Shown here: positions 1 through 64,000 of the stretch, one piece after another
Layout of the letters: the number at the start of each line of letters is the position of its first letter
Position numbering within the stretch: the stretch's first letter is position 1
Source: an uncultured Gemmatimonadales bacterium
Lineage (GTDB): Bacteria; Gemmatimonadota; Gemmatimonadetes; Longimicrobiales; RSA9
DNA length: 64,000 bases
Reading direction: 5' to 3'
Assembly (NCBI GenBank): GCA_963741945.1
Contig: CAVUKA010000003.1
Span: forward strand, 723,998-787,997
Notes under the pieces: model-generated
Told to the model about the DNA's origin: nothing
The model's input: the letters and a program-made list of their open reading frames with translations, nothing else
The model's database searches: none
Translations under genes and position numbers: made by a program

Positions 1-4
1 CACC

Positions 5-925
5 TCAGGATTCGATGTCCTCGCCCAGCACCTCCGCCAGCATCCGGGCCACTCCCGCGATCGTCACCGGCTGGCCCGAACCGATGTTCAGCACTTCACC
101 CACCGCCGCCTGCCTCTCGGCCGCGAGCAGAAGAGCGCGCACGATGTCGTGCACGGAGACGAAGTCCCGCTGCTGGGCGCCATCCTCGTAGATCAGTGGC
201 GACTCACCATTGAGGAGGCGGGAGGAGAAGATGGCCACGACCCCCGTATACGGATTGGACAGGGCCTGGCGCGGTCCGTAGATGTTGAAGAAGCGCAGTG
301 CCGTCACCGGGATGTCATACGCCTCCCCGATGATGAGGCTCGCCTGCTCCTGGTCCTTCTTCGTGAGCGCGTAGATCGATGTGGGATCGAGCGCCTTGCC
401 CTCATCCGTGGGCACCGGCTCCAGTTCCGTGCCGTCCGGGTCCCGCAGCTCCCACCGGTGCGCCTTCAGGTCCTCGGGCCGGCGCCGGCGCGTCTCCGGC
501 TCGCGTCCGTCCGGTCGCCTGTACCGGCCTTCGCCGTAAATGGACATGGAGCTCGCCACCACCAGACGGTCCAGTGGCGAGCCCCGGTCCACCAGCGCCT
601 GGAGCAGGTTCGCGGTGCCCTGCGTGTTCGTTTCGGTGTAGTCCGCCACCTGGTACATCGACTGGCCGACGCCCACGGCGGCGGCGAGGTGGTAGACGAC
701 GTCGACGTCGTCCAGCACCCGGGCCCAGATGCCCCGGTCCCGCACGTCCCCACGCACCAGCTCCGCCGCGGACGAGAGCCACGCCGGTGGCTTCCGCTCG
801 GGGCCGTGGACCTGCGGATCCAGGTTGTCCAGCACGCGGACCCGATCACCACGCTCGACGAGCGCGTCCACGAGATGGCTGCCGACGAACCCGGCGCCCC
901 CGGTCACAAGCACGTGCCTGCTCAT
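5..925 (-). CDS. NAD-dependent epimerase/dehydratase (extended SDR); C-terminus probably continues off-window through a 1-nt indel
   Basis: MSRHVLVTGGAGFVGSH (GxxGxxG), YALTK (YxxxK), LRFFNIYGPRQ, QRDFVSVHD. ATG at 925 overlaps the stop of the upstream methyltransferase (ATGA). The stop at 5-7 disappears if one base is removed (DIEPEV...). Confidence 0.9.
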   Translation of the reverse strand: MSRHVLVTGGAGFVGSHLVDALVERGDRVRVLDNLDPQVHGPERKPPAWLSSAAELVRGDVRDRGIWARVLDDVDVVYHLAAAVGVGQSMYQVADYTETNTQGTANLLQALVDRGSPLDRLVVASSMSIYGEGRYRRPDGREPETRRRRPEDLKAHRWELRDPDGTELEPVPTDEGKALDPTSIYALTKKDQEQASLIIGEAYDIPVTALRFFNIYGPRQALSNPYTGVVAIFSSRLLNGESPLIYEDGAQQRDFVSVHDIVRALLLAAERQAAVGEVLNIGSGQPVTIAGVARMLAEVLGEDIES

Positions 926-1764
926 TCGTCGCCGCCGCCGTTCCCGACCGCCGCATCCCCGGCCGGCCGGATCATTCCCGTGGCTTCCGGTCCTCCCGCT
1001 CCAGGCACTTCGTCCGGTGCGCAGAAGTACACGCCCGGGCCTGCGTGCCTCTCGATGCGGAACCCGGCCGCCCGCAGCAGCGCGGCGGCTCCCGCCTCGT
1101 TGGCCACCCACCAGTTCGTCGGGTCTCCGGCATAGCGCCGCTCGATGAAGTGAAGCCGGGGGAAGCGTGGATCCTCGAAGACGCTGGTCTCTTCGAACGG
1201 GTAATCGGGCGCCACTTCCATGGGCTCGGCATCGCCCCGGACCAGGGTCTGGAAGACGAGCCGCTCGCCCACCACCTGTCGCACGCGGTCGAGTCCGAGG
1301 AGCGGATGCCGCAGGTGGTAGAGGACGCCCATGAAGACCACGTAGTCGAACCGGCGGCCGAGCTCCGCGACGTCGTACGCCTCCATCTCCAGGAAGCGCA
1401 CGTCGCCGTGCCCCAGGACGTCCGCCGCGTAGCGCGCCTGGTCCAGGTACCGCGGGTTGTGGTCCACCCCGGTCACCTCCGCGCCACGGTCCGCCAGCTG
1501 GAACGCATAGAATCCCGCGTTGCAGCCGATGTCCAGCACCGTCTTTCCCGTCATGTCCGCGGGGAACGCCGGCTCCACCGTGCGCCAGAGGTCCCGCAGG
1601 AAATTCCCGAGCGGATGGTCCGGAGCGGTCCGCACGCCATCCAGATTCAGGTCGTGGAACCATGGCCCCAGCGCCTCGACCTCCCTCCGGATTTCGCCGC
1701 GAGACCCGGCCTCCGCTACCGCCGCCCGCCCTGCGTCCCTCACGTTCACCCCCTCCCCGGCCAT
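922..1764 (-). CDS. Class I SAM-dependent methyltransferase, TIGR04290-like
   Basis: LGPWFHDL..GVRTAPDHPLG, VLDIGCNAGFY (motif I), FMGVLYHLRHPLL, YAGDPTNWW. Confidence 0.85.
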   Translation of the reverse strand: MAGEGVNVRDAGRAAVAEAGSRGEIRREVEALGPWFHDLNLDGVRTAPDHPLGNFLRDLWRTVEPAFPADMTGKTVLDIGCNAGFYAFQLADRGAEVTGVDHNPRYLDQARYAADVLGHGDVRFLEMEAYDVAELGRRFDYVVFMGVLYHLRHPLLGLDRVRQVVGERLVFQTLVRGDAEPMEVAPDYPFEETSVFEDPRFPRLHFIERRYAGDPTNWWVANEAGAAALLRAAGFRIERHAGPGVYFCAPDEVPGAGGPEATGMIRPAGDAAVGNGGGDE

Positions 1765-1991
1765 TCGTTCGCGTCCCCCAATGCAGGAGAGCCGCGTCCA
1801 GTGCTGGCGGCGCGGCTCTGCAATTTCGTGAACTCGGCAACGCCCTTCGCTCAGCGGTCGCTGCCCATGTGGCGAAAAGCTCTACGCAAGCTCTCTGCCA
1901 TCATCTCAGAACGCGTATGTAGATGCGAAGGTCGGGCGGCGCACCGGCTCGGAGCGGCGCTGGCCGGGCCGCGGGGTGGAGGCTCGCCCCG

Positions 1992-2306
1992 TCAGGCGAC
2001 CTGGGTGCCCTCGCGTTCGACGGCCTCGGTATCCGCCCCGGTGGCGGACGGCTGGTCGGGGGCGGGGTCGTCGTCGTGGAGGACGCGGCCGTCGCTGCCG
2101 AGGTGGCGGGCGGCGATGGGGTGCAGCTCCTTCAGCTTCCCCTGGACATGGTCGAGGTGCGGCAGCACGTGCGCCCTGTAGCAGGCCGGGCAGAGATGGA
2201 AGTAGCCGTGATCCGGGCGCAGGTCGATGAACGGGCCGAACCACAGGGTCATCAGCCCGATCATCTTCTGCGGGTTGGAGGACCCGCACCGCTGGCAAAG
2301 CGGCAT
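1992..2306 (-). CDS. Small hypothetical protein with Zn-ribbon-like CxxC...CxxC
   Basis: MPLCQRCGS...HLCPACY; protein-like composition. Alternative GTG start at 2318. Confidence 0.6.
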   Translation of the reverse strand: MPLCQRCGSSNPQKMIGLMTLWFGPFIDLRPDHGYFHLCPACYRAHVLPHLDHVQGKLKELHPIAARHLGSDGRVLHDDDPAPDQPSATGADTEAVEREGTQVA

Positions 2307-2465
2307 CGCCACATTCACCTCCGGCCGGGAGGACCACGTCTCAATTTCGCTGGTCGTGGCAGGGAACGACAGGTTGAAGGCGACGCGTGGCCCGTTCCCG
2401 TGGCGAGGGAGTGCCCGCTCGCCGGTGAGGCGGGGCCGCCGGCCAGGCTGGCGGAATCCTGGCCG

Positions 2466-4175
2466 TCAGCTTCCGCTGACCACCAGGACCTCGCCTTCGC
2501 GGAGCGGCCGCGCGCGGCCCATGGAGTTCCAGCGCACCAGGTCGTTGATGTGGACCCCGTATCGCCGGGCCACGGACGTCAGCGTCTCACCGCGCGCCAC
2601 CCGGTGCCGCTCCGCTGCCGGCGGAGCCACGCGGATGACCTCTCCCGTGCGCAGCGGCCGCGCCCGCTCCATTCCGTTCCAGCGCACCAGGTCGTCCAGG
2701 CTCACGCCGAGCGAAACCGCCAGCTCGCTCATGGTGTCGCCGGGGCCCACGCGGTGGGTCTCTCGGTCGGCGACGGCGGGTGTGGCCCGCGCGGCCGCCG
2801 CCACCTTGCCCGCGGGGGCGACGGCCGTGGTGCTGGACGGGTGGCCTTCGCCGGCCGCGGACGCCACGGCACCAGCCGAGCGGGCGCTCGACTGGCCGGC
2901 CGTCGTGGCCAGCTGGGAGTCCGTCACGATGGTACGGTCCACGAGGAGGCGCATCCCGGGCTGGATGATGTCCCGCACTTTCGGGTTGAGGGCGCGGAGC
3001 TGCTTGAGCGTCACACCGTGCGCACGGGCGATCCGCCAGAGCGAGTCCCCGGACTTCACCACCACCCAGACCTCCCGGTATTCCGGCAGGATTCGATCCG
3101 GCAGGGGGAGTGCCGCGAGCCGGTCCCCGAACTCGGGTTGGAGTGCGCCCACGGGCACGCGAATCGGGTATTTCAACCCCGGAGGCGCCGCCCCGCGCAC
3201 CAGGTGCGGGTTGAGGTTCTTGACCGAGTCGACGGAGATGCCGGAGGCCCGCGCCACTGCGCTCAGGCGGGTGCGGCCGTCCACCAGAACGGTGTCGTAC
3301 GCCAGTGGTGGCTCCTCCGCCACCTCCGTGAACCCGTACCGCTCCCGGTTGCGGGCCACGTGCGCCGCGGCCAGGATCAGCGGTACGTAGCTCCGGGTTT
3401 CCGCCGGCAGGCGACCCTCGCGGACCAGCTGGAAGTACCCGGCCCCCGATCCGTTCTGCGCCCGGCGAACCCGTCCCAGGCCGGCGTTGTACGCAGCCGC
3501 CGCCAGCGCCCAGTCGCCGAGTTCGTCGTGGAGCAAGGCCAGATGCACCACGGCCGCCCGCGTCGCCGCCACCGGGTCCCGCCGCTCGTCCACCCAGTCG
3601 TCGATCCTCAGACCGGAATAGCGGCCGGTGCTGCGCATGAATTGCCACAGCCCCACCGCCTTCGCACGCGACACCACCGTGGCTGAGAAGCCGCTCTCCA
3701 GCATCGCCAGGTAGAGCAGCTCCTCCGGGAGACCCGCGCTCCGCAGCTCCCCCAGGATCAGGTCCCGGTATCGCCCCTCGCGCGACAGCCACCTCTCGAA
3801 GTTGGCTCGCGCCCTACCGGCATGGAACAGCTCCACATCCCGCTCCACCTCCGCAGCGATCTCTGGAGGAAGGGTCCCGTCCTCTCCGGCGAACAACCCG
3901 TTCAGCGTCAGCGCCTCCGCCGCATCCAGCTCCGCAGGCAGCGATCCGTCCGCCTCCTCCAGCGCCGCGTCCCCCAGCTCCTCCAGGCCGGCCGGATCCC
4001 CCATTCCATCCGCGGAGCCGTCCAGGTACGCCGTCTCCGCGGCATCCGCCATCTCGCTTCCGACCTCCTCCGGGACCGGACCGGCTACGCGCACGCCTCC
4101 GCAGCCGGCCAGCGCGAACGCGAGTGCGAGGGGGACCAGGGTACCGGGACCGCGTCGTCGCTGGGTATCAGGCAT
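2466..4175 (-). CDS. MltD-like lytic transglycosylase lipoprotein (SLT domain plus about 4 LysM)
   Basis: Lipobox LAGC; LAMLESGF, AVGLWQFM, AAYNAGLG, ETRSYV; LysM repeats VKSGDSLWRIA, VGPGDTMSELA, VARGETLTSVA. Confidence 0.92.
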   Translation of the reverse strand: MPDTQRRRGPGTLVPLALAFALAGCGGVRVAGPVPEEVGSEMADAAETAYLDGSADGMGDPAGLEELGDAALEEADGSLPAELDAAEALTLNGLFAGEDGTLPPEIAAEVERDVELFHAGRARANFERWLSREGRYRDLILGELRSAGLPEELLYLAMLESGFSATVVSRAKAVGLWQFMRSTGRYSGLRIDDWVDERRDPVAATRAAVVHLALLHDELGDWALAAAAYNAGLGRVRRAQNGSGAGYFQLVREGRLPAETRSYVPLILAAAHVARNRERYGFTEVAEEPPLAYDTVLVDGRTRLSAVARASGISVDSVKNLNPHLVRGAAPPGLKYPIRVPVGALQPEFGDRLAALPLPDRILPEYREVWVVVKSGDSLWRIARAHGVTLKQLRALNPKVRDIIQPGMRLLVDRTIVTDSQLATTAGQSSARSAGAVASAAGEGHPSSTTAVAPAGKVAAAARATPAVADRETHRVGPGDTMSELAVSLGVSLDDLVRWNGMERARPLRTGEVIRVAPPAAERHRVARGETLTSVARRYGVHINDLVRWNSMGRARPLREGEVLVVSGS

Positions 4176-4249
4176 TCGTTCTCTGGCTTTGGGGCGGTGC
4201 GAGGGGACGCACAAACATCTGTCGGATCCCCGCACCTCCGCAACCCCCA

Positions 4250-7100
4250 TCAGCCCCCGGGATCCGGATCGCTGAGGTAGCCCACCGCCTCGTCCTGGTC
4301 GCCGTTCATCAGGACGCGCAGGATCCTGCCACCGGTCACGGCCGGGACATCGATCACGCGGAGCGCGGACGCCACGTGGGCGAACTCCGGCACCAGCTCC
4401 GGCAGCAGGTTGGGCGACTCGAGGAAGAACGCGTCCATGAACCGGTTGCCCGGCTCGTCGGGGTAGAGCGGGAGGTAGCGGATCTCCGCTTCCACGAGGT
4501 CCTGGAAGAAATGGGTGCCGAAGGACAGGTCCGGCAGGTAGCTCCCCTTGCGACGGGCGATCTCGGCGAGCACCGCCGTGTTGTTGATGTCCGCGTAGGT
4601 GACGCTCACGCCCAGGTGGATGTCGCCCCGGCTGCCCCATCGTCCGGGGCCCATGAGGATGAAGCGGCGGCGTGGGAGCAGCTTGTTGAGCCGCCCCACG
4701 GCCCGGCCGACGTCCAGGAGGTGCTTGCGGTCCGGCAGCTCGGCATACGCATCCGGATCCACGTAGACGACGTGCGTCAGCTCGGGGGCCGCGCCGTTGG
4801 AAATGTGCCGCTGACCGGTGAAGAGGATGCGGTCGTCCGACAGGTCCCGGGGGATGAGGGCGCCGACGGCCGCGCCGAGTGCCGACTGCGGCCGGCACTG
4901 GAGCAGGTAGAAAGTGTCCCCGTCGGACGCGAACTCGACGTCCACGGGCATGCCGAGGCGGGCACCCAGCACGTCCAGCAGCGTGGCCACCTGCGCCATG
5001 AACGGGGAGTCGTCGGTGAGGCCTTCGAACGTGACCACGGCGTCTTCGTTTTCGAAATCGACGGCGAGGCCGCGTGGGCGCCGCGCGCGCCCGTTCTCCA
5101 GGACGGAAACGATCTTCTTGATCTGGGGCAGCTCCCGGCCGCATTCCCGGAGCATGCGGTCCACCGGCACGGTCTCCAGCTCGTTGGACTCCAGGTTGAT
5201 CACATCCATGAAGCGCGGGGCGTACCGCACCATCTCCTCGACGGTCGTGTTGACCCGCAGCCCCGGCTGGCGGGGCGCCAGGAGCACGGAATAGTCGTCG
5301 CTGGTGCGATCCACGGCGCGCGTGCCGAGCCCCGGGACGAGCCGGACGAGCCCGTCCTCGCGCCGGATCCGGGGTGACCACCGGAACTCGTTGTGGCTCA
5401 ACGCCACACCCGAGTAGGCGGGGAGGAAGTACCGGCCCACCCGATTGCCCACCACTTCCTGGATCATGATCCCCATCTCCTCGTGGACGTCGAGGAGGCC
5501 GCGCTCGGCGCGGTATTCGATGGGGTCCGGCGCGAAAATGGAGGCGTAGACCTCGGCTACGGCGTCCTGCAGCGCGCTCAGCCGCTCGGCCTTGCTCCCC
5601 TGGTTGGCCAGGAACAGGCTCTTGTACTTGCCACTGAACGCGGAGCCGGTGCGGTCCTCCAGCAGGCTCGAGCTGCGCACGATGAGCGGCACGTCGCCGA
5701 GATCGTCCAGCGCAGCCGCCAGCCCCTTCTCCAGCTCCGGCGGGAACGCGGCGCTCTTGAACACCTGGACCACGTGCGGATACTGCTGTCGCACCCGGTC
5801 GATCTCCAGGTACTTGTGGTCGTAGATGTCGTCCAGGTTGTTGTAGCGGACGAACGCCAGCACCGCGTCCGAGGCGATGTACCAGGTGCGGGGCACCCGC
5901 ACGTTCGACAGCACGCCCTGGAATTCCGCCGAGCTCTCCACCACCCGCTGGGCCAGGAACACGCCCGCGCTCTTGCCGCCCAGGCGGCCGTGGCTGCCGT
6001 GGGGCGCCAGGAGGTGGCGGGCCAGGCGGTGGAAATCGGACACCTGGACCACGCTCCGGGCCGTGTTGATGAACCCGATCTGGTCCGTGAAGAACCGGCG
6101 CAGCAGTGCCACGCGCAGCATGGTCTGGACGGAACGGGGAAGCTCGGCCTCGTCCACTCCGAGCGCCTGGAACCGCTCCAGCGCCTCGGTGACCTCCCCG
6201 AGCGATGAGCCCTGGTCTTCCAGCAGGTGGATCAGGAAGCTGGCCTTGTCCTGGCTGATCCACATCTCGGATGTGGCCGAGGATGTCCTCCTCCGGCAGG
6301 TGCTCCGCCGCCACCCGGAACACCTCCTCCGTGGACGGCGTCGCGGCACCCGGCGTCACACGGGAGAGCGGCCGGTTCTCATCCTGGTCCGACCCGCCGC
6401 TCTCCTCCCGCGACGCCCCCGGCACCAGCGCGTCCGCCTGCGCCACACCCTTCCAGCGGAGGTGGTTCAGCATCTTGCGCGTGATCCACTCCACCAGCCC
6501 CGGGTCCGTGCGGCGGAGGAAGTCCACGATGACCCGCCACTTGGCCCGACGCTCCTCGCCGAACCACTCCACTTCCCTGCCGCGCCGCCGCTCCCGGGCC
6601 GCTGCCAGCTCCTGGCGCATGATGAAGAACGCGAGGCGCTCCGCCACCGCCCGGAGCAGCTGGCGCTCTTCCTTCAGGAACGGTCCGTGATCCGCCTCGG
6701 GCCGCGGTTCCGTGTAGTAGAGGCTGAGCTCGCCAACCGCGTCGTCGCCCACCACCACGGGCGCGCGCTGCACCCACGGCGTCTCGCGGAAGCCGGGGAG
6801 GTGGAACTCCCGGCCGCCCAGGACCAGCGCCGGCTGTGCGACGCCCGGGTACTGCCAGCCACCGGGGAGCGTCTCGAGCACGCGGCGAAAGAGCTCGTCC
6901 TCGGGCTCTTCCCGGCTCAGAATGTCGTCCACCCGGTACAGGCAGCTCAGCTCTTTCGCGCGCTCCCGCAGCGCCCCCATGACGGGGTCGTTCAGCAGGT
7001 GCTCCTCGGCCGTCGCCCCATCCATGCTCTCTTCGTCCACCTCTTCTGCCCGGCCACCCTGGCCGCTCCCCGCCAGCTGGCGGTGCTCATCACTGCTCAT
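4250..7100 (-). CDS. PEP/pyruvate-binding (PPDK_N ATP-grasp) domain protein with N-terminal GAF-like region; one frameshift near 6268
   Basis: N-terminus (LRERAKELSCLY...GPFLKEERQLL) lies in the 2466..7235 frame; the rest lies in ORF 4250..6349 (GRLGGKSAG, VRSSSLLED, FSGKYKS, GLGTRAVD, VDVEFA, LLQCRP, GRWGS, LSFGTHFF). Removing one base joins them as HI-x-MWISQDK. Confidence 0.85.
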
Positions 7101-8836
7101 CTCTCCCCTTCCGGCCGGCGAACCACCCCGCGTCTCGCGCGGCCATCCACCCGGATCCGCAACGGCTGCTCGAGCCGTACATGTCGCACGTGTTCCATCT
7201 CCCTCAACGCCGGCTGCCGGTCCAGCCAGTCCCAATCGATGCCGGCACCGAGACCGTGCCGGACGGTGAAGTAGAGTACTCCGAAGCTGGACAGATTATG
7301 GAAGAAGTGCGACCCCTGGCTCGGCTCCACATCCATGTGCGGGAGCGTCGCTTCCACAAGCGCCCGCGCAGAGGCCACGTGGCTCCACTGTACCGGGATT
7401 CCCAGCCACGGATCCGAGCTGCCCCACCGGCCGAAGCCGATCAGCATGCACTCTCGTCCCTCCTCCAGCAGGGAAGCGTTCACCTCGGCCACTTCCCTGG
7501 CGATCGCCGGCGTCCGCTTCGCCTCGAACCGGTCGGGGCGCACGTACACCACATCCCGAACATCGTCCCACTCGCCGTTCCCCATGGCCGCCCGGGACGC
7601 CAGGAGCACGTCCGCACCCTCCAGCTCTTCCGTATTCACGTCCACCGCCTCCCCCGGCGCCACCATCCCACGGAGCTGCACCAGCCCCATCCGCATCTCG
7701 GGCGAAGCCGCGGTGGGGAGCGTCGCCGCCAGCTCGATCTCCACGGGGCCGCCCAGCGCCTGCGACGACACGTCCAGCAGCCTCCGGACCACGTCATTGA
7801 GCGGGTGCTGCCGAAGCTCCAGGAGCGGCGCGAAGTTCAGCACCCGGGGGCCATCCATGCCGGTCCCCGGCCGGAGGCGGTCGGCGGATGCGTCGTACGT
7901 GGAAGCCAGATAGCGCAGCGCGCCATCCGCCTCGGCGTCGGCCAGGGAGCCCTCCACCAGGTACTCCTTCTCCTCCACCGGGTCGTACGCCGGCGGCCGA
8001 CCCATGTTCACGGCCCAGAACCGCGTCTGTGTCTCGGCCAGGACCCGCCGGGTCGACGCGAACGGAGCGGGCGCCCGCGGATGCGCGGGCGAGTAGGTCC
8101 AGACCACACCGCCATCCACGATGGTCTTGCCCAACCCGAGAGCCAGGTCCACCACCCCATCCTCCGGCTTCGCTTTCCCGATCGGGTAGTAGCTGTAGGA
8201 GCGGGCCACGGCGGAGAGGTGTGGATAGAAGCGGGGGCCGTGCCGGGCGCCCACGATCTCCTGGATCATGACCGCCATCGACTCGTCGGAGTCTTCCACG
8301 CCGATGACCCTTCGGTACGTCCGCGCGGCCGAGAAGTGGGTGGAGGCATAGACGAACTTCACCGCCTCCAGGAGGCGCGCGAACCGGGCGCGCGGGTCGA
8401 GCTCGAGGTTCGGGATCATCTTGGTCTCGTAGATCCCGGCGAACGGGCGGCCGAGCGCGTCCTCGAGGCGGCTGGAGGAGCGGATGGCCAGGGGCCGCGT
8501 CGCTTCCTCCGCCACGGCGACGAGGTCGCCCACCACCTCACTCGGCAGGTCGGCCGACTGGAAGGCGTGCGCGATCCGTCGATCGGAGAGCCCGGCCAGG
8601 TCGGCCGGATCGAGGCCGTTCCGCCTCATGAACGCATCGAATACGTCCGTGGCGAGCACGACCAGGCGAGGGATGGTGACCACCACCCCACGGAATGCGT
8701 CCCTCAGCTCCGCCGCGCCCGCGTCGTGCGCGCGCAGCAGTCCTTCCGCCTTTCCACCCAGACCGCCGCCTCCGATCCGGGAAAAGACGTCCCCGGATCG
8801 GAAGAAGCGGCGATCGAACCTGGGGACTGGCCCCAT
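7097..8836 (-). CDS. PEP/pyruvate-binding (PPDK_N ATP-grasp) domain protein
   Basis: GGKAEGL, IRSSSRLED, FAGIYET, GLGKTIVDG, VEIELA, GRWGSSDPWLGIP, SQGSHFFHNL. Stop overlaps the ATG of the next gene. Confidence 0.88.
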   Translation of the reverse strand: MGPVPRFDRRFFRSGDVFSRIGGGGLGGKAEGLLRAHDAGAAELRDAFRGVVVTIPRLVVLATDVFDAFMRRNGLDPADLAGLSDRRIAHAFQSADLPSEVVGDLVAVAEEATRPLAIRSSSRLEDALGRPFAGIYETKMIPNLELDPRARFARLLEAVKFVYASTHFSAARTYRRVIGVEDSDESMAVMIQEIVGARHGPRFYPHLSAVARSYSYYPIGKAKPEDGVVDLALGLGKTIVDGGVVWTYSPAHPRAPAPFASTRRVLAETQTRFWAVNMGRPPAYDPVEEKEYLVEGSLADAEADGALRYLASTYDASADRLRPGTGMDGPRVLNFAPLLELRQHPLNDVVRRLLDVSSQALGGPVEIELAATLPTAASPEMRMGLVQLRGMVAPGEAVDVNTEELEGADVLLASRAAMGNGEWDDVRDVVYVRPDRFEAKRTPAIAREVAEVNASLLEEGRECMLIGFGRWGSSDPWLGIPVQWSHVASARALVEATLPHMDVEPSQGSHFFHNLSSFGVLYFTVRHGLGAGIDWDWLDRQPALREMEHVRHVRLEQPLRIRVDGRARRGVVRRPEGER

Positions 8837-8860
8837 GGTCTCTTTCGCGCGGTGCCTGGG

Positions 8861-10153
8861 CTAGACCCAGCCGCGATCCCGGCAGGCCTGGGCCACCCGG
8901 TCCACTGCAATGACGTACGCGGCGTCGCGCGTGAACAGGTTCTGCTGCTTCGCCACTTCGCTCACGGCGACGAACGCGGAGGTCATCTTCACGTCCAGCT
9001 TGCCCAGGACCTCGTCGCGCTCCCAGAAGTAGTTCATGTTGCTCTGCACCTGCTCGAAATAGCTGGTGGTCACGCCGCCGGCATTGGCGAGCAGGTCCGG
9101 GACCAGGAACACCCCGCGCTGGTGCAACACCCGGTCCGCCTCCGGGCTGGTGGGCCCGTTGGCACCCTCGGCGATGATCTTCACCCTCGCCGGAATCCGG
9201 TCCACGTTCTCCGCGTTGATCTGGTTCTCCAGCGCGGCGGGGATCAGGATGTCCACGTCCTGAGCGAGCCAGTCGTCGCCATCCAGGATCTCGTAGCCCA
9301 GCTCTTTCGCCCGCGTCTTGTCGATCCCGCCAAAGCGGTCCGCGATCCCCTGGAGCTCCGCCAGGTCCACACCGCCGGCCCGGCTGAACGCGTAGCTCAC
9401 CTGGTCCGCCTGGTCCCACGAGCTGACGCAGACCACCTTCCCGCCCAGCTGCGTGTACAGCTCGATGGCGTACTGCGCCACGTTGCCGAAGCCCTGCACG
9501 CTCGCCACGGTGCCGCTCGCCTCCATGCCCAGTTCGCGCAGCGCTTCCCGGATCGTGAAGACGACGCCGTACCCCGTCGCCTCCTTCCGCCCCAGGCTGC
9601 CACCGAGCCCCACCGGCTTCCCGGTGATGAATCCCGGCAGGCGCTGCCCGTAAATGGTCTCGAATTCATCGAGCATCCACAGCATGTGCTGCGGCGTGGT
9701 CATGACGTCCGGCGCCGGCACGTCCCGGGTCGGGCCCACGTCTCGCGCGATCTGGCGTACCCAACCGCGCGAGATCTGCTCCTGCTCCCGCAGGCTAAGG
9801 TCGTGCGGATCGCAGATCACGCCGCCCTTGCCACCGCCGAGCGGGATATCCACCACGGCGCACTTCCATGTCATCCACATGCCCAGCGCGCGCACGGTGT
9901 CCAGGCTCTCCTGCGGGTGGAAGCGAATGCCACCCTTGCTCGGACCGCGCGCGTCGTTGTGCTGCACCCGGAAGCCGCGGAACACCCGCACGCTGCCATC
10001 ATCCATCCGAACGGGGATCGCGAAGCTGTATTCCCGCATCGGCCACCGAAGCAGATCGCGCGTGCTCGCCTCCAGCTCCAGCAGGTCCGCGATGCGATCG
10101 AACTGCGCCTGAGCCATCTCGAACGAGTTGTAGGCTCGAGTGCTCTTCTTCAT
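8861..10153 (-). CDS. gdhA: Glu/Leu/Phe/Val dehydrogenase (glutamate dehydrogenase)
   Basis: RVQHNDARGPSKGGIRFHP, MTWKCA, GGGKGG, DVPAPD, ITGKP, ATGYG, QGFGNV, EGANGP, NAGGV. Confidence 0.95.
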   Translation of the reverse strand: MKKSTRAYNSFEMAQAQFDRIADLLELEASTRDLLRWPMREYSFAIPVRMDDGSVRVFRGFRVQHNDARGPSKGGIRFHPQESLDTVRALGMWMTWKCAVVDIPLGGGKGGVICDPHDLSLREQEQISRGWVRQIARDVGPTRDVPAPDVMTTPQHMLWMLDEFETIYGQRLPGFITGKPVGLGGSLGRKEATGYGVVFTIREALRELGMEASGTVASVQGFGNVAQYAIELYTQLGGKVVCVSSWDQADQVSYAFSRAGGVDLAELQGIADRFGGIDKTRAKELGYEILDGDDWLAQDVDILIPAALENQINAENVDRIPARVKIIAEGANGPTSPEADRVLHQRGVFLVPDLLANAGGVTTSYFEQVQSNMNYFWERDEVLGKLDVKMTSAFVAVSEVAKQQNLFTRDAAYVIAVDRVAQACRDRGWV

Positions 10154-10396
10154 ATTATCGGACTTTCGACGTGATCATGGTTGCGATTGCCTGCCCCACC
10201 CCCCACCCCAGCCCGCACCAAGATAGCCCGGCCGGCCGGGGCCGTATAGTAGGGAAAAGCGCGCAACGCGTGTAGGGCGGGAACAGAGGGAAACCAGGGT
10301 CGGGCGGGAACGGTGGGGTCGGTCCTGTCCCGGGCCCCCGCATCGTGCTAGCATCCCGGCGGGAATCCGCGTTTCAAACGCTCTCCGGAGGCTCTC

Positions 10397-10699
10397 ATCG
10401 ACACGCTCACTTCCAAACAGCGCGGCCACCTCCGTACACTGGCGCACCACCTGAAGCCGCTGCTCCAGATCGGCACCGACGGGGTCACTGACGCGGTGGC
10501 CGACGCCATCCGCGACGCGCTCAACACGCGGGAGCTGCTCAAGGTCAAAGTGCTCGACGGCGCGCCCGTGGATGCGCGCGAGGCGGCAGACGAGCTGATG
10601 CGGAAGATCGATGGGGCGCACGTGCCCCAGGTGATCGGCCGCACGGTGGTGCTGTACCGCCAGCACCCGGAATCGCCGCAGATCCGCCTTCCCGACTGA
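10397..10699 (+). CDS. yhbY: Ribosome assembly RNA-binding protein YhbY (CRM domain); apparent ATC start
   Basis: LTSKQRGHLRTLAHHLKPLLQIGTDGVT...ELLKVKVL...QVIGRTVVLYR. GGAGG lies 5 nt before ATC 10397, and there is an in-frame TAG at 10349. Confidence 0.9.
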   Translation: MDTLTSKQRGHLRTLAHHLKPLLQIGTDGVTDAVADAIRDALNTRELLKVKVLDGAPVDAREAADELMRKIDGAHVPQVIGRTVVLYRQHPESPQIRLPD

Positions 10700-10832
10700 G
10701 GCGCCGGATGCGCGGCACGGCCGCCGCGTCGCTGAACGGGCACGAGTCCTGCCCCGGCCGTGACGTCGATAGCCAGGCCGCGTCCGCAGTGCGAGGGATG
10801 ACGGCCCGACCTCGTCCTGCGATCCCGAGCCG

Positions 10833-13541
10833 ATGACAGGCAAACCGATCCTCCATACAACCGGGGCGCTCACGGGCACCCTCGTCCTCACCGCTGCTCT
10901 CGCGGCGGGCGCGGCCGCACAGGGCCGCGTGGTGCCGCCCCCGCCGCCCGGCCGCGATACCGTGGTCGCGGCGCCGGGCCCACGCTACGCGGCGGGGGAG
11001 CTCAGGCGCTTCCTGCTGGGCGACGAGTGGCGAGACCTCTGGCAGGTCCCGCTGACGCTCCCTGTCCTGGACATCGAGACGTTCGCCGGCGGGCTGGAGC
11101 CGGACGAGGAGGGTGGCGGCAACCAGTCCATCACGCTCCACCTGCGCGACGCGCGCGGCCGCGACTGGATCTTCCGCTCCCTCGACAAGTACCCCGGCAA
11201 GAAGCTGGAGGAGGGCGGGCTGCTGGCCTGGATCGCCGCGGACCAGGTGAGCGCACTGCATCCGGCGGGCCAGCTCGTCGTCCCCACGCTGCTCGACGCC
11301 CTCGGGATCCTGCACGTCACGCCCACGCTCTACGTGATGCCGGACGACCCCGCGCTGGGGAAGTTCAGGAGCCAGTTCGCCGGGATGATCGGGGCGCTGG
11401 AGCTCATCCCCAACGAGGGGGCGGATGACTCGCCCGGCTTCGCGGGATCGAAGAAGATCGTGAAGACGGAGACGCTGTTCGATCATCTGGGGGAGACCCC
11501 GCTCAACCGCGTCGACCAGCGCGAGCTGTTCCGGGCGAGGCTGCTCGATTTCATCATCGGGGACACGGATCGCGGCCTGGACCAGTGGCGCTGGGCCAGG
11601 TTCCCGGACCCGCAGCGGGCGGACGGACGCATCTGGCGCCCGATCCCCCGCGACCGGGACTGGGCCTTCGTCTCGGGCGACGGGGTGGCCGGCGCGGGAA
11701 TCGGCCTGTTCTACCCGAAGCACACCGCCTACCGCGCAAGGTATGCGGATCTCCAGGCATACACCTTCACGTCCCACATCCTGGACCGCCGGCTTCTCAC
11801 GTCCATCGATCGCGCGGACGCGGAAGCGGAGATCCAGCGCGTCCGGAGCGCGCTGACGGACTCGGTGATCCGCGCCGCCGTCGGCCATCTACCCCGCCGC
11901 TATCCCGAGTCGCACCGGCAGCGCCTCACGCGGCTGATCGAGAGCCGGCGCGACCGGCTCCCGGGGATCGGGAACGCCTACTACCAGTGGCTGGCCAGCG
12001 CCGTGGACATCCGCGCCACCCAGCAGCCGGACTACGCGCGGGCCGAGCGCCGCGCCGACGGCAGCGTGGATGTCGCTCTCTTCCTCCTCGCCGGAGCCGA
12101 GGACGCCGGTCGCGCCGCCGAGCCGTACTACCGCCGCACCTTCCGGCCATCCGAGACCCACGAGATTCGGATCCACCTCCGAGACGGCGATGACCGCGCC
12201 CTGGTCCGTGGTGCGTCCAACGACGAGATCGCCATCCGCGTCATCGGCGACGCGGGCGACGACGTCCTCGTCGACTCCACCAGCGGCGCCAACGTCCATT
12301 TCTACGACGCCCGCGGGGAAAACCGGTTCATCACGGCGGCCGGGACTTCCGTCAGCACGCGCGCGTGGAACCCACCACCGATCCCGGAAGGCGTTCGCCT
12401 GGGGAGCGACTGGTCCCCCGACTTCGGACAGACGCTCGGCTGGCGACCGGCCGCGGAATACGGCGAGCACGCGGGCGTCGTCGTCGGCTTCGGACCCCGG
12501 TGGACCGGGTACGGCTTCCGTCGCCTGCCGCACGAGTGGCAGGTCGGGGGCACCGCCCTCTTCGCCCTCGGCGCGCTGCGCCCCGGCGCCAGCGCCTTCG
12601 TGGACTGGCGGCCGGAGAACTCCCTCCATTCGCTGCACGCGGACGCCCGATGGAGCACGTTCGACGCGATCCGCTGGTACGGACCCGGGAACAGCTCTCC
12701 GCGCATCGATGACGACCTCTCGCTCGTCCCGCTACGCCGCGCTTCCATCCGCCCCGATCTCATCCTCCGCTTCGGCACCTGGCGCGCCGAGACCAGCCCC
12801 GACTCCCTCGTCATCAACGAGGCCGCGATCAGCGACGAGACACCCTCCGGCTTCCGGACTTCCCTGGCCCTGGGACCGGTGCTCACCTGGACCGATCCCG
12901 CACCACGCACCCCCGCGGACGGCAGCCCCGACGTCATCCCGCCCGGCGCTCCCTCCGACCAGGGACGCGCGCTCGCGGCCGGCACCGTCTTCCAGGCGGG
13001 CGCCGGCGCCCGCTTCGACCTCAGTCAGACCGACCGCGCGGTCGCACCGCGCAGAGGCTATCTCCTCTCCGCTTCCGCCCAGGGGTTCCCCGGCTTCGGC
13101 CGTGGCGATGCCGGCGCCTCCGGCAACGCGGCCGCCGAGATCCGCGCCTACTTCCCGCTCCCCGCCGCCGCCGTGCTCGCCACTCGCATTGGCGCGGCCG
13201 GCGCGTTCGGCGACTTCACCGCCTGGAATGCCGCCACCCTCGGCGGCCGCGCCAACCTGCGTGGCTACCCCTACATGCGGTTCGCCGGTGACGCCGCGGC
13301 CTACGGCAACCTCGAGATCCGCGCCCCCATCGCCTCCGTCCCTCTCATCGTACGAGGAAAACTCGGCCTCCTCGCCCTCGCCGATGCCGGCCGCGTCTGG
13401 TTCCGCGGCCGCTCTCCCGGCGGCTTCCATACCGCCCTCGGCGGCGGCATCTGGTTCGCCGGCGGGGGTGAAGCGGTCTCCCTCTACTACGCCCATGGCG
13501 AGCGCGGCCGCCTCTATCTCTCCTTCGACATGCCCTTCTGA
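10833..13541 (+). CDS. Omp85/BamA-TamA family outer-membrane protein with N-terminal kinase-like region
   Basis: Signal peptide; C-terminal beta-barrel with [15 protein letters not shown] and terminal F; N-terminal [34 protein letters not shown]. Confidence 0.8.
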
Positions 13542-13695
13542 GCCCGCGTACGCCGCGCGACCCGGGTACTTCTTCGAAGCCGGCAAGGGCCCGGGCCCGC
13601 TTCGACGCCGCGGTCATGGAACCTTTCCGGAGACCAGTGTATTACTGCCCCGTTATACAACGAACGGTTTACCAGTGAGACCCCGGGGGGACACG

Positions 13696-14031
13696 ATGGC
13701 GGAGAACGTGATGGAGCTGGAGGACGCGCAGTTCGCCAGCGAAGTGGAAGAGAGCGATGGCATTACGGTTGTGGATTTCTGGGCGCCGTGGTGCGCGCCC
13801 TGCCGCCTGGTAGCGCCGGTGGTCGAGGCGCTGGCGACGGAGTACGACGGGCGGGTCCGGTTCGTGAAGGTGAACGTGGACGAGAGCCCGTCCGTTGCGT
13901 CGCGCTATGGAATCCGTTCGATTCCGACGATCGGGATCTTCAAGGACGGCGAGGCGGTGAATGGGGTGGTCGGTGCGGTGCCGAAGCAGGTGCTGATCCA
14001 GGCCATCGAAGAGGTGCTGAGCGCGAACTGA
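13696..14031 (+). CDS. trxA: Thioredoxin
   Basis: [26 protein letters not shown]; 111 aa. Confidence 0.95.
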
Positions 14032-14062
14032 GCGCCAGTCCGGCGTTTCGCCGATTCGCCCG

Positions 14063-14103
14063 GAGAGGGCGCCCGCTGCGGTGGGTGCCCTCTCTTCGTT
14101 TCT
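14063..14103 (+). terminator. Intrinsic terminator after trxA
   Basis: GAGAGGGCGCCCGC-tgcg-GTGGGTGCCCTCTC stem followed by TTCGTTTCT. Confidence 0.65.
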
Positions 14104-14126
14104 GCTCGTGGTGAATGTGAGGGTGC

Positions 14127-15251
14127 GTGGCGGATCCGACGGTGGGCGTGGAAGAGGAGTACCAGCTGGTGGACCCGGCAACCGGGGGCCTGCGCAGCGG
14201 TGCGGTGCATGTTCTTCGCTCGTCGTGGACGGACGACCTGCAGCCGGAGCTGCAGGAGACGATGGTAGAGATCCAGACGCCGCCCTCGACCTCGATGGCG
14301 GAAGTGGCGGAGCACCTGCGCAGGCGGCGGCTCACGGCTTCCGCGAGTGCGGGCGTCGAGGGTTTGGAGATCGTCTCGGCCGGAACGCACCCCTTCAGTG
14401 ACTGGCGGGGCCACGTGGTGGCCGAGGGCGAGCGCGCCGACCTGCTGGTGGCCCGCTTCGGTCGCGTCGCATGGACGGAGCACATCTTCGGGCTGCACGT
14501 CCACGTGGCGCAGCCGGTGGGGCTGGATGCCGCCGTGGTCCTGCGGGAAGCGCGCTGGCTCAGTCCTCTCCTGATCGCGCTGTCGTGCAGCTCGCCGTAC
14601 TACCAGGGACAGGACACGGGGTACGCGTCCTACCGGTCCGTCATCCAGCGTCGCCTCCCGCTCACCGGCCCGCCGCCGGCGACGGAGTCGAAAGCCGCCT
14701 ATGATGCCCTCGTGGACGGTCTCCTGCGCGCGGGCGTGCTCCCGGACACCCACACCGTGTATTGGAACGTCCGGCTGAGCGCCGTGCACCCCACCATCGA
14801 ATTCCGTGGGATGGACGCCTGCCCCCGCGTCGAGGACGCGGTGGCGATCGCGGCACTGGCACGGGGCGCCGTGGCGCACGTGGCGACCGGGGGCACGATA
14901 CGCCCGCCCGGCGGAACGGGCGACCTCGACGACACACTGCTCGGATTGAACGAGTGGCAGGCCGCGCGCTTCGGTCTCGAGGCTCCCCTCGCGCTGCCCG
15001 GCGAGCGCGGCATCCGCGGCGGGTCCATCAGGGAGGAGGCGGACCGCGTCCTGCATCTTCTCCGCCCCTGCCTGGTCCGCCTCGGCGATGGCGATGCAGA
15101 AGCCCTGGTCCACGGAATCCTCGAGCGCGGCACCGCGGCGGACCGGCTCCGCGAGCTGCGCTCCGCTGGCCGCGACATGCGCGGCCTCGTAGACTGGCTG
15201 CGGACGGAAAGCCAGCTCGGTCTGGGCTCCGCATCCGGCGATGCGCCGTGA
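14127..15251 (+). CDS. ybdK: YbdK family carboxylate-amine ligase (GCS2)
   Basis: TVGVEEEYQLVD, AGTHPF, FGLHVHV, SSPY..G.DTGYASYR, TIEFRGMD. Confidence 0.9.
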   Translation: MADPTVGVEEEYQLVDPATGGLRSGAVHVLRSSWTDDLQPELQETMVEIQTPPSTSMAEVAEHLRRRRLTASASAGVEGLEIVSAGTHPFSDWRGHVVAEGERADLLVARFGRVAWTEHIFGLHVHVAQPVGLDAAVVLREARWLSPLLIALSCSSPYYQGQDTGYASYRSVIQRRLPLTGPPPATESKAAYDALVDGLLRAGVLPDTHTVYWNVRLSAVHPTIEFRGMDACPRVEDAVAIAALARGAVAHVATGGTIRPPGGTGDLDDTLLGLNEWQAARFGLEAPLALPGERGIRGGSIREEADRVLHLLRPCLVRLGDGDAEALVHGILERGTAADRLRELRSAGRDMRGLVDWLRTESQLGLGSASGDAP

Positions 15252-15282
15252 ACACGCGCCGAGGCGGCGGGTAAGGCGAGGA

Positions 15283-16380
15283 ATGTCGAGCGAACCGACA
15301 GAGCAGCGCCTGAACGGGGGCGAACGGAAGCGATGGAACTGGCGCAGCCACATCCGTTTCCTGCCACTCCTCTCCCTGGCGCTGGGTATTGGTGTGGCCG
15401 CCGTTGTGGCGGCGCGGGCCGGGGCGAGCGTGGCCGATGTCGCGCGCGCGCTCCCCGCCAACGCACACCTCCTTGCGTTTACCGTGATGGCCGTGGAGCT
15501 GGGAGCGCGCGGCATGCGGTGGGTGCTTCTGGCGCGCGGGGTGGGCGTGCCGCTCCGTTTCCGCACATCGCTGCTGGCGCAGCTCGCCGGCGAAGCAGCG
15601 GGGGCGGTGACACCCTCGCGGATGGGGACGGAGCCCGCGAAGATCGCCATCGTCACGCGGAGCTCCATCACGGTGGCGAGCGCGGGGGCCATCCTGGCGG
15701 GCGAGCTGCTGGCGGAGGCCTCCATGCTCATGGTCACCGTGCTCGCGCTGAGCACGATCGTCCCCGCGGGTGAGCGCCTGCCCGTCCTCGGGGTTCTGGT
15801 GTATGCGACCATGATGGCGTGCGGCGCTCTCAGCGTGGTGGTGCTCGCCCGGGCGCGCCCGAAGCGCACGCCGCCCGGCTGGTGGACGCGGCTGCGTCTG
15901 TCGGAGCGGCAATGGCGGAGGCTGCGCGTCACGTCCCATCACCTGCGCTACCGTGTGAAGCGGCTCCGGCGACTGTCGGGCACGGCCATCGCCAGCGTGC
16001 TCGTCGTGACGGCCATCCACATCGCCGCGCGCCTGTCCGTTCTCCCGGTCATGGCCAGCACCGTGGAGACGCCCACGTCGGTGATCCCGCTGGTGACCTG
16101 GCCCCTCTTCTTCTTCTACGCCGGCACCCTCGTCCCGAGCCCGGGGGGCGGTGGCACCATCGAGCTCGGCTTCGCCCACATGCTGGGCGGGTTCCTCACG
16201 GCTCGATCCATGGCCGGCCTGCTCGTCTGGTGGCGTTTCTACACCTTCTATCTGGGTGCCATGATCGGCGGCATTGCGGTGGCCGTCACCGCGCTGCGGG
16301 GCCGCACCCAGCGCCGCCGGGCTCGCGCGCTGGCCCGCGCGGCCGAGAACGCCGAGGACCCGCCGGCGGAGGCGGCATAG
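15283..16380 (+). CDS. Lysylphosphatidylglycerol synthase TM / flippase-like membrane protein
   Basis: Multiple TM segments; TPSRMGTEP, PSPGGGGTIE, WWRFYTFY. Alternative start at 15241. Confidence 0.8.
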   Translation: MSSEPTEQRLNGGERKRWNWRSHIRFLPLLSLALGIGVAAVVAARAGASVADVARALPANAHLLAFTVMAVELGARGMRWVLLARGVGVPLRFRTSLLAQLAGEAAGAVTPSRMGTEPAKIAIVTRSSITVASAGAILAGELLAEASMLMVTVLALSTIVPAGERLPVLGVLVYATMMACGALSVVVLARARPKRTPPGWWTRLRLSERQWRRLRVTSHHLRYRVKRLRRLSGTAIASVLVVTAIHIAARLSVLPVMASTVETPTSVIPLVTWPLFFFYAGTLVPSPGGGGTIELGFAHMLGGFLTARSMAGLLVWWRFYTFYLGAMIGGIAVAVTALRGRTQRRRARALARAAENAEDPPAEAA

Positions 16381-16397
16381 GAGGCGGGCCCGCCTCC
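16380..16397. terminator. Perfect 18-bp palindrome immediately after the stop codon (possible terminator)
   Basis: GGAGGCGGGCCCGCCTCC; no U-tract follows. Confidence 0.3.
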
Positions 16398-16539
16398 CCC
16401 CCGGCGCGGGCCGGGAGGGAAGACCGGCTCCGCTCTTGATCGGCGGCCCGGCCGGGCCGACTTTCCGATCGGCGGACGCGGGTATCCGGATTCCGGGTAC
16501 CGTGTCCGCGACGATCCAGGCCACGAACATGGAGTCCAT

Positions 16540-17202
16540 ATGCGCAGCCGAACGCTCATCCTGTTGACCGCCACGGCCCTGGCCGTGTCCGGCTGCCGGC
16601 CCACGCACGAGGCCGAGGCCGCCGAGACCCGGACCAGTCCCGCGGCGGGCGCCACCCAGGACGCGGCCGCCCCCGGGCACCGCCTCGGCCAGACGGACGC
16701 CCCCATTGTCGTGGTCGAGTTCAGCGACTTCGGCTGCCCGTACTGCGCCCGCTTCGCGCGCACCACGTTCCCCGAGCTGCGCGACGACGTGGTGAAGCGC
16801 GGCGTGGTCCGCTGGCGCTACGTCCCCGTGACCTTCGGCTTCCCGGGCGGGCGCCTCATGGCGTCCGCGGCGGAATGCGCCGCGGACCAGGGCGGCGATG
16901 AAGCGTTCTGGCGCATGCACGACATGCTGTACCGGAACCAGACGGCGTTCCGGGCGGACGACGCCCGCGATCGGCTCCTGGCGAACGTGGACTCCCTGGG
17001 ACTGGACCGCGCGCGCATGGAGACCTGCATGCAGTCGCCGAGCATCGCCGGTCGGCTCCAGGCCAACAACCTGGCGGCGCAGGAGTGGATGGTCCGGGGC
17101 ACGCCCACGTTCGTGATCAACGGTGTGCCCACCAGCGGGGCCATGCCGACCCCGTTCTTCCACAAGATGTTCAGCACGCTCCTGGATCCGGCGTCTCTGT
17201 AA
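16540..17202 (+). CDS. DsbA-family thioredoxin-fold lipoprotein
   Basis: Lipobox VSGC; EFSDFGCPYC; VRGTPTFVING. Confidence 0.88.
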   Translation: MRSRTLILLTATALAVSGCRPTHEAEAAETRTSPAAGATQDAAAPGHRLGQTDAPIVVVEFSDFGCPYCARFARTTFPELRDDVVKRGVVRWRYVPVTFGFPGGRLMASAAECAADQGGDEAFWRMHDMLYRNQTAFRADDARDRLLANVDSLGLDRARMETCMQSPSIAGRLQANNLAAQEWMVRGTPTFVINGVPTSGAMPTPFFHKMFSTLLDPASL

Positions 17203-17348
17203 CCCGGGTCCGAAGGCGCGGAGAACTGCAACACCGTCTCACGCGAAGACGGGGCTCTTCCCCGCGCGCCATCCCCGCCCTACCTTGCCGTCGCCCCGCC
17301 CCCGCGCCTGCTCTCCTGAACCCGATGAGCGGCAGGAGGAGAACCGAC

Positions 17349-19133
17349 ATGGCAACCGCTCCCTGGCTCGATCACTACGACCCGGGCGTGCCCCGTACGC
17401 TCCTGCCCTACCCCGACCGCACCCTCCTGGACTACGTCCGCGAGGCCGCCGAGCGGGGGCCGGAGCGGACGGCCGTGCTGTTCCGCGGCGCGGCGCTCAG
17501 CAACGCGCGGCTGGAGCGGGAGAGCGATTCGCTGGCGGCGGCGCTCGTGGCGCGCGGGCTTCGCAAGGGGGATCGCGTCGCGCTGGTGCTGCCCAACTCG
17601 CCCCAGTTCGTGATCGCCGAGCTCGGGATCTGGAAAGCGGGTGGCGTGGTGGCGCCGCTGAACCCGATCTACACCGGGCACGAGCTGGAAGAGGCCATGG
17701 CCCAGAGCCGCCCCCGGCTGGCCATCGTGCTCACGCGCTTCTACGAACGGGTGAAGGCGCTGCAGCCGCGCAGCTCTCTCGAGACGGTCGTCGCCACCAG
17801 CATCAAGGAGTACCTGCCGCCCGTTCTCCGCGTGCTCTACACGCTCCTGCGTGAAAAGAAGGAGGGGGACCGGATCCGGCTTCAGCCAGGCGACGCCTGG
17901 CTGGGCGAGATCATCCGCGAGCACGCCACGTCACCCCGCCCCGCGGTGGACGTGAACCCCGACGATCCGGCGCTCCTCCTCATGAGCGGCGGGACCACGG
18001 GCTCGCCCAAGGCTGCGCTCGGACGCCACCGGTCCATCGTGATGAGCGGTCTCCAGCTCCGCAGCTGGCTGCACCCGATCCTGAGCGAGTGGGACGACCT
18101 CGTCATGCTCCCGCTCCCGCTCTTCCACGTCTACGGGAGCGCCGGCGTCCAGAGCTTCGCCCTCATCGGGCACAACCCGCTCGTCCTGCCGCCCAATCCC
18201 CGGGACATGGACGACCTGATCCATACGGTCCACCGCCTCCGGCCTACCATCTTCGCGGGCGTTCCCGCCCTCTTTTCGGCCATGCTGGAGCACCCGAAAG
18301 TGAAGGCGGGGAAGGTGGACATGAGCTCCATCGACGGGTGCTTCTCCGGGGCGTCGCCCCTGCTGGCGGAGACGAAGCGGCGCTTCGAGTCGCTCACGGG
18401 CGGCGTCATCGTGGAGGGGTACTCCCTCACCGAGGCCATGATGGCGTGCTGTGTCAATCCGGTGCTCGGCGAGAAGAAGGTGGGCTCCGTCGGCATGCCG
18501 ATGCCCGACATGGAAGTCCGGATCGTCGATCCGGAGGATGGCGACCGCACGCTCCCGACCGGCGAGGTGGGCGAGCTGCTGATGCGGGCGCCCCAGCTGA
18601 TGGACGGGTACTGGGAGCAGCCGAACGAGACTGCCGAGACCCTCCGTCGCCACGGGGAGGGCGGCGCGTGGCTCCACACGGGCGACCTGGCCACGCTGGA
18701 CGACGACGGGTATGTCCGCATCGTCGACCGCAAGAAGGACCTGATCAAGGTGAGCGGACTGCAGGTCTGGCCCCGTGAGGTCGAGGAGGTCGTCGCCGCC
18801 CACCCCGCCGTCGCCGACGTCGGATGCGCCGGCATCCCCCACCCGCGCAAGGGCGAGGTGGTCAAGGCGTGGGTCGTGCTCCGGGGCGGCGAGGCCGCCA
18901 CCGAGGACGAGATCCGGGACCACTGTCGCAAGGCGCTGGCGCCGTTCAAGGTGCCGCGCGCCGTGGAATTCTGCGACGAGCTGCCCCGCAACATGATGGG
19001 GAAGGTCCTGCGCCGATCGCTACGCGAGAGCGCGGCCCGGGAAGCCGGCGAGCTCCCGCCGGAGCAGGTAGTCACCGCCGCGGCGTGGGAAGCTGGCGCC
19101 GCAGACGCCATTCAACCGCACCGTGAGATGTGA
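17349..19133 (+). CDS. Long-chain fatty acid--CoA ligase
   Basis: MSGGTTGSPK, EGYSLTE, WLHTGD, DRKKDLIK, GKVLRR; AGGAGG SD upstream. Confidence 0.92.
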   Translation: MATAPWLDHYDPGVPRTLLPYPDRTLLDYVREAAERGPERTAVLFRGAALSNARLERESDSLAAALVARGLRKGDRVALVLPNSPQFVIAELGIWKAGGVVAPLNPIYTGHELEEAMAQSRPRLAIVLTRFYERVKALQPRSSLETVVATSIKEYLPPVLRVLYTLLREKKEGDRIRLQPGDAWLGEIIREHATSPRPAVDVNPDDPALLLMSGGTTGSPKAALGRHRSIVMSGLQLRSWLHPILSEWDDLVMLPLPLFHVYGSAGVQSFALIGHNPLVLPPNPRDMDDLIHTVHRLRPTIFAGVPALFSAMLEHPKVKAGKVDMSSIDGCFSGASPLLAETKRRFESLTGGVIVEGYSLTEAMMACCVNPVLGEKKVGSVGMPMPDMEVRIVDPEDGDRTLPTGEVGELLMRAPQLMDGYWEQPNETAETLRRHGEGGAWLHTGDLATLDDDGYVRIVDRKKDLIKVSGLQVWPREVEEVVAAHPAVADVGCAGIPHPRKGEVVKAWVVLRGGEAATEDEIRDHCRKALAPFKVPRAVEFCDELPRNMMGKVLRRSLRESAAREAGELPPEQVVTAAAWEAGAADAIQPHREM

Positions 19134-19137
19134 CACC

Positions 19138-20757
19138 ATGACCATGCGACGGATACCCACGCTCCTGACGGCGACGATCCTCGCCGCCACTGCGTGCGCG
19201 AAAGCGCCCGAGGCCGCCATCAGCGCTGAAGGCATCATGAACAATGTGCTCGTCCTCTCCGCCGACAGCATGGAGGGGCGCGCTCCTGCGAGCATCGGTG
19301 AGCGGCGAGCCACCGACTACATCGCGGAGCGCTTCGCGGCGGTCGGTCTGGAGCCGGTCGGCGAGAGCTACATCCTCCCGGTGGAGTTGGTGGGTATGAC
19401 CCGCGACGGCGAGGCGTCCACACTGACGCTCAAGGGCCCCGATGGCGCGCTGTCGCTCCGCGACGGCGAGAATTTCACGTTCTGGTCCACCAGTGAGGAG
19501 CCGGTGGTGGAGCTGAGCGACGTTCCCGTGGTCTTCGTGGGCTACGGCGTGGAAGCGCCCGAGCACGACTGGGACGACTTCAAGGGCCAGGACGTGAGCG
19601 GGAAGGTTCTGCTCTTCCTCAACGATGACCCGCAGGTGGAGGAGGACGGCGATCCCCTCTTCGGCGGGCCCGCGCGCACGTACTACGGACGCTGGACGTA
19701 CAAGTTCGAGCAGGCGCAGAAGCACGGCGCCGTGGGCGCCATCGTGGTCCACACCACGAAATCCGCCAGCTACGGCTTCAGCGTCATCGGCGACACGGGC
19801 GAGCGCCAGATCTGGCAACGGAACTACCGCGTGCCCCTGCTGGCCTGGATGGACTCGACGCTCTCCGAGCAGGTGGCGCATTCCATGGGCACGGACCTCA
19901 CCGCCCTCTCCCGGCAGGCCGACACCCGCGAGTTCCGGCCGGTGGACACCGGCTACCGGCTCAGCGCCCACGTCGAGACCGCCATCTCCCGCGTTCAGGC
20001 CCGGAACGTGGCAGGCGTGGTCCGTGGCACCGACCCCGACCTCGCCGATCAGTACATCGTCTTCACGGCGCATCACGACCACCTGGGCATGGCGCCCGCC
20101 GCCGACGACCCATCCGCCGACCGCGTCTACAACGGTGCCGCGGACAACGCCCTCGGCGTCGCGTCCATCATCGCGGCCGCCGACGCCTTCGCACGCGCAC
20201 CCGCCCGGCGCCCCGTCATGTTCGTGGCCGTCACCGCCGAGGAGGGCGGCCTCCTCGGCAGCGGTGCCTTCGTCGCCAACCCGCCCATCCCGCTGCACGA
20301 GATCGTGGCCGACTTCAACGTCGACTCGCCCCAGATGTTCGGCGTCACGCGCGACGTGGCGGCCATCGGGCTCGACGTGAGCGACCTCGGCGATGCGTTC
20401 GCCGGCGTCGTGGAGGAGCTCGGCCTCACCCCCGTCGGCGACCCGAACCCGGCCGCCGGCAGCTTCTACCGCTCCGACCAGGTCAGCTTCGCCAGGATGG
20501 GCATCCCCGCGCTCTACCTGCAGGCCGGCCGCGAATACGTGGACTCCCTTGGGTTCGACCCGCAGGAGTACCACGCTCAGCGCTACCACCAGGTGGCCGA
20601 CGAGGTCTCCGACTCCTGGAACCTCGCCGGCACCGAGCGCGACATGCGGATCCTCGTCGAGACCGCCCGCCGCGTCGCTGACGCCCCGCTGCCGCCCCGC
20701 TGGCGCCCCGGCAGCGAGTTCGAGTCCGAGTACGAGGCGCTGTACGGCGGCCACTGA
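19138..20757 (+). CDS. M28 family peptidase lipoprotein (PA domain)
   Basis: Lipobox ATAC; TAHHDHLG, NGAADNALG, TAEEGGLLGS, RSDQ, YHQVAD. Confidence 0.9.
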   Translation: MTMRRIPTLLTATILAATACAKAPEAAISAEGIMNNVLVLSADSMEGRAPASIGERRATDYIAERFAAVGLEPVGESYILPVELVGMTRDGEASTLTLKGPDGALSLRDGENFTFWSTSEEPVVELSDVPVVFVGYGVEAPEHDWDDFKGQDVSGKVLLFLNDDPQVEEDGDPLFGGPARTYYGRWTYKFEQAQKHGAVGAIVVHTTKSASYGFSVIGDTGERQIWQRNYRVPLLAWMDSTLSEQVAHSMGTDLTALSRQADTREFRPVDTGYRLSAHVETAISRVQARNVAGVVRGTDPDLADQYIVFTAHHDHLGMAPAADDPSADRVYNGAADNALGVASIIAAADAFARAPARRPVMFVAVTAEEGGLLGSGAFVANPPIPLHEIVADFNVDSPQMFGVTRDVAAIGLDVSDLGDAFAGVVEELGLTPVGDPNPAAGSFYRSDQVSFARMGIPALYLQAGREYVDSLGFDPQEYHAQRYHQVADEVSDSWNLAGTERDMRILVETARRVADAPLPPRWRPGSEFESEYEALYGGH

Positions 20758-20940
20758 CCCGATTCCCAGGCCCCGCCGGCGAGCAGGGGCCGAACGGCAG
20801 CCGGCGCGGGCATGCCCGCGCCGGCTGTCCGCCGGGCGGCCGGAGGAGCGCGCGGACGGTCTGGCACCGGAGGGACCGGCCTACTATGCTGAAAGAGGGT
20901 GAAGCTCCGAATTCACTCATCGATCAGGTGAGAAGTACGT

Positions 20941-21303
20941 ATGGCCACAACAAAGGGCTCGACCCTCACCCGCTGCCGCGTCTGTGACGCCGAGCTCGAC
21001 GCGCGTGTCCTCCAGTGCCCGGAATGCGGGACCTGCTGCCCCGGCTGTACCTCGGACGGCCTGCGCATCCGCCTCACGGATACACCCACAGGCCGCCGCC
21101 TGGCCCTCGCCAGGAGCGGGGTCTGTGGCAAGCTGCAGGCCATGCACGAGGAGATCGGACACGCCCTCATGGAAGCGATCTGGGAGCTGGACAACCTCCC
21201 GGTGCATACCGACGAAGCCATGGCCCGCCTCTTCGCCGTGCTGGACGATGTCGAAGATGCGGTCACTCGGACCCGGGCGCTCGACGAGCTGATCGAGGAG
21301 TAG
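20941..21303 (+). CDS. Hypothetical protein, Cys-rich Zn-finger N-terminus plus helical C-terminus
   Basis: CRVC...CPECGTCCPGC; 120 aa of protein-like composition. Confidence 0.65.
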   Translation: MATTKGSTLTRCRVCDAELDARVLQCPECGTCCPGCTSDGLRIRLTDTPTGRRLALARSGVCGKLQAMHEEIGHALMEAIWELDNLPVHTDEAMARLFAVLDDVEDAVTRTRALDELIEE

Positions 21304-21402
21304 CGACGGCCGGGTTCCCCCCGGCTATTCCTCGCGTTCCGGCCACCCCTGCCGCCCGCGCGCTCCGGCGCTCGCGCGCCCACCGACTCCACTTCCCATC
21401 CG

Positions 21403-21418
21403 CGGAATGCCCCTTGCT
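21403..21418 (+). promoter_or_regulatory. Putative sigma-54 (-24/-12) promoter
   Basis: cGGAATGccccTTGCt with GG and GC exactly 12 nt apart, about 40 nt upstream of ATG 21457. Confidence 0.45.
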
Positions 21419-21456
21419 ACAGATGTTTGTGAACTCAACTGCGGAGGAGGCCCGCA

Positions 21457-22134
21457 ATGGCGAACGGAGATATCGAACGGAGGCCGCGGCGACGCCGTGG
21501 CGCGAACTGGGTTTGGTGGATCGTCGGCGCGCTGGTGATCGTCCTCATCGTCTGGTGGTGGGTTGGCGACTGGGGCGTCAACAAGGACAACGGCTACGCC
21601 CTCGACAACACGGAGCAGGTCGCGCCTGCGCCGGCAGCGACCCCGGCGCCCGGCGCTGCGACAACGGACATCCCGGTGAACGACATCGTCGCGAACCCGG
21701 GCACGTATCGCGGCCAGAGCTTCTCGGGGCCGATCGAGGTGACCGGTGCGCCGACGGCGCGCGGCTTCTGGGCGCAGAGCACGACCAGCGAGCCGGGCAT
21801 GACGAGCGCACCGCGGATCTTCGTGGTGGTCACGGACCAGCCGCAGGGTCAGCCGTTGAACGTTACTTCCGGAGCGCGCTATACGCTCCAGAACGCGATG
21901 GTCCGTGAGTCGTCGGCGGCGAGCACGGTGCCAGGCGAGCCGCTGGATCAGCAGACGCGCTCGATCGTGAGCAGCCAGCCGGTGTTCCTGACGGTGTCCG
22001 CCATGGACATCAAGCCGGCGAACGGGACACAGGGGCAAACCGGTAACCAGCCCGGTGCCTACGGCGGCGCCGCGCAGGATGGCGTGAATGAGCCGGCGGC
22101 GGTTTCGCCGGGCAATGACCAGGGCGGGATGTAA
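21457..22134 (+). CDS. Hypothetical membrane-anchored protein
   Basis: GGAGG SD; basic N-terminus plus one TM helix (WVWWIVGALVIVLIVWWW), then a soluble beta-rich domain. Confidence 0.75.
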   Translation: MANGDIERRPRRRRGANWVWWIVGALVIVLIVWWWVGDWGVNKDNGYALDNTEQVAPAPAATPAPGAATTDIPVNDIVANPGTYRGQSFSGPIEVTGAPTARGFWAQSTTSEPGMTSAPRIFVVVTDQPQGQPLNVTSGARYTLQNAMVRESSAASTVPGEPLDQQTRSIVSSQPVFLTVSAMDIKPANGTQGQTGNQPGAYGGAAQDGVNEPAAVSPGNDQGGM

Positions 22135-22293
22135 CGCACCGCCGCACAGCCGGACGGCGCCTGCCGCGGTCTTTCCGCGGCGGGCGTTCGTGCGTCCGTG
22201 GCGGGCGCGACGCTGCCGGGGGTTCTTTCCTCGCGCCCGGAGCTTGCATATTGGAACGGCTGCAGCAACTCCCACTCAGTCCGAAAGGTGACC

Positions 22294-23178
22294 GTGCATC
22301 GATCCATGGAAGCGCTTCTCGCGGAAGCGCGAGAGCGGGGTGATGCGCTCCCCGACGTCGTGATCCGGATGGAGACATCGGAGAGCGGCCGGAGCGAGGA
22401 GGAGATCCGCGCCCGGGTCCGGAAGACGCTCCAGGTGATGCGCGACGCCATCAGCGAGGGTCTCGCGGGCGACGTCCGATCGCCGTCCGGCCTCACCGGC
22501 GGCCGGGCCGCGCGTCTGCACGCGGACGGGCCCCGCCTGCTGGGGGACCGCCTCACCACCATGCTCTCGCGGGCCATTGCCACGCTGGAAGTGAACGCCG
22601 CCATGGGACTCATCGTTGCGGCGCCCACGGCCGGGGCGGCCGGAGTGCTCCCGGCTATTCTCATGTCCGCGGGGGAGATCCTGGAAGCGGACGAAGATCG
22701 GCTGGTGGACGCCATGCTGGTGGCTGGCGGCGTCGGCGGAGTGATCGCGCACCGGGCGTCGCTGTCGGGCGCTGCCGGCGGCTGCCAGGCCGAGACGGGT
22801 TCGGCCGCGGCCATGGGCGCCGCGGCCGTGACATGGCTCGCGGGCGGCACGCATGAGCAGGTCGCCACCTCGGTGGCGCTGGCGCTCCAGGGGATGCTCG
22901 GCCTGATCTGCGACCCGATCGGCGGACTCGTCGAGATCCCGTGCATCTACCGGAACGCGTCCGCGGCCATGCAGGCGCTCGCGGCCGCGGAGATGGCGCT
23001 CGCGGGCCTGGACTTCCCGATCCCCGCCGACGAGGTCATCGACGTCATGGGTGAAGTCGGGCGGAAGATGCCGGTCGCCTACCGCGAGACGGCGCAGGGC
23101 GGCCTCGCCGCCACGCCCTCCGCCCGCCGCCTCGTCCAGATCCAGCCATCGCGCAGCCCGGCCGGCATCAGCGCGTAG
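22294..23178 (+). CDS. sdaAA: L-serine dehydratase, Fe-S dependent, alpha subunit
   Basis: IVAAPTAGAAGVLP, SGAAGGCQAETG, LGLICDPIGGLVEIPC, YRETAQGGLA. GTG start inferred. Confidence 0.93.
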   Translation: MHRSMEALLAEARERGDALPDVVIRMETSESGRSEEEIRARVRKTLQVMRDAISEGLAGDVRSPSGLTGGRAARLHADGPRLLGDRLTTMLSRAIATLEVNAAMGLIVAAPTAGAAGVLPAILMSAGEILEADEDRLVDAMLVAGGVGGVIAHRASLSGAAGGCQAETGSAAAMGAAAVTWLAGGTHEQVATSVALALQGMLGLICDPIGGLVEIPCIYRNASAAMQALAAAEMALAGLDFPIPADEVIDVMGEVGRKMPVAYRETAQGGLAATPSARRLVQIQPSRSPAGISA

Positions 23179-23213
23179 ACAGAACCCGAAGCCCCTGGAA
23201 CCGAGAACCTGAA

Positions 23214-23879
23214 ATGGTCGGACTCTTCGACATCCTCGGCCCCGTCATGGTGGGGCCCTCGTCGTCGCACACGGCCGGCGCGTGCCGCCTCGGGCTGCTC
23301 GCACGCGCCATTTTCGGCGAAACGCCCGAGCGGGCGACGATCCGCCTCCACGGCTCCTTCGCCGCCACCGGCGAGGGGCACGGCACCCAGCGAGCCATCG
23401 TGGGCGGACTCATGGGCACCGCACCGGATGATCTCCGCCTCCGCTCTGCGTTCGAGGACGCTGAAGCCGCCCGCCTGGACTACCGCTTCGAGACTGTCGA
23501 CCTCGGCGACGACGCCCATCCGAACACGGCCGTCTTCGAGCTCGAGGGCGGCGGCGACACGCTCCACGTTCGCGGCGCGTCCGTGGGCGGTGGCCGGGTC
23601 CGGATCACCGAGATCGACGAGTTCCCCGTCGACCTGGGCGGCGACTTTCACACCCTCGTCCTCGCCGCCCACGACCGCCCCGGGACCATCGCCACCATCA
23701 GCAGCCTGTTCGCCGAGGAGGGCGTGAACCTCGCCACCATGCGAGTGGACCGCACCGGCCGTCACCGGGAAGCGCTCATGACGCTGGAGGTGGACGCGCC
23801 CATCAGTGACGGCGTCCTGGAGCGGGTCCGTGCCTTCGACTGGGTGCTCTGGGCGAGGCGGATCGAACAGATCGCGTAG
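23214..23879 (+). CDS. sdaAB: L-serine dehydratase, Fe-S dependent, beta subunit (ACT domain)
   Basis: FDILGPVMVGPSSSHTAGA, GSFAATGEGHGT, HPNT, SVGGG, DRPGTIA. Confidence 0.93.
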   Translation: MVGLFDILGPVMVGPSSSHTAGACRLGLLARAIFGETPERATIRLHGSFAATGEGHGTQRAIVGGLMGTAPDDLRLRSAFEDAEAARLDYRFETVDLGDDAHPNTAVFELEGGGDTLHVRGASVGGGRVRITEIDEFPVDLGGDFHTLVLAAHDRPGTIATISSLFAEEGVNLATMRVDRTGRHREALMTLEVDAPISDGVLERVRAFDWVLWARRIEQIA

Positions 23880-24028
23880 GCCTCTTTCTCCGTCGAGAAC
23901 CTACCGCGCCGCCGGCGGCGGTCGTATCGTGGACAGCGCCGCATGCTGAACCTCCCGCCCGCGCCGGTGGACCGGCCGCACAGTGCCCGCCCGCGGAGAT
24001 CACGCAACGTCTTGCCGGAGAGAGCATC

Positions 24029-24370
24029 ATGGAAACGATGACCACGCCGACGGACACCACGATCGTGATCGGATTCAGGGACGGTGTGCTGACGTTCACC
24101 GACGCGCAGACCGGGCGGGACGCCACCGTTGCCCATGCGTGGCCCGGTCGGACCGTCGAGTGGACAGCCGAGAGCCCCGTCGACCAGTGGGTGGTCATCC
24201 TCGAAGAGAATGTCCCTTTCGGTCACCGCCTCCTGGCCAGCTCGGGCAAGCACGGCGGCACGGTCGAGGGTCGTGGAAAGCTGGAGGCCATCAAGTACTG
24301 GGTGGTGGGCATCGTGGAAGGCGAGATGAAGGTGATCGATCCGATCCTGGTGATCCGGGACCAGACGTAG
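24029..24370 (+). CDS. Small beta-rich hypothetical protein
   Basis: GGAG SD; 113 aa ending KYWVV...IDPILVI. Confidence 0.7.
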   Translation: METMTTPTDTTIVIGFRDGVLTFTDAQTGRDATVAHAWPGRTVEWTAESPVDQWVVILEENVPFGHRLLASSGKHGGTVEGRGKLEAIKYWVVGIVEGEMKVIDPILVIRDQT

Positions 24371-24446
24371 CAGCCGCGGCCAGCATGGAGGCCGCTGCGG
24401 AGCTTCCGTCCGTCTCACCCGAGCGCGGGGCGTCCGGCCGCGGCCC

Positions 24447-26333
24447 CTACTCCGCCGGTCTCACGAGGCGGATGAACGCCGGATCGGAGTGCAGGGGATG
24501 GAAGATCCAGTCGCGGGCGGCTACGTCGCGCCAGGAGGGATACTCCTCCAGGTAGCGCCGCAGGAGATCGAGCGCTCTCGGCAGGTCGCCGAGCTCGACC
24601 GCGATCTGCGCCTCATCGTAGCCCCACAGCGCGGCGGGCTCCTCGCCGAGGGCCCTGTGGACGATGGACCACGCGCTGTCCGCCAGCCCCGCCCGCGCGG
24701 CCGTTTTCGCCACCTGTAGCGCGCCGAAGAGGCGGAAGTCGCTCTGCCTGCCCGCGCTGGCGGAGACGACGAGCGTGTCCACGAGGCTCCAGGCCCGGTC
24801 CACGTCCGGCTCCACCTGCGGGAACGTACCGAGCACCATCAACTCCAGCTGGAGCAGGCTCGCGTCTTCGGGATAGCGGGCGCGCCCCTCGACTACCTGC
24901 TTCACGACGGCGTCGTCGGGGCCGAACTGCATGGTGCTGTAGGCTGCCGCGAAGAGCGCCGCGGGCTCCCGCTCCAGGAACTGATCGGCCTCGATGGCGT
25001 GCTGCGCCGCCAGACGCGCTTCCTCGAACCGTGCCTGATTCGTGAGCATGACGCTGAGCTCGCTCCACGCCGCGGCGCGGTCCGGATCGATTTCCACGGC
25101 CCGCCGGAGGTCGCTCTCGGCCAGGGCCTGCATGGCGGACAGGTCGCCCGACAGCGCAGGTGCGGATCGGGCACGGACGATGCCACGCAGCTCCAGCGCC
25201 CGCGCGGAGTCGGTGCCGAGGGCGACCGCGCGTTCCGCGTGCTCCAGCGCGCGCCGGCACCAGGCGGAGTCCGGCACGGTGGCGGAGCCGGTCGCCACGG
25301 CCATGGCCCTCGCCACGCCGCCGCGCCGGAGCGGCGGCTCGATCCACTGGGGGTCCAGCCGCTCCGCCCTTGCCAGGAGGGAATCCTCACGCAGCAGGAC
25401 CGCCCGGGCCGCCGCCACACTCTCGGTCCGGAGCGTGTCGTAGTCGGCCTGCAGCCGTCCGGCCCGGGCGACGAGTGCCCACGCCTCGTCGCTCTGGTTC
25501 CCCTGCCGCTGGCGGCGGAGCTGCAGCTCGCCACCCAGCACCTTGCGGAGCGCCCGGGCCACGCCCCCGACCAGGCTGTCCTGGAGCGCGATCCACTCGC
25601 CCACCGGCGCATCCACGTACTCGCTGTGAACGTGGCTCAGGTCGCTGCCGCGGATGAGCTGGAAAGTGACCCGGATGTCGCCGCCGGGCCCCGGCGCCAC
25701 GCTCCCTTCCACGATGCTGCCGGCCCGAAGCGCGGTCACCATCTGGTCGATGTCCACCTTCTGACCCCGGTACGGCTTCACGCCGTTGCGCGAGATCACG
25801 TCCAGCGAGCGCACCTGCCCCAGCTGGTGGATGAGCGCTTCCGTCAGCGCGTCGGCCAGGAACGCGGAGTGGCCGTCCTGCGTGTAGTCGTCGAAGTAGA
25901 GGACGGCCACGCGCGCGGGGTCCAGCGGCTGCGGGTCACCGATGCCCGCCTCGGTCGCCGTCGTCTCACGCACGCCCCAGAAATGCCAGCCGGAGACACC
26001 CATCCCGACACTCAACAGCACCACGAACAGGACGAGGACGATCCGCCCGCCCCCGCCCAGGAACTCGCTCAGTCGCTTTCCCGTCTCCGCGCGCACCCCG
26101 CCACCCGTGAACTGGAGCGCCCAGGCCAGGACCACCGCGATCGGGAAGCCCGCCGCGCCCACGATGATCGCCAGGTCGAGGAGCCAGAAAGGGTAGCCCA
26201 GGGCGGAAACGATGATCGTGTCCACGAACTGGACCACCGCGTACGCGGCCACGAGGTACAGGATCGCGGCCCGGGAAACGCGGCGTCGTCGCAGCTCCTG
26301 AAGGAACGACCGGAGGCGTGATCCGATCGGCAT
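24447..26333 (-). CDS. Membrane protein with TolB_N-like domain and TPR repeats
   Basis: ELRRRRVSR N-terminus with 3 TM helices; VAVLYF...LDVISRNGV...IVEGSV; helical TPR region; C-terminal FHPLHSDPAF. Confidence 0.8.
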   Translation of the reverse strand: MPIGSRLRSFLQELRRRRVSRAAILYLVAAYAVVQFVDTIIVSALGYPFWLLDLAIIVGAAGFPIAVVLAWALQFTGGGVRAETGKRLSEFLGGGGRIVLVLFVVLLSVGMGVSGWHFWGVRETTATEAGIGDPQPLDPARVAVLYFDDYTQDGHSAFLADALTEALIHQLGQVRSLDVISRNGVKPYRGQKVDIDQMVTALRAGSIVEGSVAPGPGGDIRVTFQLIRGSDLSHVHSEYVDAPVGEWIALQDSLVGGVARALRKVLGGELQLRRQRQGNQSDEAWALVARAGRLQADYDTLRTESVAAARAVLLREDSLLARAERLDPQWIEPPLRRGGVARAMAVATGSATVPDSAWCRRALEHAERAVALGTDSARALELRGIVRARSAPALSGDLSAMQALAESDLRRAVEIDPDRAAAWSELSVMLTNQARFEEARLAAQHAIEADQFLEREPAALFAAAYSTMQFGPDDAVVKQVVEGRARYPEDASLLQLELMVLGTFPQVEPDVDRAWSLVDTLVVSASAGRQSDFRLFGALQVAKTAARAGLADSAWSIVHRALGEEPAALWGYDEAQIAVELGDLPRALDLLRRYLEEYPSWRDVAARDWIFHPLHSDPAFIRLVRPAE

Positions 26334-26635
26334 GGGGCTCTTCTGCGGGTTGGGGGCAAGCCGTGCGGTGTACTGTTTCACTATGCCAGACGGCGGCGGC
26401 GCGGACAAGAGTGGTGATCGCGCCGAGTTCGCCGGGTCATGGCCATCGGGAGCCACCACCGTGCACCTGCGGGGGCACACGGATCGACTGCGAAGACCGG
26501 TCCACCCCCGCCCCCCCTTTCCCCGCCCCGCCCCCGCCCGCATCATCCGGGGCGCCCCGCTCGCCAGTCAGAGCCGTGAATCAGTCGGGGAACGACCCCG
26601 CACAGGGGCGGGGCCCATGGAGCGCATGACGCAGA

Positions 26636-28762
26636 ATGCCTGAACACGATGACCGATACGGGGCCATCCGCCCGCCCGAAGAGCTGAATCCGAGGCGGGA
26701 GGCGGCCCTCGATTTTGCCGACCGCCCGCTGAAGGAGATGACGGCTGCGGATTACGACGCCATCGGCTTCCTCTCGGGGCTCGAGGTGCACCAGCAGCTC
26801 CGCACGCCATCGAAGCTGTTCTGCCGCTGCCCCGCGGGCCGACGGGCGGACCGTGCGGACGCCGAAGTGCTGCGGCACATGCGCCCCACGCTCAGCGAGC
26901 TGGGTGAGTACGACGGCACCGCGCTGATGGAGTTCAAGACGCGCAAGGAGATCGTCTACCTCCTGGAGCGGGGCACGGTCTGTACGTACGAGATGGACGA
27001 CACGCCGCCGTTCCCCGTCGATGACGACGCGGTCCGCATCGCCGTCGAGCTGGCGCTGCTCTTCGACCTGAAGCTCGTTTCGGAGCTCCACGTCATGCGC
27101 AAGCAGTATCTGGACGGCTCGATCCCCACCGGGTTCCAGCGCACGGCCATGGTGGGCGTGGGCGGGAGCATCCCGTTCCGGGTCCCGGAGCTCGGTGTGG
27201 ACCGGCCGCTCTCCATCCGGCAGCTGTCGCTGGAGGAGGACTCCTGCCGCGAGGTCAGCGACCTCGGCCACCGCATCGTCTTCCGCGCCGACCGGCTGGG
27301 GGTCCCGCTCACCGAAGTGGTGACGGAGCCCGAGCTGCGGACGCCATGGGAGCTGCAGGCCGCCGCGCGTCTCATTGCCCGGACGGCGCGCGCCACCGGG
27401 CACGTGCGCCGCGGCGCCGGCGCGGCCCGCCAGGACGTGAATGTGTCGGTAGCGGGCGGGCGTCGCGTCGAGATCAAGGGCGTGCCCCGCCATCGCGGTC
27501 TGCCGCTGCTGGTTCACATCGAGGCGTTCCGTCAGCTGGCGCTCCTGCGGGTGAAGGCGGAGCTGGAGCGCCGGGGCGTCACCCTGGACCTGCTCCCGCT
27601 CCCGGGGCAGGCCCCGGCGTGGGAAGCGTCGAAGCTGGTCGTGGACGCGTCGTCGATCCTCGCACGCACGGGCCACGCACCCCTCCGCCGCGCGCTGGAG
27701 CGGGGCGACACTGCCGTCGCCGTCCGGCTCCCGGGCTTCGCCGGCCTCCTCGACCGTCCTGCGCAGCCGGGAATCCCGTTCGGCCACGAGCTGGCCGAGC
27801 GCGTGCGCGTCATCGCCTGCCCGATCGAACGCCCGTTCACGACCTGGGCGAACGTCGGCGCCGGCGCGGCACCGGTGACGGCGGGATCGGACGCGGGCGG
27901 CCGCGTCCGCGCGCACCCGGGCGCCGCCGACCTGTCGCGGGCGCACTGGCGGGCGATCGAGCAGGCGCTCGGCGCCGAGGGGGGCGACGCCATGATCGTC
28001 GCCTGGGCCCCGGCCGCCGACGCGGACACCGCCGCCCGGGAGATCCTGATCCGCGCCCGCGAAGCGCTGGCGGGCGTGCCCGCGGAAACGCGCCAGGCGC
28101 GGGCGGACGGGACCACGGGCTTCGAGCGCATCCTCCCCGGCGCCGACCGGATGTACCCCGACACGGACACGCCACCGCTCCCCATCGCGGATGCGCTGAT
28201 CGAGCGGGTGGTCGCCGAACTGCCGGAGACCCCATGGGCGCGGGCGGACCGCTACACCGGCCTCGGCCTCGACGTGCGGGAGGCGCAGCGCCTGTCGGCG
28301 GCGCCGTGGGCCGACCTCTTCGACGATGTCGCCCCGGAGGCAGGCGACGTCGCCCGCACCCTCGCCCGCGCACTCCAGCACCGGCTCCCCTTCCACGCCC
28401 GCCGCAGCGGGGCGGCCCCGCCCTCACCCGAGCGCCTGCGTCCGCTCGTCCGGGCACTGGAGGACGGGGACCTGCTTCCGGCCGCCATGGAGCCCGCCCT
28501 GGACGCGCTGGTCACCGGCCCGGAAGTCGCCGCCGCGGAGATCGTTGCCCGCTTCCGCGCTTCGCCGGAAGCCGCGACAGACGTGGAGACCAGGATCCCG
28601 GATGCCGCGGCGCGGGCGCGCAACCTGGGTCCGGCTGAGCCGGCGGCGGCAGTGCGGCGGGCGATGGGGGAGGTCATGCGGGGGTATCACGGGCGAGTGG
28701 ACGCCGCGGACGTGCGGCGCCGCGTCGTCGCCGCGCTGGGGTTCGAAGTGGAGGCAGCGTGA
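26636..28762 (+). CDS. gatE: Glu-tRNA(Gln) amidotransferase subunit E
   Basis: GLEVHQQL..KLFCRC, RPTLSELGEYD, CTYEMDDTPP, MRKQYLDGSIPTGFQRT, LEEDSCR, DRLGVPLTE, RQDVNVS, RVEIKGV, AspRS-like insertion, GVPAETR, PGADRMYPDTD. Confidence 0.93.
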   Translation: MPEHDDRYGAIRPPEELNPRREAALDFADRPLKEMTAADYDAIGFLSGLEVHQQLRTPSKLFCRCPAGRRADRADAEVLRHMRPTLSELGEYDGTALMEFKTRKEIVYLLERGTVCTYEMDDTPPFPVDDDAVRIAVELALLFDLKLVSELHVMRKQYLDGSIPTGFQRTAMVGVGGSIPFRVPELGVDRPLSIRQLSLEEDSCREVSDLGHRIVFRADRLGVPLTEVVTEPELRTPWELQAAARLIARTARATGHVRRGAGAARQDVNVSVAGGRRVEIKGVPRHRGLPLLVHIEAFRQLALLRVKAELERRGVTLDLLPLPGQAPAWEASKLVVDASSILARTGHAPLRRALERGDTAVAVRLPGFAGLLDRPAQPGIPFGHELAERVRVIACPIERPFTTWANVGAGAAPVTAGSDAGGRVRAHPGAADLSRAHWRAIEQALGAEGGDAMIVAWAPAADADTAAREILIRAREALAGVPAETRQARADGTTGFERILPGADRMYPDTDTPPLPIADALIERVVAELPETPWARADRYTGLGLDVREAQRLSAAPWADLFDDVAPEAGDVARTLARALQHRLPFHARRSGAAPPSPERLRPLVRALEDGDLLPAAMEPALDALVTGPEVAAAEIVARFRASPEAATDVETRIPDAAARARNLGPAEPAAAVRRAMGEVMRGYHGRVDAADVRRRVVAALGFEVEAA

Positions 28763-28838
28763 TGGCCGGGGAGACGCTAGGGGAGGTCGGCCGTGCGGGT
28801 CGGCGGCGGGGCCGGCGGCGGCAGAGGGAGGAGCCGGC

Positions 28839-30218
28839 GTGAAGCGCGGTGGCTATCGGGGGCCGGCATGGGAGGTCATGCAGCGTTTCGGCATCACGGC
28901 GTGGTGCGAAGTGCGGGCGACGACCACGCGGGGCGCCTTCATCGGCCTGGTCCTGCCGCGCTCCGAAACCAGCGATGACCTGCACCTGGTCCTGAAGCTC
29001 GGCTCCGGGTACAACGTGGGCCTCCGTCACGACACCCTGCTCGATCTCGAGAAGATCGGCTACCGGGAAGCGCACTACCGGATCCCGGAGAAGGCGTTCC
29101 CCGTCACGCCCGACCTCCCGCGCGTCAAGCTGCTGGGGACGGGCGGGACGATCGCCTCGCGGCTGGACTACCGCACCGGCGCCGTGATCCCGGCGTTCAC
29201 GCCGGGCGAGCTGTACGGCTCCGTCCCGGAGCTGGCGGACGTGTGCAACCTGGAGACGGAGAAGCTGTTCGGCGTGTTCTCGGAGAACATGGGCCCCGAG
29301 CAGTACATCGTGATGGCCGAGAAGATCGGCGAGGCCATCCGCGACGGTTACGAGGGCGTGATGGTCGGCCACGGCACGGACACCATGCACCACACCGCCG
29401 CCGTGCTCAGCTTCATGGTGCAGGACCCGCCGGTCCCCGTGGTCCTGGTGGGGAGCCAGCGCTCGTCGGACCGGCCATCGTCGGACGCAGCCCGCAACCT
29501 CATCAACGCCGCCTGGGCCGCCGGGCACGGACCGATCGCGGAGGTCATGATCTGCATGTTCGGACCGACGTCGGACGTGTACAACCTGCTCCACCGCGGC
29601 ACACGCGTCCGCAAGATGCACAGCTCCGTGCGCAGCACGTTCCGCACGCTGGGCGACATCCCGCTGGCCATGGTGGAGCACGGCTCCCTCACGCCGTTGA
29701 AGGACGACTGGAAGCCCCGCCGCGACGACCGCGACGTGACCATTCTCGCCGCGTTCGATTCCCGGGTCACCCTGGTCTACTACTATCCCGGGATGCAGCC
29801 GGACATCATCGATGCCCTCGTGGAGCGCGGCTACCGCGGGATCGTGCTGGCGGGCACGGGGCTCGGCCACGTCAATCGCCTGATCTACCCCGCGCTGGAG
29901 CGCGCCCGCGACGCCGGCGTCCAGGTCTACATGACGCTTCAGACGCTCTGGGGCTTCGTCCAGATGCACGTCTACGAGACCGGCCGCGAGATCCTGGAGC
30001 TGGGCGTGGTGCCCCTCGCCAACATGCTCCCGGAAGTGGCGTACGTGAAGCTCGGCTGGGCGCTCGGTCTCCACCCGGACGATCCGGACGCGGTGCGCGA
30101 CCTGATGACCACCACGCTCGCCGGCGAGATGACCGAGCGCGAGCCCCACGACGGCTATCTCATCCTCCAGGGCGGTGTGCCCGAGGTACAGGAAGCGCTC
30201 GCGGGCATATGGCGGTGA
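28839..30218 (+). CDS. gatD: Glu-tRNA(Gln) amidotransferase subunit D
   Basis: GatD-type N-terminal domain (LVLKLGSGYNVG); GTGGTIASRLDYRTGAV, HGTDTM, GSQRSSDRPSSD, GTRVRKMHSS, GTGLGH, MLPEVAYVKL. GTG start after GGAG. Confidence 0.93.
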   Translation: MKRGGYRGPAWEVMQRFGITAWCEVRATTTRGAFIGLVLPRSETSDDLHLVLKLGSGYNVGLRHDTLLDLEKIGYREAHYRIPEKAFPVTPDLPRVKLLGTGGTIASRLDYRTGAVIPAFTPGELYGSVPELADVCNLETEKLFGVFSENMGPEQYIVMAEKIGEAIRDGYEGVMVGHGTDTMHHTAAVLSFMVQDPPVPVVLVGSQRSSDRPSSDAARNLINAAWAAGHGPIAEVMICMFGPTSDVYNLLHRGTRVRKMHSSVRSTFRTLGDIPLAMVEHGSLTPLKDDWKPRRDDRDVTILAAFDSRVTLVYYYPGMQPDIIDALVERGYRGIVLAGTGLGHVNRLIYPALERARDAGVQVYMTLQTLWGFVQMHVYETGREILELGVVPLANMLPEVAYVKLGWALGLHPDDPDAVRDLMTTTLAGEMTEREPHDGYLILQGGVPEVQEALAGIWR

Positions 30219-30317
30219 CTCCCCGCCTGATTCCGCGGCGGCGGCCCGGTAGTCAATGGGCCGCCCCCGGGCTACCTTTCGGGCTGCTCCATGGCCTGCA
30301 ATGACGACGATGCCTCG

Positions 30318-32915
30318 ATGACGAATAGATGCCGCCGGTCGCTCGGGCGCCTCGCGACGTTCGCTGCGCTCCTCTCCTTCGCCGCGTGCGGCGCCCCGGT
30401 GAGTCCTGCGCCCCGCGCTGCGCGGCCGGAAACGGCGCCGCAGGCCGCGGGCGGCGCGGCGGAGGCCGCGGCCTGGGACACCGTCACCCGGACGCTGCCC
30501 ACCGGCGTAACGCTGGATCCGGCCGGCCAGCTGGTGGAGATGGGGTCGTTCCCGCTGGCGTTCGTGCTGGCGCCGGACCCGCGCTACGCCGTCGCCATCC
30601 TGAGCGGCTGGCGTCGTCAGGGACTGGACGTGGTGGACCGGGCGGCCGGCCGCGTGGTGCAGCGCGTGTCCCAGCCGGCCGCGTTCCTGGGTCTGACCTT
30701 CTCGCCCGATGGCCGGACGGTCTACGCCTCGGGCGGCAACCAGGACGTGGTCTACCGGTACGACTGGGGCCCCGAGCTGTTGACGTTCCGGGACAGCATC
30801 CCGCTGGCGCCGCCGAACCGTGCGACGGGGCACGTGCCGGGCGAGCCGATGATGGAGAGCGGAGCGCAGCAGGTGGGTCAGCGCTTCCCGGCCGGCCTGG
30901 CGCTGTCGCCCGATGGACACCGCCTCTACGTCGCGGAGAACCTGGGCGATGCGCTGGCCGTGCTGGACGTGGACAGCGGACGGGTGGTGCAGCGGCTCCC
31001 CGCCGGGCGGTATCCGTACGAAGTGGTGGTGGCCCCGGACGGGACCGTCTACGTATCGGCATGGTCCCAGGCCACGGTATCGGTGTTCCGCCCGGAAGGT
31101 GGCGGGCTCGCGCCCGATGGCACCATGGTGGTGGGACGCCATCCCTCGGCCATGGCCTTGAGCCGCGACGGCAGCCGCCTGTTCGTGGCATCGGCGAGCA
31201 CGGACCGGGTGGTGGTGGTGAACACCCGCGAGCGGCGCGTGATCACGGAGCTCTTCGACCGTGCGCCCCACGGCCCCGGTGAGGGGAGCACCCCGAACGC
31301 GCTGGCGCTGTCCCGCGACGGGCGCCGGCTCTTCGTCGCCGAAGCGGACAACAACGCCATCGCGGTATTCGACCTCTCGCCGCGCACGGCCGGGCTGGCC
31401 GCGGGCACCGGGGAGGACCGGCTGGCGGGGAGGATCCCCGTGGACTGGTACCCCACCGACGTCCTCGTGCGGGGCGACACGCTCCTGGCGCTCTCCGGCA
31501 AGGGACTCGGCACGGGGCCGAACCCCGGGCTGCCGCAGCCGGGGCAGCGGGGAACGCGCCGCACGGTCGAGGAGAGCTATACGCTCGGGCAGCTCAATGG
31601 CACCATTCGCTCGATCCCCGGTGGGACGACGCTGCGCGGCCAGGGGCTGGAACGGATGACGCAGCGGGTGGTGGCCGCGAACCACTGGACGCTCCCCCGT
31701 CGGGCGGCCGCGGAGGTCTACCCGCCGTTCGAGCACGTCATCTACGTCATCAAGGAGAACCGGACGTACGACCAGGTGTTCGGGGACATGAGCCCGGGGG
31801 ATGGCGACTCGACGCTCACGCTCTTCCCACGCCACGTCTCGCCCAACCACCACGCCCTGGCCGACCGCTTCGGACTGTTCGACCGCTTCTTCGTGAATGC
31901 CGAGGTGAGTGCCGACGGCCACAACTGGTCGACCGCCGCCTACGCCACCGACTACGTGGAGAAGACGGTCCCGTCCAACTACGCGGGGCTCCGGCCGAGC
32001 TACGACTACGAGGGCTCGAACCGCGGCTGGGGGAACATCCCCCAGGAGGGCGAGGACGTGGCCGAGCCGGCGAACGGCTACATCTGGGACCTGGCCCACC
32101 GCGCGGGCATCTCGTTCCGCAATTACGGCGAGTTCGTGATCCCCGGGGCGGTGGACCCCGACGACCCCATGCCGGAAGGGTACCGGGGCGTGAAGCCGTT
32201 CCTGGCGGTGCACACCAACCCGGACTTCCCCGGCTTCGACCTCGAGATCCCCGACCGCGAACGCGCCGACATCTTCCTTCAGGACTTCCGCGAGTTCGAG
32301 CGCAGGGGCGCGATGCCGCAGCTCATGATCCTGCGACTCCCCAACGACCACACCGCCGGCGGCCGCGCCGGCGCGCCCACGCCCCGGGCCTACATGGCCG
32401 ACAACGACCTCGCCCTCGGCCGCATTGTCGAGGCGGTCTCACGCTCCTCGTTCTGGAAGAACACGGTCTTCTTCGTACTGGAGGACGACGCCCAGAACGG
32501 GCCGGACCACGTGGACTCGCACCGCTCCCCGCTGCTCGTGATCTCGGCGTACAACCGGCCTGGCGTCAGCCACCGGTTCGCCAACACCACGGACGTCATC
32601 GCCACCATGTCCGACATCCTCGGGCTCGGCAGCCTCTCGCAGTTCGACCACTATGGCCGGCCTCTCCGCGAGATCTTCGCCCGCGAGCCCGACCTGGCGC
32701 CGTACCAGGTGCGGGTCCCGGCCGTGGACATGAACGAGCGCAACGGCGTCGACAACCCGGGCGCCCATGCCTCCATGGGCCTCGACCTGCGCTTCGAGGA
32801 CAGCGTCGACGACATCCTCTTCAACCGCATCCTGTGGGCTGTCGTCAAAGGGGCAGACGTCCCCTACCCCGGGCGGACGCGGATGCCCGTGCTCGAGTGG
32901 CAGCGATCCCGCTGA
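30318..32915 (+). CDS. Secreted YVTN/YncE beta-propeller plus phosphoesterase (alkaline phosphatase superfamily) lipoprotein
   Basis: Lipobox FAAC; repeated LSPDGxRLYV blades; HVIYVIKENRTYDQVFGD, SADGHNWS, LPNDHT, EDDAQNGPDHVDSHRS. Confidence 0.88.
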   Translation: MTNRCRRSLGRLATFAALLSFAACGAPVSPAPRAARPETAPQAAGGAAEAAAWDTVTRTLPTGVTLDPAGQLVEMGSFPLAFVLAPDPRYAVAILSGWRRQGLDVVDRAAGRVVQRVSQPAAFLGLTFSPDGRTVYASGGNQDVVYRYDWGPELLTFRDSIPLAPPNRATGHVPGEPMMESGAQQVGQRFPAGLALSPDGHRLYVAENLGDALAVLDVDSGRVVQRLPAGRYPYEVVVAPDGTVYVSAWSQATVSVFRPEGGGLAPDGTMVVGRHPSAMALSRDGSRLFVASASTDRVVVVNTRERRVITELFDRAPHGPGEGSTPNALALSRDGRRLFVAEADNNAIAVFDLSPRTAGLAAGTGEDRLAGRIPVDWYPTDVLVRGDTLLALSGKGLGTGPNPGLPQPGQRGTRRTVEESYTLGQLNGTIRSIPGGTTLRGQGLERMTQRVVAANHWTLPRRAAAEVYPPFEHVIYVIKENRTYDQVFGDMSPGDGDSTLTLFPRHVSPNHHALADRFGLFDRFFVNAEVSADGHNWSTAAYATDYVEKTVPSNYAGLRPSYDYEGSNRGWGNIPQEGEDVAEPANGYIWDLAHRAGISFRNYGEFVIPGAVDPDDPMPEGYRGVKPFLAVHTNPDFPGFDLEIPDRERADIFLQDFREFERRGAMPQLMILRLPNDHTAGGRAGAPTPRAYMADNDLALGRIVEAVSRSSFWKNTVFFVLEDDAQNGPDHVDSHRSPLLVISAYNRPGVSHRFANTTDVIATMSDILGLGSLSQFDHYGRPLREIFAREPDLAPYQVRVPAVDMNERNGVDNPGAHASMGLDLRFEDSVDDILFNRILWAVVKGADVPYPGRTRMPVLEWQRSR

Positions 32916-35311
32916 CCACCCGCGTCGCCACCCTCCCCGTCATCGCCGCGCTCGCGCTCGGCGCCGGCCGGCTGGGTGCGCAGGCGCCCGAGCCACCGGT
33001 CCCGATCCAGCACGCGCTCCGGGACGCGGACGGCGATGGGGTTCCGGACAGGCTCGGGGACACGATCGTCGTCACGGGCGTGGCGCTTTCCGCCGTGCGC
33101 GTCATCGACGACGATGTGGCGCTCGCCCCCATTCTCGACCGGAGCGGCGGGCTGGTCCTGTTCAGCCGCGACTCCACGATCCTGGCGGGCATTCGCAGGG
33201 GCGACAGCATCCGGGCGCGCGGCGTGGTGTGGCAGTATCGCGGGCAGGAGGAGCTCCTCACGCAGACCGTGGAGCGGCTGGGCGCTGTCGGCGCCCCGCG
33301 GCCACGGGAAGTGCTGGCCGCGGACATCCAGGACGAGGCACTGGAAGGGCGTCTCGTGCACGTGCGCGGGACCCTCGAATCCCGGGCGGACGCAAACGGC
33401 TCGATGGAGATCGTGCTGCACGACCGATCCGGCTCCATCCCCATCGTCGTCTCCGGCGAGTGGCTGAACGATCAACGGCTGCTGAAGCGCCTCGCGCAGG
33501 GCGGGCGTGCGGAAGTGGTCGGCATCGTGAACCAGCGCACCGACCCGTCTGCCACCGAGGGCGGGTACCGGCTGGTGCCGCGCGACGCGGCCGACATCAC
33601 GTTCGCCCCCGTGCCCCCGTACCGCCTCCTGGGGATCGTGGCCGTGGTCGTCGTGGTCCTCGTGCTCGGCTGGTGGCGCGCCCGGGCGGCCAGGCGGGCA
33701 CGGCAGCTGGGGCGGCTGACGGCAGAGCTGGAGCGATCACGGGACGAGCTGCGCGCGGGCGAGGAGCGGTTCCGGTCGCTGGTGGAGAACGCAGCGGACG
33801 CCATCGCCGTGCTGGGACCGCACGGCGAGCTGCAGTACCTGAGCCCGTCCATCGAGCCCATGGTCGGCTGGAGGCCCGACGAGCTCTCGGCCGAAAGTAT
33901 CTACCGGCTCCTCCACCCCGACGACATCGAAAAGGCGGCGGCCGCGCTCGGGCGCGTGCGCGAGGGTGGCGAGCGGAGCACGCGCACCGACCTCCGGATG
34001 CGCGCCGCCGACGAGGTCTGGCACCACCTGGAAGTGGTGCTGACCAACCGGAGCGACGACGCCGCCGTCAGAGGCATCGTATGCAATGTCCGGGACATCA
34101 CCGAGCAGCGCGAGCTCCAGCAGCGCGTCCGGGATGCCGACCGCATGGAAGCCGTCGGGCGCCTGGCGGGCGGCATCGCCCACGACTTCAACAACGTGCT
34201 CACGGCGCTGGGCGGACACGCGGTCCTGGCGCTGGAGTCCATGCCCATGGAATCGGCCGGGCGCACGGAAGTCGAGGAGATCGCGCGCGCCGCCGAACGG
34301 GCGGCTTCGCTCACGCGCCAGCTCCTGGCGTTCAGTCGCCAGCAGGTGATGCAGCTGCAGGTGGTCTCACCCGCCGCTGTCGTGGCCGCCATGGTGCCGA
34401 TGCTGCGGCGGCTCATCGGCGAGGACATCGAGCTCCGCAGCGAAGCCGCGCCCGACCTCGGCCGCGTCCGCGTGGACCCTGCGCAGCTCGAGCAGGTGGT
34501 CATGAACCTCGTCGTGAACGCGCGGGACGCCATGCCCGATGGCGGCCGCGTGGTGATCGCCCTCGAGAACGACAGCATCACGGACTCCACCGCCGACCGC
34601 TTCCCCTATGCCGTCCAACCCGGTCTCTACGTCCGGCTCTCCGTCTCCGATACCGGCCACGGCATGCCGCCCGCCGTGCTCGCGCACATTTTCGAGCCCT
34701 TCTTCACCACCAAGGAAGTGGGCCGCGGAACGGGCCTCGGCCTCGCCACCCTCTATGGCATCGTCAAGCAGTCCGATGGCTACATCTGGGCCACGAGTGA
34801 CCCCGGCCAGGGAAGCCGCTTCGACGTATTCTTCCCGCGCGTCGATGCGGCCGACGGCACGGAGGCGCTGGACGGGACGCACGAGACCGACAGGCAGGAG
34901 CCGGAGGCCGCCCCCGCCCCCGCCCCCGCCACACCGGCGCCCGGGACCGGCGAGACCGTGCTGCTCGTGGAAGACGAGGCCGCTGTCCGGCGCCTCGCCC
35001 GGCGCGTGCTCGAGAAGGCGGGCTACCGGATCGTGGAGGCCGGCACCCCCGCCGCGGCCCTCCACGCCATGGCCGACGTCCGCATTGCCGTGGACCTCCT
35101 GCTCACCGACGTGGTCATGCCGGGCATGAACGGTCGACAGCTCGCGGAGCGGCTGCGCCAGGGTCGCCCCGACCTCAAGGTCCTCTTCATGAGCGGCTAC
35201 ACCGAGGACCAGGTCATGCGCTACGGGATCGGATCCGGCGAGGTGCCTTTCCTCGGCAAGCCCTACACCCCCGCCCAGCTGCTGGAAAGCGTGCGCCAGA
35301 CGCTGGCCTAG
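32897..35311 (+). CDS. Hybrid sensor histidine kinase (extracellular domain-TM-PAS-HisKA-HATPase-REC)
   Basis: AHDFNNVLT (H-box), NLVVNARDAM, DTGHGM, FEPFFTTK, GTGLGL; REC LVEDE, TDVVMP, KP. Start overlaps the end of the upstream gene. Confidence 0.92.
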   Translation: MAAIPLTTRVATLPVIAALALGAGRLGAQAPEPPVPIQHALRDADGDGVPDRLGDTIVVTGVALSAVRVIDDDVALAPILDRSGGLVLFSRDSTILAGIRRGDSIRARGVVWQYRGQEELLTQTVERLGAVGAPRPREVLAADIQDEALEGRLVHVRGTLESRADANGSMEIVLHDRSGSIPIVVSGEWLNDQRLLKRLAQGGRAEVVGIVNQRTDPSATEGGYRLVPRDAADITFAPVPPYRLLGIVAVVVVVLVLGWWRARAARRARQLGRLTAELERSRDELRAGEERFRSLVENAADAIAVLGPHGELQYLSPSIEPMVGWRPDELSAESIYRLLHPDDIEKAAAALGRVREGGERSTRTDLRMRAADEVWHHLEVVLTNRSDDAAVRGIVCNVRDITEQRELQQRVRDADRMEAVGRLAGGIAHDFNNVLTALGGHAVLALESMPMESAGRTEVEEIARAAERAASLTRQLLAFSRQQVMQLQVVSPAAVVAAMVPMLRRLIGEDIELRSEAAPDLGRVRVDPAQLEQVVMNLVVNARDAMPDGGRVVIALENDSITDSTADRFPYAVQPGLYVRLSVSDTGHGMPPAVLAHIFEPFFTTKEVGRGTGLGLATLYGIVKQSDGYIWATSDPGQGSRFDVFFPRVDAADGTEALDGTHETDRQEPEAAPAPAPATPAPGTGETVLLVEDEAAVRRLARRVLEKAGYRIVEAGTPAAALHAMADVRIAVDLLLTDVVMPGMNGRQLAERLRQGRPDLKVLFMSGYTEDQVMRYGIGSGEVPFLGKPYTPAQLLESVRQTLA

Positions 35312-35329
35312 CCATCGCTGACCCCGGGT

Positions 35330-36925
35330 CTAGTCCCCCGTGACCTCCACCTCCACCGGACCGCGCGGACTCCGCAGCAGCAGGACCAGCGGGAGGGAGA
35401 TGAGGAACAGGATCGTGACCAGGGCGAACACGTGGTTGTACGCCAGCACCGCGGCCTGACGCAGGAAGGACAGGTTCAGCAGCTGGAGCGCGCGTGTCCG
35501 GGCCGTGCCGAGGTCCATCCCCCGTGCCTGCATCCCGGCCGTGGCTCGCGCCAGGAAGTTTATCGTGGCCGGGTCGTACGCCGTGGCGTGCTGCCCCAGG
35601 ATGGCGTGGTTGCGGGCCATGGAGCGCGTGAGCGACGTGGCCGCCACGGCGATCCCGACGCTCCCGGCCACCTGCCGCACCACGTTGTAGAGCCCCGTCG
35701 CCTGCGTCATCTTCGGCCGCGGGATCGTGGCCAGCGCCGCGGTCGACAGGGCGACGAAGATCAGTGCGAAGCCCACGCCCTGCCAGAGCTGGGGCCAGAA
35801 GATGTCCCAGAAGCCCACGTCGAGCGTCAGGTGGGACAGCTCCCAGAATGAGAAGGCGCTCACGGCCAGCCCCGCGCCCACCAGGACTTTCGGACCCACC
35901 CGATTGTAGACGCGCCCACCCAGCGGCATGATCACGGCCATGGCCAGGCTGCGCGGCACCAGCGCCTCGCCCGACAGCATGGCCGTGTAGCCCAGCAGGT
36001 TCTGCAGGAAGAGCGGGAGGAGGAAGAGCGAGCCGTACAGCCCCATCCCCAGCACACCCCCGATGACCGTTGCGGACGTGAACGAGCCGTTCTTCAGGAT
36101 CCGCAGGTTCACCGCCGGACGGTCCGTGGCCAGCTCGTGCCAGACGAACAGCAGCATGCCCACGGCGCCGGCGATGGCCAGGCTGATGATGAAGCCGGAC
36201 TCGAACCAGTCGTTCCGCTGTCCCTCTTCGAGCATGAGCTGGAGCGCGCCCAGGCCCACGGCCAGCAGCGCCAGCCCGGTCCAGTCGATCCGCCCCTTTT
36301 CCCGCACCAGGTAGTGGGGGTCGCGGATGTAGCGCGTGACCAGCATCACGTTCAGGATTCCGATCGGCACGTTGATGTAGAACACCCACGGCCACGTGTA
36401 GTTGTCGGTCAGCCAGCCGCCGAGCGTGGGGCCGATGGCCGGCGCCACGACCACGCCCATGCCGTAGATCCCCATGGCCATGGCCTGCTCCTCCGGCGGG
36501 AAGGTCTCGCGCAGGATGGCCTGGGACACCGTCACGATCACGCCCCCGCCGATCCCCTGCAGCACGCGGAAGATCACCATCACCGGCAGGGTCCGGGACA
36601 CGCCGCACGCCATGGACGCCACGGTGAAGAGCGCCACGCTGAAGATGTAGAAGTTCTTCCGGCCGAACCGCCCGCTCAGCATGCCCGTGATCGGCATGAT
36701 GATGACCTGGGCCAGGATGTAGCCGGTCACCACCCAGGTGATCTGCTCCACCGTGGTGCCCAGCGTGCCGGTCATGGACGGAAGAGCCACGTTCACGATG
36801 CTGGAGTCCAGCACCGCCATGATGGTCCCCGTCAGCACCGTGCCGGCCACCAGCCACTTGTGGTGCTCCATCTCCGCCGCGGCGGCGTCCGCGGCGCGGC
36901 GCGTCGGTGTCACTCCCTCCGCCAT
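35330..36925 (-). CDS. DHA2 family MFS efflux permease (EmrB/QacA)
   Basis: LDSSIVNVALP, RVLQGIGGG, APAIGPTLGGWLTD..WPWVFYINVPIG. Confidence 0.93.
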   Translation of the reverse strand: MAEGVTPTRRAADAAAAEMEHHKWLVAGTVLTGTIMAVLDSSIVNVALPSMTGTLGTTVEQITWVVTGYILAQVIIMPITGMLSGRFGRKNFYIFSVALFTVASMACGVSRTLPVMVIFRVLQGIGGGVIVTVSQAILRETFPPEEQAMAMGIYGMGVVVAPAIGPTLGGWLTDNYTWPWVFYINVPIGILNVMLVTRYIRDPHYLVREKGRIDWTGLALLAVGLGALQLMLEEGQRNDWFESGFIISLAIAGAVGMLLFVWHELATDRPAVNLRILKNGSFTSATVIGGVLGMGLYGSLFLLPLFLQNLLGYTAMLSGEALVPRSLAMAVIMPLGGRVYNRVGPKVLVGAGLAVSAFSFWELSHLTLDVGFWDIFWPQLWQGVGFALIFVALSTAALATIPRPKMTQATGLYNVVRQVAGSVGIAVAATSLTRSMARNHAILGQHATAYDPATINFLARATAGMQARGMDLGTARTRALQLLNLSFLRQAAVLAYNHVFALVTILFLISLPLVLLLRSPRGPVEVEVTGD

Positions 36926-36926
36926 G

Positions 36927-38057
36927 TCAGCCGGTGCTCACGTGCACGACCACACTCATCCCCGGACGCAGCGGCCGATCGGCGCCGCACCCCTCCGTCA
37001 CTTCGATCCGGACGGGCACCCGCTGCACCACTTTCGTGAAGTTGCCGGTGGCGTTTTCCGGCGGGATCAGCGAGAACTGCGACCCCGTCGCCCCGCTGAT
37101 GCTCTCCACCTGCCCCCGCGCGCTGCACCCGCCGTACGCGTCCACGCTCAGCTCCGCCGCCTCGCCCGGCCGGATTCGGTCCAGCTGCGTCTCCTTGAAG
37201 TTGGCCGTCACCGTGATCCCCGAGTCGGCGACGATGGTCATCACCGGCTGACCCGGCTGCAGCAGCTGGCCGGGCTCCGCCGAGCGCTTCGCCACGAGCC
37301 CGCTCACGGGCGCAGTGATCCGCGCATAGGAGAGCTGGAGCTTCGCGGTCTCCACCGCGGCCTGCGCAGCCTTCAGGTGCGCTTCCGCCTGTCGCACGCC
37401 CGCCTGCGCCGTGTGCACGCCCGCCTGCGCCGCCAGCCGCTGCTGCTCCACCGAGCGGAGCGTGGCCCGCGCCGCCTCCGCGGCCGCTTCCGCCGCGTCC
37501 AGCTGCTGCTGCGACACGATCTGCTTCGCCGCCAGACCCCGCACCCGCTCCAGGTCACGGTCCGCCTTCGATGCCGACGCCCTCGCCGCCGCGATCTGCG
37601 CGGCCAGTGCCCCGCCATGGCGCTGCGCCTGCTCCACCTGCGCCTCCGCCTGGCCCTGCACGCCACCACCGCCCACGGCCGCCTGCGCCGACGCCAGCTC
37701 CGCTTCCGCCTGGTCCAGCCGCTGGCGCAGCTCGACATCGTCGACCACCACCAGCGCCTGACCCTCGGATACGTGCTCGTTCTCCTCCACGGAGACCGCC
37801 TTCACGTACCCGCCCACCTTCGCCACCACCGGCACCAGGTGGCCGGCCACGTACGCGTCATCCGTGGATTCATGCGACGACGCGTAGCGCCATCGCATCA
37901 CGCCCCAGATCGCCACCGCCACCAGCAGCACCGCCGCCACCGGAAGCACCCACCGGCGCTGCCCGCTGCGGGGCGCCCCACCCGCCGGTGGTTCCTGCCT
38001 GCCGTCCGCCATTGCCTCGCTCCTCTCGCGTCGATCGTCCGTCGGTCCGTTCGCCAT
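36927..38057 (-). CDS. HlyD/EmrA family membrane fusion protein
   Basis: STDDAYV, ANFKETQL, PPENATGNFTKVVQRVPV, LRPGMS. Confidence 0.93.
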   Translation of the reverse strand: MANGPTDDRRERSEAMADGRQEPPAGGAPRSGQRRWVLPVAAVLLVAVAIWGVMRWRYASSHESTDDAYVAGHLVPVVAKVGGYVKAVSVEENEHVSEGQALVVVDDVELRQRLDQAEAELASAQAAVGGGGVQGQAEAQVEQAQRHGGALAAQIAAARASASKADRDLERVRGLAAKQIVSQQQLDAAEAAAEAARATLRSVEQQRLAAQAGVHTAQAGVRQAEAHLKAAQAAVETAKLQLSYARITAPVSGLVAKRSAEPGQLLQPGQPVMTIVADSGITVTANFKETQLDRIRPGEAAELSVDAYGGCSARGQVESISGATGSQFSLIPPENATGNFTKVVQRVPVRIEVTEGCGADRPLRPGMSVVVHVSTG

Positions 38058-39433
38058 CAGCGCAGCTCACCCGCAGTGCCCTCGGCGGCCGCCAGTGCGA
38101 CGCGCGCACCCTGGTAGCCGGCGAGCGCGTCCACGTACGCGCCGCGGGCGTCGCTCAGCCGCAGCGCCGATTCCGTCACGTCCGCACTCCCGGCCACGCC
38201 CGCTTCGAATCGCTCCTGCGACTGCTGGTATTCCTCCTGCGCCAGCGCCAGCCTCGCCCGCGCCGCCAGCACCTGCTCCGAAGACGCCGACAGGTCCAGG
38301 ACCGCCGAGCGCACCTGCATCGCCACCTGCTCACGCAGCTCGTGACGCTGCGCTTCCAGCATGGATACCTGCGCCTGCTCCTCGTCCACCCGCGCGCCCA
38401 GGCGAAGACCGGTGAACGCCGGCAGAGACACGCGCACCGCCCAGTCGTACGTGTTCAGCAGGTGCGCGTTCTCACGGCCGATCCAGCCGTCATCCGCGCC
38501 CAGCGTCAGTTTCGGCAACCGCTCCGCTTTCACCGCCGACACGGCGTGCGAGGCCGCCCGGATCCGCTCGTCCAGCGCCACCACGTCGCTCCGGCCCGCC
38601 AGCGCTGCAGCCACCGCAGCGTCCATATCCGCTTCGAGGGGAGCGCCCGCAGCCAGCGTGTCGGTCAGCACCACCGCGTGGTCGAGCGGCAGGTCCAGCG
38701 CGCGCAGCAGCGCCAGCTTGGTCTGCCGCACCTGGTTCTCCGCGCCGATTCGCCTGGCCTGCATGGCCGCCAGCTGCGCTTCCGCACGCGTGACATCCAG
38801 CTTCACGCCCACGCCCGCCTCCAGCAGGTCCCTGGCCGTGCGCACCAGGTCCTCCGCCAGCGACACGTCCTCCCGCACCGCCGCGAGCCGCGACTCCGCC
38901 CAGAGCCCCCGCACGTATGCCCTTCCCGCTCCGGCGGCCAGCGCTTCCCGGGTCGCGGCCGTCCCGCTGCGCGAGGCGTCCAGCGCCGATCTGGCCGAGC
39001 GCACCCGCTCCACCGCGCTCCAGTCGAACAGCGTCTGCGATAGACTGGCTCGCACGTCCGGCGTCCCGATGGGACCCACCACTTCGCCATTCGGGTTGAA
39101 CAGCGGCGGCTCGCCGGGGGCCGTCGGGAAGTCCAGGCCGAACGTGGCCGTGTTGAACGTCCGCTGCCCCTGCTGCGCCATCACGTTGATCTGCGGCAGG
39201 AGCGCGGAGCGCGCCTGTGTCACACGCGCCGCGGCCTGTACATCGCCGAGCTGCGCCACGTCCAGCCGCGCCCCGCGCTCCGTGGCCAGCCGCACGGCCT
39301 CCCCCAGATCCAGCCGCAGCGTGTCCGGCGCCGTCATTGCACCGCCACCCGGCTCCTGGGCCGGCGCCGCGCCCGCCACCGCCAGCGCGAGCACCACCGC
39401 GCCCGCCCCCTTCACTCCCATCCTCCGCCTCAC
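38057..39433 (-). CDS. TolC family outer-membrane efflux protein
   Basis: Signal peptide, ARSALLPQI, ERLPKLTL, repeated helical halves; translationally coupled to its neighbours. Confidence 0.9.
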   Translation of the reverse strand: MRRRMGVKGAGAVVLALAVAGAAPAQEPGGGAMTAPDTLRLDLGEAVRLATERGARLDVAQLGDVQAAARVTQARSALLPQINVMAQQGQRTFNTATFGLDFPTAPGEPPLFNPNGEVVGPIGTPDVRASLSQTLFDWSAVERVRSARSALDASRSGTAATREALAAGAGRAYVRGLWAESRLAAVREDVSLAEDLVRTARDLLEAGVGVKLDVTRAEAQLAAMQARRIGAENQVRQTKLALLRALDLPLDHAVVLTDTLAAGAPLEADMDAAVAAALAGRSDVVALDERIRAASHAVSAVKAERLPKLTLGADDGWIGRENAHLLNTYDWAVRVSLPAFTGLRLGARVDEEQAQVSMLEAQRHELREQVAMQVRSAVLDLSASSEQVLAARARLALAQEEYQQSQERFEAGVAGSADVTESALRLSDARGAYVDALAGYQGARVALAAAEGTAGELR

Positions 39434-40095
39434 GCATCGCCTCCGCGTATCGCCGCCATGTAGAACTCCTGCAGCTGCCGCAGCACCGTCTCGTCATCCA
39501 GAGAGCCCAGGCTCTCCATGAACTCCGGACGCGCGCACCACACCGCGTGCTTGATCACCAGCGCCAGTAGCATCCGCGCCCGCGCCGCCGAGTCGCCCGG
39601 GGAGAACTCGCCGAGATCCACACCCCAGTCGAGCAGCGACTGTACCGCCTCGATCACCGGTCGACGCACCTCACGCACGTATTCCCGCACCAGCTCCGGA
39701 AACGCGTTCGCCTCCGCCTGCACCAGCCGGTGGACCGGGTCGAACTCCGGCGTACGCACCTGCGACCAGATCACTCCGATCAGCGCCATCAGCGACGCCG
39801 CCGCCGTCTCCCGCCGCTCCGACCCCGACACCGCGTCCCGGATCCCCCGCACCCGCCGGTGCATGACTTCCCGGAACAGCTCCGTCTTCCCCGGGAAGTA
39901 CAGGTAGATCGTCGCTTTCGATACGCCCGCCCGCGACGCGATGTCCTCCACCCTCGCCGCTTCCAGGCCCCGCTCGCTGAACTCCGCCAGCGCAGCGTCC
40001 AGGATCTGCTGCGGCCGCTGCTCCGGCTGCCTCCGCCAGCGTGGCTCCGTCGCCTGCTCCGATCCCTTTCCGGCCTCCTTCGGGCTCATCCCCAT
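39430..40095 (-). CDS. TetR/AcrR family transcriptional regulator
   Basis: ILDAALAEF...VEDIASRAGVSKATIYLYFPGK. Start set at 40095 (GGAG upstream) because ATG 40131 lies inside the operator. Confidence 0.93.
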   Translation of the reverse strand: MGMSPKEAGKGSEQATEPRWRRQPEQRPQQILDAALAEFSERGLEAARVEDIASRAGVSKATIYLYFPGKTELFREVMHRRVRGIRDAVSGSERRETAAASLMALIGVIWSQVRTPEFDPVHRLVQAEANAFPELVREYVREVRRPVIEAVQSLLDWGVDLGEFSPGDSAARARMLLALVIKHAVWCARPEFMESLGSLDDETVLRQLQEFYMAAIRGGDA

Positions 40096-40114
40096 GCTCC
40101 TGCTCCCCCCGGCA

Positions 40115-40136
40115 ACTAACTGACCGGTCATTTAGT
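40115..40136. promoter_or_regulatory. Putative TetR operator
   Basis: ACTAAcTGACCGGTCAtTTAGT: 22-bp inverted repeat with one mismatched pair, 20 nt upstream of tetR. Confidence 0.8.
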
Positions 40137-40273
40137 AGGAGCGTAAGCTAACCGCCGGAGTGTATGGTGTGAACCCCCCGAAAGAAGGAGAGCCAGCGAT
40201 ATTCTGCGTTCTCTCCCTTTCCCCCGCGGCTGGCTATAATGGGGCGGCGAAGCCTCCTGTGAATGGAGGGGGG

Positions 40274-40634
40274 ATGGGCGCAGCGAAGCGTTTCCGGCTC
40301 GGCACCGCGATCCGCCACTGGGCGAGGGAGTTCGTGATCATAGTCCTGGGCGTGCTGGTGGCGCTGTGGGTGGACGGGTCGTATCAGCGGCGGGAGGAGC
40401 GGGAGCGGGAGCAGGTGGGCCTGGAGCAGCTGCTGGCGGAGACGGGGGACCTCAACCTGATCCGGAACGACTCACTGCGCGCGACGCTGGCAACCTACAC
40501 GGGAGTGCCGGAGGGCACGGCGCGTCAGAAACATGCAGGCCATCGTGTCGCAGAACCGCGTGCAGGACCTGAAGCAGCTCTTCGACAGCACGGAGGCGCT
40601 CCGGGCCGCGCTCGAGTCCGAGCTGGCGAGCTGA
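40274..40634 (+). pseudogene. Internally deleted, frameshifted membrane-anchored protein (DUF6090-like)
   Basis: EFVIIVLGVLVALWVD...EQLLAE joined directly to TGDLNLIRNDSLR; a helical C-terminus (QNRVQDLKQLFDSTEALRAALESELAS*) lies in another frame. Confidence 0.55.
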
Positions 40635-40673
40635 CGAGTCAGGCGATGATCGGCCCGGCTTCCCGCCGGCAGC

Positions 40674-40964
40674 TCAGCTGGCCGGCGCCGTCCAGCCGTG
40701 CTCCGCCGCCATGGGTCCGGTGATCACGTAGATCCGGGCGAAGCTGTGCTTCCGGCAGAAGACGGTGCGACGGTGGGCGTCCACGCCGCCATCGGCGTGG
40801 AGCATGGAGTGCCAGCCGCTGTCCACAACGGCGCATCCTTCCGGGCAGGTGGTGGCCACCTCGTCGCCCGGGAGCCAGGCCAGCGCTTTCAGGTCGCGGT
40901 AGGCGGAGACGGTGAGCCACTGTTGCTCGAGACTGTCCAGCAGATCCTTCATCAGATCATCCAT
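40674..40964 (-). CDS. Hypothetical protein
   Basis: 96 aa of non-shadow composition, with CPEGC and FCRKH motifs. Confidence 0.5.
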   Translation of the reverse strand: MDDLMKDLLDSLEQQWLTVSAYRDLKALAWLPGDEVATTCPEGCAVVDSGWHSMLHADGGVDAHRRTVFCRKHSFARIYVITGPMAAEHGWTAPAS

Positions 40965-41078
40965 GATCGCTTCATGTTCATGAGTCCGGGGGCCGCCACT
41001 ACGTCAAGGTACGGCCCCGACCCGGCCGTGGCGACGCCATCGGGGGCGGGCGCCCGGTCCCCGCGCGGGGTTATCCGC

Positions 41079-41765
41079 TCACAGCTGCAGGCCGATGGCG
41101 ACCGCGTGGCAGACGCTGCCGCCGATGACGAACACGTGCCACACGGCATGGCTGTAGCGCCGGGGCGAGTGGTAGAAGCGCGTCCCCACCGTGTACGCCA
41201 CGCCGCCCGCCACCAGCCACGAGATCGCCGCCGCATCCAGGTGCGTGAACAGCGGGCGGGCGGCAACGAGCACCAGCCAGCCCATGCCCAGGTAGATCAG
41301 GGTGGACAGCCGCGGATAACGCCCGGTGAAGAAGACCTTGAATACCACGCCGGCCAGGGCCAGCCCCCAGATCACGCCGAACAGGGTCCATCCCCACGGC
41401 CCCCGCAGCGCCCCCAGGGTGAACGGCGTGTAGGTGCCGGCAATGAGAACGTAGATGGCCGCGTGATCGAAGATTTTCAGCCGCTTCTTGGCCGCTGGCG
41501 AACGCACCGCGTGGTAGGCGGTGGATGCGGAGTACAGGACCAGGAGCGAGGCCAGGAACACCGCCGCGCCCACGATCTTCCACGGATCCCCCGTCAGCGA
41601 GGCGAGCACCACCAGAACCGCGCCCCCCGCCAGGCTCAGGAGCACACCCAGCCCATGCGTGGCTGCGTTGACCAGCTCTTCGTTCTTCACAGACACTCCG
41701 ATCCCGCGTACCGTTCCGTCGAGGAGGGGCGACGCCGGAATATGTCCGTGGCCGCGGTGATTCAC
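41079..41765 (-). CDS. Hemolysin III / PAQR (TrhA) family membrane protein
   Basis: EELVNAATHG, STAYH, DHAAIYVLIAGTYTPF, YLGMGW, HAVWHVFV. True start may be GTG 41690-41696. Confidence 0.92.
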   Translation of the reverse strand: MNHRGHGHIPASPLLDGTVRGIGVSVKNEELVNAATHGLGVLLSLAGGAVLVVLASLTGDPWKIVGAAVFLASLLVLYSASTAYHAVRSPAAKKRLKIFDHAAIYVLIAGTYTPFTLGALRGPWGWTLFGVIWGLALAGVVFKVFFTGRYPRLSTLIYLGMGWLVLVAARPLFTHLDAAAISWLVAGGVAYTVGTRFYHSPRRYSHAVWHVFVIGGSVCHAVAIGLQL

Positions 41766-41821
41766 AACGGGACGACAGGCGCTCCTTCGCGGGAGACGGG
41801 CTGCGTCATCAGGTCATGGCC

Positions 41822-42583
41822 TCAGGTCATGGCTCCCTGCGCCAGCCACCATGCGCCCGCGCCCAGCAGCGCGACCCCGGAGGCCCTGGCGATCCAGTGC
41901 CCGCCGGGGAGCGCCTTCTCGGCAAGCATGAAGGCGGTCAGCGCGGCCATCCAGCGCAGGTCCATCACCCCGACCACGAGCATCAGCGCCATGAGCGCCC
42001 AGCAGCAGAGCACGCACTCGCCGCCGTGGAGGATCCCCAGGCGAACGGCGCCGCCGGCGCCCGGTCGCCACTCGGTCAGCAGGAAGCCCATTGGCGTGCG
42101 GCAGCGGTGCAGGCACGCGTGCTTGAGCGGGCTCAGCTGGTAGACCCCCGCACCGATCAGGACCCCGCCCGAGAGGAGCGCATTCTCGCTGGCGCCGGCG
42201 GGCGAGAGGAGCGAGGCGGAAGCGAGCGCCCACTGCGCCGCCGCCCCCGCCACGCTCACGCCTCCCCAGACGAGCAGGTACGAGAGAACGAACAGGGCGC
42301 TCCGGGCCACGTGGCCCTTCGCCTCTCGCCGGCTGATCGCCGCGTACGTCATGATCATCGGCGACGCCGCCGGGAGCATCATCCCGGCCATCATGATCGC
42401 CCACATGACGACGGCCAGCACCGGCTCGCTTCCGGGGCCCGCGGCGTGCCGCCCCATCGCCCCATCGATCGTGTAGAGCCAGCAGAGCGCCGTTGCGGCA
42501 CCCACGCCGCCGAGAAGGATGAGCCGGTCGCGGCCGAGCCCGGTGAGCACGCTCACCGGGCCACCGCGCCGCGCCCCGCTCAC
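41822..42583 (-). CDS. DUF2182 predicted metal-binding membrane protein
   Basis: MWAIMMAGMMLP, YQLSPLKHACLHRCR, CVLCCWALM, EKALP; GTGA overlap with DUF1326. Confidence 0.88.
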   Translation of the reverse strand: MSGARRGGPVSVLTGLGRDRLILLGGVGAATALCWLYTIDGAMGRHAAGPGSEPVLAVVMWAIMMAGMMLPAASPMIMTYAAISRREAKGHVARSALFVLSYLLVWGGVSVAGAAAQWALASASLLSPAGASENALLSGGVLIGAGVYQLSPLKHACLHRCRTPMGFLLTEWRPGAGGAVRLGILHGGECVLCCWALMALMLVVGVMDLRWMAALTAFMLAEKALPGGHWIARASGVALLGAGAWWLAQGAMT

Positions 42584-43185
42584 GGCCCGGCGTAGCGGAA
42601 CGGCGCGACCATGGCCTGACGGCCGGAGCTCTGGAACGCAATGTCGTGGTCGCCGAAGCGCGCTGTGCTGGCGCGTCCGATCACGGCGGTGTTGCCCGGA
42701 GAGATCGCCAGCGGATTCCCCTCCACCGTCACCGGCCCGCCGCCCTGCCCTTCGATCGGCTCCCACTCCGACTCACCGACCTCCCCCACGCGCAGCCGGC
42801 CTCGCCGGCCGTCGCTCTCGAAATCGATCGGCACCACGTGCACTCCCGCCACGTCCGCGATGTGCGAGGCGATCATCGCCGGATGGCCACCCGCCTTGCC
42901 GCCGAAGATCGACGTCAGCGCTTCCCGCTGCTCCGCCGTCCCACGCTCATCAATGTAGAGCGCCGCACGCCAGTTCTTCTCCTTCATGTTCCCCGGCGTG
43001 TACACGCCCACGGCCACATTGAGGCCATCGAGCGCCACGTCGCCATAACGGCCTTCATCAATGTGCCAGCCCACGATTGCCGTGCAGTCGCCCTCCGTAG
43101 GCTCGCTCAGCACGATGCATGGGCACACGGCTTCACAGGTGCACGCCTCCGTGTACGTTCCGTCGAGAGTCCACTGTTCCGCCAT
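42580..43185 (-). CDS. DUF1326 domain protein
   Basis: W..DGTYTEACTCEAVCPC, GDC, WHIDEG, LYIDERG...QREAL..IFGG. Confidence 0.9.
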   Translation of the reverse strand: MAEQWTLDGTYTEACTCEAVCPCIVLSEPTEGDCTAIVGWHIDEGRYGDVALDGLNVAVGVYTPGNMKEKNWRAALYIDERGTAEQREALTSIFGGKAGGHPAMIASHIADVAGVHVVPIDFESDGRRGRLRVGEVGESEWEPIEGQGGGPVTVEGNPLAISPGNTAVIGRASTARFGDHDIAFQSSGRQAMVAPFRYAGP

Positions 43186-43454
43186 GACACTCCTCCCTTC
43201 TGGAACTGTCCCTGAATGATGCGCCGGGTGACGCGACTCGCCGCATTCTGCGGCCGCCTGGCGGCCCCGCGGCGCCCGAACTCCACCGCCGACCCCGCAG
43301 AAGGCGACAGCCCCGCTTCGTGTCTGGCTCCTGGTGGCTGGAGGAGCGGGTGACGGGAGGCGGGTACAGCGTCGTGGGACCCCGTCCATTCTGCTGATGC
43401 AATTTCTTCACCTGGACATGCTTAATGCCCGCCAGCAGGTCGCGGAGCGAATCC

Positions 43455-43877
43455 TCAGTTGAAGAGGTCCGTGAAGATGATCACCGCGGCCGTGGCGGCG
43501 GTGCCGATGGCCGACTCGATCCAGTAGCCGGTGCTGAACGGCGGCGTCGCCACCAGGATCGCGGCCGGCTCGCCGGCCCGGACGGTCACCCGCTCCGTGT
43601 GGTCGATGGCCTCGCGCCGCCGGCCCTCGGAGGCGGTGACCGTCACTTCCCGCTCACCGGCGGGGATCCCGCTGATCTCGACCCGCTTCGTGAACTTGTC
43701 CTCCACCACCAGCGACTGCCCCACCCGGACGCTCACGGCATGGATCGGCTCGGTGAACCGCACGATGACCGTCCCCGTCGAAGCGGGCGTCGGCAGCTCC
43801 GGATACCTCGCCTGTACGTCGGCCGCGCACCCTGACACCATCAGCGCGAGGACCAGAGACATCGTCGTCTTCGTCAC
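43455..43877 (-). CDS. Hypothetical lipoprotein
   Basis: GTG start after GGAG; lipobox VSGC; beta-rich domain and a C-terminal hydrophobic helix. Confidence 0.7.
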   Translation of the reverse strand: MTKTTMSLVLALMVSGCAADVQARYPELPTPASTGTVIVRFTEPIHAVSVRVGQSLVVEDKFTKRVEISGIPAGEREVTVTASEGRRREAIDHTERVTVRAGEPAAILVATPPFSTGYWIESAIGTAATAAVIIFTDLFN

Positions 43878-44023
43878 GGCGCTCTCCTTTCCCGTGAGCG
43901 TCTGGATCCCGGAGGTCGTGAGCGATCGGGCAGGGGCGATCCTGAATATGCCCACCGGCGATCCGCGCGATCAAGTGAGGCGGATGCCCCCGAGCGAGCG
44001 GGGGCGCCGGAACCGGCGGGTGG

Positions 44024-44211
44024 GGGCTGCGGGCTGCGGGCTGCGGGCTGCGGGCTGCGGGCTGCGGGCTGCGGGCTGCGGGTGCGGGTGCGGGTGCGGG
44101 TGCGGGTGCGGGTGCGGGTGCGGGTGCGGGTGCGGGTGCGGGTGCGGGTGCGGGTGCGGGTGCGGGTGCGGGTGCGGGTGGGGGTGCGGGTGCGGGTGGG
44201 GGTGCGGGTGC
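44024..44211. repeat. Compound microsatellite (GGGCTGC)8 + (GGGTGC)22
   Basis: Counted directly; two hexamers are the GGGTGG variant; 30 consecutive G3 tracts. Confidence 0.97.
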
Positions 44212-44234
44212 CCCCCCGCCCTCGGCGCGGGTGT

Positions 44235-44410
44235 TTGTTCAACGGGGTGGCTCATGGAGGACGATTGTACGATTGTCGGCACTATGTGCCGTTGTCTGTG
44301 CAGTGGACCCGGCGCCACCGCTTCCCTGAACGATCTCCGGCACTATCCGCCGGAAATCGTTCAACGCACCGGCGAACGGGAACGCAGTGAACGATCGACG
44401 GCGCTCCGGG
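44235..44410. repeat. Array of 37-bp imperfect palindromes at 61-bp period (locus 1)
   Basis: Units start at 44266, 44327 and 44388; right arms end at 44241, 44302 and 44363. Best unit: TGAACGATctcCGGCactatccGCCGgaaATCGTTCA. Confidence 0.8.
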
Positions 44411-44571
44411 CCCCGGTTCCCGCCCAGCGTCGCCTGGATGGGATATGGACGACGACGCGTGGACCGGCTCCCGCCTCCCTGGCCCGGCGCCGCGCGCCGG
44501 AACCGGTGAGACCGCCCCGCAACTCCGCCGCCACCGGCTTCCGCCTCCACGGCCGGGGCAGCGCGGTCGCC

Positions 44572-44628
44572 GGGGGACCGGGCGACCGGGGGACCGGGGG
44601 ACCGGGGGACCGGGGGACCGGGGAGACC
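44572..44628. repeat. Tandem 8-mer (GGGGGACC) x7, two variant copies
   Basis: Read directly, just downstream of the DUF4386 stop. Confidence 0.9.
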
Positions 44629-44634
44629 GCGGCG

Positions 44635-45378
44635 CTACCCCGCCGCCACCGGCTCCCGCCTCGCGGACGCCGGCTCCGCCGGCCGCCGCACCCCGCGCGC
44701 CAGCAGGTACACCGTGAACGAAAGCTCCCCGATCACGGCGGGCACCAGGACGATGTTGGCCAGGACGTCCGCGTGCTGGGGCGCCAGCAGGTTGCCGAAG
44801 CTGTCGACCAGATAGCCGGCGCCGGCCAGGGCGAGGAGCGCGCCGAGGATGGCGGGGAAGTAGTCGGCCTTCCACACCAGCCAGCCCAGCACGACGAGGT
44901 GGAAGCCGAAGAAGAGCTGCCAGATCAGCACGCCGAACTCCCGGCTCTCGAGCGCCAGCATCGCCAGCGCCTGCAGCTGCTCCGGCCGGAACGCCTCCAG
45001 GTACGTGGCCCCGCCGAGCAGCGCCAGCGCGAATATCCCGCCGAGCAGGTTCACGCCCTGGATCACCGCCTCGCCCAGCCGCGCCGACGCCGCAACCAGC
45101 GCCGCGCCCCGACTCACCGGCCGCGTGAGCAGGTAGAGCAGCACCGTCAGCGCCACTTCCACCAGCACGATCACGCCGTCCACGGCGACGCCGGCACGCA
45201 GCAGCCCGCCGGACGCCGCCACGTTCGCCGCCGTGGCCGCCGCGTCGCCGACCACGAGGATCCGGCCGGGGACGTACATGATGCTGAACGGCCCCAGGAA
45301 GAAGAGGACCAGGTACAGCGCTCCGGCGAAGCGCGCGGTCCGGGTCAGGGCGCGCACGTCCATGGCTGCGTCGGTCAT
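44635..45378 (-). CDS. DUF4386 family membrane protein
   Basis: ARFAGALYL, LYLLTRPVS, ARLGEA, FFGFHL..LGWL, GELSF..YLL. Confidence 0.85.
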   Translation of the reverse strand: MTDAAMDVRALTRTARFAGALYLVLFFLGPFSIMYVPGRILVVGDAAATAANVAASGGLLRAGVAVDGVIVLVEVALTVLLYLLTRPVSRGAALVAASARLGEAVIQGVNLLGGIFALALLGGATYLEAFRPEQLQALAMLALESREFGVLIWQLFFGFHLVVLGWLVWKADYFPAILGALLALAGAGYLVDSFGNLLAPQHADVLANIVLVPAVIGELSFTVYLLARGVRRPAEPASARREPVAAG

Positions 45379-45620
45379 CGGATGGCTCCGGGTCAAGGGG
45401 AATCGGTCCCGCGGCGCGAGCGGGAGAGCGGGGCGCATGGGGGTGCGCCCGGCCTGTCCGCGCCGAGGTGCGCCGGGGCGCGCCGAACCAGGCCGGGCAC
45501 CCCTTGGCCGCGCCGGGGCGTGCCCGTCGGGGCGCGCTCCGGGCGACAATACGCCCCCTGCCCGCGCAGGCCAACCCGTTCTTCGTGCCGCTTCCTCCGG
45601 CCTCGACGGCGGGGGCGAGG

Positions 45621-45659
45621 TGACTAGATTGGTCAAGTCCATGAGTGACGGGAGGTCAC
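45621..45659. promoter_or_regulatory. Putative TA autoregulatory operators
   Basis: TGACtagattgGTCA (45621-45635) and GTGACgggagGTCAC (45645-45659); the second overlaps the antitoxin SD. Confidence 0.55.
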
Positions 45660-45660
45660 C

Positions 45661-45969
45661 ATGCCCGAATCCCGCGTGTCCGTTGCACGACTGAAGGCCC
45701 GGCTCAGCGAGTACCTGGCCCGCGCCAAAGCCGGCGAGCCGGTGATCATCACGGACCGAGGCACGCCCGTCGCCCGGCTGGTGCCCTTGTCGGGCCCGGC
45801 GGAAGAAGCGGGGCGCAGGACCGAGCTGGGCCGCGCGGGTCTGATCCGGGACCCGGAGCGTGCGGCCGACGCTGCCTTCCTGGAAAGGTTCCTCGCGGAG
45901 CCTCGCCCGGCGGACCCGACGGGGCGGAGCCTGGAGTCGGTGCTGGAAGAGCGGGCGGAGGGCTGGTGA
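45661..45969 (+). CDS. Phd/YefM family antitoxin
   Basis: VSVARLKARLSEYLARAKAGEPVIITDRGTPVARLVP. Confidence 0.92.
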   Translation: MPESRVSVARLKARLSEYLARAKAGEPVIITDRGTPVARLVPLSGPAEEAGRRTELGRAGLIRDPERAADAAFLERFLAEPRPADPTGRSLESVLEERAEGW

Positions 45970-46384
45970 GGTACTGGGACACGTCGGCGCTGGTGCCGCT
46001 GCTGCTGGACCAGGACGCGTCCGCGGAAGTGCGAGCGCTACTGTCGTCGGACGCGGGGATCGTCGCCTGGTGGGGCACGGCCGTGGAATGCGCGTCGGCG
46101 GCTGCCGGGCTGCGGCGCGAGGAGCGGCTCACGGTGGAGGAGGAGGGGCGGGTGCTGGCGCTGCTGAAGGCGCTGCGGTCGTCCTGGGTGGAGGTGCTGC
46201 CGTCGTCGCAGCTGCGGGTGGAAGCCATGCGGCTCCTCCGGGTCCACCCGTTGAAAGCGGCGGACGCGCTCCAGCTCGCGTCGGCGCGGGTGTGGGCAGG
46301 CCGGGCGAGGGCGCCGCGCTGGTCACGTACGACGAGCGGCTGGGGCGCGCGGCGAGGCTGTAGGGGCTCGAGGTTCTGCCGTAG
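45966..46384 (+). pseudogene. vapC: VapC (PIN domain) toxin with a frameshift near 46303 and an in-frame TAG at 46361
   Basis: GTGA overlap; YWDTSALVPL, VEC.SA, LKAADALQLA; the tail LVTYDERLGRAARL*GLEVLP* is in another frame. Confidence 0.8.
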
Positions 46385-46460
46385 TTGGCGCCATCAAGAA
46401 AATGAGTTGTAGCTGCCCTGTAACAATTATCTGGCGTCGAACGTCCTGACGTACGTCCTG

Positions 46461-46690
46461 TATTTCGTGACGCCGGGGCTCGGGATCGGCGGGGACCTGG
46501 TGCTACGGCGTCCGGCATCGGGTTCGGCGCGGGCGTGGGCGCGGCGTTCATGCTGTCGCCGACCGTCGCGCTGACGGTGGAGGGCGTGTACCAGTGGGAG
46601 CGCCTCTCGTACGACGAGGGCAGCGCCAATGTCGACGTGAACGGGAACAGCGTGGGCATCCAGGTGGGGATCGCGGCCTTCCTGTTCTGA
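46461..46690 (+). pseudogene. Remnant of a small outer-membrane beta-barrel gene
   Basis: YFVTPGLGIGGDL fragment, then out-of-frame GIGFGAGVGAAFMLSPTVALTVEGVYQWERLS...GIQVGIAAFLF*; no start codon or signal peptide. Confidence 0.65.
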
Positions 46691-46726
46691 GGCCGAGGGA
46701 GCCCGGCGGGCGGCGTGCCGCCGGGC

Positions 46727-46837
46727 TCAGGCCGTGTAGCCGCCGTCCACGACCAGGTCGGTGCCGGTGACGTAGGCAGCTTCGTCGGAGGCGAGGAAGA
46801 GGATGGCGGCGGCCACCTCCTCCCCGTCAAGCCGCAT
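46727..46837 (-). pseudogene. SDR oxidoreductase reduced to its first 5 and last 31 residues
   Basis: [36 protein letters not shown] with a GAGG SD; both parts are typical SDR termini. Confidence 0.8.
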
Positions 46838-46864
46838 CTTCCGCCTCTCTCACTCATGTCCGTG

Positions 46865-46960
46865 TCCGTCTGGCGTGCCCGGGCCCGGCCGTTGCCGGAG
46901 GTGGTGCCGAAGCTCTGAGGCTCCGGCCTGGTCCGGGAAGATCCGGACACGCCAGACGGA
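46865..46960. repeat. Intergenic inverted repeat (REP-like); one arm recurs at 55974-55991
   Basis: TCCGTCTGGCGTGCCCGG (46865-46882) pairs with CCGGACACGCCAGACGGA (46943-46960); the latter 18-mer is identical at 55974. Confidence 0.7.
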
Positions 46961-46984
46961 GCACGGACACGCAGAGGCGCAGCC

Positions 46985-49264
46985 CTACTGCCCCGGGTGG
47001 TACACCCGCTCCGTGTGCCCCTCCAGCTGCGACGCGTAGAAGTACACGTCGCGCAGGCTGCCCATGGCGTAGATGGCGGCCTCGTCGTCGAAGTGGGGCG
47101 AGTCCGGGTGGCCGCTCTCGCCGCCGGCGGTCAGCGCCCTGGCCCGCACGCTGTCGCCGAACTCCACCACGGCCACGAAGCTGTTCCCGCTGGTGCCGTA
47201 CCACTTCTTCGTGTCCGGGTACGGCCGCGCGCCGAACGACGCCAGCGAGCCCCAGCGCGAGGAGGTGAACGGGACGGGGATGCTGTGCCGGCCGTCGTCG
47301 AAATGTGGGCCGATGTCGGGGCTGATGCGCTGGAAGCGGTTGATGTGCCCCCACGGCGTCCGCCACGTGCCGAAGTCGGCGTCGAGCCGGTCGACGGCGT
47401 CGGAGAGCGACGACAGCAGCAGCGACGCCGGCGCCCGGTCCGCCACCCAGCGGGGCGGCGACATGGACTCCGTCCGGTTCGTGGCGCGGTACGCGTGGCC
47501 CAGCATCTCCTCGCCCCAGAACACGGCCAGCGACGTGGGCACCGAGCTCACGCCCCAGCGGTAGTCCCACTGGCGCAGCCGCGCCATGGGCCCGGCGAGC
47601 TTCGCGCGCAGCGGGTCGCCCGCGGGGAGCGCGTCGTACGCCTGCACCAGCGGCGGCACCGTGATGGCGAACCACGGCAGATAGCTGTCGAACGCCAGCT
47701 CCGTGAGCGTGGCCGCGGTGAACGGGTCGTGGTCGGGAAGCAGCTTCAGCGCATGCAGCCCGCGCGCGGTCTCGTAGCGCCCGCGCTCCGCGTACTCCGG
47801 GTAGTCTTCGCGGCCTCCGGGCTGTCCGGCCCCGCGGCCGACCACGGCCAGTTGTTGGAGTTGTAGACCCAGCCCACGTCCGGGTTGATGGCGTTCGGCG
47901 TCTCCTCGATGGAGAGGACGCCGTCGTAGGCCGTCTCCGGGTTGTCGCCCGGCACGGGCTGGTTCCAGTCGAACGCCGTGCTCCGCCGCGGGATGTAGTT
48001 CGAGTGCAGGTACGCGATGTTGCCGGCCGCGTCGGCGTAGACGGTGTTGTTGGACGCGTTCGTGTGCAGCTTCATGATGTCCAGGAACACGTCCAGGTCC
48101 TTCGCCTTCGTGCGCGTGTAGCTCTGCGTCAGCGCCTCCACCGGGCTCCACATCAGGCTCACCGTCTGCCACTTCTCCCCGTTCCGGGCGACGACGGGCC
48201 CGTGCCGCGTGTACCAGACCGTGAACGTGCGCTCGGCCGTCGACCCGTCGGCGGCGCCGGTACTGGATGGTCACCGGCTTCGTCGCCACGGGCAGGTCCC
48301 GGCCGCCGTAGCGGTAGAACATCCGGCCGCCCTTCTCCGTCACGGTCTCGTCGAACCAGTCGATGTTGTCCACGCCGCTGGACGTGTGCATCCACCCGGC
48401 GGTGCGGTTGAAGCCCTGGTAGATGAAGAACTGCCCCCACGTCACCGCGCCATACGCGTCCAGCCCCTCGTCGCTCGTCATCTGGAGCTCGCTCCGGAAG
48501 TAGAACGACGTGTGCGGGTTGATGAACAGCAGCGCGTGGCCGTCCAGCGTCTTCTTCGGCGCGACGGCGAAGCCGTTGGAGCCGCGGGGCTCCCCGTCCG
48601 CCGCCCGCTGCGCCAGCCGCTCGATGCAGGCGACGAGGGGCGGGGCCGCGTCACCGGCCAGCTGACCGGTCCGGCGAGCCTCGGCGCCCGGCGTCGCCCG
48701 GGACGTTTCCGTGGGCTGACTGCCGTAGAACGCTTGGAGGGCGTCCAGGTCGATGCGCTCGATGTCGCCGCCGATGCTCCCCTCGGTGAACGAGAGCGCC
48801 ATCCACGGCTCGTAGCGCCGGATGCTGGTGCGATCGGCGTCGGGGTGCCTGTGGAGGTAGAAGTTGAGCCCGTCCGCGAACGCGTCCATGAGCTTCTTCA
48901 GCGACGCCGGGCTCCTCGCGTACATGGCCTTCAGCGAGTCCGGGTCCGCGTACATCCGGGCGCGCAGGTCCAGCCAGATCCCGGCCTCGCCCGTGGCCAG
49001 CGCGGTGCGGCCGAGGGCGAAGGCGTAGTTGGCTTCGATGCGCGGATAGTCGTCCTCCGCCTGGGCGTACTCCATGCCGAAGACGGCATCGGCATCGGTG
49101 GCGCCGCGCACGTGGGCGATGCCCCAGTCGTCGCGGGTGATGGTCACCCGGGCGGCCGTGGCCTCCCAGCGGGCGATGTCCGCCTGCGAAGGGGACTGGG
49201 ATGCGGCGCCGGCCGGAGCGACGAAGACGGCGAACGCGATGACGAAGAGAGCGGTTCTGCGCAT
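46985..49264 (-). CDS. Penicillin acylase family (Ntn hydrolase), with compensating frameshifts near 48256 and 47812
   Basis: Signal peptide; ITRDDWGIAHV, YAQAED, GSNGFA (Ser nucleophile), INPH; the middle segment RHGPVV...YNSNNWPW is in a shifted frame; C-terminal GGESGHPDSPHF. Confidence 0.88.
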   Translation of the reverse strand: MRRTALFVIAFAVFVAPAGAASQSPSQADIARWEATAARVTITRDDWGIAHVRGATDADAVFGMEYAQAEDDYPRIEANYAFALGRTALATGEAGIWLDLRARMYADPDSLKAMYARSPASLKKLMDAFADGLNFYLHRHPDADRTSIRRYEPWMALSFTEGSIGGDIERIDLDALQAFYGSQPTETSRATPGAEARRTGQLAGDAAPPLVACIERLAQRAADGEPRGSNGFAVAPKKTLDGHALLFINPHTSFYFRSELQMTSDEGLDAYGAVTWGQFFIYQGFNRTAGWMHTSSGVDNIDWFDETVTEKGGRMFYRYGGRDLPVATKPVTIQYRRRRRVDGRAHVHGLVHAARARRRPERGEVADGEPDVEPGGGADAELHAHEGEGPGRVPGHHEAAHERVQQHRLRRRGRQHRVPALELHPAAEHGVRLEPARAGRQPGDGLRRRPLHRGDAERHQPGRGLGLQLQQLAVVGRGAGQPGGREDYPEYAERGRYETARGLHALKLLPDHDPFTAATLTELAFDSYLPWFAITVPPLVQAYDALPAGDPLRAKLAGPMARLRQWDYRWGVSSVPTSLAVFWGEEMLGHAYRATNRTESMSPPRWVADRAPASLLLSSLSDAVDRLDADFGTWRTPWGHINRFQRISPDIGPHFDDGRHSIPVPFTSSRWGSLASFGARPYPDTKKWYGTSGNSFVAVVEFGDSVRARALTAGGESGHPDSPHFDDEAAIYAMGSLRDVYFYASQLEGHTERVYHPGQ

Positions 49265-49529
49265 TGTGGCTGTGCTGAAAGGGATGACGGTACGCGGGCG
49301 CGGGGCCGGCATACGGTAGCGCGCGGGCGTGTCGGGCGCCACAGGAGGGCCGCATGCGCGGGTCACACGAAGCCACGGAGGAACGAAGCGGGGCGGGGCT
49401 GCCACTGCGGAAAACGCCCGCTCCCGCCCACGCGAATCGGGGACGTCCGCCGAGATGCTTGAAGGCGGCGGATCCGGGCGTTAGCGTGGTCTTCGGCGAA
49501 GCCCCCTCACGCGTTACCGGAGCGATCCA

Positions 49530-49946
49530 ATGCGCAGTCGAGCCGCTCTCGCGGTGGTGGTGGCAGCAAGCATGTCTCTTCTGGCCTGCGGCTCGGACTC
49601 TTCCCCGGCCATCACCGACCCGGAGGAGACGAACATCCCGGCGGTGGGGAACCAGCCGAACTCGTTCGCGTTCGTCGTGCTCGCCAGGGATCTGACGCTC
49701 GACCGGATCGACGCGGTGTCGTTCACCAGCGACTCCACGAGCGTGGGGCTCACGGTGATGGGATACGAGGGCGGCACTGGCACTCTCGAGGTGTTCGACG
49801 CGACGGACGCGGCCATCCTCACCCGCCAGCTGGGCGCCAACGTGGCGGAGGGCACCACCATCCCGCTGGCCGCGCGTCCGGCGAGGGTCCGCATCCGCTT
49901 CGCGGGCTACTCGGGGGTCGTGGCGATCGGCGTCCACGCGGACTAG
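49530..49946 (+). CDS. Hypothetical lipoprotein
   Basis: GGAG SD; lipobox LLAC; beta-rich 138 aa. Confidence 0.7.
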   Translation: MRSRAALAVVVAASMSLLACGSDSSPAITDPEETNIPAVGNQPNSFAFVVLARDLTLDRIDAVSFTSDSTSVGLTVMGYEGGTGTLEVFDATDAAILTRQLGANVAEGTTIPLAARPARVRIRFAGYSGVVAIGVHAD

Positions 49947-49997
49947 GGCGAACCCGGGCCCGTGCGGCGGCGGGCGGGAAGCGCCCGGGTGCCCGGC

Positions 49998-52573
49998 CTA
50001 GGGCCTGCGCCCTGCCCCGCTCCTCTCCTCGAGTCGCTTCACGAGCGCGTTCACCGCCTCCTTCGTGTCCTCGAACCGCAGCCCCGCGGCGGCGGCCTTG
50101 AGCCGCGCCAGGGCCGCGCCGGGCTCGAGCCGGTTGGCCAGCGCGGTCAGCGCCCACCGCCGGACCCACCCGCGTTCGTCGTTCAGCGCGTCCACCAGCG
50201 CGTCGGCCGCGCGGTCGCTTCCCTGCGCGGCGAGGGCGCCCAGCGCCAGCGCCACGCCCTGGTCCGCGCCCAGCAGCTGCTCCAGGTCGCCGACGAAGGT
50301 GGTGTCCGCGAGACCGACCACGGCCCGGAGCGCGGCGTGGCGCACGATCTCCCGGTACGACGCCTCCCGCAGCGCCGCCCGGATCACGGGCCGGGCGCCC
50401 TGCCGCTCGATCCTCGCCACGGCCACCACGGCGGCCGCGCGCACGGTGTAGCTGGAGTCGCGCCCGAGGACGGCCTCGGCCGCGCTGGCTGCGCGGGGCA
50501 CGGCGCCGGGATTCGTCATCCCGATCTGCCCGATGGACGTGACGGCGGCGGCGCGCACCTGGGCGGAGGTGTCGCGCACCGCCGCCGTGAGCGCCGGCAG
50601 CGCGCGGTCGGCCGGGAACCCGGCGAGGGCGTCCGCGGCCTGTGCGCGGGTGAGGAAGTAGTCGGCGGACGTGGCGGCGTGGGCGAGGGCGGCGGCGGCG
50701 GCCTCGTCGTCGGTACGACCGGAGAGCTGGTCGATGACCCAGCTCCGGTCCCAGAGGTCCGGGTCGCGCCGGAGCTGCGCGGCCAGCCGCTCCGTGGGCT
50801 GCTCGAACTCCAGCGTCTTGAGGATCCCGTTGCCGTCGTCGAAGACCACCATGGCGGGCTCGCTCGCCACACCCTCCACGATGACGGTGTCCACGCGCTG
50901 GTCGATCCAGTCCCTGGCGACGACATCGCCGCCATCCGCCGTCCCCACACGCACCGTCACCGGCATCCGGAACACTTCGGGCGTGCGGTAGCGGACGCCG
51001 GCGCTGTCGGCAGTTAGGGAGTCCCGCTGCGTCTGTGTGGCGACGACAGTGACGCGGCGTGCGGCGCGGTCGTAGCTGGACGTGACGGTGAACGCCGGGT
51101 AGCCGGCGCTGTACACCCACTCGTCGAAGAACCAGTCCAGGTTCTCCCCCGTGGCGCCGAGGAACGCCTGGCGGAGGTCGTCGCTGGTGGCGTTGTCGTA
51201 TGCGTGGTCGGTGAGGAAGCGGTGTATGCCCGCCTGGAACGGGGCGCCGCCCAGGTACTCCCGGAGCATCTCGATGACGAGCGCGCCCTTGGGGTAGATG
51301 TTGTTCGACCCGAGCGACGCCAGCGGCATGCTGCGACGCCCCTCGATGGCCATGTACTGCCGCCACTCGTCGAGGTAGTAGTCCTCGCCCGCGTGCTCGC
51401 CCTCCCGGCTGCGCCAGTACTGCCCGGGCAGGAACTCGGCGAAGCCCTCGTTCAGCCACATGTTCGCCCAGTTCTCCGTGGTCACGTAGTCGCCGAACCA
51501 CTGGTGGGCCAGCTCGTGCGGGATCAGGATCCACTGGTACCACGGCCGGTCCGCGTACGCCCGCGCGTCCGGCAGCCAGTCCACCAGCGTGGTGGCGCTC
51601 ACGTTCTCCATCCCGCCGAAGAAGTCCGCAACCGTGGTCTGGGCGTACTTCGCCCACGGGTAGGGGATGCCCGTGTAGTCGGAGTACAGCTGGATCATGT
51701 CCGGCGTGACGCCGAACAGCCGCCGGGCCAGCGGCTCGTCCTCCCGGTAGACATAGTAGTCCACCGGCTTCCCCCGCCACTCGTCGTGGACCCTCGCCAG
51801 CGGCGCCACGATGAGTGAGACCAGGTACGTGGCGCTCGGCTTCTCCTGCCTCCACGTCATGGTGCGCGTACCGTCGGCGTTCTCCGTGTCGGCGACGAGC
51901 CGGCCGTTCGACACCGCGGTGTACTCCGCCGGCACCGTCGCCGCCAGCTCCCAGCCCATCTTGTCGTTCGGAAAGTCGTACGTGGGGAACCAGTCGTGGT
52001 TGTTGTCGTCCTCGCCCTGGCTCCAGATCTGCCGCGGCCGGTGCGGCCGCCCCTCGGACTCGATGAATGTCAGCCCGCGGCCGTTCTCCACCTTTCCGTC
52101 ATAGTCGATGTCGAAGCGGACCGTGTCGCCGAAGCCGGCGGGGCGAGGCAGGCGGACCACGAGCGTGTCGCCGCGGTGGGCGAAGTCGAGGGCGGGGGCG
52201 CGGGGTGCGGAGCGGCCGCGGGGCCCCGCGTCGCCCGTAACGGACCGGATCCCAGCAGGTGCCCCGCGTCCAGGATCACCGAGTCCAGCGCGGGCCGGAG
52301 CGATACCAGTGTGGTGCTCACCCGTCCCTCGAAGGAGGTGGAGTCCCAGTCGAAGTCCCGGACCTCGATCTGCTGGTGGACGAGGTCGTAGTCGTGGGAG
52401 CGCGTGTAGCGGTCGTTCAGGATCCGCTCGGCGTTGGACGGGGTAGTGCGTTGCGGCACCGCGGCGTCGACGCTGGCGCCCGTCTGCGCGGGGGCGCCGG
52501 CCTGAGCGGCGGCGGGCGAGGCGGCGAGGGCGGAGCCGAGGGCGAGGGCAAAGGGGAGGGCGAGGGTTTTCAC
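49998..52573 (-). CDS. M1 family aminopeptidase with C-terminal HEAT repeats; frameshift near 52250
   Basis: GGMEN, HELAHQWFG...WLNEGFA, YPKG; signal peptide and DYDLVHQ N-terminus in another frame from GTG 52573. Confidence 0.9.
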
Positions 52574-52689
52574 GGGCGGCGTCCTGTGACGTGGGTTCCG
52601 GTCCTGGGATGGAGAATCGCGGGAGCCGGGCCCGGACGCAAAGGGGGCGGAAGGGGCTCCGGGTGCGCGGGCGGCGCTCGTCGCCGGGA

Positions 52690-54075
52690 TCAGGACCCGG
52701 CGGTGAGCAGCTGCGTGGCCACGCCTGCGGCAAAGCCCAGGAAGATGGCCCAGGTCCAGCGGAGGTGGCCCAGGAAGGTGTAGGTGTTCCTGGCCTGCCC
52801 CATGAGCGCCACACCGGCCGCGCTGCCGATGGAGAAGAGGGAGCCCCCGATCCCGGCGGTGAGCGTCACCAGCAGCCACTGCCCCTCGTCCATTTGGGGG
52901 CTCATCTGGAGCACGGAGTACATGACGGGGATGTTGTCCACCACGGCCGAGAGGAGCCCGACGGTGACGTTGGCGGCCGTCGCCCCGAAGGAGCCGTAGA
53001 GCCACTGAGAGGCGAGGGCGAGGTAGCCCAGGGTCGCGAGCCCGCCCACGGCCATGATCACGCCGTAGAAGAACAGGAGCGTGTCCCACTCCGCGCGCTT
53101 CAGCAGCCGGAACACGTCGAAGCTCGCGTCGGCCGGCGCGCTCTCGAACAGGGAGAACGGGGAGCTCGGGTCGAAGAAGAAGCCGCCGCCGTTCTGCCGG
53201 GGCGCGTCGCCCTTCCGGCGCACGCCCCACCCGAACACGTTGAGCACGGCCAGCCCCGTCATCATCCCGATCACGGGCGGCAGGTTCCAGGCGTGTCGGG
53301 AGTAGACGGTCCCCGCCACGGTCAGGATGAAGAGGGCGACCACTTCCAGCGCTCCCGGCTTGAGCCGCTCCCCGACGGCGGACGTGGTCGGGCGGCCGGC
53401 GGGCACCACGGTCTGCATGAGCAGCGCGGGGACGAGCCAGCTCACGAGGGCGGCGGGAAGGATGTGGAAGAAGTCCCCGAACGGGAGCATGCCGGCCTGC
53501 CAGACCATGAGCGTCGTCACGTCGCCGAAGGGGCTGAACGCGCCCCCCGCATTGGCGGCGACCACGACGTTCACGAGCGCCGCCACCAGGAACTTCGGCC
53601 GCTCGCCGGCCACGGCCACGACCACCGAGCCCACCACGAGGGCAGTGGTCATGTTGTCCACGATCGGGGACAGGACGAAGGCGAGGGCGCCGGTGATCCA
53701 GAACACCGCGCGCAGCGACAGCCGACGGCGCAGCAGCCAGGCGCGGAGCGCTTCGAACACGTTCCGCTCCTCCATGGTGTTCACGAACGTCATGGCGACG
53801 AGGAGGAAGAGGAACAGCTCGCCGAAGTCCGTCAGCTGCCGCCGCACCGCCTCCGCCGCGGCGTCCGGATACCCGAGGACGGTGAAGGCGTGTGCCACGA
53901 GCAGCCAGATGATGCCGGCAGCCAGCATCACGGGCTTGCTCTTCCGCAGCTGGAGCTGCTCCTCCAGGAGGACGAGCACATAGGCGGCGACGAAGATTCC
54001 GACCGCGGCGAAGCCTACCGGGCTCGCCACCAGATCCATCTGCGGCCCCGACAGCAGGGCGGATATGGCGAACAT
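52690..54075 (-). CDS. nhaD: Na+/H+ antiporter NhaD
   Basis: LRKSKPV, FLFLLVAMTF, DNMTTAL, ANAGGAFSPFGDVTTLMVW, EWDTLLFF, VDNIP, GSAAGVALMG. Confidence 0.92.
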   Translation of the reverse strand: MFAISALLSGPQMDLVASPVGFAAVGIFVAAYVLVLLEEQLQLRKSKPVMLAAGIIWLLVAHAFTVLGYPDAAAEAVRRQLTDFGELFLFLLVAMTFVNTMEERNVFEALRAWLLRRRLSLRAVFWITGALAFVLSPIVDNMTTALVVGSVVVAVAGERPKFLVAALVNVVVAANAGGAFSPFGDVTTLMVWQAGMLPFGDFFHILPAALVSWLVPALLMQTVVPAGRPTTSAVGERLKPGALEVVALFILTVAGTVYSRHAWNLPPVIGMMTGLAVLNVFGWGVRRKGDAPRQNGGGFFFDPSSPFSLFESAPADASFDVFRLLKRAEWDTLLFFYGVIMAVGGLATLGYLALASQWLYGSFGATAANVTVGLLSAVVDNIPVMYSVLQMSPQMDEGQWLLVTLTAGIGGSLFSIGSAAGVALMGQARNTYTFLGHLRWTWAIFLGFAAGVATQLLTAGS

Positions 54076-54352
54076 GCTGTTCTATTCCCGCAGACGGCGG
54101 CTCCGCGACCGGGCCGCCGCGCTTGGCTGCAATCCATTCCAGCCGCCGTCCGTGCGGCGGCCGAGAGAAAGGAAGATGGCGGGTCTGCCCGGAATGGAAA
54201 GGGCCCGGCTCGCGCTCGACTCCGCGAGCCCCGGCCATCCGCGAGCCTGCCCGCCGGCGTCGCGATCGGCGGCGGGCGCTGGACGCTCCCCGGCCGGCGG
54301 TCTACCTTTCGCCGTCGCAATCCCACAACCCACCCGTAGAAAAGGCGACGTC

Positions 54353-55912
54353 ATGAGACACGCCGGTACGACCGCGCTCCTCCTCGCGGCGCTCATGCTT
54401 CCCGCGGGCACTCGCGCCCAGGACCGTCCGCAGGTCCGGCGGGAGAACGGCGAGGCCGCGCAGAAGGACGCCGATGTGAAGCCGGAGCAGGTGACCACGC
54501 ACCACTCGGCCGCGATCGGCGGGCAGAAGATCGACTACGACGCCACCGTCGGCGACGTCATCCTCCGCGACGACGACGGCCATCCCACTGCCGCGCTGTA
54601 CTACACCTACTATCAGCGCCGTGGCGTGTCCGACGCTGCCCATCGGCCGCTGGCGTTCGCCTACAACGGCGGCCCGGGCAGCTCATCGATCTGGGTGCAC
54701 ATGGGCGCGTTCGGCCCCAAGCGCGTGGCCGTCCCCGACACCACCCACGCCCCGCCGCCCCCGTACACGCTGGAGGACAACCAGTACAGTCTCCTCGACG
54801 TGGCCGACCTGGTGTTCATCGACCCGGTGGGCACCGGCTTCAGCCACCCGCTCGGCAACGCCACGGGGAAGGACTTCTGGGGCGTGGACGAGGATGCGCG
54901 CTCCCTGGCGCAGTTCGTCACGCGCTGGCTCAGCGAGAACGGACGCTGGAACTCGCCCCGCTACCTCATCGGCGAAAGCTACGGCACCACCCGCTCCGCA
55001 ACGCTCGGCAACCTGCTCCAGCAGCGGGAGAACCTGGACCTGAACGGCATCGTGCTGGTCTCCGCCGTCCTCGATTTCAGCACCATCACGTTCCAGCCCG
55101 GGAACGAGATGCCGTACATCACATACCTGCCCTCGTACGCCGCCGTGTCCTGGTACCACGACGTGCTGCCGCAGAAGCCGGCGGAGCTCCGGCCGTTCCT
55201 GGCCCAGGTGGAGCAGTTCGCCACGGGCGAGTACGCGCACGCGCTCCTCGCCGGCTCCGACCTCGATCCGTCAGAGCGGAACGCGGTCCTCGACAAGCTG
55301 GTGCAGTACACCGGACTGAGCCGTGACTACCTGGACAGGGCCGACCTGCGCGTGGACGCCAGCGAGTTCGAGAAGGAGCTCATGCGCGAGCACGGGCTCG
55401 TGGTCGGCCGCCTCGACGCCCGCTTCACCGGCCCCACGGGCGACCTGCTCGCCGAGCGCGCGCCGTACGACCCGCAGTCGTCCGCCATCAGCTCCGCCTA
55501 CACTTCGCTGTTCAACGAGTACCTGCACAACCAGCTCGACTTCGGCCGCGACCGCGTCTACCAGGTCAGCGGGAACGTGCGACCGTGGAACTGGACGCAC
55601 GGCATGACCCGCGGCTGGCCCGGCTACACCAACGTGGCCACGGACCTCGCCCAGGCCATCACGCAGAACCCGAAGCTCCACGTCATGCTCGCGTCCGGGC
55701 TCTTCGACCTGGCGACGCCGTACTTCGCCGCCGAGTACACCATGGACCACCTCGGCCTGCCGCCGGAGCTGCGCGACAACATCCGCGAGGAGGAGTACCT
55801 GGCAGGGCACATGATGTACGTCCACCCCCAGTCGCTGGCCAAGCTGAAGGCGGACATCGCCAGCTTCATTGCCGAGACCAGCGGCACCAGGACCGCGGCG
55901 GCAGGGCGGTAG
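54353..55912 (+). CDS. S10 family serine carboxypeptidase, secreted
   Basis: YNGGPGSSS, IDPVGTGFS, GESYG, FDLATP, AGHMMY. Confidence 0.92.
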   Translation: MRHAGTTALLLAALMLPAGTRAQDRPQVRRENGEAAQKDADVKPEQVTTHHSAAIGGQKIDYDATVGDVILRDDDGHPTAALYYTYYQRRGVSDAAHRPLAFAYNGGPGSSSIWVHMGAFGPKRVAVPDTTHAPPPPYTLEDNQYSLLDVADLVFIDPVGTGFSHPLGNATGKDFWGVDEDARSLAQFVTRWLSENGRWNSPRYLIGESYGTTRSATLGNLLQQRENLDLNGIVLVSAVLDFSTITFQPGNEMPYITYLPSYAAVSWYHDVLPQKPAELRPFLAQVEQFATGEYAHALLAGSDLDPSERNAVLDKLVQYTGLSRDYLDRADLRVDASEFEKELMREHGLVVGRLDARFTGPTGDLLAERAPYDPQSSAISSAYTSLFNEYLHNQLDFGRDRVYQVSGNVRPWNWTHGMTRGWPGYTNVATDLAQAITQNPKLHVMLASGLFDLATPYFAAEYTMDHLGLPPELRDNIREEEYLAGHMMYVHPQSLAKLKADIASFIAETSGTRTAAAGR

Positions 55913-56141
55913 CGAAGGAGCGCCCCGATCGTCTGGGTCAGGGCCGAGGCCTCGGCTCCACCGCCCGGAAACGCCGGACACGCCAGACGGAACACGGGCG
56001 CGGGGCGCGGCGGGGGAGGGCGGGCCCGGCCGCACGGTCCGGGCCTCCATCACCCGTCTCCGTTCTCCGGGCCCTTTGCGCGGCCCGTTCCCCCCGCCCC
56101 ATTATCCGTCCGGACCATCCCAACCTTCCGGAGGCCAGACC

Positions 56142-58148
56142 ATGCCCCGCAGCCCTCGCCCGCTCGCGGCCCGCGCCGCCAGCGTCATCGCCCTTGCCGC
56201 CCTCGCGGTCGGCGCGGCCCTCGTCGCCCCGAGCGCCGCCGTCGCGCAGCGCCCCAACAAGCCCGTGCTGCACGGGCAGCACTGGGTGGCCATCACCGGG
56301 AAGCCGCTCGCCGCCACCGCGGGCGCGCGGATCTTCCAGGAGGGCGGCAACGCCGTGGACGCCGCGTGCGCCATGCTCGGCGCCGTCACCACCATGTGGG
56401 ACGTGCTCAGCTGGGGCGGTGAGACGCAGGCGCTGATCTACAACCCCGAGACCGGCAAGGTGATCGGGATCAACGCCCTGGGCGTGGCGCCCACCGGGGC
56501 GACGGCGGAGTTCTACCGCTCCAAGGGCTACGACTACCCGCCCGAGTACGGCCCCCTCGCCGCAGTCACGCCGGGCACCCCCGGCGGCCTCATGACCATG
56601 CTCGCCGAGTACGGCACCATGAGCCTGGCGCAGGTGCTGGCGCCCGCCATCGAGCTGGCCGACGGCTACCCCATCGAGGCCCAGACCGCCAACTCCATCG
56701 AGCGGGCGAAGGACCAGATCAAGGAGTGGCCGTACTCGAAGGCCGTGTTCCTCCCGCACCTCGGCTCCGGCGGCCGCGAAGCCCCGTCCGCCGGCGAGGT
56801 CTTCCGCCAGAAGGACCTGGCCGCCACGCTGCGCAAGCTGGTGGCCGCGGAGAAGGCGGCGCTGGACGCCGGGAAGAGTCGCGAGGAGGCGATCCACGCC
56901 GCGTACGACCGCTTCTACAAGGGTGACATCGCGCAGGAGATCGTCCGCTCGGTGCGCGAGCAGGGCGGCCTCTTCACCCTGGACGACCTCGCCAACTGGC
57001 AGGTGCACATCGAGGAGCCCGTCCACACAGACTACAAGGGGATCGAGGTCTACAAGCTGACCCACTGGGTGCAGGGCCCGGTCATGCTCCAGACGCTGAA
57101 CATCCTGGAGAACTTCGACCTGAAGAGCATGGGCTACAACAGCGCCCGCTACATGCACACGCTCTACCAGGCCATGAACCTGGCGTATGCCGACCGCGAC
57201 TTCTACTACGGCGACCCGTACGTCCCGCCCGAGGAGCCCATCGAGGGGCTGCTGTCCAAGGACTACGCCCGGGAGCGGGCCAAGCTCATCGACCCCGACC
57301 ACAACGACCCCGACGTGCGCCCCGGCGACCCGTACCCCTTCATGGGAGAGACCAATCCGTACCGGGACCTCCTGGCGAACTGGCATACGACGACCCGCTT
57401 CGGCGACCACGGCAAGCCCACCACCCCGGACCGGGATGCCACCCTCGCCCCGACCCCCGCCGGCGGCGTCATGGTCGCGACGGATGCGGCCTCGCGGCCC
57501 GGCGTCGCAAGCGCCGACCTCGAGTTCGGCGCCGCGGCCGACGGCTTCGCGCAGCCCGGCTTCTTCGCCGGCACCACGTCCATCCAGGCCGCGGACGACG
57601 ACGGCTGGGTGGTCTCCGTCACTCCCAGCGGCGGCTGGGTTCCGGCCGTCGTCGCCGGGCACACCGGCGTCGGCCTGAGCCAGCGCGCCCAGAGCTTCGT
57701 GCTCTACCCGGCGGAGAACCCGTTCAACGTCATCCACCCCGGCCAGCGCCCCCGCGCCACGCTCACGCCGGGCCTCGCCATGAAGGACGGGAAGCCGTAC
57801 CTCAGCTTCGCCGTCCAGGGCGGCGACACCCAGGACCAGAACCTCCTGCAGTTCTTCCTGGACGTGGTCGAGTTCGGGATGGACGTCCAGCAGGCGACGG
57901 AGGCCGCCAACATCAACAGCTACCAGATGCGCAGCTCCTTCGGCACGCACGAGTCGGAGCCGGGGCGTGTGACCGTCCAGGAGCAGACCTCCCCCTGGGT
58001 GCTCGACCAGATGCGCCGCATGGGCTACCGCCTCGACCTCCAGGAGCGCACGTCCGGCCCCATCAACGCCATCTTCTTCGACCGCGAGCACGGGACGTTC
58101 TGGGGGGGAAGCAGCGATTACGGGGAGGATTACGGCATCGCGTGGTAG
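56142..58148 (+). CDS. Gamma-glutamyltransferase family protein
   Basis: GGNAVDAA, VTPG, FYKGDIA, YADRD, GTTS (Thr nucleophile), PGQRPRATL, QGGDTQ. Confidence 0.9.
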   Translation: MPRSPRPLAARAASVIALAALAVGAALVAPSAAVAQRPNKPVLHGQHWVAITGKPLAATAGARIFQEGGNAVDAACAMLGAVTTMWDVLSWGGETQALIYNPETGKVIGINALGVAPTGATAEFYRSKGYDYPPEYGPLAAVTPGTPGGLMTMLAEYGTMSLAQVLAPAIELADGYPIEAQTANSIERAKDQIKEWPYSKAVFLPHLGSGGREAPSAGEVFRQKDLAATLRKLVAAEKAALDAGKSREEAIHAAYDRFYKGDIAQEIVRSVREQGGLFTLDDLANWQVHIEEPVHTDYKGIEVYKLTHWVQGPVMLQTLNILENFDLKSMGYNSARYMHTLYQAMNLAYADRDFYYGDPYVPPEEPIEGLLSKDYARERAKLIDPDHNDPDVRPGDPYPFMGETNPYRDLLANWHTTTRFGDHGKPTTPDRDATLAPTPAGGVMVATDAASRPGVASADLEFGAAADGFAQPGFFAGTTSIQAADDDGWVVSVTPSGGWVPAVVAGHTGVGLSQRAQSFVLYPAENPFNVIHPGQRPRATLTPGLAMKDGKPYLSFAVQGGDTQDQNLLQFFLDVVEFGMDVQQATEAANINSYQMRSSFGTHESEPGRVTVQEQTSPWVLDQMRRMGYRLDLQERTSGPINAIFFDREHGTFWGGSSDYGEDYGIAW

Positions 58149-58183
58149 GCGGGTAGGCTGACCGCCACCCGCCGGCCGGCGAG

Positions 58184-58281
58184 TGTACGACGGACGGCAT
58201 ATGTCGCCGATGATCGTTCAAGCGACGTCGGCGCGCGGGTCCATTGAACGGTCCACGGCACATATCGCCGACGATCGTTCA
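58184..58281. repeat. Array of 37-bp imperfect palindromes at 61-bp period (locus 2, inverted relative to locus 1)
   Basis: TGTACGACggaCGGCatatgtcGCCGatgATCGTTCA (58184-58220) and TGAACGGTccaCGGCacatatcGCCGacgATCGTTCA (58245-58281). Confidence 0.8.
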
Positions 58282-58363
58282 ATCGACCGCCGGGGGCGCT
58301 CCGCTTGCCGCCCGCTCGGCTCCTGGACAAGTTGGGGAATCCCATTCTGACGGAGGAAAACCC

Positions 58364-60586
58364 GTGCGCCGTCCTCGCTCCCGACCCGCCCCCCCGACAC
58401 GCCCAGCCCGACGCACTCCAGCCACCGGAACCACCCGAGCCACCCGAGCCACCCGAGCCACCCTCGCCACCCTCGCCACCCTCGCGGCCCTTTCGCTGAC
58501 GCTCGCTTCCTGCGGCTTCGGACCGTCCACGGCGGACCGCGCCGACGCCCTCACGGGCGACTGGGACTGGTACCGGACCATGGGGACGGAGCCCATCGGC
58601 GGGTTCGAGGGGAGCCGTCGCATGGCGTTCGTCCACTTCGAGGGCGACGACGCGTCGGAGGCGTGGGTGCGCCGTCGCTCGGATACGCCCATGTACGACG
58701 TGCGGGCGGTCCGCCTCGCCGGCGACTCCGTGGTCCTGACGCTTGCCGCACCCGGGAGCGCGGCGCCCGCGTCGGCGGTGGAGGCGGGCCCGGGCGAAGC
58801 GCCGTCCTTCCGGGGTGTGGTGGCCGGGGACAGCATCGTCGGCCTGCGCTACCAGGGGAGCGAAGCCGTGGAGCGGGTCCGGCTGGTGCGCCGGTCGTCG
58901 CCGCCGGACTACGAGCCGTACACCTCGCTCTGGGAGGGCGACGTCTCCGATTCCGCCTACGATGTGACCATCGACCCCGCCGTCCCCATGCACGCGCGGG
59001 ACGGCACGCTGCTCATGAGCTTCGTGGGCCGGCCCATGGGCGACGGCCCGTTCCCCATCGTCATGGAGCGGACGCCCTATCTCCGGTGGGACACGGCGGC
59101 GGCGCGGTTCTGGGCGGCACGCGGCTACATCTACGTGAAGCAGGACGTGCGCGGCCGCGGCGGCTCGGACGGCGTGTTGGACATGAACGCCGGGCAGATG
59201 GAGGACGGCTACGACGCGGTGGAGTGGGCGGCGTCGCTGCCGGGGTCGAACGGGAAGGTGGGGATGGTGGGCCGGTCGAACCCGGGGCTGTACGCGTGGT
59301 ACGCGGCCATCGCGCAGCCGCCGCACCTGGGCGCCATCGCGCCGGCGGTGGCCACGGCGGACCCGGTCCGGCTGGTGCCGTACATCGACATGGTCTTTTC
59401 GCCCACCATCGTCCCCTGGCTCTGCCTCACGGCCGTCAAGGACCAGCTGAGCGACATGGGGCCGGTGAAGGAAGTGGAAGCGTTCAACCACCTGCCGGTC
59501 ATCGACGCGGACACGATCGCCGGGTGCCCCCGTCGCCAGTTCTGGCTGGACTGGTTCGACCACCAGAGCCAGGACGACTACTGGAAGGCGCTCGGCGTGG
59601 AGAACCACCTGGACCGCGTGAACGTCCCGGTCCTCGGCATCGCCGGCTGGTACGACGACGCCCGGGGCACCATCCGCAACTACGAGGTCATGAGCCGGAT
59701 GCCGGGCCACCCGCCGCTGCGCGTGGTCATGGACGCGGGCGCGCACAAGGGGATCGACTACGTCCACGGGCACTTCGGGCCCCGCGCCCGCATCGACCCG
59801 CGCCTGCTCCAGCTGCGCTGGTTCGACCGCTGGCTGAAGGGGATCGACAATGGCGTGGACCGCGAGCCGCCGCTCGACTTCTTCATCATGGGCGACAACA
59901 CCTGGCGGCAGGAGACCGGGTGGCCGCTGGCCCGCACCCGCTTCACCCGCTTCTATCTCCATTCCGGCGGCGCCGCCAACACTTCTTCCGGCGACGGCCG
60001 GCTCGACACCGTCCCGCCCGCCGCCGAGCCCGAGGACACGTTCACCTACGACCCGGGCGACCCCACACCCTACCTCGTGGACGCCCGCGAGCTCGAGCTG
60101 GCGCTGAACGAGGACTACGCGGCGCTCAACGCTTCCCGCCGCGACGTGCTGGTGTTCGACACGCCCCCGCTCGAGGACGAGCTGGAGCTCACGGGCCCCA
60201 TCACCGCCACGCTCTGGGCCGCCACCGACGCGCGCGACACCGACTGGCATGTCATGCTGCTGGACGTGCACCCGGACGGCACCACCCGCCGCATCCAGGA
60301 CGGGATCGCACGCGCGCGGTTCCGCAACGGCTTCGACCGCCCGGAGCTGCCGGAGCCCGGCGTCGCCTACCAATACGACATCGACCTCTGGTTCACCGGG
60401 CTCGTGATCCCCGCCGGTCACCGCATCCGTGTCACCGTGGAGTCGGCGGCGTTCCCCAAGTACGATCGGAACCTGAACACCGGGGGCGACAACGAGCGCG
60501 ACACCGCGTACGTGGCCGCGCACCAGCGTATCTTTCACGACGGCGGGCACCCGTCATTCGTGACGCTGCCCGTGATTCCTCGCTAG
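58364..60586 (+). CDS. CocE/NonD family hydrolase lipoprotein
   Basis: GGAGG plus GTG; lipobox LASC; RTPY, QDVRGRGGSDG, GRSNPG nucleophile elbow, GWYD, FPKYDRNLNTG. Confidence 0.9.
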   Translation: MRRPRSRPAPPTRPARRTPATGTTRATRATRATLATLATLAALSLTLASCGFGPSTADRADALTGDWDWYRTMGTEPIGGFEGSRRMAFVHFEGDDASEAWVRRRSDTPMYDVRAVRLAGDSVVLTLAAPGSAAPASAVEAGPGEAPSFRGVVAGDSIVGLRYQGSEAVERVRLVRRSSPPDYEPYTSLWEGDVSDSAYDVTIDPAVPMHARDGTLLMSFVGRPMGDGPFPIVMERTPYLRWDTAAARFWAARGYIYVKQDVRGRGGSDGVLDMNAGQMEDGYDAVEWAASLPGSNGKVGMVGRSNPGLYAWYAAIAQPPHLGAIAPAVATADPVRLVPYIDMVFSPTIVPWLCLTAVKDQLSDMGPVKEVEAFNHLPVIDADTIAGCPRRQFWLDWFDHQSQDDYWKALGVENHLDRVNVPVLGIAGWYDDARGTIRNYEVMSRMPGHPPLRVVMDAGAHKGIDYVHGHFGPRARIDPRLLQLRWFDRWLKGIDNGVDREPPLDFFIMGDNTWRQETGWPLARTRFTRFYLHSGGAANTSSGDGRLDTVPPAAEPEDTFTYDPGDPTPYLVDARELELALNEDYAALNASRRDVLVFDTPPLEDELELTGPITATLWAATDARDTDWHVMLLDVHPDGTTRRIQDGIARARFRNGFDRPELPEPGVAYQYDIDLWFTGLVIPAGHRIRVTVESAAFPKYDRNLNTGGDNERDTAYVAAHQRIFHDGGHPSFVTLPVIPR
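58421..58483 (+). repeat. In-frame 9-mer repeat x7 (GCCACCCGA/GCCACCCTC) in the signal peptide
   Basis: Encodes the peptide ATG-TTR-ATR-ATR-ATL-ATL-ATL. Confidence 0.85.
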
Positions 60587-60621
60587 CGGCCAGGCAACGG
60601 GTCCGGGAAAGGAGGGGGACC

Positions 60622-61030
60622 ATGCGGATCGGTGTGCGACTCCGTCGGGATCGCCGGCATGCGCTGGGGATCGTCGCGATGGTGGCTGCCGCGGCGGTCG
60701 CGGCGTGCGGCCCTGATCAGGGCACCGCCCCTGAGATCGGCGACGGCGAATGGAGCGCGGTGCCTGCGGACCCATCACTCCGGCTCCCCGGTGCCGATCC
60801 CTTCGGGGGCCCCGGCGCCGTGCGCCAGGTGGTTCGATCGGCGGAGAACTGGGCCTCTCTCTGGGACGAATGGCAGGCCACGCGCCAGCCGTCCGGAGCA
60901 TGAGCCCCGGCCCCCGGTGCACCGCCCTCGCCGTCATCACCCGGCCCGCAGTGGCAGTGGCCGCGGCGCTAACCGAAGCGCCGGTCCGCTTCCTCGAGCA
61001 CCCGTACGTGCATCGCTGCGACGACGGACG
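60622..61030 (+). pseudogene. Internally deleted lipoprotein (PrcB C-terminal-like)
   Basis: GGAGG SD, lipobox VAAC, RQVVRSAENWASLW; then out-of-frame SPGPRCTALAVITRP...VRFLE...C. The expected middle part is missing; the 3' end is approximate. Confidence 0.55.
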
Positions 61031-61164
61031 AGCGCGAGGGCCGCTGCGCCGTCTTCGCCCGATGACGAAACGCCCCCTCCCGGTCCACACCGGGAGGGGG
61101 CGAGATCGTGCGTGCCGCGCGTCAGCCCCGTGGCCGACCGCGGGTCAGCGAACCGTCATTCCGG

Positions 61165-61932
61165 TTACATGCCGGAGTCCGGCGACATCCCGGACGTGCC
61201 CGTGGCGCCCATGCCCTGCAGCGCCTGCTGCAGCGGGTGCTGGTGCGTGCTCGTGACCTGGCCACTCAGGATCTGCTGAGCCGTGACCTGCTGGCCGTAG
61301 TAGTTCTGGTTCCGCTCGTCGTCGAAGTTGATGTCCGTGGCGCCGAGCGAGACGCCCGCGAACGCGCCTTCCGTGTTCGACCACAGCACGACGTCGCCCT
61401 TGCCGACGTCACCCTGCGAGCGGGCGTTGTAGTCCACCAGCGTGAAGCCCGAGTTCGCGTTCAGGGAGAAGGTCACGTCGCCCTTGAACTCGTTCACTGA
61501 CTTGTCCGTCATCAGCAGCATGGCGATCTCGCCGCCGGTGCCGCCGATCTGAGCGCCGACGCTGACCCCACCGATGTCGTAGAAGGCCGGGTTGCTCCAC
61601 TGCCCGTTCTCGTGCGCCATCAGCACGCCCTGACCACCCTTCGCGCCCACCACCACGGCGCCCTTGCCGTAGTCCGGCACGATGAACACACCCTTCGCCT
61701 GGTCGAGCAGATTCATGAGCTCCGGGTCCGAGCGCATGTTCTGGACCGTGGTTGCTGCGTTGTTCAGCAGGTCCATGGCCTCCGGTGCAGCATTCGCCGT
61801 CGTCGCCGCGCCCGGCTGCTCGCTGGCCGCCGGTGTCTGCTGCGTATCGGCGTAGTCGTTGTTGTCTCCGCCGCCGCAGGCGCCGAGCGCAACCACACAC
61901 GCGGCTAGCGCCGGAATTCCGATCCGCTTCAT
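61165..61932 (-). CDS. SYLF (Ysc84-like) lipid-binding domain lipoprotein
   Basis: Lipobox LGAC; AKGVFIVP..KGAVVVG..GG.GVL, WSNPAF, SVGAQIG, GAFAGVSL, NQNYYG. Confidence 0.9.
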   Translation of the reverse strand: MKRIGIPALAACVVALGACGGGDNNDYADTQQTPAASEQPGAATTANAAPEAMDLLNNAATTVQNMRSDPELMNLLDQAKGVFIVPDYGKGAVVVGAKGGQGVLMAHENGQWSNPAFYDIGGVSVGAQIGGTGGEIAMLLMTDKSVNEFKGDVTFSLNANSGFTLVDYNARSQGDVGKGDVVLWSNTEGAFAGVSLGATDINFDDERNQNYYGQQVTAQQILSGQVTSTHQHPLQQALQGMGATGTSGMSPDSGM

Positions 61933-61984
61933 CGTCAATCCTCCTATTGGAGAGGCGTTCCGTCTTCGATTCGGCCACTCAACA

Positions 61985-62000
61985 TGCAGCGTGTGTGCCA
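61985..62000 (-). promoter_or_regulatory. Putative sigma-54 promoter
   Basis: Minus strand TGGCACacacgcTGCA with GG/GC spacing of 12, about 53 nt upstream of the SYLF gene. Confidence 0.5.
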
Positions 62001-62036
62001 CCGGAACCGGAACCGCCCCCACAGCACGTCGACGCG

Positions 62037-63029
62037 TCAGGATCCTCCCCCCGTCGTCGCGGCCCCTGTCGCCACCGGCAGATCCGCGTGCCGACTCCAG
62101 TCCAGGAAAGAGCCGTCGTACAGACGCGTCGTGTAGCCCAGGTAGCGCGCCACGTAGTAGAGGAAGCTCGCCTCCATCCCCGTCCGGCAGTACGTGACCA
62201 CCGTATCCCCGGGCGCCGCGCCCGCCTCCCTGAACAGACCGCGCAGCGTGTCCGTGTCCTTCAGACGCGGCCGGTCCAGCGACACGATCGTGTGGTGCCA
62301 GTCCAGGTCGTGCGCACCGGGTATGTGCCCGGGCCGCGGCACTCCCTCACCCGCCACCTTTCCGCTGAACTCGTCCTCCGCACGCGCGTCCAGCAGCACC
62401 ACGCCCGGGTGCGTCCGGTGAGCCTCCACCCACGCGGCGTCCACCACCCGCTCCGGGTGCGCCCGATCCCCGAGCGCCTCCGGCGACGCTGCCGGCGATG
62501 GTCCCGGTGATGCTCCCGGCGACGCTCCGGGCGACGCTGCCACCGGCTCGCCCGGCCCTGCCGCCGACGCCGGGGCCGACGCCAGCTCACCGCTCAAGGG
62601 ATACCCATCGGCGCGCCACACCTTTTCCCCACCGTCCAGCGCCGCCGTCCGGTCGCCGAGTCCGAGAACGTCCAGCGCCACGAACGCGCGCGCCGCCGAG
62701 AGCGGAGCGCCATACACCACCACCCGTGTCGAGGCCGTCACGCCGAGGCCACCGAACACCGAAGCCAGCTCCGGCACCGATGGCACCTGGTTCGGGATCC
62801 CCTCCCGGGTCACCGCGACACGCTTCACATCCAGAAACCGCGCGCCTGCTATGTGCTCCGTGGCGTAGCTCGCGCTGTCCGTCCCCACGTGCAGCACCAC
62901 GACGCCCGGATCCTGCCCGTGCTGCGCCAGCCAGCTCGGCGACACCGAGATCTCCTGATCGACCCCGCCTCCACCGCAGGCGCCCGCCAGCACTGTCAGC
63001 GCCGCCAGGCGCACCAACACCGATCTCAT
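62037..63029 (-). CDS. Tandem-rhodanese sulfurtransferase with lipoprotein signal
   Basis: Lipobox AGAC; HIAGA, LDGG, LLDAR..EFSG, GHIPGA, YCRTG (catalytic Cys), YDGSFLDW. Confidence 0.9.
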   Translation of the reverse strand: MRSVLVRLAALTVLAGACGGGGVDQEISVSPSWLAQHGQDPGVVVLHVGTDSASYATEHIAGARFLDVKRVAVTREGIPNQVPSVPELASVFGGLGVTASTRVVVYGAPLSAARAFVALDVLGLGDRTAALDGGEKVWRADGYPLSGELASAPASAAGPGEPVAASPGASPGASPGPSPAASPEALGDRAHPERVVDAAWVEAHRTHPGVVLLDARAEDEFSGKVAGEGVPRPGHIPGAHDLDWHHTIVSLDRPRLKDTDTLRGLFREAGAAPGDTVVTYCRTGMEASFLYYVARYLGYTTRLYDGSFLDWSRHADLPVATGAATTGGGS

Positions 63030-63479
63030 GCCCCTCCCCCACGAATGCCGCGCTCGGGACCCATCCGTCAGACGGACACCCCGCGTCCGCCAGCCGGACG
63101 CCCCGCACGATCCAAGCCTGGAGCTGCGAAGCCCCGAGCTCCCGGGGGGGCGCTGGCTCCGGGCGGTGCTGGCGCCATCCCGCTCCGCGATCTATCTCCA
63201 GCTGGAGAGATCCACGGGCGGCGTCGCCCCCCGTCAGTGGCCGCCGGTCCGGGTGATGCATCACCGGCGCCGGGAACCGGATCTCTCCACCTGGAGAGAC
63301 TTCCGGCGAAGCGGCAGAGGCGCGGGCGGGCCGAGGGGGACCCGTCCCGGGGTTGGAGGGTTCAAGTGACCGGCGGGTCATTTATGAGGACCGGGACGGG
63401 CTGACGTGGACGACGGCGCGCGGAAAACGGAGACGGGATGGGACGGCGGGTGCGGGGCGAGGGGACGGGAGGACGGCGG

Positions 63480-64000
63480 GTGAACCGGCTGGCGGACGCG
63501 CTGGGCGCGAACCGGGTCGTCGTCGCCCTGACCACGGCGCGGCTGGCGGACGCGCTGGGGAACAGCATCCTGTTCGTGCTGCTGCCGCTGTACGTGACGC
63601 GTGTGGCGCGCGGATCCGGAGTGCCGACGGAGATCGTGGTGGGGGTGCTGATCTCGGTCTACGGCTTCGTGAACGCGGGGATCCAGCCGTTCACGGGGGC
63701 GTGGGCGGACCGGCTGTATCGCCGCAAGCCGCTGATCGTGGGCGGCCTGTTGATCATGGCCGCGGCCACACTGTCGTTCGTGTGGACGAAGACCATCCCG
63801 GGTCTGTTCGCCATCCGGCTGTTCCAGGGTGTGGGTGTGGCCATGACGGTGCCCACGTCGATGGCGCTGATGGCCACGGCCACGGAGCACGGAACGCGGG
63901 GCGGGTCCATGGGGATCTACACCACGGGCCGGATGATCGGCCTGGCGGCAGGCCCGCTGCTCGGCGGCTATCTGTACGACCGCGTGGGGTTCGAGCCCAG
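63480..64000 (+). CDS. MFS transporter (partial, runs off the window)
   Basis: ARLADALGNSILFVLLPLY, GAWADRLYRRKPLI (motif A), IRLFQGVG, RGGSMGIY. Alternative ATG at 63438. Confidence 0.88.
   Translation, partial: MNRLADALGANRVVVALTTARLADALGNSILFVLLPLYVTRVARGSGVPTEIVVGVLISVYGFVNAGIQPFTGAWADRLYRRKPLIVGGLLIMAAATLSFVWTKTIPGLFAIRLFQGVGVAMTVPTSMALMATATEHGTRGGSMGIYTTGRMIGLAAGPLLGGYLYDRVGFEP

Follow-up and report, generated by a model that had tools for sequence, protein, structure and literature searches.

A glutamate dehydrogenase gene (gdh1) and two dikinase-related genes, par1 and par2, lie together as a conserved cassette in the window, the 64,000-nucleotide stretch of DNA that was analyzed, and this arrangement, which recurs in many bacterial phyla, is probably the sign of a so far undescribed system that controls an enzyme central to carbon and nitrogen metabolism. 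What the analysis shows for the module is its domain content and fold, conserved catalytic motifs, its synteny and co-occurrence, and the existence of gene fusions. We tentatively propose, with confidence slightly short of even, that gdh1, par1 and par2 make up one conserved functional module in which ATP-driven histidine phosphotransfer controls the module's own glutamate dehydrogenase (GDH).

All parts of the locus lie on the minus strand (Table 1). The order reported in an earlier note on this DNA, in which gdh, a short gap, par1, an ATGA overlap and par2 follow one another, was reproduced without change of coordinates. The overlap is formed by the par1 stop TGA (7099-7097) and the par2 ATG (7100-7098), and GGGGAGAG sits just upstream of it. 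Neither a sensor nor an acceptor domain is present in par1. In par2, the GAF-like module is followed by a helical region, the ATP-grasp domain and the swivel-like His domain. The leader upstream of gdh is presumed to be the promoter region of the gdh-par1-par2 operon; a consensus scan of it revealed no sigma-70-like site. A 1589-aa ORF (2466..7235) was rejected as a gene and represents high-GC read-through of frames.

Table 1. Coordinates of the gdh-par1-par2 locus and of its sequence parts in the window
Feature	Positions	Strand	Description
gdh (gdh1)	10153..8861	minus	430 aa, hexameric-type glutamate dehydrogenase, ELFV_dehydrog_N + ELFV_dehydrog
gdh-par1 spacer	8860..8837	minus	24 nt
par1	8836..7097	minus	579 aa; ATP-grasp and swivel-like His domain
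par1 C-terminal domain	7100..7615	minus	residues ~408-579; invariant His510 at codon 7309-7307
par2	7100..4250	minus	949 aa without the extra base at 6268
par2 GAF-like module	6591..6983	minus	residues ~40-170; ERAKEL.CLY ... GWQYP ... GPFLKEE; invariant columns of the homolog alignment
par2 ATP-grasp (PPDK_N)	4868..5986	minus	E 2.3e-53
par2 C-terminal swivel-like domain	4253..4837	minus	conserved His (LSFGTHFF) at codon 4513-4511
Extra G splitting par2 into two frames	6268..6268	minus	context 'atccGagatg'
Leader upstream of gdh, non-coding	10154..10347	minus	preceding same-strand ORF ends at TAG near 10348; gdh ATG at 10153

Both dikinase-related proteins contain the ATP-grasp domain of PEP synthase and pyruvate phosphate dikinase (PPDK), as had been claimed. 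PPDK_N (PF01326) was matched above its 27-bit cut-off by par1 (residues 26-391, E 1.7e-28) and by par2 (residues 122-494 of the 699-aa ORF, E 2.3e-53). In the AF2 model of par1 (pLDDT 87), the ATP-grasp domain ends near residue 393 and the C-terminal domain starts near residue 408; the ATP-grasp fold matched rifampin phosphotransferase (RPH; 5hv1, Z 24.9), HpeI (9goj, Z 18.5) and PPDK (1vbg, Z 13.0). The par1/par2 alignment holds 66 columns that are at least 97% identical across 145 sequences, including GGK, RSSS.LED, QE, E, Q.R, GRWG and S.G.HFF, of which we take GGK, RSS..ED and Q.R to be the ATP-grasp motifs of PEP synthase and PPDK.

Some source annotations name such proteins 'pyruvate, water dikinase', and the PPDK_N match, the weak, partial hits on NCBIfam models of PEP synthase and the JGI and NCBI names of relatives all agree with this. 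That par1 and par2 are an ordinary PEP synthase or PPDK is nevertheless scarcely credible. The best PEP synthase models scored 51-56 bits against cut-offs of 598-883, over the ATP-grasp part only, and Pfam gave no match in par1 or par2 to PF00391 (PEP-utilizers) or to PF02896 (PEP-utilizers_C TIM barrel), so that the absence of a pyruvate-binding barrel noted earlier holds for both. There is no room for an acceptor domain, as par1 (579 aa) and par2 (949 aa) end directly after a C-domain of 175-195 aa. Canonical PEP-utilizers proteins are moreover encoded elsewhere in the genome (three matches over cut-off). NCBIfam scores of the two proteins were overall 20-56 bits against cut-offs of 598-1350, again on the ATP-grasp part only; for NF041857 (RPH-like) the score was 30-36 bits against a cut-off of 999, and no substrate-binding domain separates the ATP-grasp from the His domain.

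The C-terminal domain, ~175 aa in par1 and par2, carries an invariant S-x-G-[ST]-H-F-F. The GRWGS and S(Q/F)G(S/T)HFF motifs noticed earlier in both proteins are real and conserved, and of the 150 best family representatives, 143 carry the pattern S.G.HF. in their sequence. In the C-domain alignment the HFF histidine does not vary, and its par1 and par2 copies (residue 510 of par1, residue 613 of the par2 699-aa ORF) share one column of the joint alignment. Modeled alone, the par1 C-domain reached a pLDDT of 94.3, with this histidine (His111 of the model) opening helix 110-118. Six of the seven best VIA matches to the model were phosphohistidine-type domains, with Z scores of 5.8-7.0, all below 8, over 103-118 aligned residues. 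The matches include the 2e28 PK C-domain (Z 7.0), the RPH His domain 756-867 (Z 6.9), PPDK 385-511 (Z 6.6), 2fm4 (Z 6.5) and Enzyme I (Z 5.9); a DRTGG domain, which is not a His domain, ties with them (Z 6.9). Foldseek returned no match to the model at E <= 0.001, the C-domain had no match among Pfam and PDB sequences, and PF00391 matched none of 34 C-domain sequences at E up to 10. An hhalign comparison with 28 canonical PF00391 domains gave a probability of 0.4%, that is, no homology. The C-terminal His-swivel fold proposed in the earlier note is favored by the resemblance of the isolated model to phosphohistidine domains but not by any profile-level link to PF00391. With middling Z scores, the model suggests a phosphohistidine swivel fold for the par1 and par2 C-domains, at the level of fold only.

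The gdh1 product matched ELFV_dehydrog_N (PF02812, E 3.5e-53) and ELFV_dehydrog (PF00208, E 4.6e-71), and among solved structures it comes closest to 1EUZ (E 1.8e-123, residues 9-430 aligned), which places it with the hexameric 47-kDa class of ELFV glutamate dehydrogenases; on NF040817 it scored 474 bits, under the 750-bit equivalog cut-off. Among the 80 par1 loci compared, which carry about 11 phylum labels, gdh was found directly upstream of par1 on the same strand at 70, with three loci lacking room, one divergent and six without gdh. The gdh linkage foreseen earlier is thus conserved, at 70 of 77 informative loci, and at 7 of 8 in Gemmatimonadota. Directly downstream of par1, par2 was present at 76 of the 80 loci (76 of 78 informative; two without room, two without par2), and par1-par2 fusion proteins exist (P0241-P0243). 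No GDH-PPDK_N fusion occurred among the 120 listed of 255 long GDH relatives. In a sample of 201 genomes, GDH matches of at least 72% identity were confined to seven par1-carrying genomes; the GDH copy of the eighth carrier is cut by a contig end, and the best match outside the carriers was 53%. The gene gdh1 is a dedicated paralog that travels with par1 and par2. Its identity to 34 linked copies of other phyla is high (59%-79%), which suggests spread of the cassette by transfer and makes the loci look more independent than they are.

The wider family is large: at least 7977 par1 relatives at E <= 0.001 were counted among 8000 scored (90% clustering), the C-terminal domain has 2379 representatives when clustered at 50%, and species-representative genomes yielded at least 543 matches. 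Existing annotation goes no further than 'PEP/pyruvate-binding domain-containing protein' or mislabels the members as PEP synthase. The ATP-grasp/His core is constant, but the N-terminal module before it is GAF-like, receiver-like, KaiC-like or missing, and such variable input modules on a constant core are typical of signaling enzymes. The link to GDH recurs independently: elsewhere in this genome, a third paralog (receiver-like, DUF5752, ATP-grasp and the same C-domain) lies beside a different GDH class, as it does at 16 of 16 related loci, and a fourth architecture has gdh2-like neighbors at 3 of the 4 loci where it occurs. The variety of input domains would also suit a sensor with an output other than GDH, in which energy charge or a nitrogen metabolite is the signal and the pair hands its phosphate to some other target, for instance a regulator, with gdh only co-expressed in the same regulon. 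We regard this as quite improbable: GDH is the sole conserved partner in the counts made here (70/77 informative loci, 16/16 for the third paralog, exclusive GDH1-type co-occurrence), and no regulator gene recurs among the ORF clusters of the 80 loci.

The N-terminus of par2 is weakly assigned as GAF-like. Of the resemblance seen earlier, the motif columns are invariant and a weak PF01590 (GAF) signal is present in 13 of 29 par2 homologs (E <= 1, best 2.2e-4), but par2 itself falls below the Pfam cut-off (E 0.0062; 17.5 against 22.4 bits), with only profile positions 93-130 of 133 aligned. Atlas neighbors named GAF scored 0.86-0.89 for this N-terminus, which is a lead only, and a PDB profile search with it found no GAF domain.

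Compared with the wider module, the locus described here is reduced. An NTP_transf_2 (nucleotidyltransferase) domain closes par2 in 64 of the 80 related loci, with a G-S..D.D motif in P0165, and 47 of the 80 have a metallophosphoesterase gene in convergent orientation; in this genome neither the extension nor the gene was found. As assembled, par2 consists of an N-terminal part from 7100 to ~6270 and the 699-aa ORF (6349..4250), the break being one extra G at 6268, where intact relatives read ...ILGHIQMWISQDK... (HIQMWISQDK in relatives). Intact relatives span 905-947 aa, and repair gives 949 aa, in agreement with the ~950 aa estimated before. A 167-nt contig of public run X1 (depth 3.2) covers 6141-6308 and omits exactly base 6268, being otherwise identical. 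The extra G is probably an assembly error, and par2 is probably intact since the X1 contig lacks it. The extra base in the assembly and the missing nucleotidyltransferase extension and phosphoesterase gene could be taken as decay of the module in this genome, with par2 a true pseudogene and the missing parts a loss of function. This is very unlikely, because the X1 contig restores the conserved reading, neither half of par2 holds a further stop, and par2 is 87% identical to an intact relative of 947 aa (P0122). The extension-less form is, moreover, common to other Gemmatimonadota (P0122-P0136, L004, L007-L009, L016, L024).

We infer that par1 and par2 autophosphorylate on histidine, act as a complex and have GDH as their target. 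In the proposed mechanism, the PPDK_N ATP-grasp domain would load a phosphoryl group from ATP onto the invariant His of the very divergent swivel domain, and the phospho-His state would then be delivered to, or read by, a partner. This partner may be a protein, since par1 and par2 have no acceptor-binding domain, and it would most likely be the dedicated GDH of the same operon, whose activity would be switched by energy or nitrogen status. The GAF-like module of par2 would provide the input, with par1 and par2 acting as one complex. The mechanism of the full system may not be simple phosphotransfer, because the canonical module has the nucleotidyltransferase and phosphoesterase that are absent here.

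The conserved synteny with gdh could just as well stem from a metabolic pathway that the genes have in common. Perhaps par1 and par2 phosphorylate a small molecule of glutamate/2-oxoglutarate metabolism (ATP + X + H2O -> AMP + X-P + Pi), as do RPH, phenylphosphate synthase/HpeHI and flavonoid or glucan dikinases; GDH would then supply or remove the substrate, and the acceptor would bind either in the GAF-like/helical part of par2 or where par1 and par2 meet. Among solved structures, those nearest in fold are indeed small-molecule phosphotransferases (RPH, Z 24.9; HpeI, Z 18.5), pathway genes typically share an operon with a metabolic enzyme, a metallophosphoesterase gene is present in 47 of 80 loci, and ~190 residues of par2 lie outside assigned domains. 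We nonetheless consider this reading unlikely, as no substrate-binding domain is recognizable, par1 consisting only of ATP-grasp and His domains; interchangeable sensor-type N-termini (GAF-like, receiver-like, KaiC-like) are unusual in pathway enzymes; and two different GDH classes each have their own family member. We also know of no pathway that requires a dikinase-made phosphorylated derivative of glutamate or 2-oxoglutarate.

Control of GDH by phosphotransfer might take the more specific form of a covalent switch, a counterpart of GlnE/GlnD for glutamine synthetase. An ATP-driven, Enzyme-I-like phospho-His relay formed by par1 and par2 would modify the dedicated GDH, or gate its modification, on a metabolite sensed by the GAF-like module; the full form would add the nucleotidyltransferase and the metallophosphoesterase as eraser, and H117 and H156, which are invariant and specific to GDH1, would be candidate contact or acceptor sites. 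We put this version forward as a specific but unlikely possibility.

Carbon and nitrogen metabolism meet at GDH, and to our knowledge no dedicated protein-based switch of such a kind is known for bacterial GDH; a literature search found no publication on the gdh-par1-par2 module or on such a GDH switch. If the phospho-His model is true, the dikinase engine has been put to a new use here: reduced to ATP-grasp and swivel His, with no acceptor domain, it would serve as a signaling or regulatory device, and an uncatalogued domain family is added. Being compact, the cassette of three genes lends itself to direct study by in vitro expression.

Among known systems, PTS Enzyme I-Ntr (PtsP) combines a GAF sensor with a swivel His and transfers phosphate to protein in nitrogen regulation, tied to 2-oxoglutarate/glutamine metabolism. 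By analogy, par1 and par2 may work, in outline, as an ATP-driven counterpart of it. Enzyme I chains 2wqd, 5woy and 5t12, with their swivel His domain, match the C-domain model (Z 5.3-5.9). In contrast to par1 and par2, which have an ATP-grasp domain, Enzyme I takes its phosphate from PEP via a TIM barrel; no HPr/NPr-like acceptor is encoded at the locus, and no sequence homology beyond the fold was found. PpsA and PPDK (2ols, 1vbg, 2fm4) share the GGK, RSS..ED and Q.R motifs with par1 and par2, and their phosphohistidine domains resemble the C-domain model in fold (Z 6.5-6.6); par1 and par2 lack the PEP/pyruvate TIM barrel and the PF00391 signature and have G[ST]HFF as His motif in place of the canonical T-S-H seen in the genome's own PPDK.

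GlnE and GlnD control glutamine synthetase by nucleotidyl transfer. The NTP_transf_2 domain on par2 in 64 of 80 related loci parallels them, and together with the phosphoesterase gene it suggests that a nitrogen enzyme is switched by reversible covalent modification; par2 here has no nucleotidyltransferase, and homology is claimed only as a Pol-beta-type fold. The split aryl dikinases (phenylphosphate synthase; HpeHI, 9goj) likewise spread dikinase functions over more than one polypeptide, and the HpeI ATP-grasp matches with Z 18.5, but their ATP-grasp and His/substrate parts are on separate subunits, whereas par1 and par2 each have ATP-grasp and His and no substrate domain. RPH (5hv1, 5fbs) has a PPDK_N-type ATP-grasp (Z 24.9, rmsd 2.9 over 287 residues) and a small C-terminal His swivel domain (756-867) that matches the par1 C-domain model (Z 6.9). 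It differs from par1 and par2 in not being linked to gdh and in a His-domain sequence unrelated at profile level. RPH also has a large rifampin-binding domain between its ATP-grasp and His parts (PMC4844700), and this domain is missing from par1 and par2.

Three co-directional minus-strand genes, gdh, par1 and par2, form the operon, in DNA with a G+C content of about 70%. The layout described in the earlier note (gdh, a 24-nt gap, par1 of 579 aa, an ATGA overlap, then par2) is present in the sequence in every element. The reading of par2 is split between two frames, with a switch near 6270, where the window reads 'atccGagatg' and intact relatives show ...ILGHIQMWISQDK... (P0122, 947 aa, 87% identical). 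In the public sequencing run X1, which may itself be the source of the window's assembly, 64% of sampled words from the stretch are present, and a run contig of 167 nt over 6141-6308, with a depth of only 3.2, lacks base 6268 alone and is otherwise identical. Because this contig omits 6268 and the deletion restores the conserved reading, the frameshift is probably an assembly error and par2 an intact protein of 949 aa, in keeping with the length of about 950 aa claimed for the repaired frame.

Coordinates of the module and of related features (C1, contig of the window's own genome; L-numbers, related loci)
Feature	Position	Strand or orientation	Description
gdh	10153-8861	-	430 aa, both ELFV domains
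gdh-par1 spacer		-	24 nt, from sequence
par1	8836-7097	-	579 aa; PPDK_N = residues 26-391
par2	7100-4250	-	start ATG overlaps par1 TGA, downstream of GGGGAGAG box
Lytic transglycosylase gene	2466-4151	-	SLT domain and three LysM domains; next gene downstream of par2
Third family member	C1:1104292 onward		994 aa; domains: receiver-like, DUF5752, PPDK_N, and the C-terminal domain shared with par1 and par2
Fourth architecture	L108:3202-5784	convergent with gdh2-like gene	KaiC/RecA-like N-terminus (by eye) before ATP-grasp and His domains
Metallophosphoesterase, examples (loci L012-L091)	L013:5522-6418; L045:11889-12746	convergent	

A 1589-aa ORF (2466-7235) was rejected as a high-GC artifact in which par2 runs into the next real gene; the spurious frame arises from a stop-free frame common to par2 and the lytic transglycosylase gene. 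The promoter scan gave no sigma-70-like site, and the terminator-like sites it returned lie inside genes. Pfam matches were absent for ORFs 10175-10891, 10545-11888, 10833-13541, 11889-12638, 12732-13586, 13905-15932, 379-2181 and 1923-3686. ORF 12070-14031 (+) carries a C-terminal thioredoxin domain behind about 540 residues without assignment, and in ORF 5-1840 (-) the second half contains an NAD-dependent epimerase/dehydratase domain; the DNA being high-GC, the upstream parts of both may be over-extended frames.

Among 8000 candidates scored, 7977 par1 relatives were found at E <= 0.001, and 543 stretches of species-representative genomes encode such relatives. A profile of the C-domain, the ~175-aa C-terminal domain bearing an invariant His, matched 2379 representatives in a 50%-clustered library, 705 of them at E <= 1e-30. 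The best 80 of the 543 stretches carry the labels Acidobacteriota, Gemmatimonadota, Planctomycetota, Ignavibacteria/Melioribacter, Bacteroidota, Calditrichota, Zixibacteria, Chloroflexota, Eisenbacteria, Marinimicrobia and Spirochaetota, with two MAGs labelled Alphaproteobacteria. In these best 80 loci the neighborhood survey bears out the linkage to gdh: a same-strand gdh (at least 55% identity, at most 800 nt upstream) is found in 70, and it is divergent in 1, absent in 6 and without upstream room in 3. par2 lies directly downstream of par1 in 76 of the 80 (absent 2, no room 2). In a sample of 201 genomes from the window's phylum, 8 have a par1-type match, in each case beside par2; of the 8 loci fetched, 7 also contain gdh. 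In-frame fusion of par1 to par2, through a linker of 20-30 residues, is seen in three cluster representatives (P0241-P0243), possibly miscalled metagenome genes; together with the ATGA overlap the fusions argue that par1 and par2 work as one unit.

GDH1, the product of the window's gdh, matched at 72-100% identity in 7 of the 201 genomes, all of them par1 carriers, and an eighth carrier has a copy cut by a contig end; these counts include genomes flagged unpublished (G157, G097, G182 and G057), on which none of the conclusions depends. The next best match in the sample was 53%. An ordinary GDH, 44-48% identical to GDH1, is present in most of the 201 genomes and also in the par1 carriers, including the window's genome (44%). 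Since matches of at least 72% are confined to par1 carriers that also have an ordinary GDH, GDH1 is a dedicated paralog traveling with par1 and par2. Its identity across phyla (59-79%) points to horizontal spread of the cassette, which would make the loci less than fully independent.

Comparison of 71 linked copies with 21 unlinked GDHs of the phylum revealed 26 columns at least 95% conserved in the former that differ in the latter. H117 (71/71 linked copies), H156 (68/71), the cysteines C128, C363 and C424, and a W-D insertion at 246-247 are possible contact or modification sites, and they serve as leads only because any paralog would show such differences. Complex prediction for GDH1 with par1 residues 10-579 (score 0.00, mark 0.32) speaks neither for nor against binding. 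No GDH-PPDK_N fusion was seen among 120 listed of 255 long GDH relatives, which is weak evidence. Other GDH fusions occur among P0418-P0449, P0400 and P0403: in Scalindua-type Planctomycetota the partner is phosphoglycerate kinase, many proteins of 874 aa carry PF06245 beside GDH, and further fusions have HD/PAS/receiver or GGDEF domains.

The pairing with GDH recurs beyond the cassette. Outside the window, locus L002 of the window's genome (C1:1103010-1107273) encodes an NADP-type GDH that belongs to a different class and shares 33% identity with GDH1; a third family member lies 86 nt downstream of it. This paralog adjoins the second GDH class in 16/16 related Gemmatimonadota loci, the two genes being co-directional in 11 and divergent in 5. 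A fourth architecture (860 aa), with a KaiC-like N-terminus, adjoins a gdh2-like gene in 3/4 loci. As the third and fourth architectures also stand beside GDH genes, the association of the ATP-grasp/His core with GDH recurs in paralogous pairs. The modules at the N-terminus of this core vary as those of signaling proteins do. The par1-par2 pair might instead be a sensor whose target is something other than GDH, a reading we consider improbable.

Pfam gave no match to PF00391 or to the PF02896 TIM barrel in par1 or par2, in agreement with the claim that both lack a pyruvate-binding barrel. NCBIfam models for PEP synthase, rifampin phosphotransferase (RPH) and PigC/RedH matched only the ATP-grasp part, far under their cut-offs. 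The AF2 model of par1 (pLDDT 87.2) superposes on RPH (5hv1, Z 24.9), HpeI (9goj, Z 18.5) and maize pyruvate phosphate dikinase (PPDK; 1vbg, Z 13.0), and whole-protein structure searches with par1 returned match lists filled by ATP-grasp proteins. An alignment of 145 par1 and par2 sequences has 66 columns with an identity of at least 97%. Among these columns are GGK, RSSS.LED, QE, E and Q.R, which we take to be the functional ATP-grasp motifs of PPDK and PEP synthase, as well as GRWG and S.G.HFF; the motifs reported for the window's two paralogs are conserved across these sequences, and with this conservation both proteins look catalytically competent. An ordinary PEP synthase is excluded, as three defining features are missing. 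The main alternative, a small-molecule dikinase pathway around glutamate/2-oxoglutarate, we regard as unlikely.

par1, par2 and the third paralog can be aligned with one another over their C-terminal 175-195 residues, with invariant N, L, G-R, S-x-G-x-H-F, Y and G columns. Searched against PDB sequences and Pfam, the profile of this alignment gave hits no better than chance. An hhalign comparison with 28 canonical PEP-utilizers domains, drawn from the window's genome and 20 relatives, gave a probability of 0.4%, the sole local match being 9 columns ('IRVDGRARR' versus 'ITIDGATGR'). Modeled in isolation the domain is confident (pLDDT 94.3); Foldseek found nothing at E <= 0.001. In an exhaustive VIA structure search the highest rank went to residues 475-582 of 2e28, the C-terminal domain of pyruvate kinase (Z 7.0). 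A DRTGG domain and the His domain of RPH (residues 756-867) tied at Z 6.9, ahead of the phosphohistidine domain of PPDK (1vbg, residues 385-511; Z 6.6) and 2fm4 (Z 6.5). Enzyme I (2wqd) reached Z 5.9, and 5woy Z 5.8. These Z values are middling, yet the leading matches appear to converge on the domain that serves as carrier in this enzyme superfamily. In the models the invariant His lies at the N-terminal end of a helix, and the catalytic His of PPDK likewise stands at a helix start. Because of this convergence and the position of the His, the C-domain may be read as a His domain of the swivel type that has diverged strongly. The His-swivel assignment proposed earlier is tentatively retained at fold level (Z 5.8-7.0), but not at the level of sequence or profile similarity to PF00391-type domains.

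The N-terminus of par2 conserves ERAKEL.CLY, GWQYP and GPFLKEE. PF01590 matches 13/29 homologs at E <= 1, GAF-named neighbors in the Atlas search score 0.86-0.89, and the N-terminal profile retrieved nothing useful from the PDB. The GAF-like character claimed for this region is weakly suggested by the homologs, although the window's protein itself falls below the cut-off and the PDB offers no profile match. For the ~190 residues that separate this module from the ATP-grasp (P0122 176-366), no named Atlas neighbor scored above 0.86.

At its other end, par2 carries an extra NTP_transf_2 domain in 64/80 loci; it is clearly missing in only 2, and the remaining 14 are truncated at contig ends. Only 3 GDH1 sequences clearly come from loci without it. 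A convergent gene for a ~290-aa calcineurin-like metallophosphoesterase lies downstream of par2 in 47/80 loci, every one of them among the 64 whose par2 is extended. In the window's genome the extension and the phosphoesterase gene are both missing, and several other Gemmatimonadota also lack the extension; by this comparison, the window's module is a reduced form.

The reading that we tentatively favor, a His-phosphotransfer module controlling its own GDH, is based on two ATP-grasp/His-domain proteins that have no acceptor domain and on a dedicated GDH, together with tight synteny, co-occurrence and fusion. By dikinase chemistry, ATP would phosphorylate the invariant His; GDH1 would then receive or read the phospho-state, and the GAF-like module would gate this step. 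In the part of the full-text literature that was covered, no publication on a gdh-par1-par2 module was found. The kind of family, dikinase-type phosphotransferases, is known; the acceptor-less, GDH-coupled form is new. The closest functional analogy is Enzyme I-Ntr, which combines a GAF sensor, a swivel His and a protein acceptor, and whereas Enzyme I-Ntr uses PEP, the phosphoryl source here would be ATP.

Follow-up and report, generated by a model that had tools for sequence, protein, structure and literature searches.

The window, meaning here the whole 64,000-nucleotide stretch of Gemmatimonadales DNA that was analysed, carries two adjacent, co-oriented genes, gatE then gatD, which lie among their neighbours as follows.

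gatE, 26636..28762, + strand: 708 aa, tRNA-dependent kinase/amidase subunit (open frame and profile scores)
gatE-gatD spacer, 28763..28838, + strand: 76 nt, with the Shine-Dalgarno-like GGGAGGAG at 28826-28833
gatD, 28839..30218, + strand: 459 aa from GTG 28839, asparaginase-type glutaminase subunit (profile scores)
divergent upstream gene, 24447..26546, - strand: 699 aa, no Pfam family; context only, outside the system
downstream gene, 30291..32915, + strand: beta-propeller (SGL/lactonase) and phosphoesterase domains (Pfam); context only
TolC-like OEP protein, 38057-39433 (Pfam scan of window ORFs)

Both frames are intact and both products pass equivalog models, in agreement with an earlier note on this DNA that had described adjacent full-length genes. 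A second frame beside that of gatE is open from 28326 to 30218 on the + strand; 28326 is ruled out as the gatD start because it overlaps gatE. GTG 28839 is the first start past the gatE stop and has GGGAGGAG 5 nt upstream, and the N-terminal residues read from it can be aligned to relatives and to 2D6F; the alternative start, ATG 28878, would give 446 aa. The pair is probably a two-gene operon, with a heterodimeric, probably alpha2-beta2, tRNA-dependent amidotransferase as its predicted product. A consensus scan of 26300-30500 returned 0 promoter-like and 0 terminator-like sites against 0.2 and 0.5 expected, a count that is uninformative at 72% GC. The diderm neighbours that the earlier note had named were found in part: TolC is represented by the OEP protein, and Omp85 and MltD are absent among the 36 ORFs scanned with Pfam.

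Profile and structure comparisons identify the first gene product as GatE. It scores 464.8 bits with the GatE model NF003107 (cut-off 456) and 396.3 with TIGR00134 (cut-off 319.55), against at most 134.5 bits with GatB models, whose cut-offs are at least 314.8 (338 for the best-scoring one). The closest PDB chains are archaeal GatE, 1zq1_C (298.5 bits) and 2d6f_C (282.3), with GatB chains at or below 71.4. A GatB identity is ruled out by these scores and by a separate, true gatB-gatA pair elsewhere in the genome (C3:213266-216087). Its parts are a ~35-aa N-terminal extension, a cradle, an AspRS-like insertion (~316-470) that is divergent in this protein, and a C-terminal tail with helical and YqeY-like portions; Pfam reports GatB_N. 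The tail, which in this family reads the D-loop, retains an MG..M motif; over residues 442-694 the protein matches 368-620 in 1zq1_C and a GatB model covers 504-701, while Pfam GatB_Yqey is unreported for the window protein and precomputed for close relatives. GLEVHQQL (at 48), LEEDSCR (199), GVPLTEV (222) and RQDVNVS (265) are in place. H52, E200 and E227 align with His15, Glu157 and Glu184 of M. thermautotrophicus GatE, the Mg/kinase-site residues according to the available text of PMC2330236. These residues are invariant in 54/54 bacterial and 62/62 archaeal rows (116/116) and fall among 86 alignment columns that are at least 90% conserved and identical across the two sets.

The second product is likewise GatD and not a general asparaginase. 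It reaches 482.5 bits with the GatD model TIGR02153 (cut-off 324); it also passes a broader type I asparaginase subfamily model, at a score below that for GatD (361.3, cut-off 260.5), and fails the equivalog asparaginase model NF006998 (132.3 against a cut-off of 376). Pfam finds Asparaginase, Asparaginase_C and GatD_N (36.6 bits), and the matching structures are 1zq1_A (382.4 bits) and 2d6f_A (374.3). A free-standing type I asparaginase (AnsA) is ruled out by the GatD score, the NF006998 failure, the GatD_N domain and the adjoining gatE. Numbered from the GTG, GTGGTIASR begins at 100, HGTDTM at 178 and RKMH at 258, so that every motif the earlier note had listed for the two proteins is accounted for. 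T101/T104 (GTGGT), T180-D181 (HGTDT) and K259 (RKMH) align to 1zq1_A and 2d6f_A; their catalytic roles are presumed from E. coli asparaginase numbering.

The pair had also been called free of lesions, which holds for the reading frames, with a caveat for the insertion domain of GatE. That domain can be aligned over residues 316-391 and 434-470. It reads W404-A405-N406 at the H-(S/T)-D motif and contains an extra insert of ~21 residues. Among 54 bacterial rows, H is kept in 45, S/T in 50 and D in 45; among 62 archaeal rows, the counts are 62, 61 and 62. The orthologue in the same-genus genome G001 also lacks the motif and has the extra insert.

Composition and synteny place the pair in its bacterial surroundings. 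The GC content of gatE and gatD (0.718-0.724) lies inside the range over the window (0.682-0.747), as had been noticed earlier, and their GC3 (0.90-0.91) lies inside that of the other ORFs passing a composition filter (0.85-0.96). The locus is syntenic in G001, upstream gene included, with 72% nucleotide identity over the 5' part of that gene (window 26011-26365); synteny in relatives was a check the earlier note had proposed. Because the chromosome is bacterial, the composition native and the arrangement shared within the genus, a lone or chimeric archaeal insert is ruled out. The 892-kb contig that carries gatE-gatD also bears gatA and gatB. Relative to G001, dN/dS is 0.17 for gatE overall, 0.064 for its core and 0.077 for gatD; both genes are under purifying selection. 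In a separate DNA dataset (X1), all contigs are short (381-699 bases) and many belong to relatives; not one spans gatED and its neighbours.

Sequence comparison makes the pair a member of a large, distinct bacterial GatDE clade. At least 599 matching stretches occur in species-representative genomes of many phyla, and 14 of 201 sampled genomes of the host's own phylum carry GatDE, so the locus is not a one-off occurrence; GatDE exceeds the cut-off in 5 of 41 relatives. Identity between window GatD and 69 other bacterial GatD sequences ranges from 63 to 93%. All trees, for GatE and GatD alike, set the bacterial clade apart from 62 archaeal sequences, with Asgard-labelled sequences as its nearest archaeal neighbours. 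The split between Bacteria and Archaea is clean, and the old transfer that had been suggested is possible. The order gatE-gatD is found in 71 of 80 close bacterial loci and 23 of 42 further ones, and the archaeal order gatD-gatE, correctly given in the earlier note, in 59 of 80 archaeal loci, where the reverse was never seen. The peptides RHMRPTLSE, YDGTALMEF and RKQYLDGSIPTGFQRT are specific to the clade. Broken-looking copies also exist (a G010 gatE in two frames, an L038 gatD with a frame change), in assemblies that may carry indel errors. Clade members are already auto-annotated in databases, as had been guessed. The branch is apparently undescribed in the literature, a search of which found no paper on it.

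The synthetases and amidotransferases of the host leave no visible need for GatDE in making Gln-tRNA. A survey along the lines the earlier note had proposed found GlnRS (680 bits), GatA, GatB, AsnRS and, with bacterial-type GluRS the only kind sought, two GluRS; neither AsnA nor AsnB was found in this genome, and glnS is on a different contig from gatED. All three host tRNA(Gln) genes have the bacterial U1-A72 pair and lack the extra D-loop base of the host tRNA(Glu) genes, as does tRNA(Asn), also U1-A72. The extra base is an antideterminant for both amidotransferases in the available text of PMC2330236, and archaeal GatDE is described as requiring A1-U72 and handling bacterial Glu-tRNA(Gln) poorly (PMC2330236 and PMC2943598, each in part). 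For the CUG isoacceptor, U1-A72 and A73 are alike in GatDE-bearing and GatDE-less family members; no co-adapted tRNA is therefore seen, and a GatDE-specific tRNA(Gln) is rejected for this isoacceptor.

The same picture extends to 50 other GatDE-bearing bacterial genomes, of which 47 encode GlnRS and 48 have AsnRS over the cut-off (49/51 with G000 included). A second GluRS is present in ~14 of the 50, and since two GluRS are equally common in GatDE-less relatives, a GatDE-specific second GluRS is rejected. In the GluRS2 of the window genome, His replaces the Arg that is residue 358 in T. thermophilus, a column located through R350 of E. coli 8I9I, which we take to be its equivalent; a GlnRS-less control genome (G089), whose GluRS is likewise without Arg there, supports this equivalence. 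Arg occupies this discriminating position in 20 of 20 GatDE-bearing, GatB-less genomes examined, and Glu-tRNA(Gln) is therefore not predicted to form in them. AsnB is present in 20 of 23 GatDE-bearing genomes without a GatB match and GatB in 7 of 10 without AsnB; loss of GatB thus tracks the presence of AsnB, and replacement of GatCAB by GatDE is unsupported. AsnB or GatCAB covers Asn in 47/50. In the other three, G077, G084 and G088, neither GatB nor AsnB reaches the cut-off and AsnA is missing. The G088 record is one chromosome of 3.87 Mb, and the sole AspRS found in G077 belongs to the non-discriminating/archaeal type (380 bits against a cut-off of 368.4). GatDE is therefore not needed as the bacterial Gln-tRNA route proposed earlier: GlnRS is present in the host and in 47/50 of the other genomes, and GluRS in the latter is apparently discriminating.

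Gene neighbourhoods nonetheless connect the clade to tRNA(Gln). Of the 80 close bacterial loci, 10 have glnS no more than 6 kb away from gatED; these 10 show at least four arrangements and come from several phyla. In five Gemmatimonadota loci gltX is upstream on the opposite strand. These links suggest that GatDE stays within tRNA(Gln) metabolism. No glnS linkage was found in 42 further loci, and aspS and asnS are not among the recurrent neighbours in the close loci, as glnS and gltX are. In one locus (L040), gatE, gatD and glnS follow one another with each stop codon overlapping the next start, and in another (L045) a GS-like gene follows gatD. The gatED-linked GlnRS retains equivalents of E. 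coli R30, Y211, H215, S227, C229, F233 and Q255, invariant in 8/8 sequences. It is therefore a true GlnRS, and a disguised GluRS is rejected. A complex prediction between the GatE cradle plus insertion (L040, 45-510) and the operon-linked GlnRS (20-553) gave no verdict either way (score 0.00).

On balance, the functional reading in the earlier note is only partly supported, and the likeliest role for the pair, with a slightly better than even chance, is that of a working Glu-tRNA(Gln) amidotransferase of the bacterial clade serving as a second or repair route. By analogy with the archaeal enzyme, GatD would free ammonia from Gln or Asn, with Thr as the nucleophile and Thr, Lys and Asp as the triad. 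GatE would recognise the acceptor stem and D-loop of a mischarged tRNA and bind it there, phosphorylate the side-chain carboxyl with ATP/Mg (H52, E200, E227) and then amidate it with the channelled ammonia. The substrate would most likely be Glu-tRNA(Gln), handled by an enzyme adapted to U1-A72, and the result a second, indirect or repair path to Gln-tRNA(Gln) alongside GlnRS; here the second GluRS, with His in place of the discriminating Arg, could supply the mischarged tRNA. Several observations sit awkwardly with this role: GlnRS, GatA, GatB and AsnRS are all present in the window genome, the second GluRS is not GatDE-specific, all 20 GatB-less genomes examined keep the discriminating Arg in GluRS, archaeal GatDE needs A1-U72 where the host tRNA(Gln) has U1-A72, tRNA(Gln)(CUG) does not differ between relatives with and without GatDE, and the H-S/T-D motif is lost in both the window GatE and its same-genus orthologue.

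Other roles would accommodate some of these observations. The clade might have widened or switched to Asp-tRNA(Asn), like bacterial GatCAB, and so serve tRNA-dependent Asn synthesis. Host tRNA(Asn) and tRNA(Gln) share U1-A72 and the lack of the extra D-loop base, so that an enzyme retuned to U1-A72 could accept both; the missing AsnA and AsnB of the window genome, the three genomes without GatB, AsnB or AsnA and the lone non-discriminating AspRS of G077 all point the same way. We nevertheless consider the switch unlikely, since the complementary AsnB and GatB counts mean that GatCAB and AsnB explain Asn without GatDE, GatCAB is there for Asn in the window genome, and the recurrent neighbours are glnS and gltX. 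Moreover, the genomes are MAGs, in which gene absences are uncertain, and the GatE insertion domain has been modelled as excluding ND-AspRS (PMC2943598, in part).

The frequent company of GlnRS invites another reading, in which the enzyme is rewired to GlnRS instead of non-discriminating GluRS, or to some other substrate, perhaps as a tRNA(Gln)-binding partner docked to GlnRS or as a route used conditionally. GlnRS descended from archaeal/eukaryal-type GluRS. According to the available text of PMC2943598, no tRNA is needed for archaeal ND-GluRS to bind GatDE, and the site is probably the insertion-domain pocket. Co-occurrence in 47/50 genomes, the operons with overlapping codons, the intact Gln pocket of the linked enzyme and a GluRS predicted to discriminate, leaving no obvious canonical substrate for GatDE, are consistent with such a partnership. 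It is rather improbable all the same: full conservation of the kinase and glutaminase sites favours catalysis over a scaffold role, co-occurrence may be meaningless in phyla where GlnRS is standard, and linkage is confined to 10/80 close loci, with none in the further 42 and the window glnS on another contig. Patchy distribution (5/41 relatives, 14/201 in the phylum), the broken-looking copies and the motif lost from window GatE might instead suggest a redundant relic being lost, or an assembly or binning artefact with archaeal DNA. This we regard as very improbable: dN/dS of 0.08-0.17 and synteny in a sister species already largely refute it, the composition is native, gatA and gatB share the contig, the broken copies may be indel errors, and the clade, specific to bacteria, has a gene order and signature peptides that are its own.

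Among known systems, archaeal GatDE (M. thermautotrophicus 2D6F, Pyrococcus abyssi 1ZQ1) has the same two subunits, domain set, Mg/kinase H-E-E and GatD Thr/Thr-Asp/Lys motifs, and archaeal proteins are ~40% (GatE) and 37-48% (GatD) identical to those of the window. The window pair differs in its separate clade, reversed gene order and own peptides, and in its host: archaeal GatDE in the literature works without GlnRS, with archaeal-type ND-GluRS and A1-U72 tRNA(Gln), whereas this bacterium has GlnRS, U1-A72 and, in a search for bacterial-type GluRS only, no archaeal-type ND-GluRS partner. The host also encodes bacterial GatCAB, which performs the same chemistry, and GatE is a paralogue of GatB, both reading the first base pair and the D-loop; the window glutaminase is however an asparaginase homologue rather than the amidase GatA, there is no GatC, and GatE has the insertion domain. 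The combination of GluRS2 with an amidotransferase is described for Helicobacter pylori and Acidithiobacillus. The window genome resembles that type in having a second GluRS without the discriminating Arg, but those organisms are described as lacking GlnRS, which this host encodes, and its second GluRS has no particular tie to GatDE. In Thermus, Deinococcus and Bdellovibrio, which have GlnRS and AsnRS, GatCAB is an amidotransferase likewise dispensable for decoding beside direct synthetases, and it provides tRNA-dependent Asn synthesis as the sole Asn route (PMC4206432, in part), unlike the window clade, where AsnB or GatCAB covers Asn in 47/50.

A 2008 review calls GatDE an archaeal signature protein (PMC2330236, in part), and reviews, in the text available, still treat it as archaea-only. 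That view underlies arguments on how Gln-tRNA synthesis arose and why GlnRS never entered archaea. A large bacterial clade with its own order and signature, GlnRS co-occurrence and Asgard sequences as nearest neighbours alters the data under those scenarios. It poses the questions of what a conserved tRNA-dependent amidotransferase does in cells with GlnRS, AsnRS and apparently discriminating GluRS, and how GatE moved from A1-U72 to U1-A72. Sheppard and Soll reportedly inferred a pre-LUCA GatDE. A bolder proposal, which we hold as a tentative possibility, is that the clade is a deep separate branch, a pre-LUCA survivor or an ancient Asgard-like gift, retuned to U1-A72, no longer acting like its archaeal counterpart, and now partnered with GlnRS or amidating a different aminoacyl-tRNA, Asp-tRNA(Asn) for example, in cells with a discriminating GluRS. 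If that were true, both the status of GatDE as an archaeal signature and its need for ND-GluRS would fall.

Two co-oriented open frames fill positions 26636-30218 of the window, in an assembly of 4.09 Mb (70% GC, 8 contigs, completeness 96.7%, contamination 2.2%):

26636-28762, + strand: gatE, 708 aa, scoring 464.8 and 396.3 against the NCBIfam GatE equivalogs (cut-offs 456 and 319.55, respectively)
from GTG 28839, + strand: gatD, scoring 482.5 bits against the GatD equivalog (cut-off 324)

The earlier note had taken the pair for a true GatDE rather than GatB and AnsA, and profile and structure searches bear this out. The gatE product contains the Pfam domain GatB_N and passes none of the GatB models (at most 134.5 bits), while the gatD product contains Asparaginase, Asparaginase_C and GatD_N. 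The solved structures closest to GatE are the archaeal chains 1zq1_C (298.5 bits) and 2d6f_C (282.3), with GatB chains at 71.4 or below; those closest to GatD are 1zq1_A (382.4 bits) and 2d6f_A (374.3), with plain asparaginases at 150.9 or below. GTG 28839 most likely starts gatD, because it is the first start past the gatE stop, has GGGAGGAG 5 nt upstream, and yields an N-terminus that can be aligned to relatives. In Methanothermobacter thermautotrophicus GatE, the Mg/kinase residues are reported as His15, Glu157 and Glu184 (PMC2330236). Their equivalents here, H52, E200 and E227, are invariant in 116/116 aligned GatE sequences. A caveat to reading the pair as free of lesions is the insertion domain, where W-A-N replaces an H-(S/T)-D motif that is also lost in the same-genus genome G001 and kept in nearly all other rows. 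The gene pair is a real, selected GatDE of secure biochemical class.

The locus is native and its genes are in use, by composition, synteny and dN/dS. GC (0.72) and GC3 (0.90-0.91) are in line with neighbouring genes, as the earlier note had perceived for GC content. Those neighbours are unrelated bacterial genes, among them genes for a serine dehydratase, for a 699-aa unknown protein, for a protein with beta-propeller and phosphoesterase domains and for a hybrid histidine kinase, besides an MFS/HlyD/OEP efflux set. Synteny in relatives, proposed earlier as a check, is found in G001, which shares the locus including its upstream gene. Against the G001 orthologues, dN/dS is 0.077 for gatD and 0.17 overall for gatE (core 0.064, motif region 0.34, tail 0.21).

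Elsewhere in the window, two open frames with coding-like GC3 match no Pfam family: 10833-13541 (+, 902 aa) and 24447-26546 (-, 699 aa), the latter divergent from gatE and syntenic in G001. A tandem pair of PPDK_N-domain proteins (4250-10153, -) stands beside a Glu/Leu/Phe/Val dehydrogenase, and farther along come a gene resembling GCS2 glutamate-cysteine ligase and an MprF-like LPG_synthase_TM gene (14127-16380).

The aminoacyl-tRNA enzymes encoded in the host genome include:

C6:220992-223253: GlnRS with a C-terminal YqeY/GatB-tail domain, 1011-aa open frame, TIGR00440 680 bits plus a GatB-tail match
C7:32106-33695 and C8:161842-163251: two bacterial-type GluRS (522.9 and 458.8)

Deinococcus GlnRS has the same C-terminal YqeY fusion, and such a GlnRS-YqeY fusion lies directly upstream of gatE in two homologous loci (L049, L053). 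GatA (562.4) and GatB (506.9) are encoded by adjacent genes on the contig that carries gatED. AsnRS (488.9) and one bacterial-type AspRS are present, though neither AsnB nor AsnA is over cut-off in this genome. This inventory, together with three tRNA(Gln) genes that each have U1-A72 and A73, answers the survey of glnS, GatCAB, GluRS type and the tRNA(Gln) 1-72 pair proposed in the earlier note. Since GlnRS, GatA/GatB, AsnRS and two GluRS are present and AsnB and AsnA are not detected, GatDE is not required for decoding in this organism, and GatCAB probably makes its asparagine on tRNA, by analogy with Thermus and Deinococcus. The Gln-tRNA route proposed in the earlier note is not a needed one here, given this GlnRS.

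After GluRS1, and on its strand, comes a tRNA-Gln(CUG) gene, an adjacency that recurs in several relatives (e.g. G005, G013, G018, G011, G019) with or without GatDE. In three relatives of the same taxonomic order that lack GatDE (G029, G033 and G035; loci L341, L346 and L355), tRNA-Gln(CUG) has A1-U72, the archaeal-type first pair; in the window's family it has U1-A72, and A73 is found in all, including these three. ARAGORN also calls several tRNA genes of unusual length, 95-101 nt, in the host genome (Arg-ACG, four Thr-GGT, Pro-CGG), alongside normal copies and a tRNA-SeC; they may be tRNA-like elements or simply miscalls. Examples are:

C1:1139126-1139220
C1:1163709-1163803
C5:363416-363516
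C6:36589-36685
C5:451004-451098

Bacterial and archaeal GatDE separate cleanly in every tree. In a FastTree phylogeny of 117 GatE rows rooted on the host's own GatB, the 54 bacterial rows (support 99) and the 62 archaeal rows (support 98) fall on opposite sides of the root, a placement that may reflect attraction of the long-branched GatB outgroup to the longest internal branch. With 71 unlabelled cluster representatives included, both stems fill in and the split persists (55 rows, support 98, versus 68 rows, support 83). A short IQ-TREE search without outgroup (mixture model, 54 rows) gives it an SH-aLRT of 100, and the GatD tree recovers it as 70 rows versus 51 (support 100). On the archaeal side, the sequences nearest the bacterial clade carry Heimdallarchaeota, Thorarchaeota and Odinarchaeota labels, and one basal representative on the bacterial side bears that of a candidate-division CSSED10-310 bacterium. 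Gene order differs likewise. The bacterial clade has gatE-gatD (71/80 close loci, the remaining 9 being cut by contig ends or without a called ORF), whereas 80 archaeal loci fetched for comparison have gatD-gatE in 59, gatE only in 20 and the reverse order in none, in agreement with the archaeal order given in the earlier note. Among 42 further, more divergent loci of the bacterial clade, 23 have gatE-gatD, 14 gatE alone and 5 other arrangements. The sequences allow the bacterial clade to be called distinct, with Asgard sequences as its nearest archaeal neighbours; the clade may stem from an ancient transfer or be an old lineage of the Bacteria.

The window's GatDE is a member of this distinct clade, which is widespread among bacteria. 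A scan across prokaryote species, each represented by one genome, gave at least 599 pattern matches, with 583 confirmed relatives among the matches listed. The best 80 bear bacterial labels throughout (Gemmatimonadota, Ignavibacteriota/Bacteroidota, Planctomycetota, Myxococcota, Eisenbacteria, Aminicenantes, Cloacimonetes, Krumholzibacteriota and Aegiribacteria), the labels being the depositors' own and some plainly automatic. The clade-specific peptides RHMRPTLSE and YD[GD]TALME also give at least 599 matches and extend the range to Coatesbacteria, WOR-3, Zixibacteria, Calditrichota and further groups. A clustered protein library holds 579 representatives at E <=1e-30. As the earlier note had suspected, homologues are already annotated: in a collection of 5.8 billion proteins, close relatives carry names such as 'Glu-tRNA(Gln) amidotransferase subunit GatE [Gemmatimonadota bacterium]'. 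A published description of bacterial GatDE was not found in the accessible GatDE literature, including papers since 2013 and work on horizontal transfer, Ignavibacteria and metagenome-assembled genomes, coverage that leaves out most subscription journals.

Within the window's lineage this is a minority gene, over cut-off in 5/41 relatives (5/37 excluding G016, G017, G020 and G026, which are flagged unpublished and all lack GatDE; these four also enter the GluRS-number, GluRS-column and tRNA(Gln) tallies, and no conclusion rests on them). Even sampling across the phylum gives matches in 14/201 genomes and 11/98 genera. Three records labelled Thermoplasmatales/Thermoplasmatota (L203, L206, L270) match the clade-specific peptides with a bacterial-clade gatE, two of them with gatD upstream on the opposite strand; they could reflect mis-binning or transfer back into archaea. 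A gatE broken across two reading frames (G010:C19:10890-12333, the genome of L057) and a frame change in gatD close to its N-terminal domain (L038:8000-9429) may be decaying copies or assembly indel errors.

Fifty carrier genomes were taken from the best 80 loci; the 30 loci left out before counting lay for the most part on contigs that were short or truncated. GlnRS is over cut-off in 47/50, GatB in 26/50, AsnB in 39/50 and AsnRS in 49/51 (host included); at least one bacterial-type GluRS is found in 48/50, with two matches in about 14. AsnB occurs in 20/23 GatB-less carriers and GatB in 7/10 AsnB-less carriers, and G077, G084 and G088 lack GatB, AsnB and AsnA, absences that are soft because these are metagenome-assembled genomes without completeness figures.

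Replacing Arg358 with Gln makes Thermus thermophilus GluRS non-discriminating (PMC2978374). Arg occupies this column in 55/58 GluRS rows covering it, including 20/20 from carriers that lack GatB. The host's GluRS2 has His there, and Arg is also missing from the GluRS of G089 and G069; lacking GlnRS, G089 serves as a control for the predictor. From this single GluRS determinant, most carriers are predicted to form no Glu-tRNA(Gln), which is the main result against amidation of that substrate. Asp-tRNA(Asn) activity is a live rival, as is a GlnRS-coupled or other role. Archaeal GatDE binds archaeal-type non-discriminating GluRS without tRNA, probably via the insertion domain (PMC2943598), and GlnRS descends from archaeal-type GluRS (PMC2978374); a GlnRS-GatDE partnership is therefore conceivable by analogy.

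Gene neighbourhoods still tie GatDE to tRNA(Gln). Among the 80 best bacterial loci, 10 have glnS within 6 kb of gatED: six Gemmatimonadota loci read gatE-gatD-glnS (five also with gltX upstream on the opposite strand), two read glnS(YqeY)-gatE-gatD (Planctomycetota and a 'delta proteobacterium'), and two more have other arrangements. At L040, gatE, gatD and glnS overlap stop-to-start, and Gln-pocket residues identify the linked enzymes as true GlnRS. Across lineages, the only other recurrent neighbour is a GS-like gene (clear in one locus, weak in two). The most likely reading, held with modest confidence, is that bacterial GatDE would amidate Glu-tRNA(Gln) as a second or repair route beside GlnRS.
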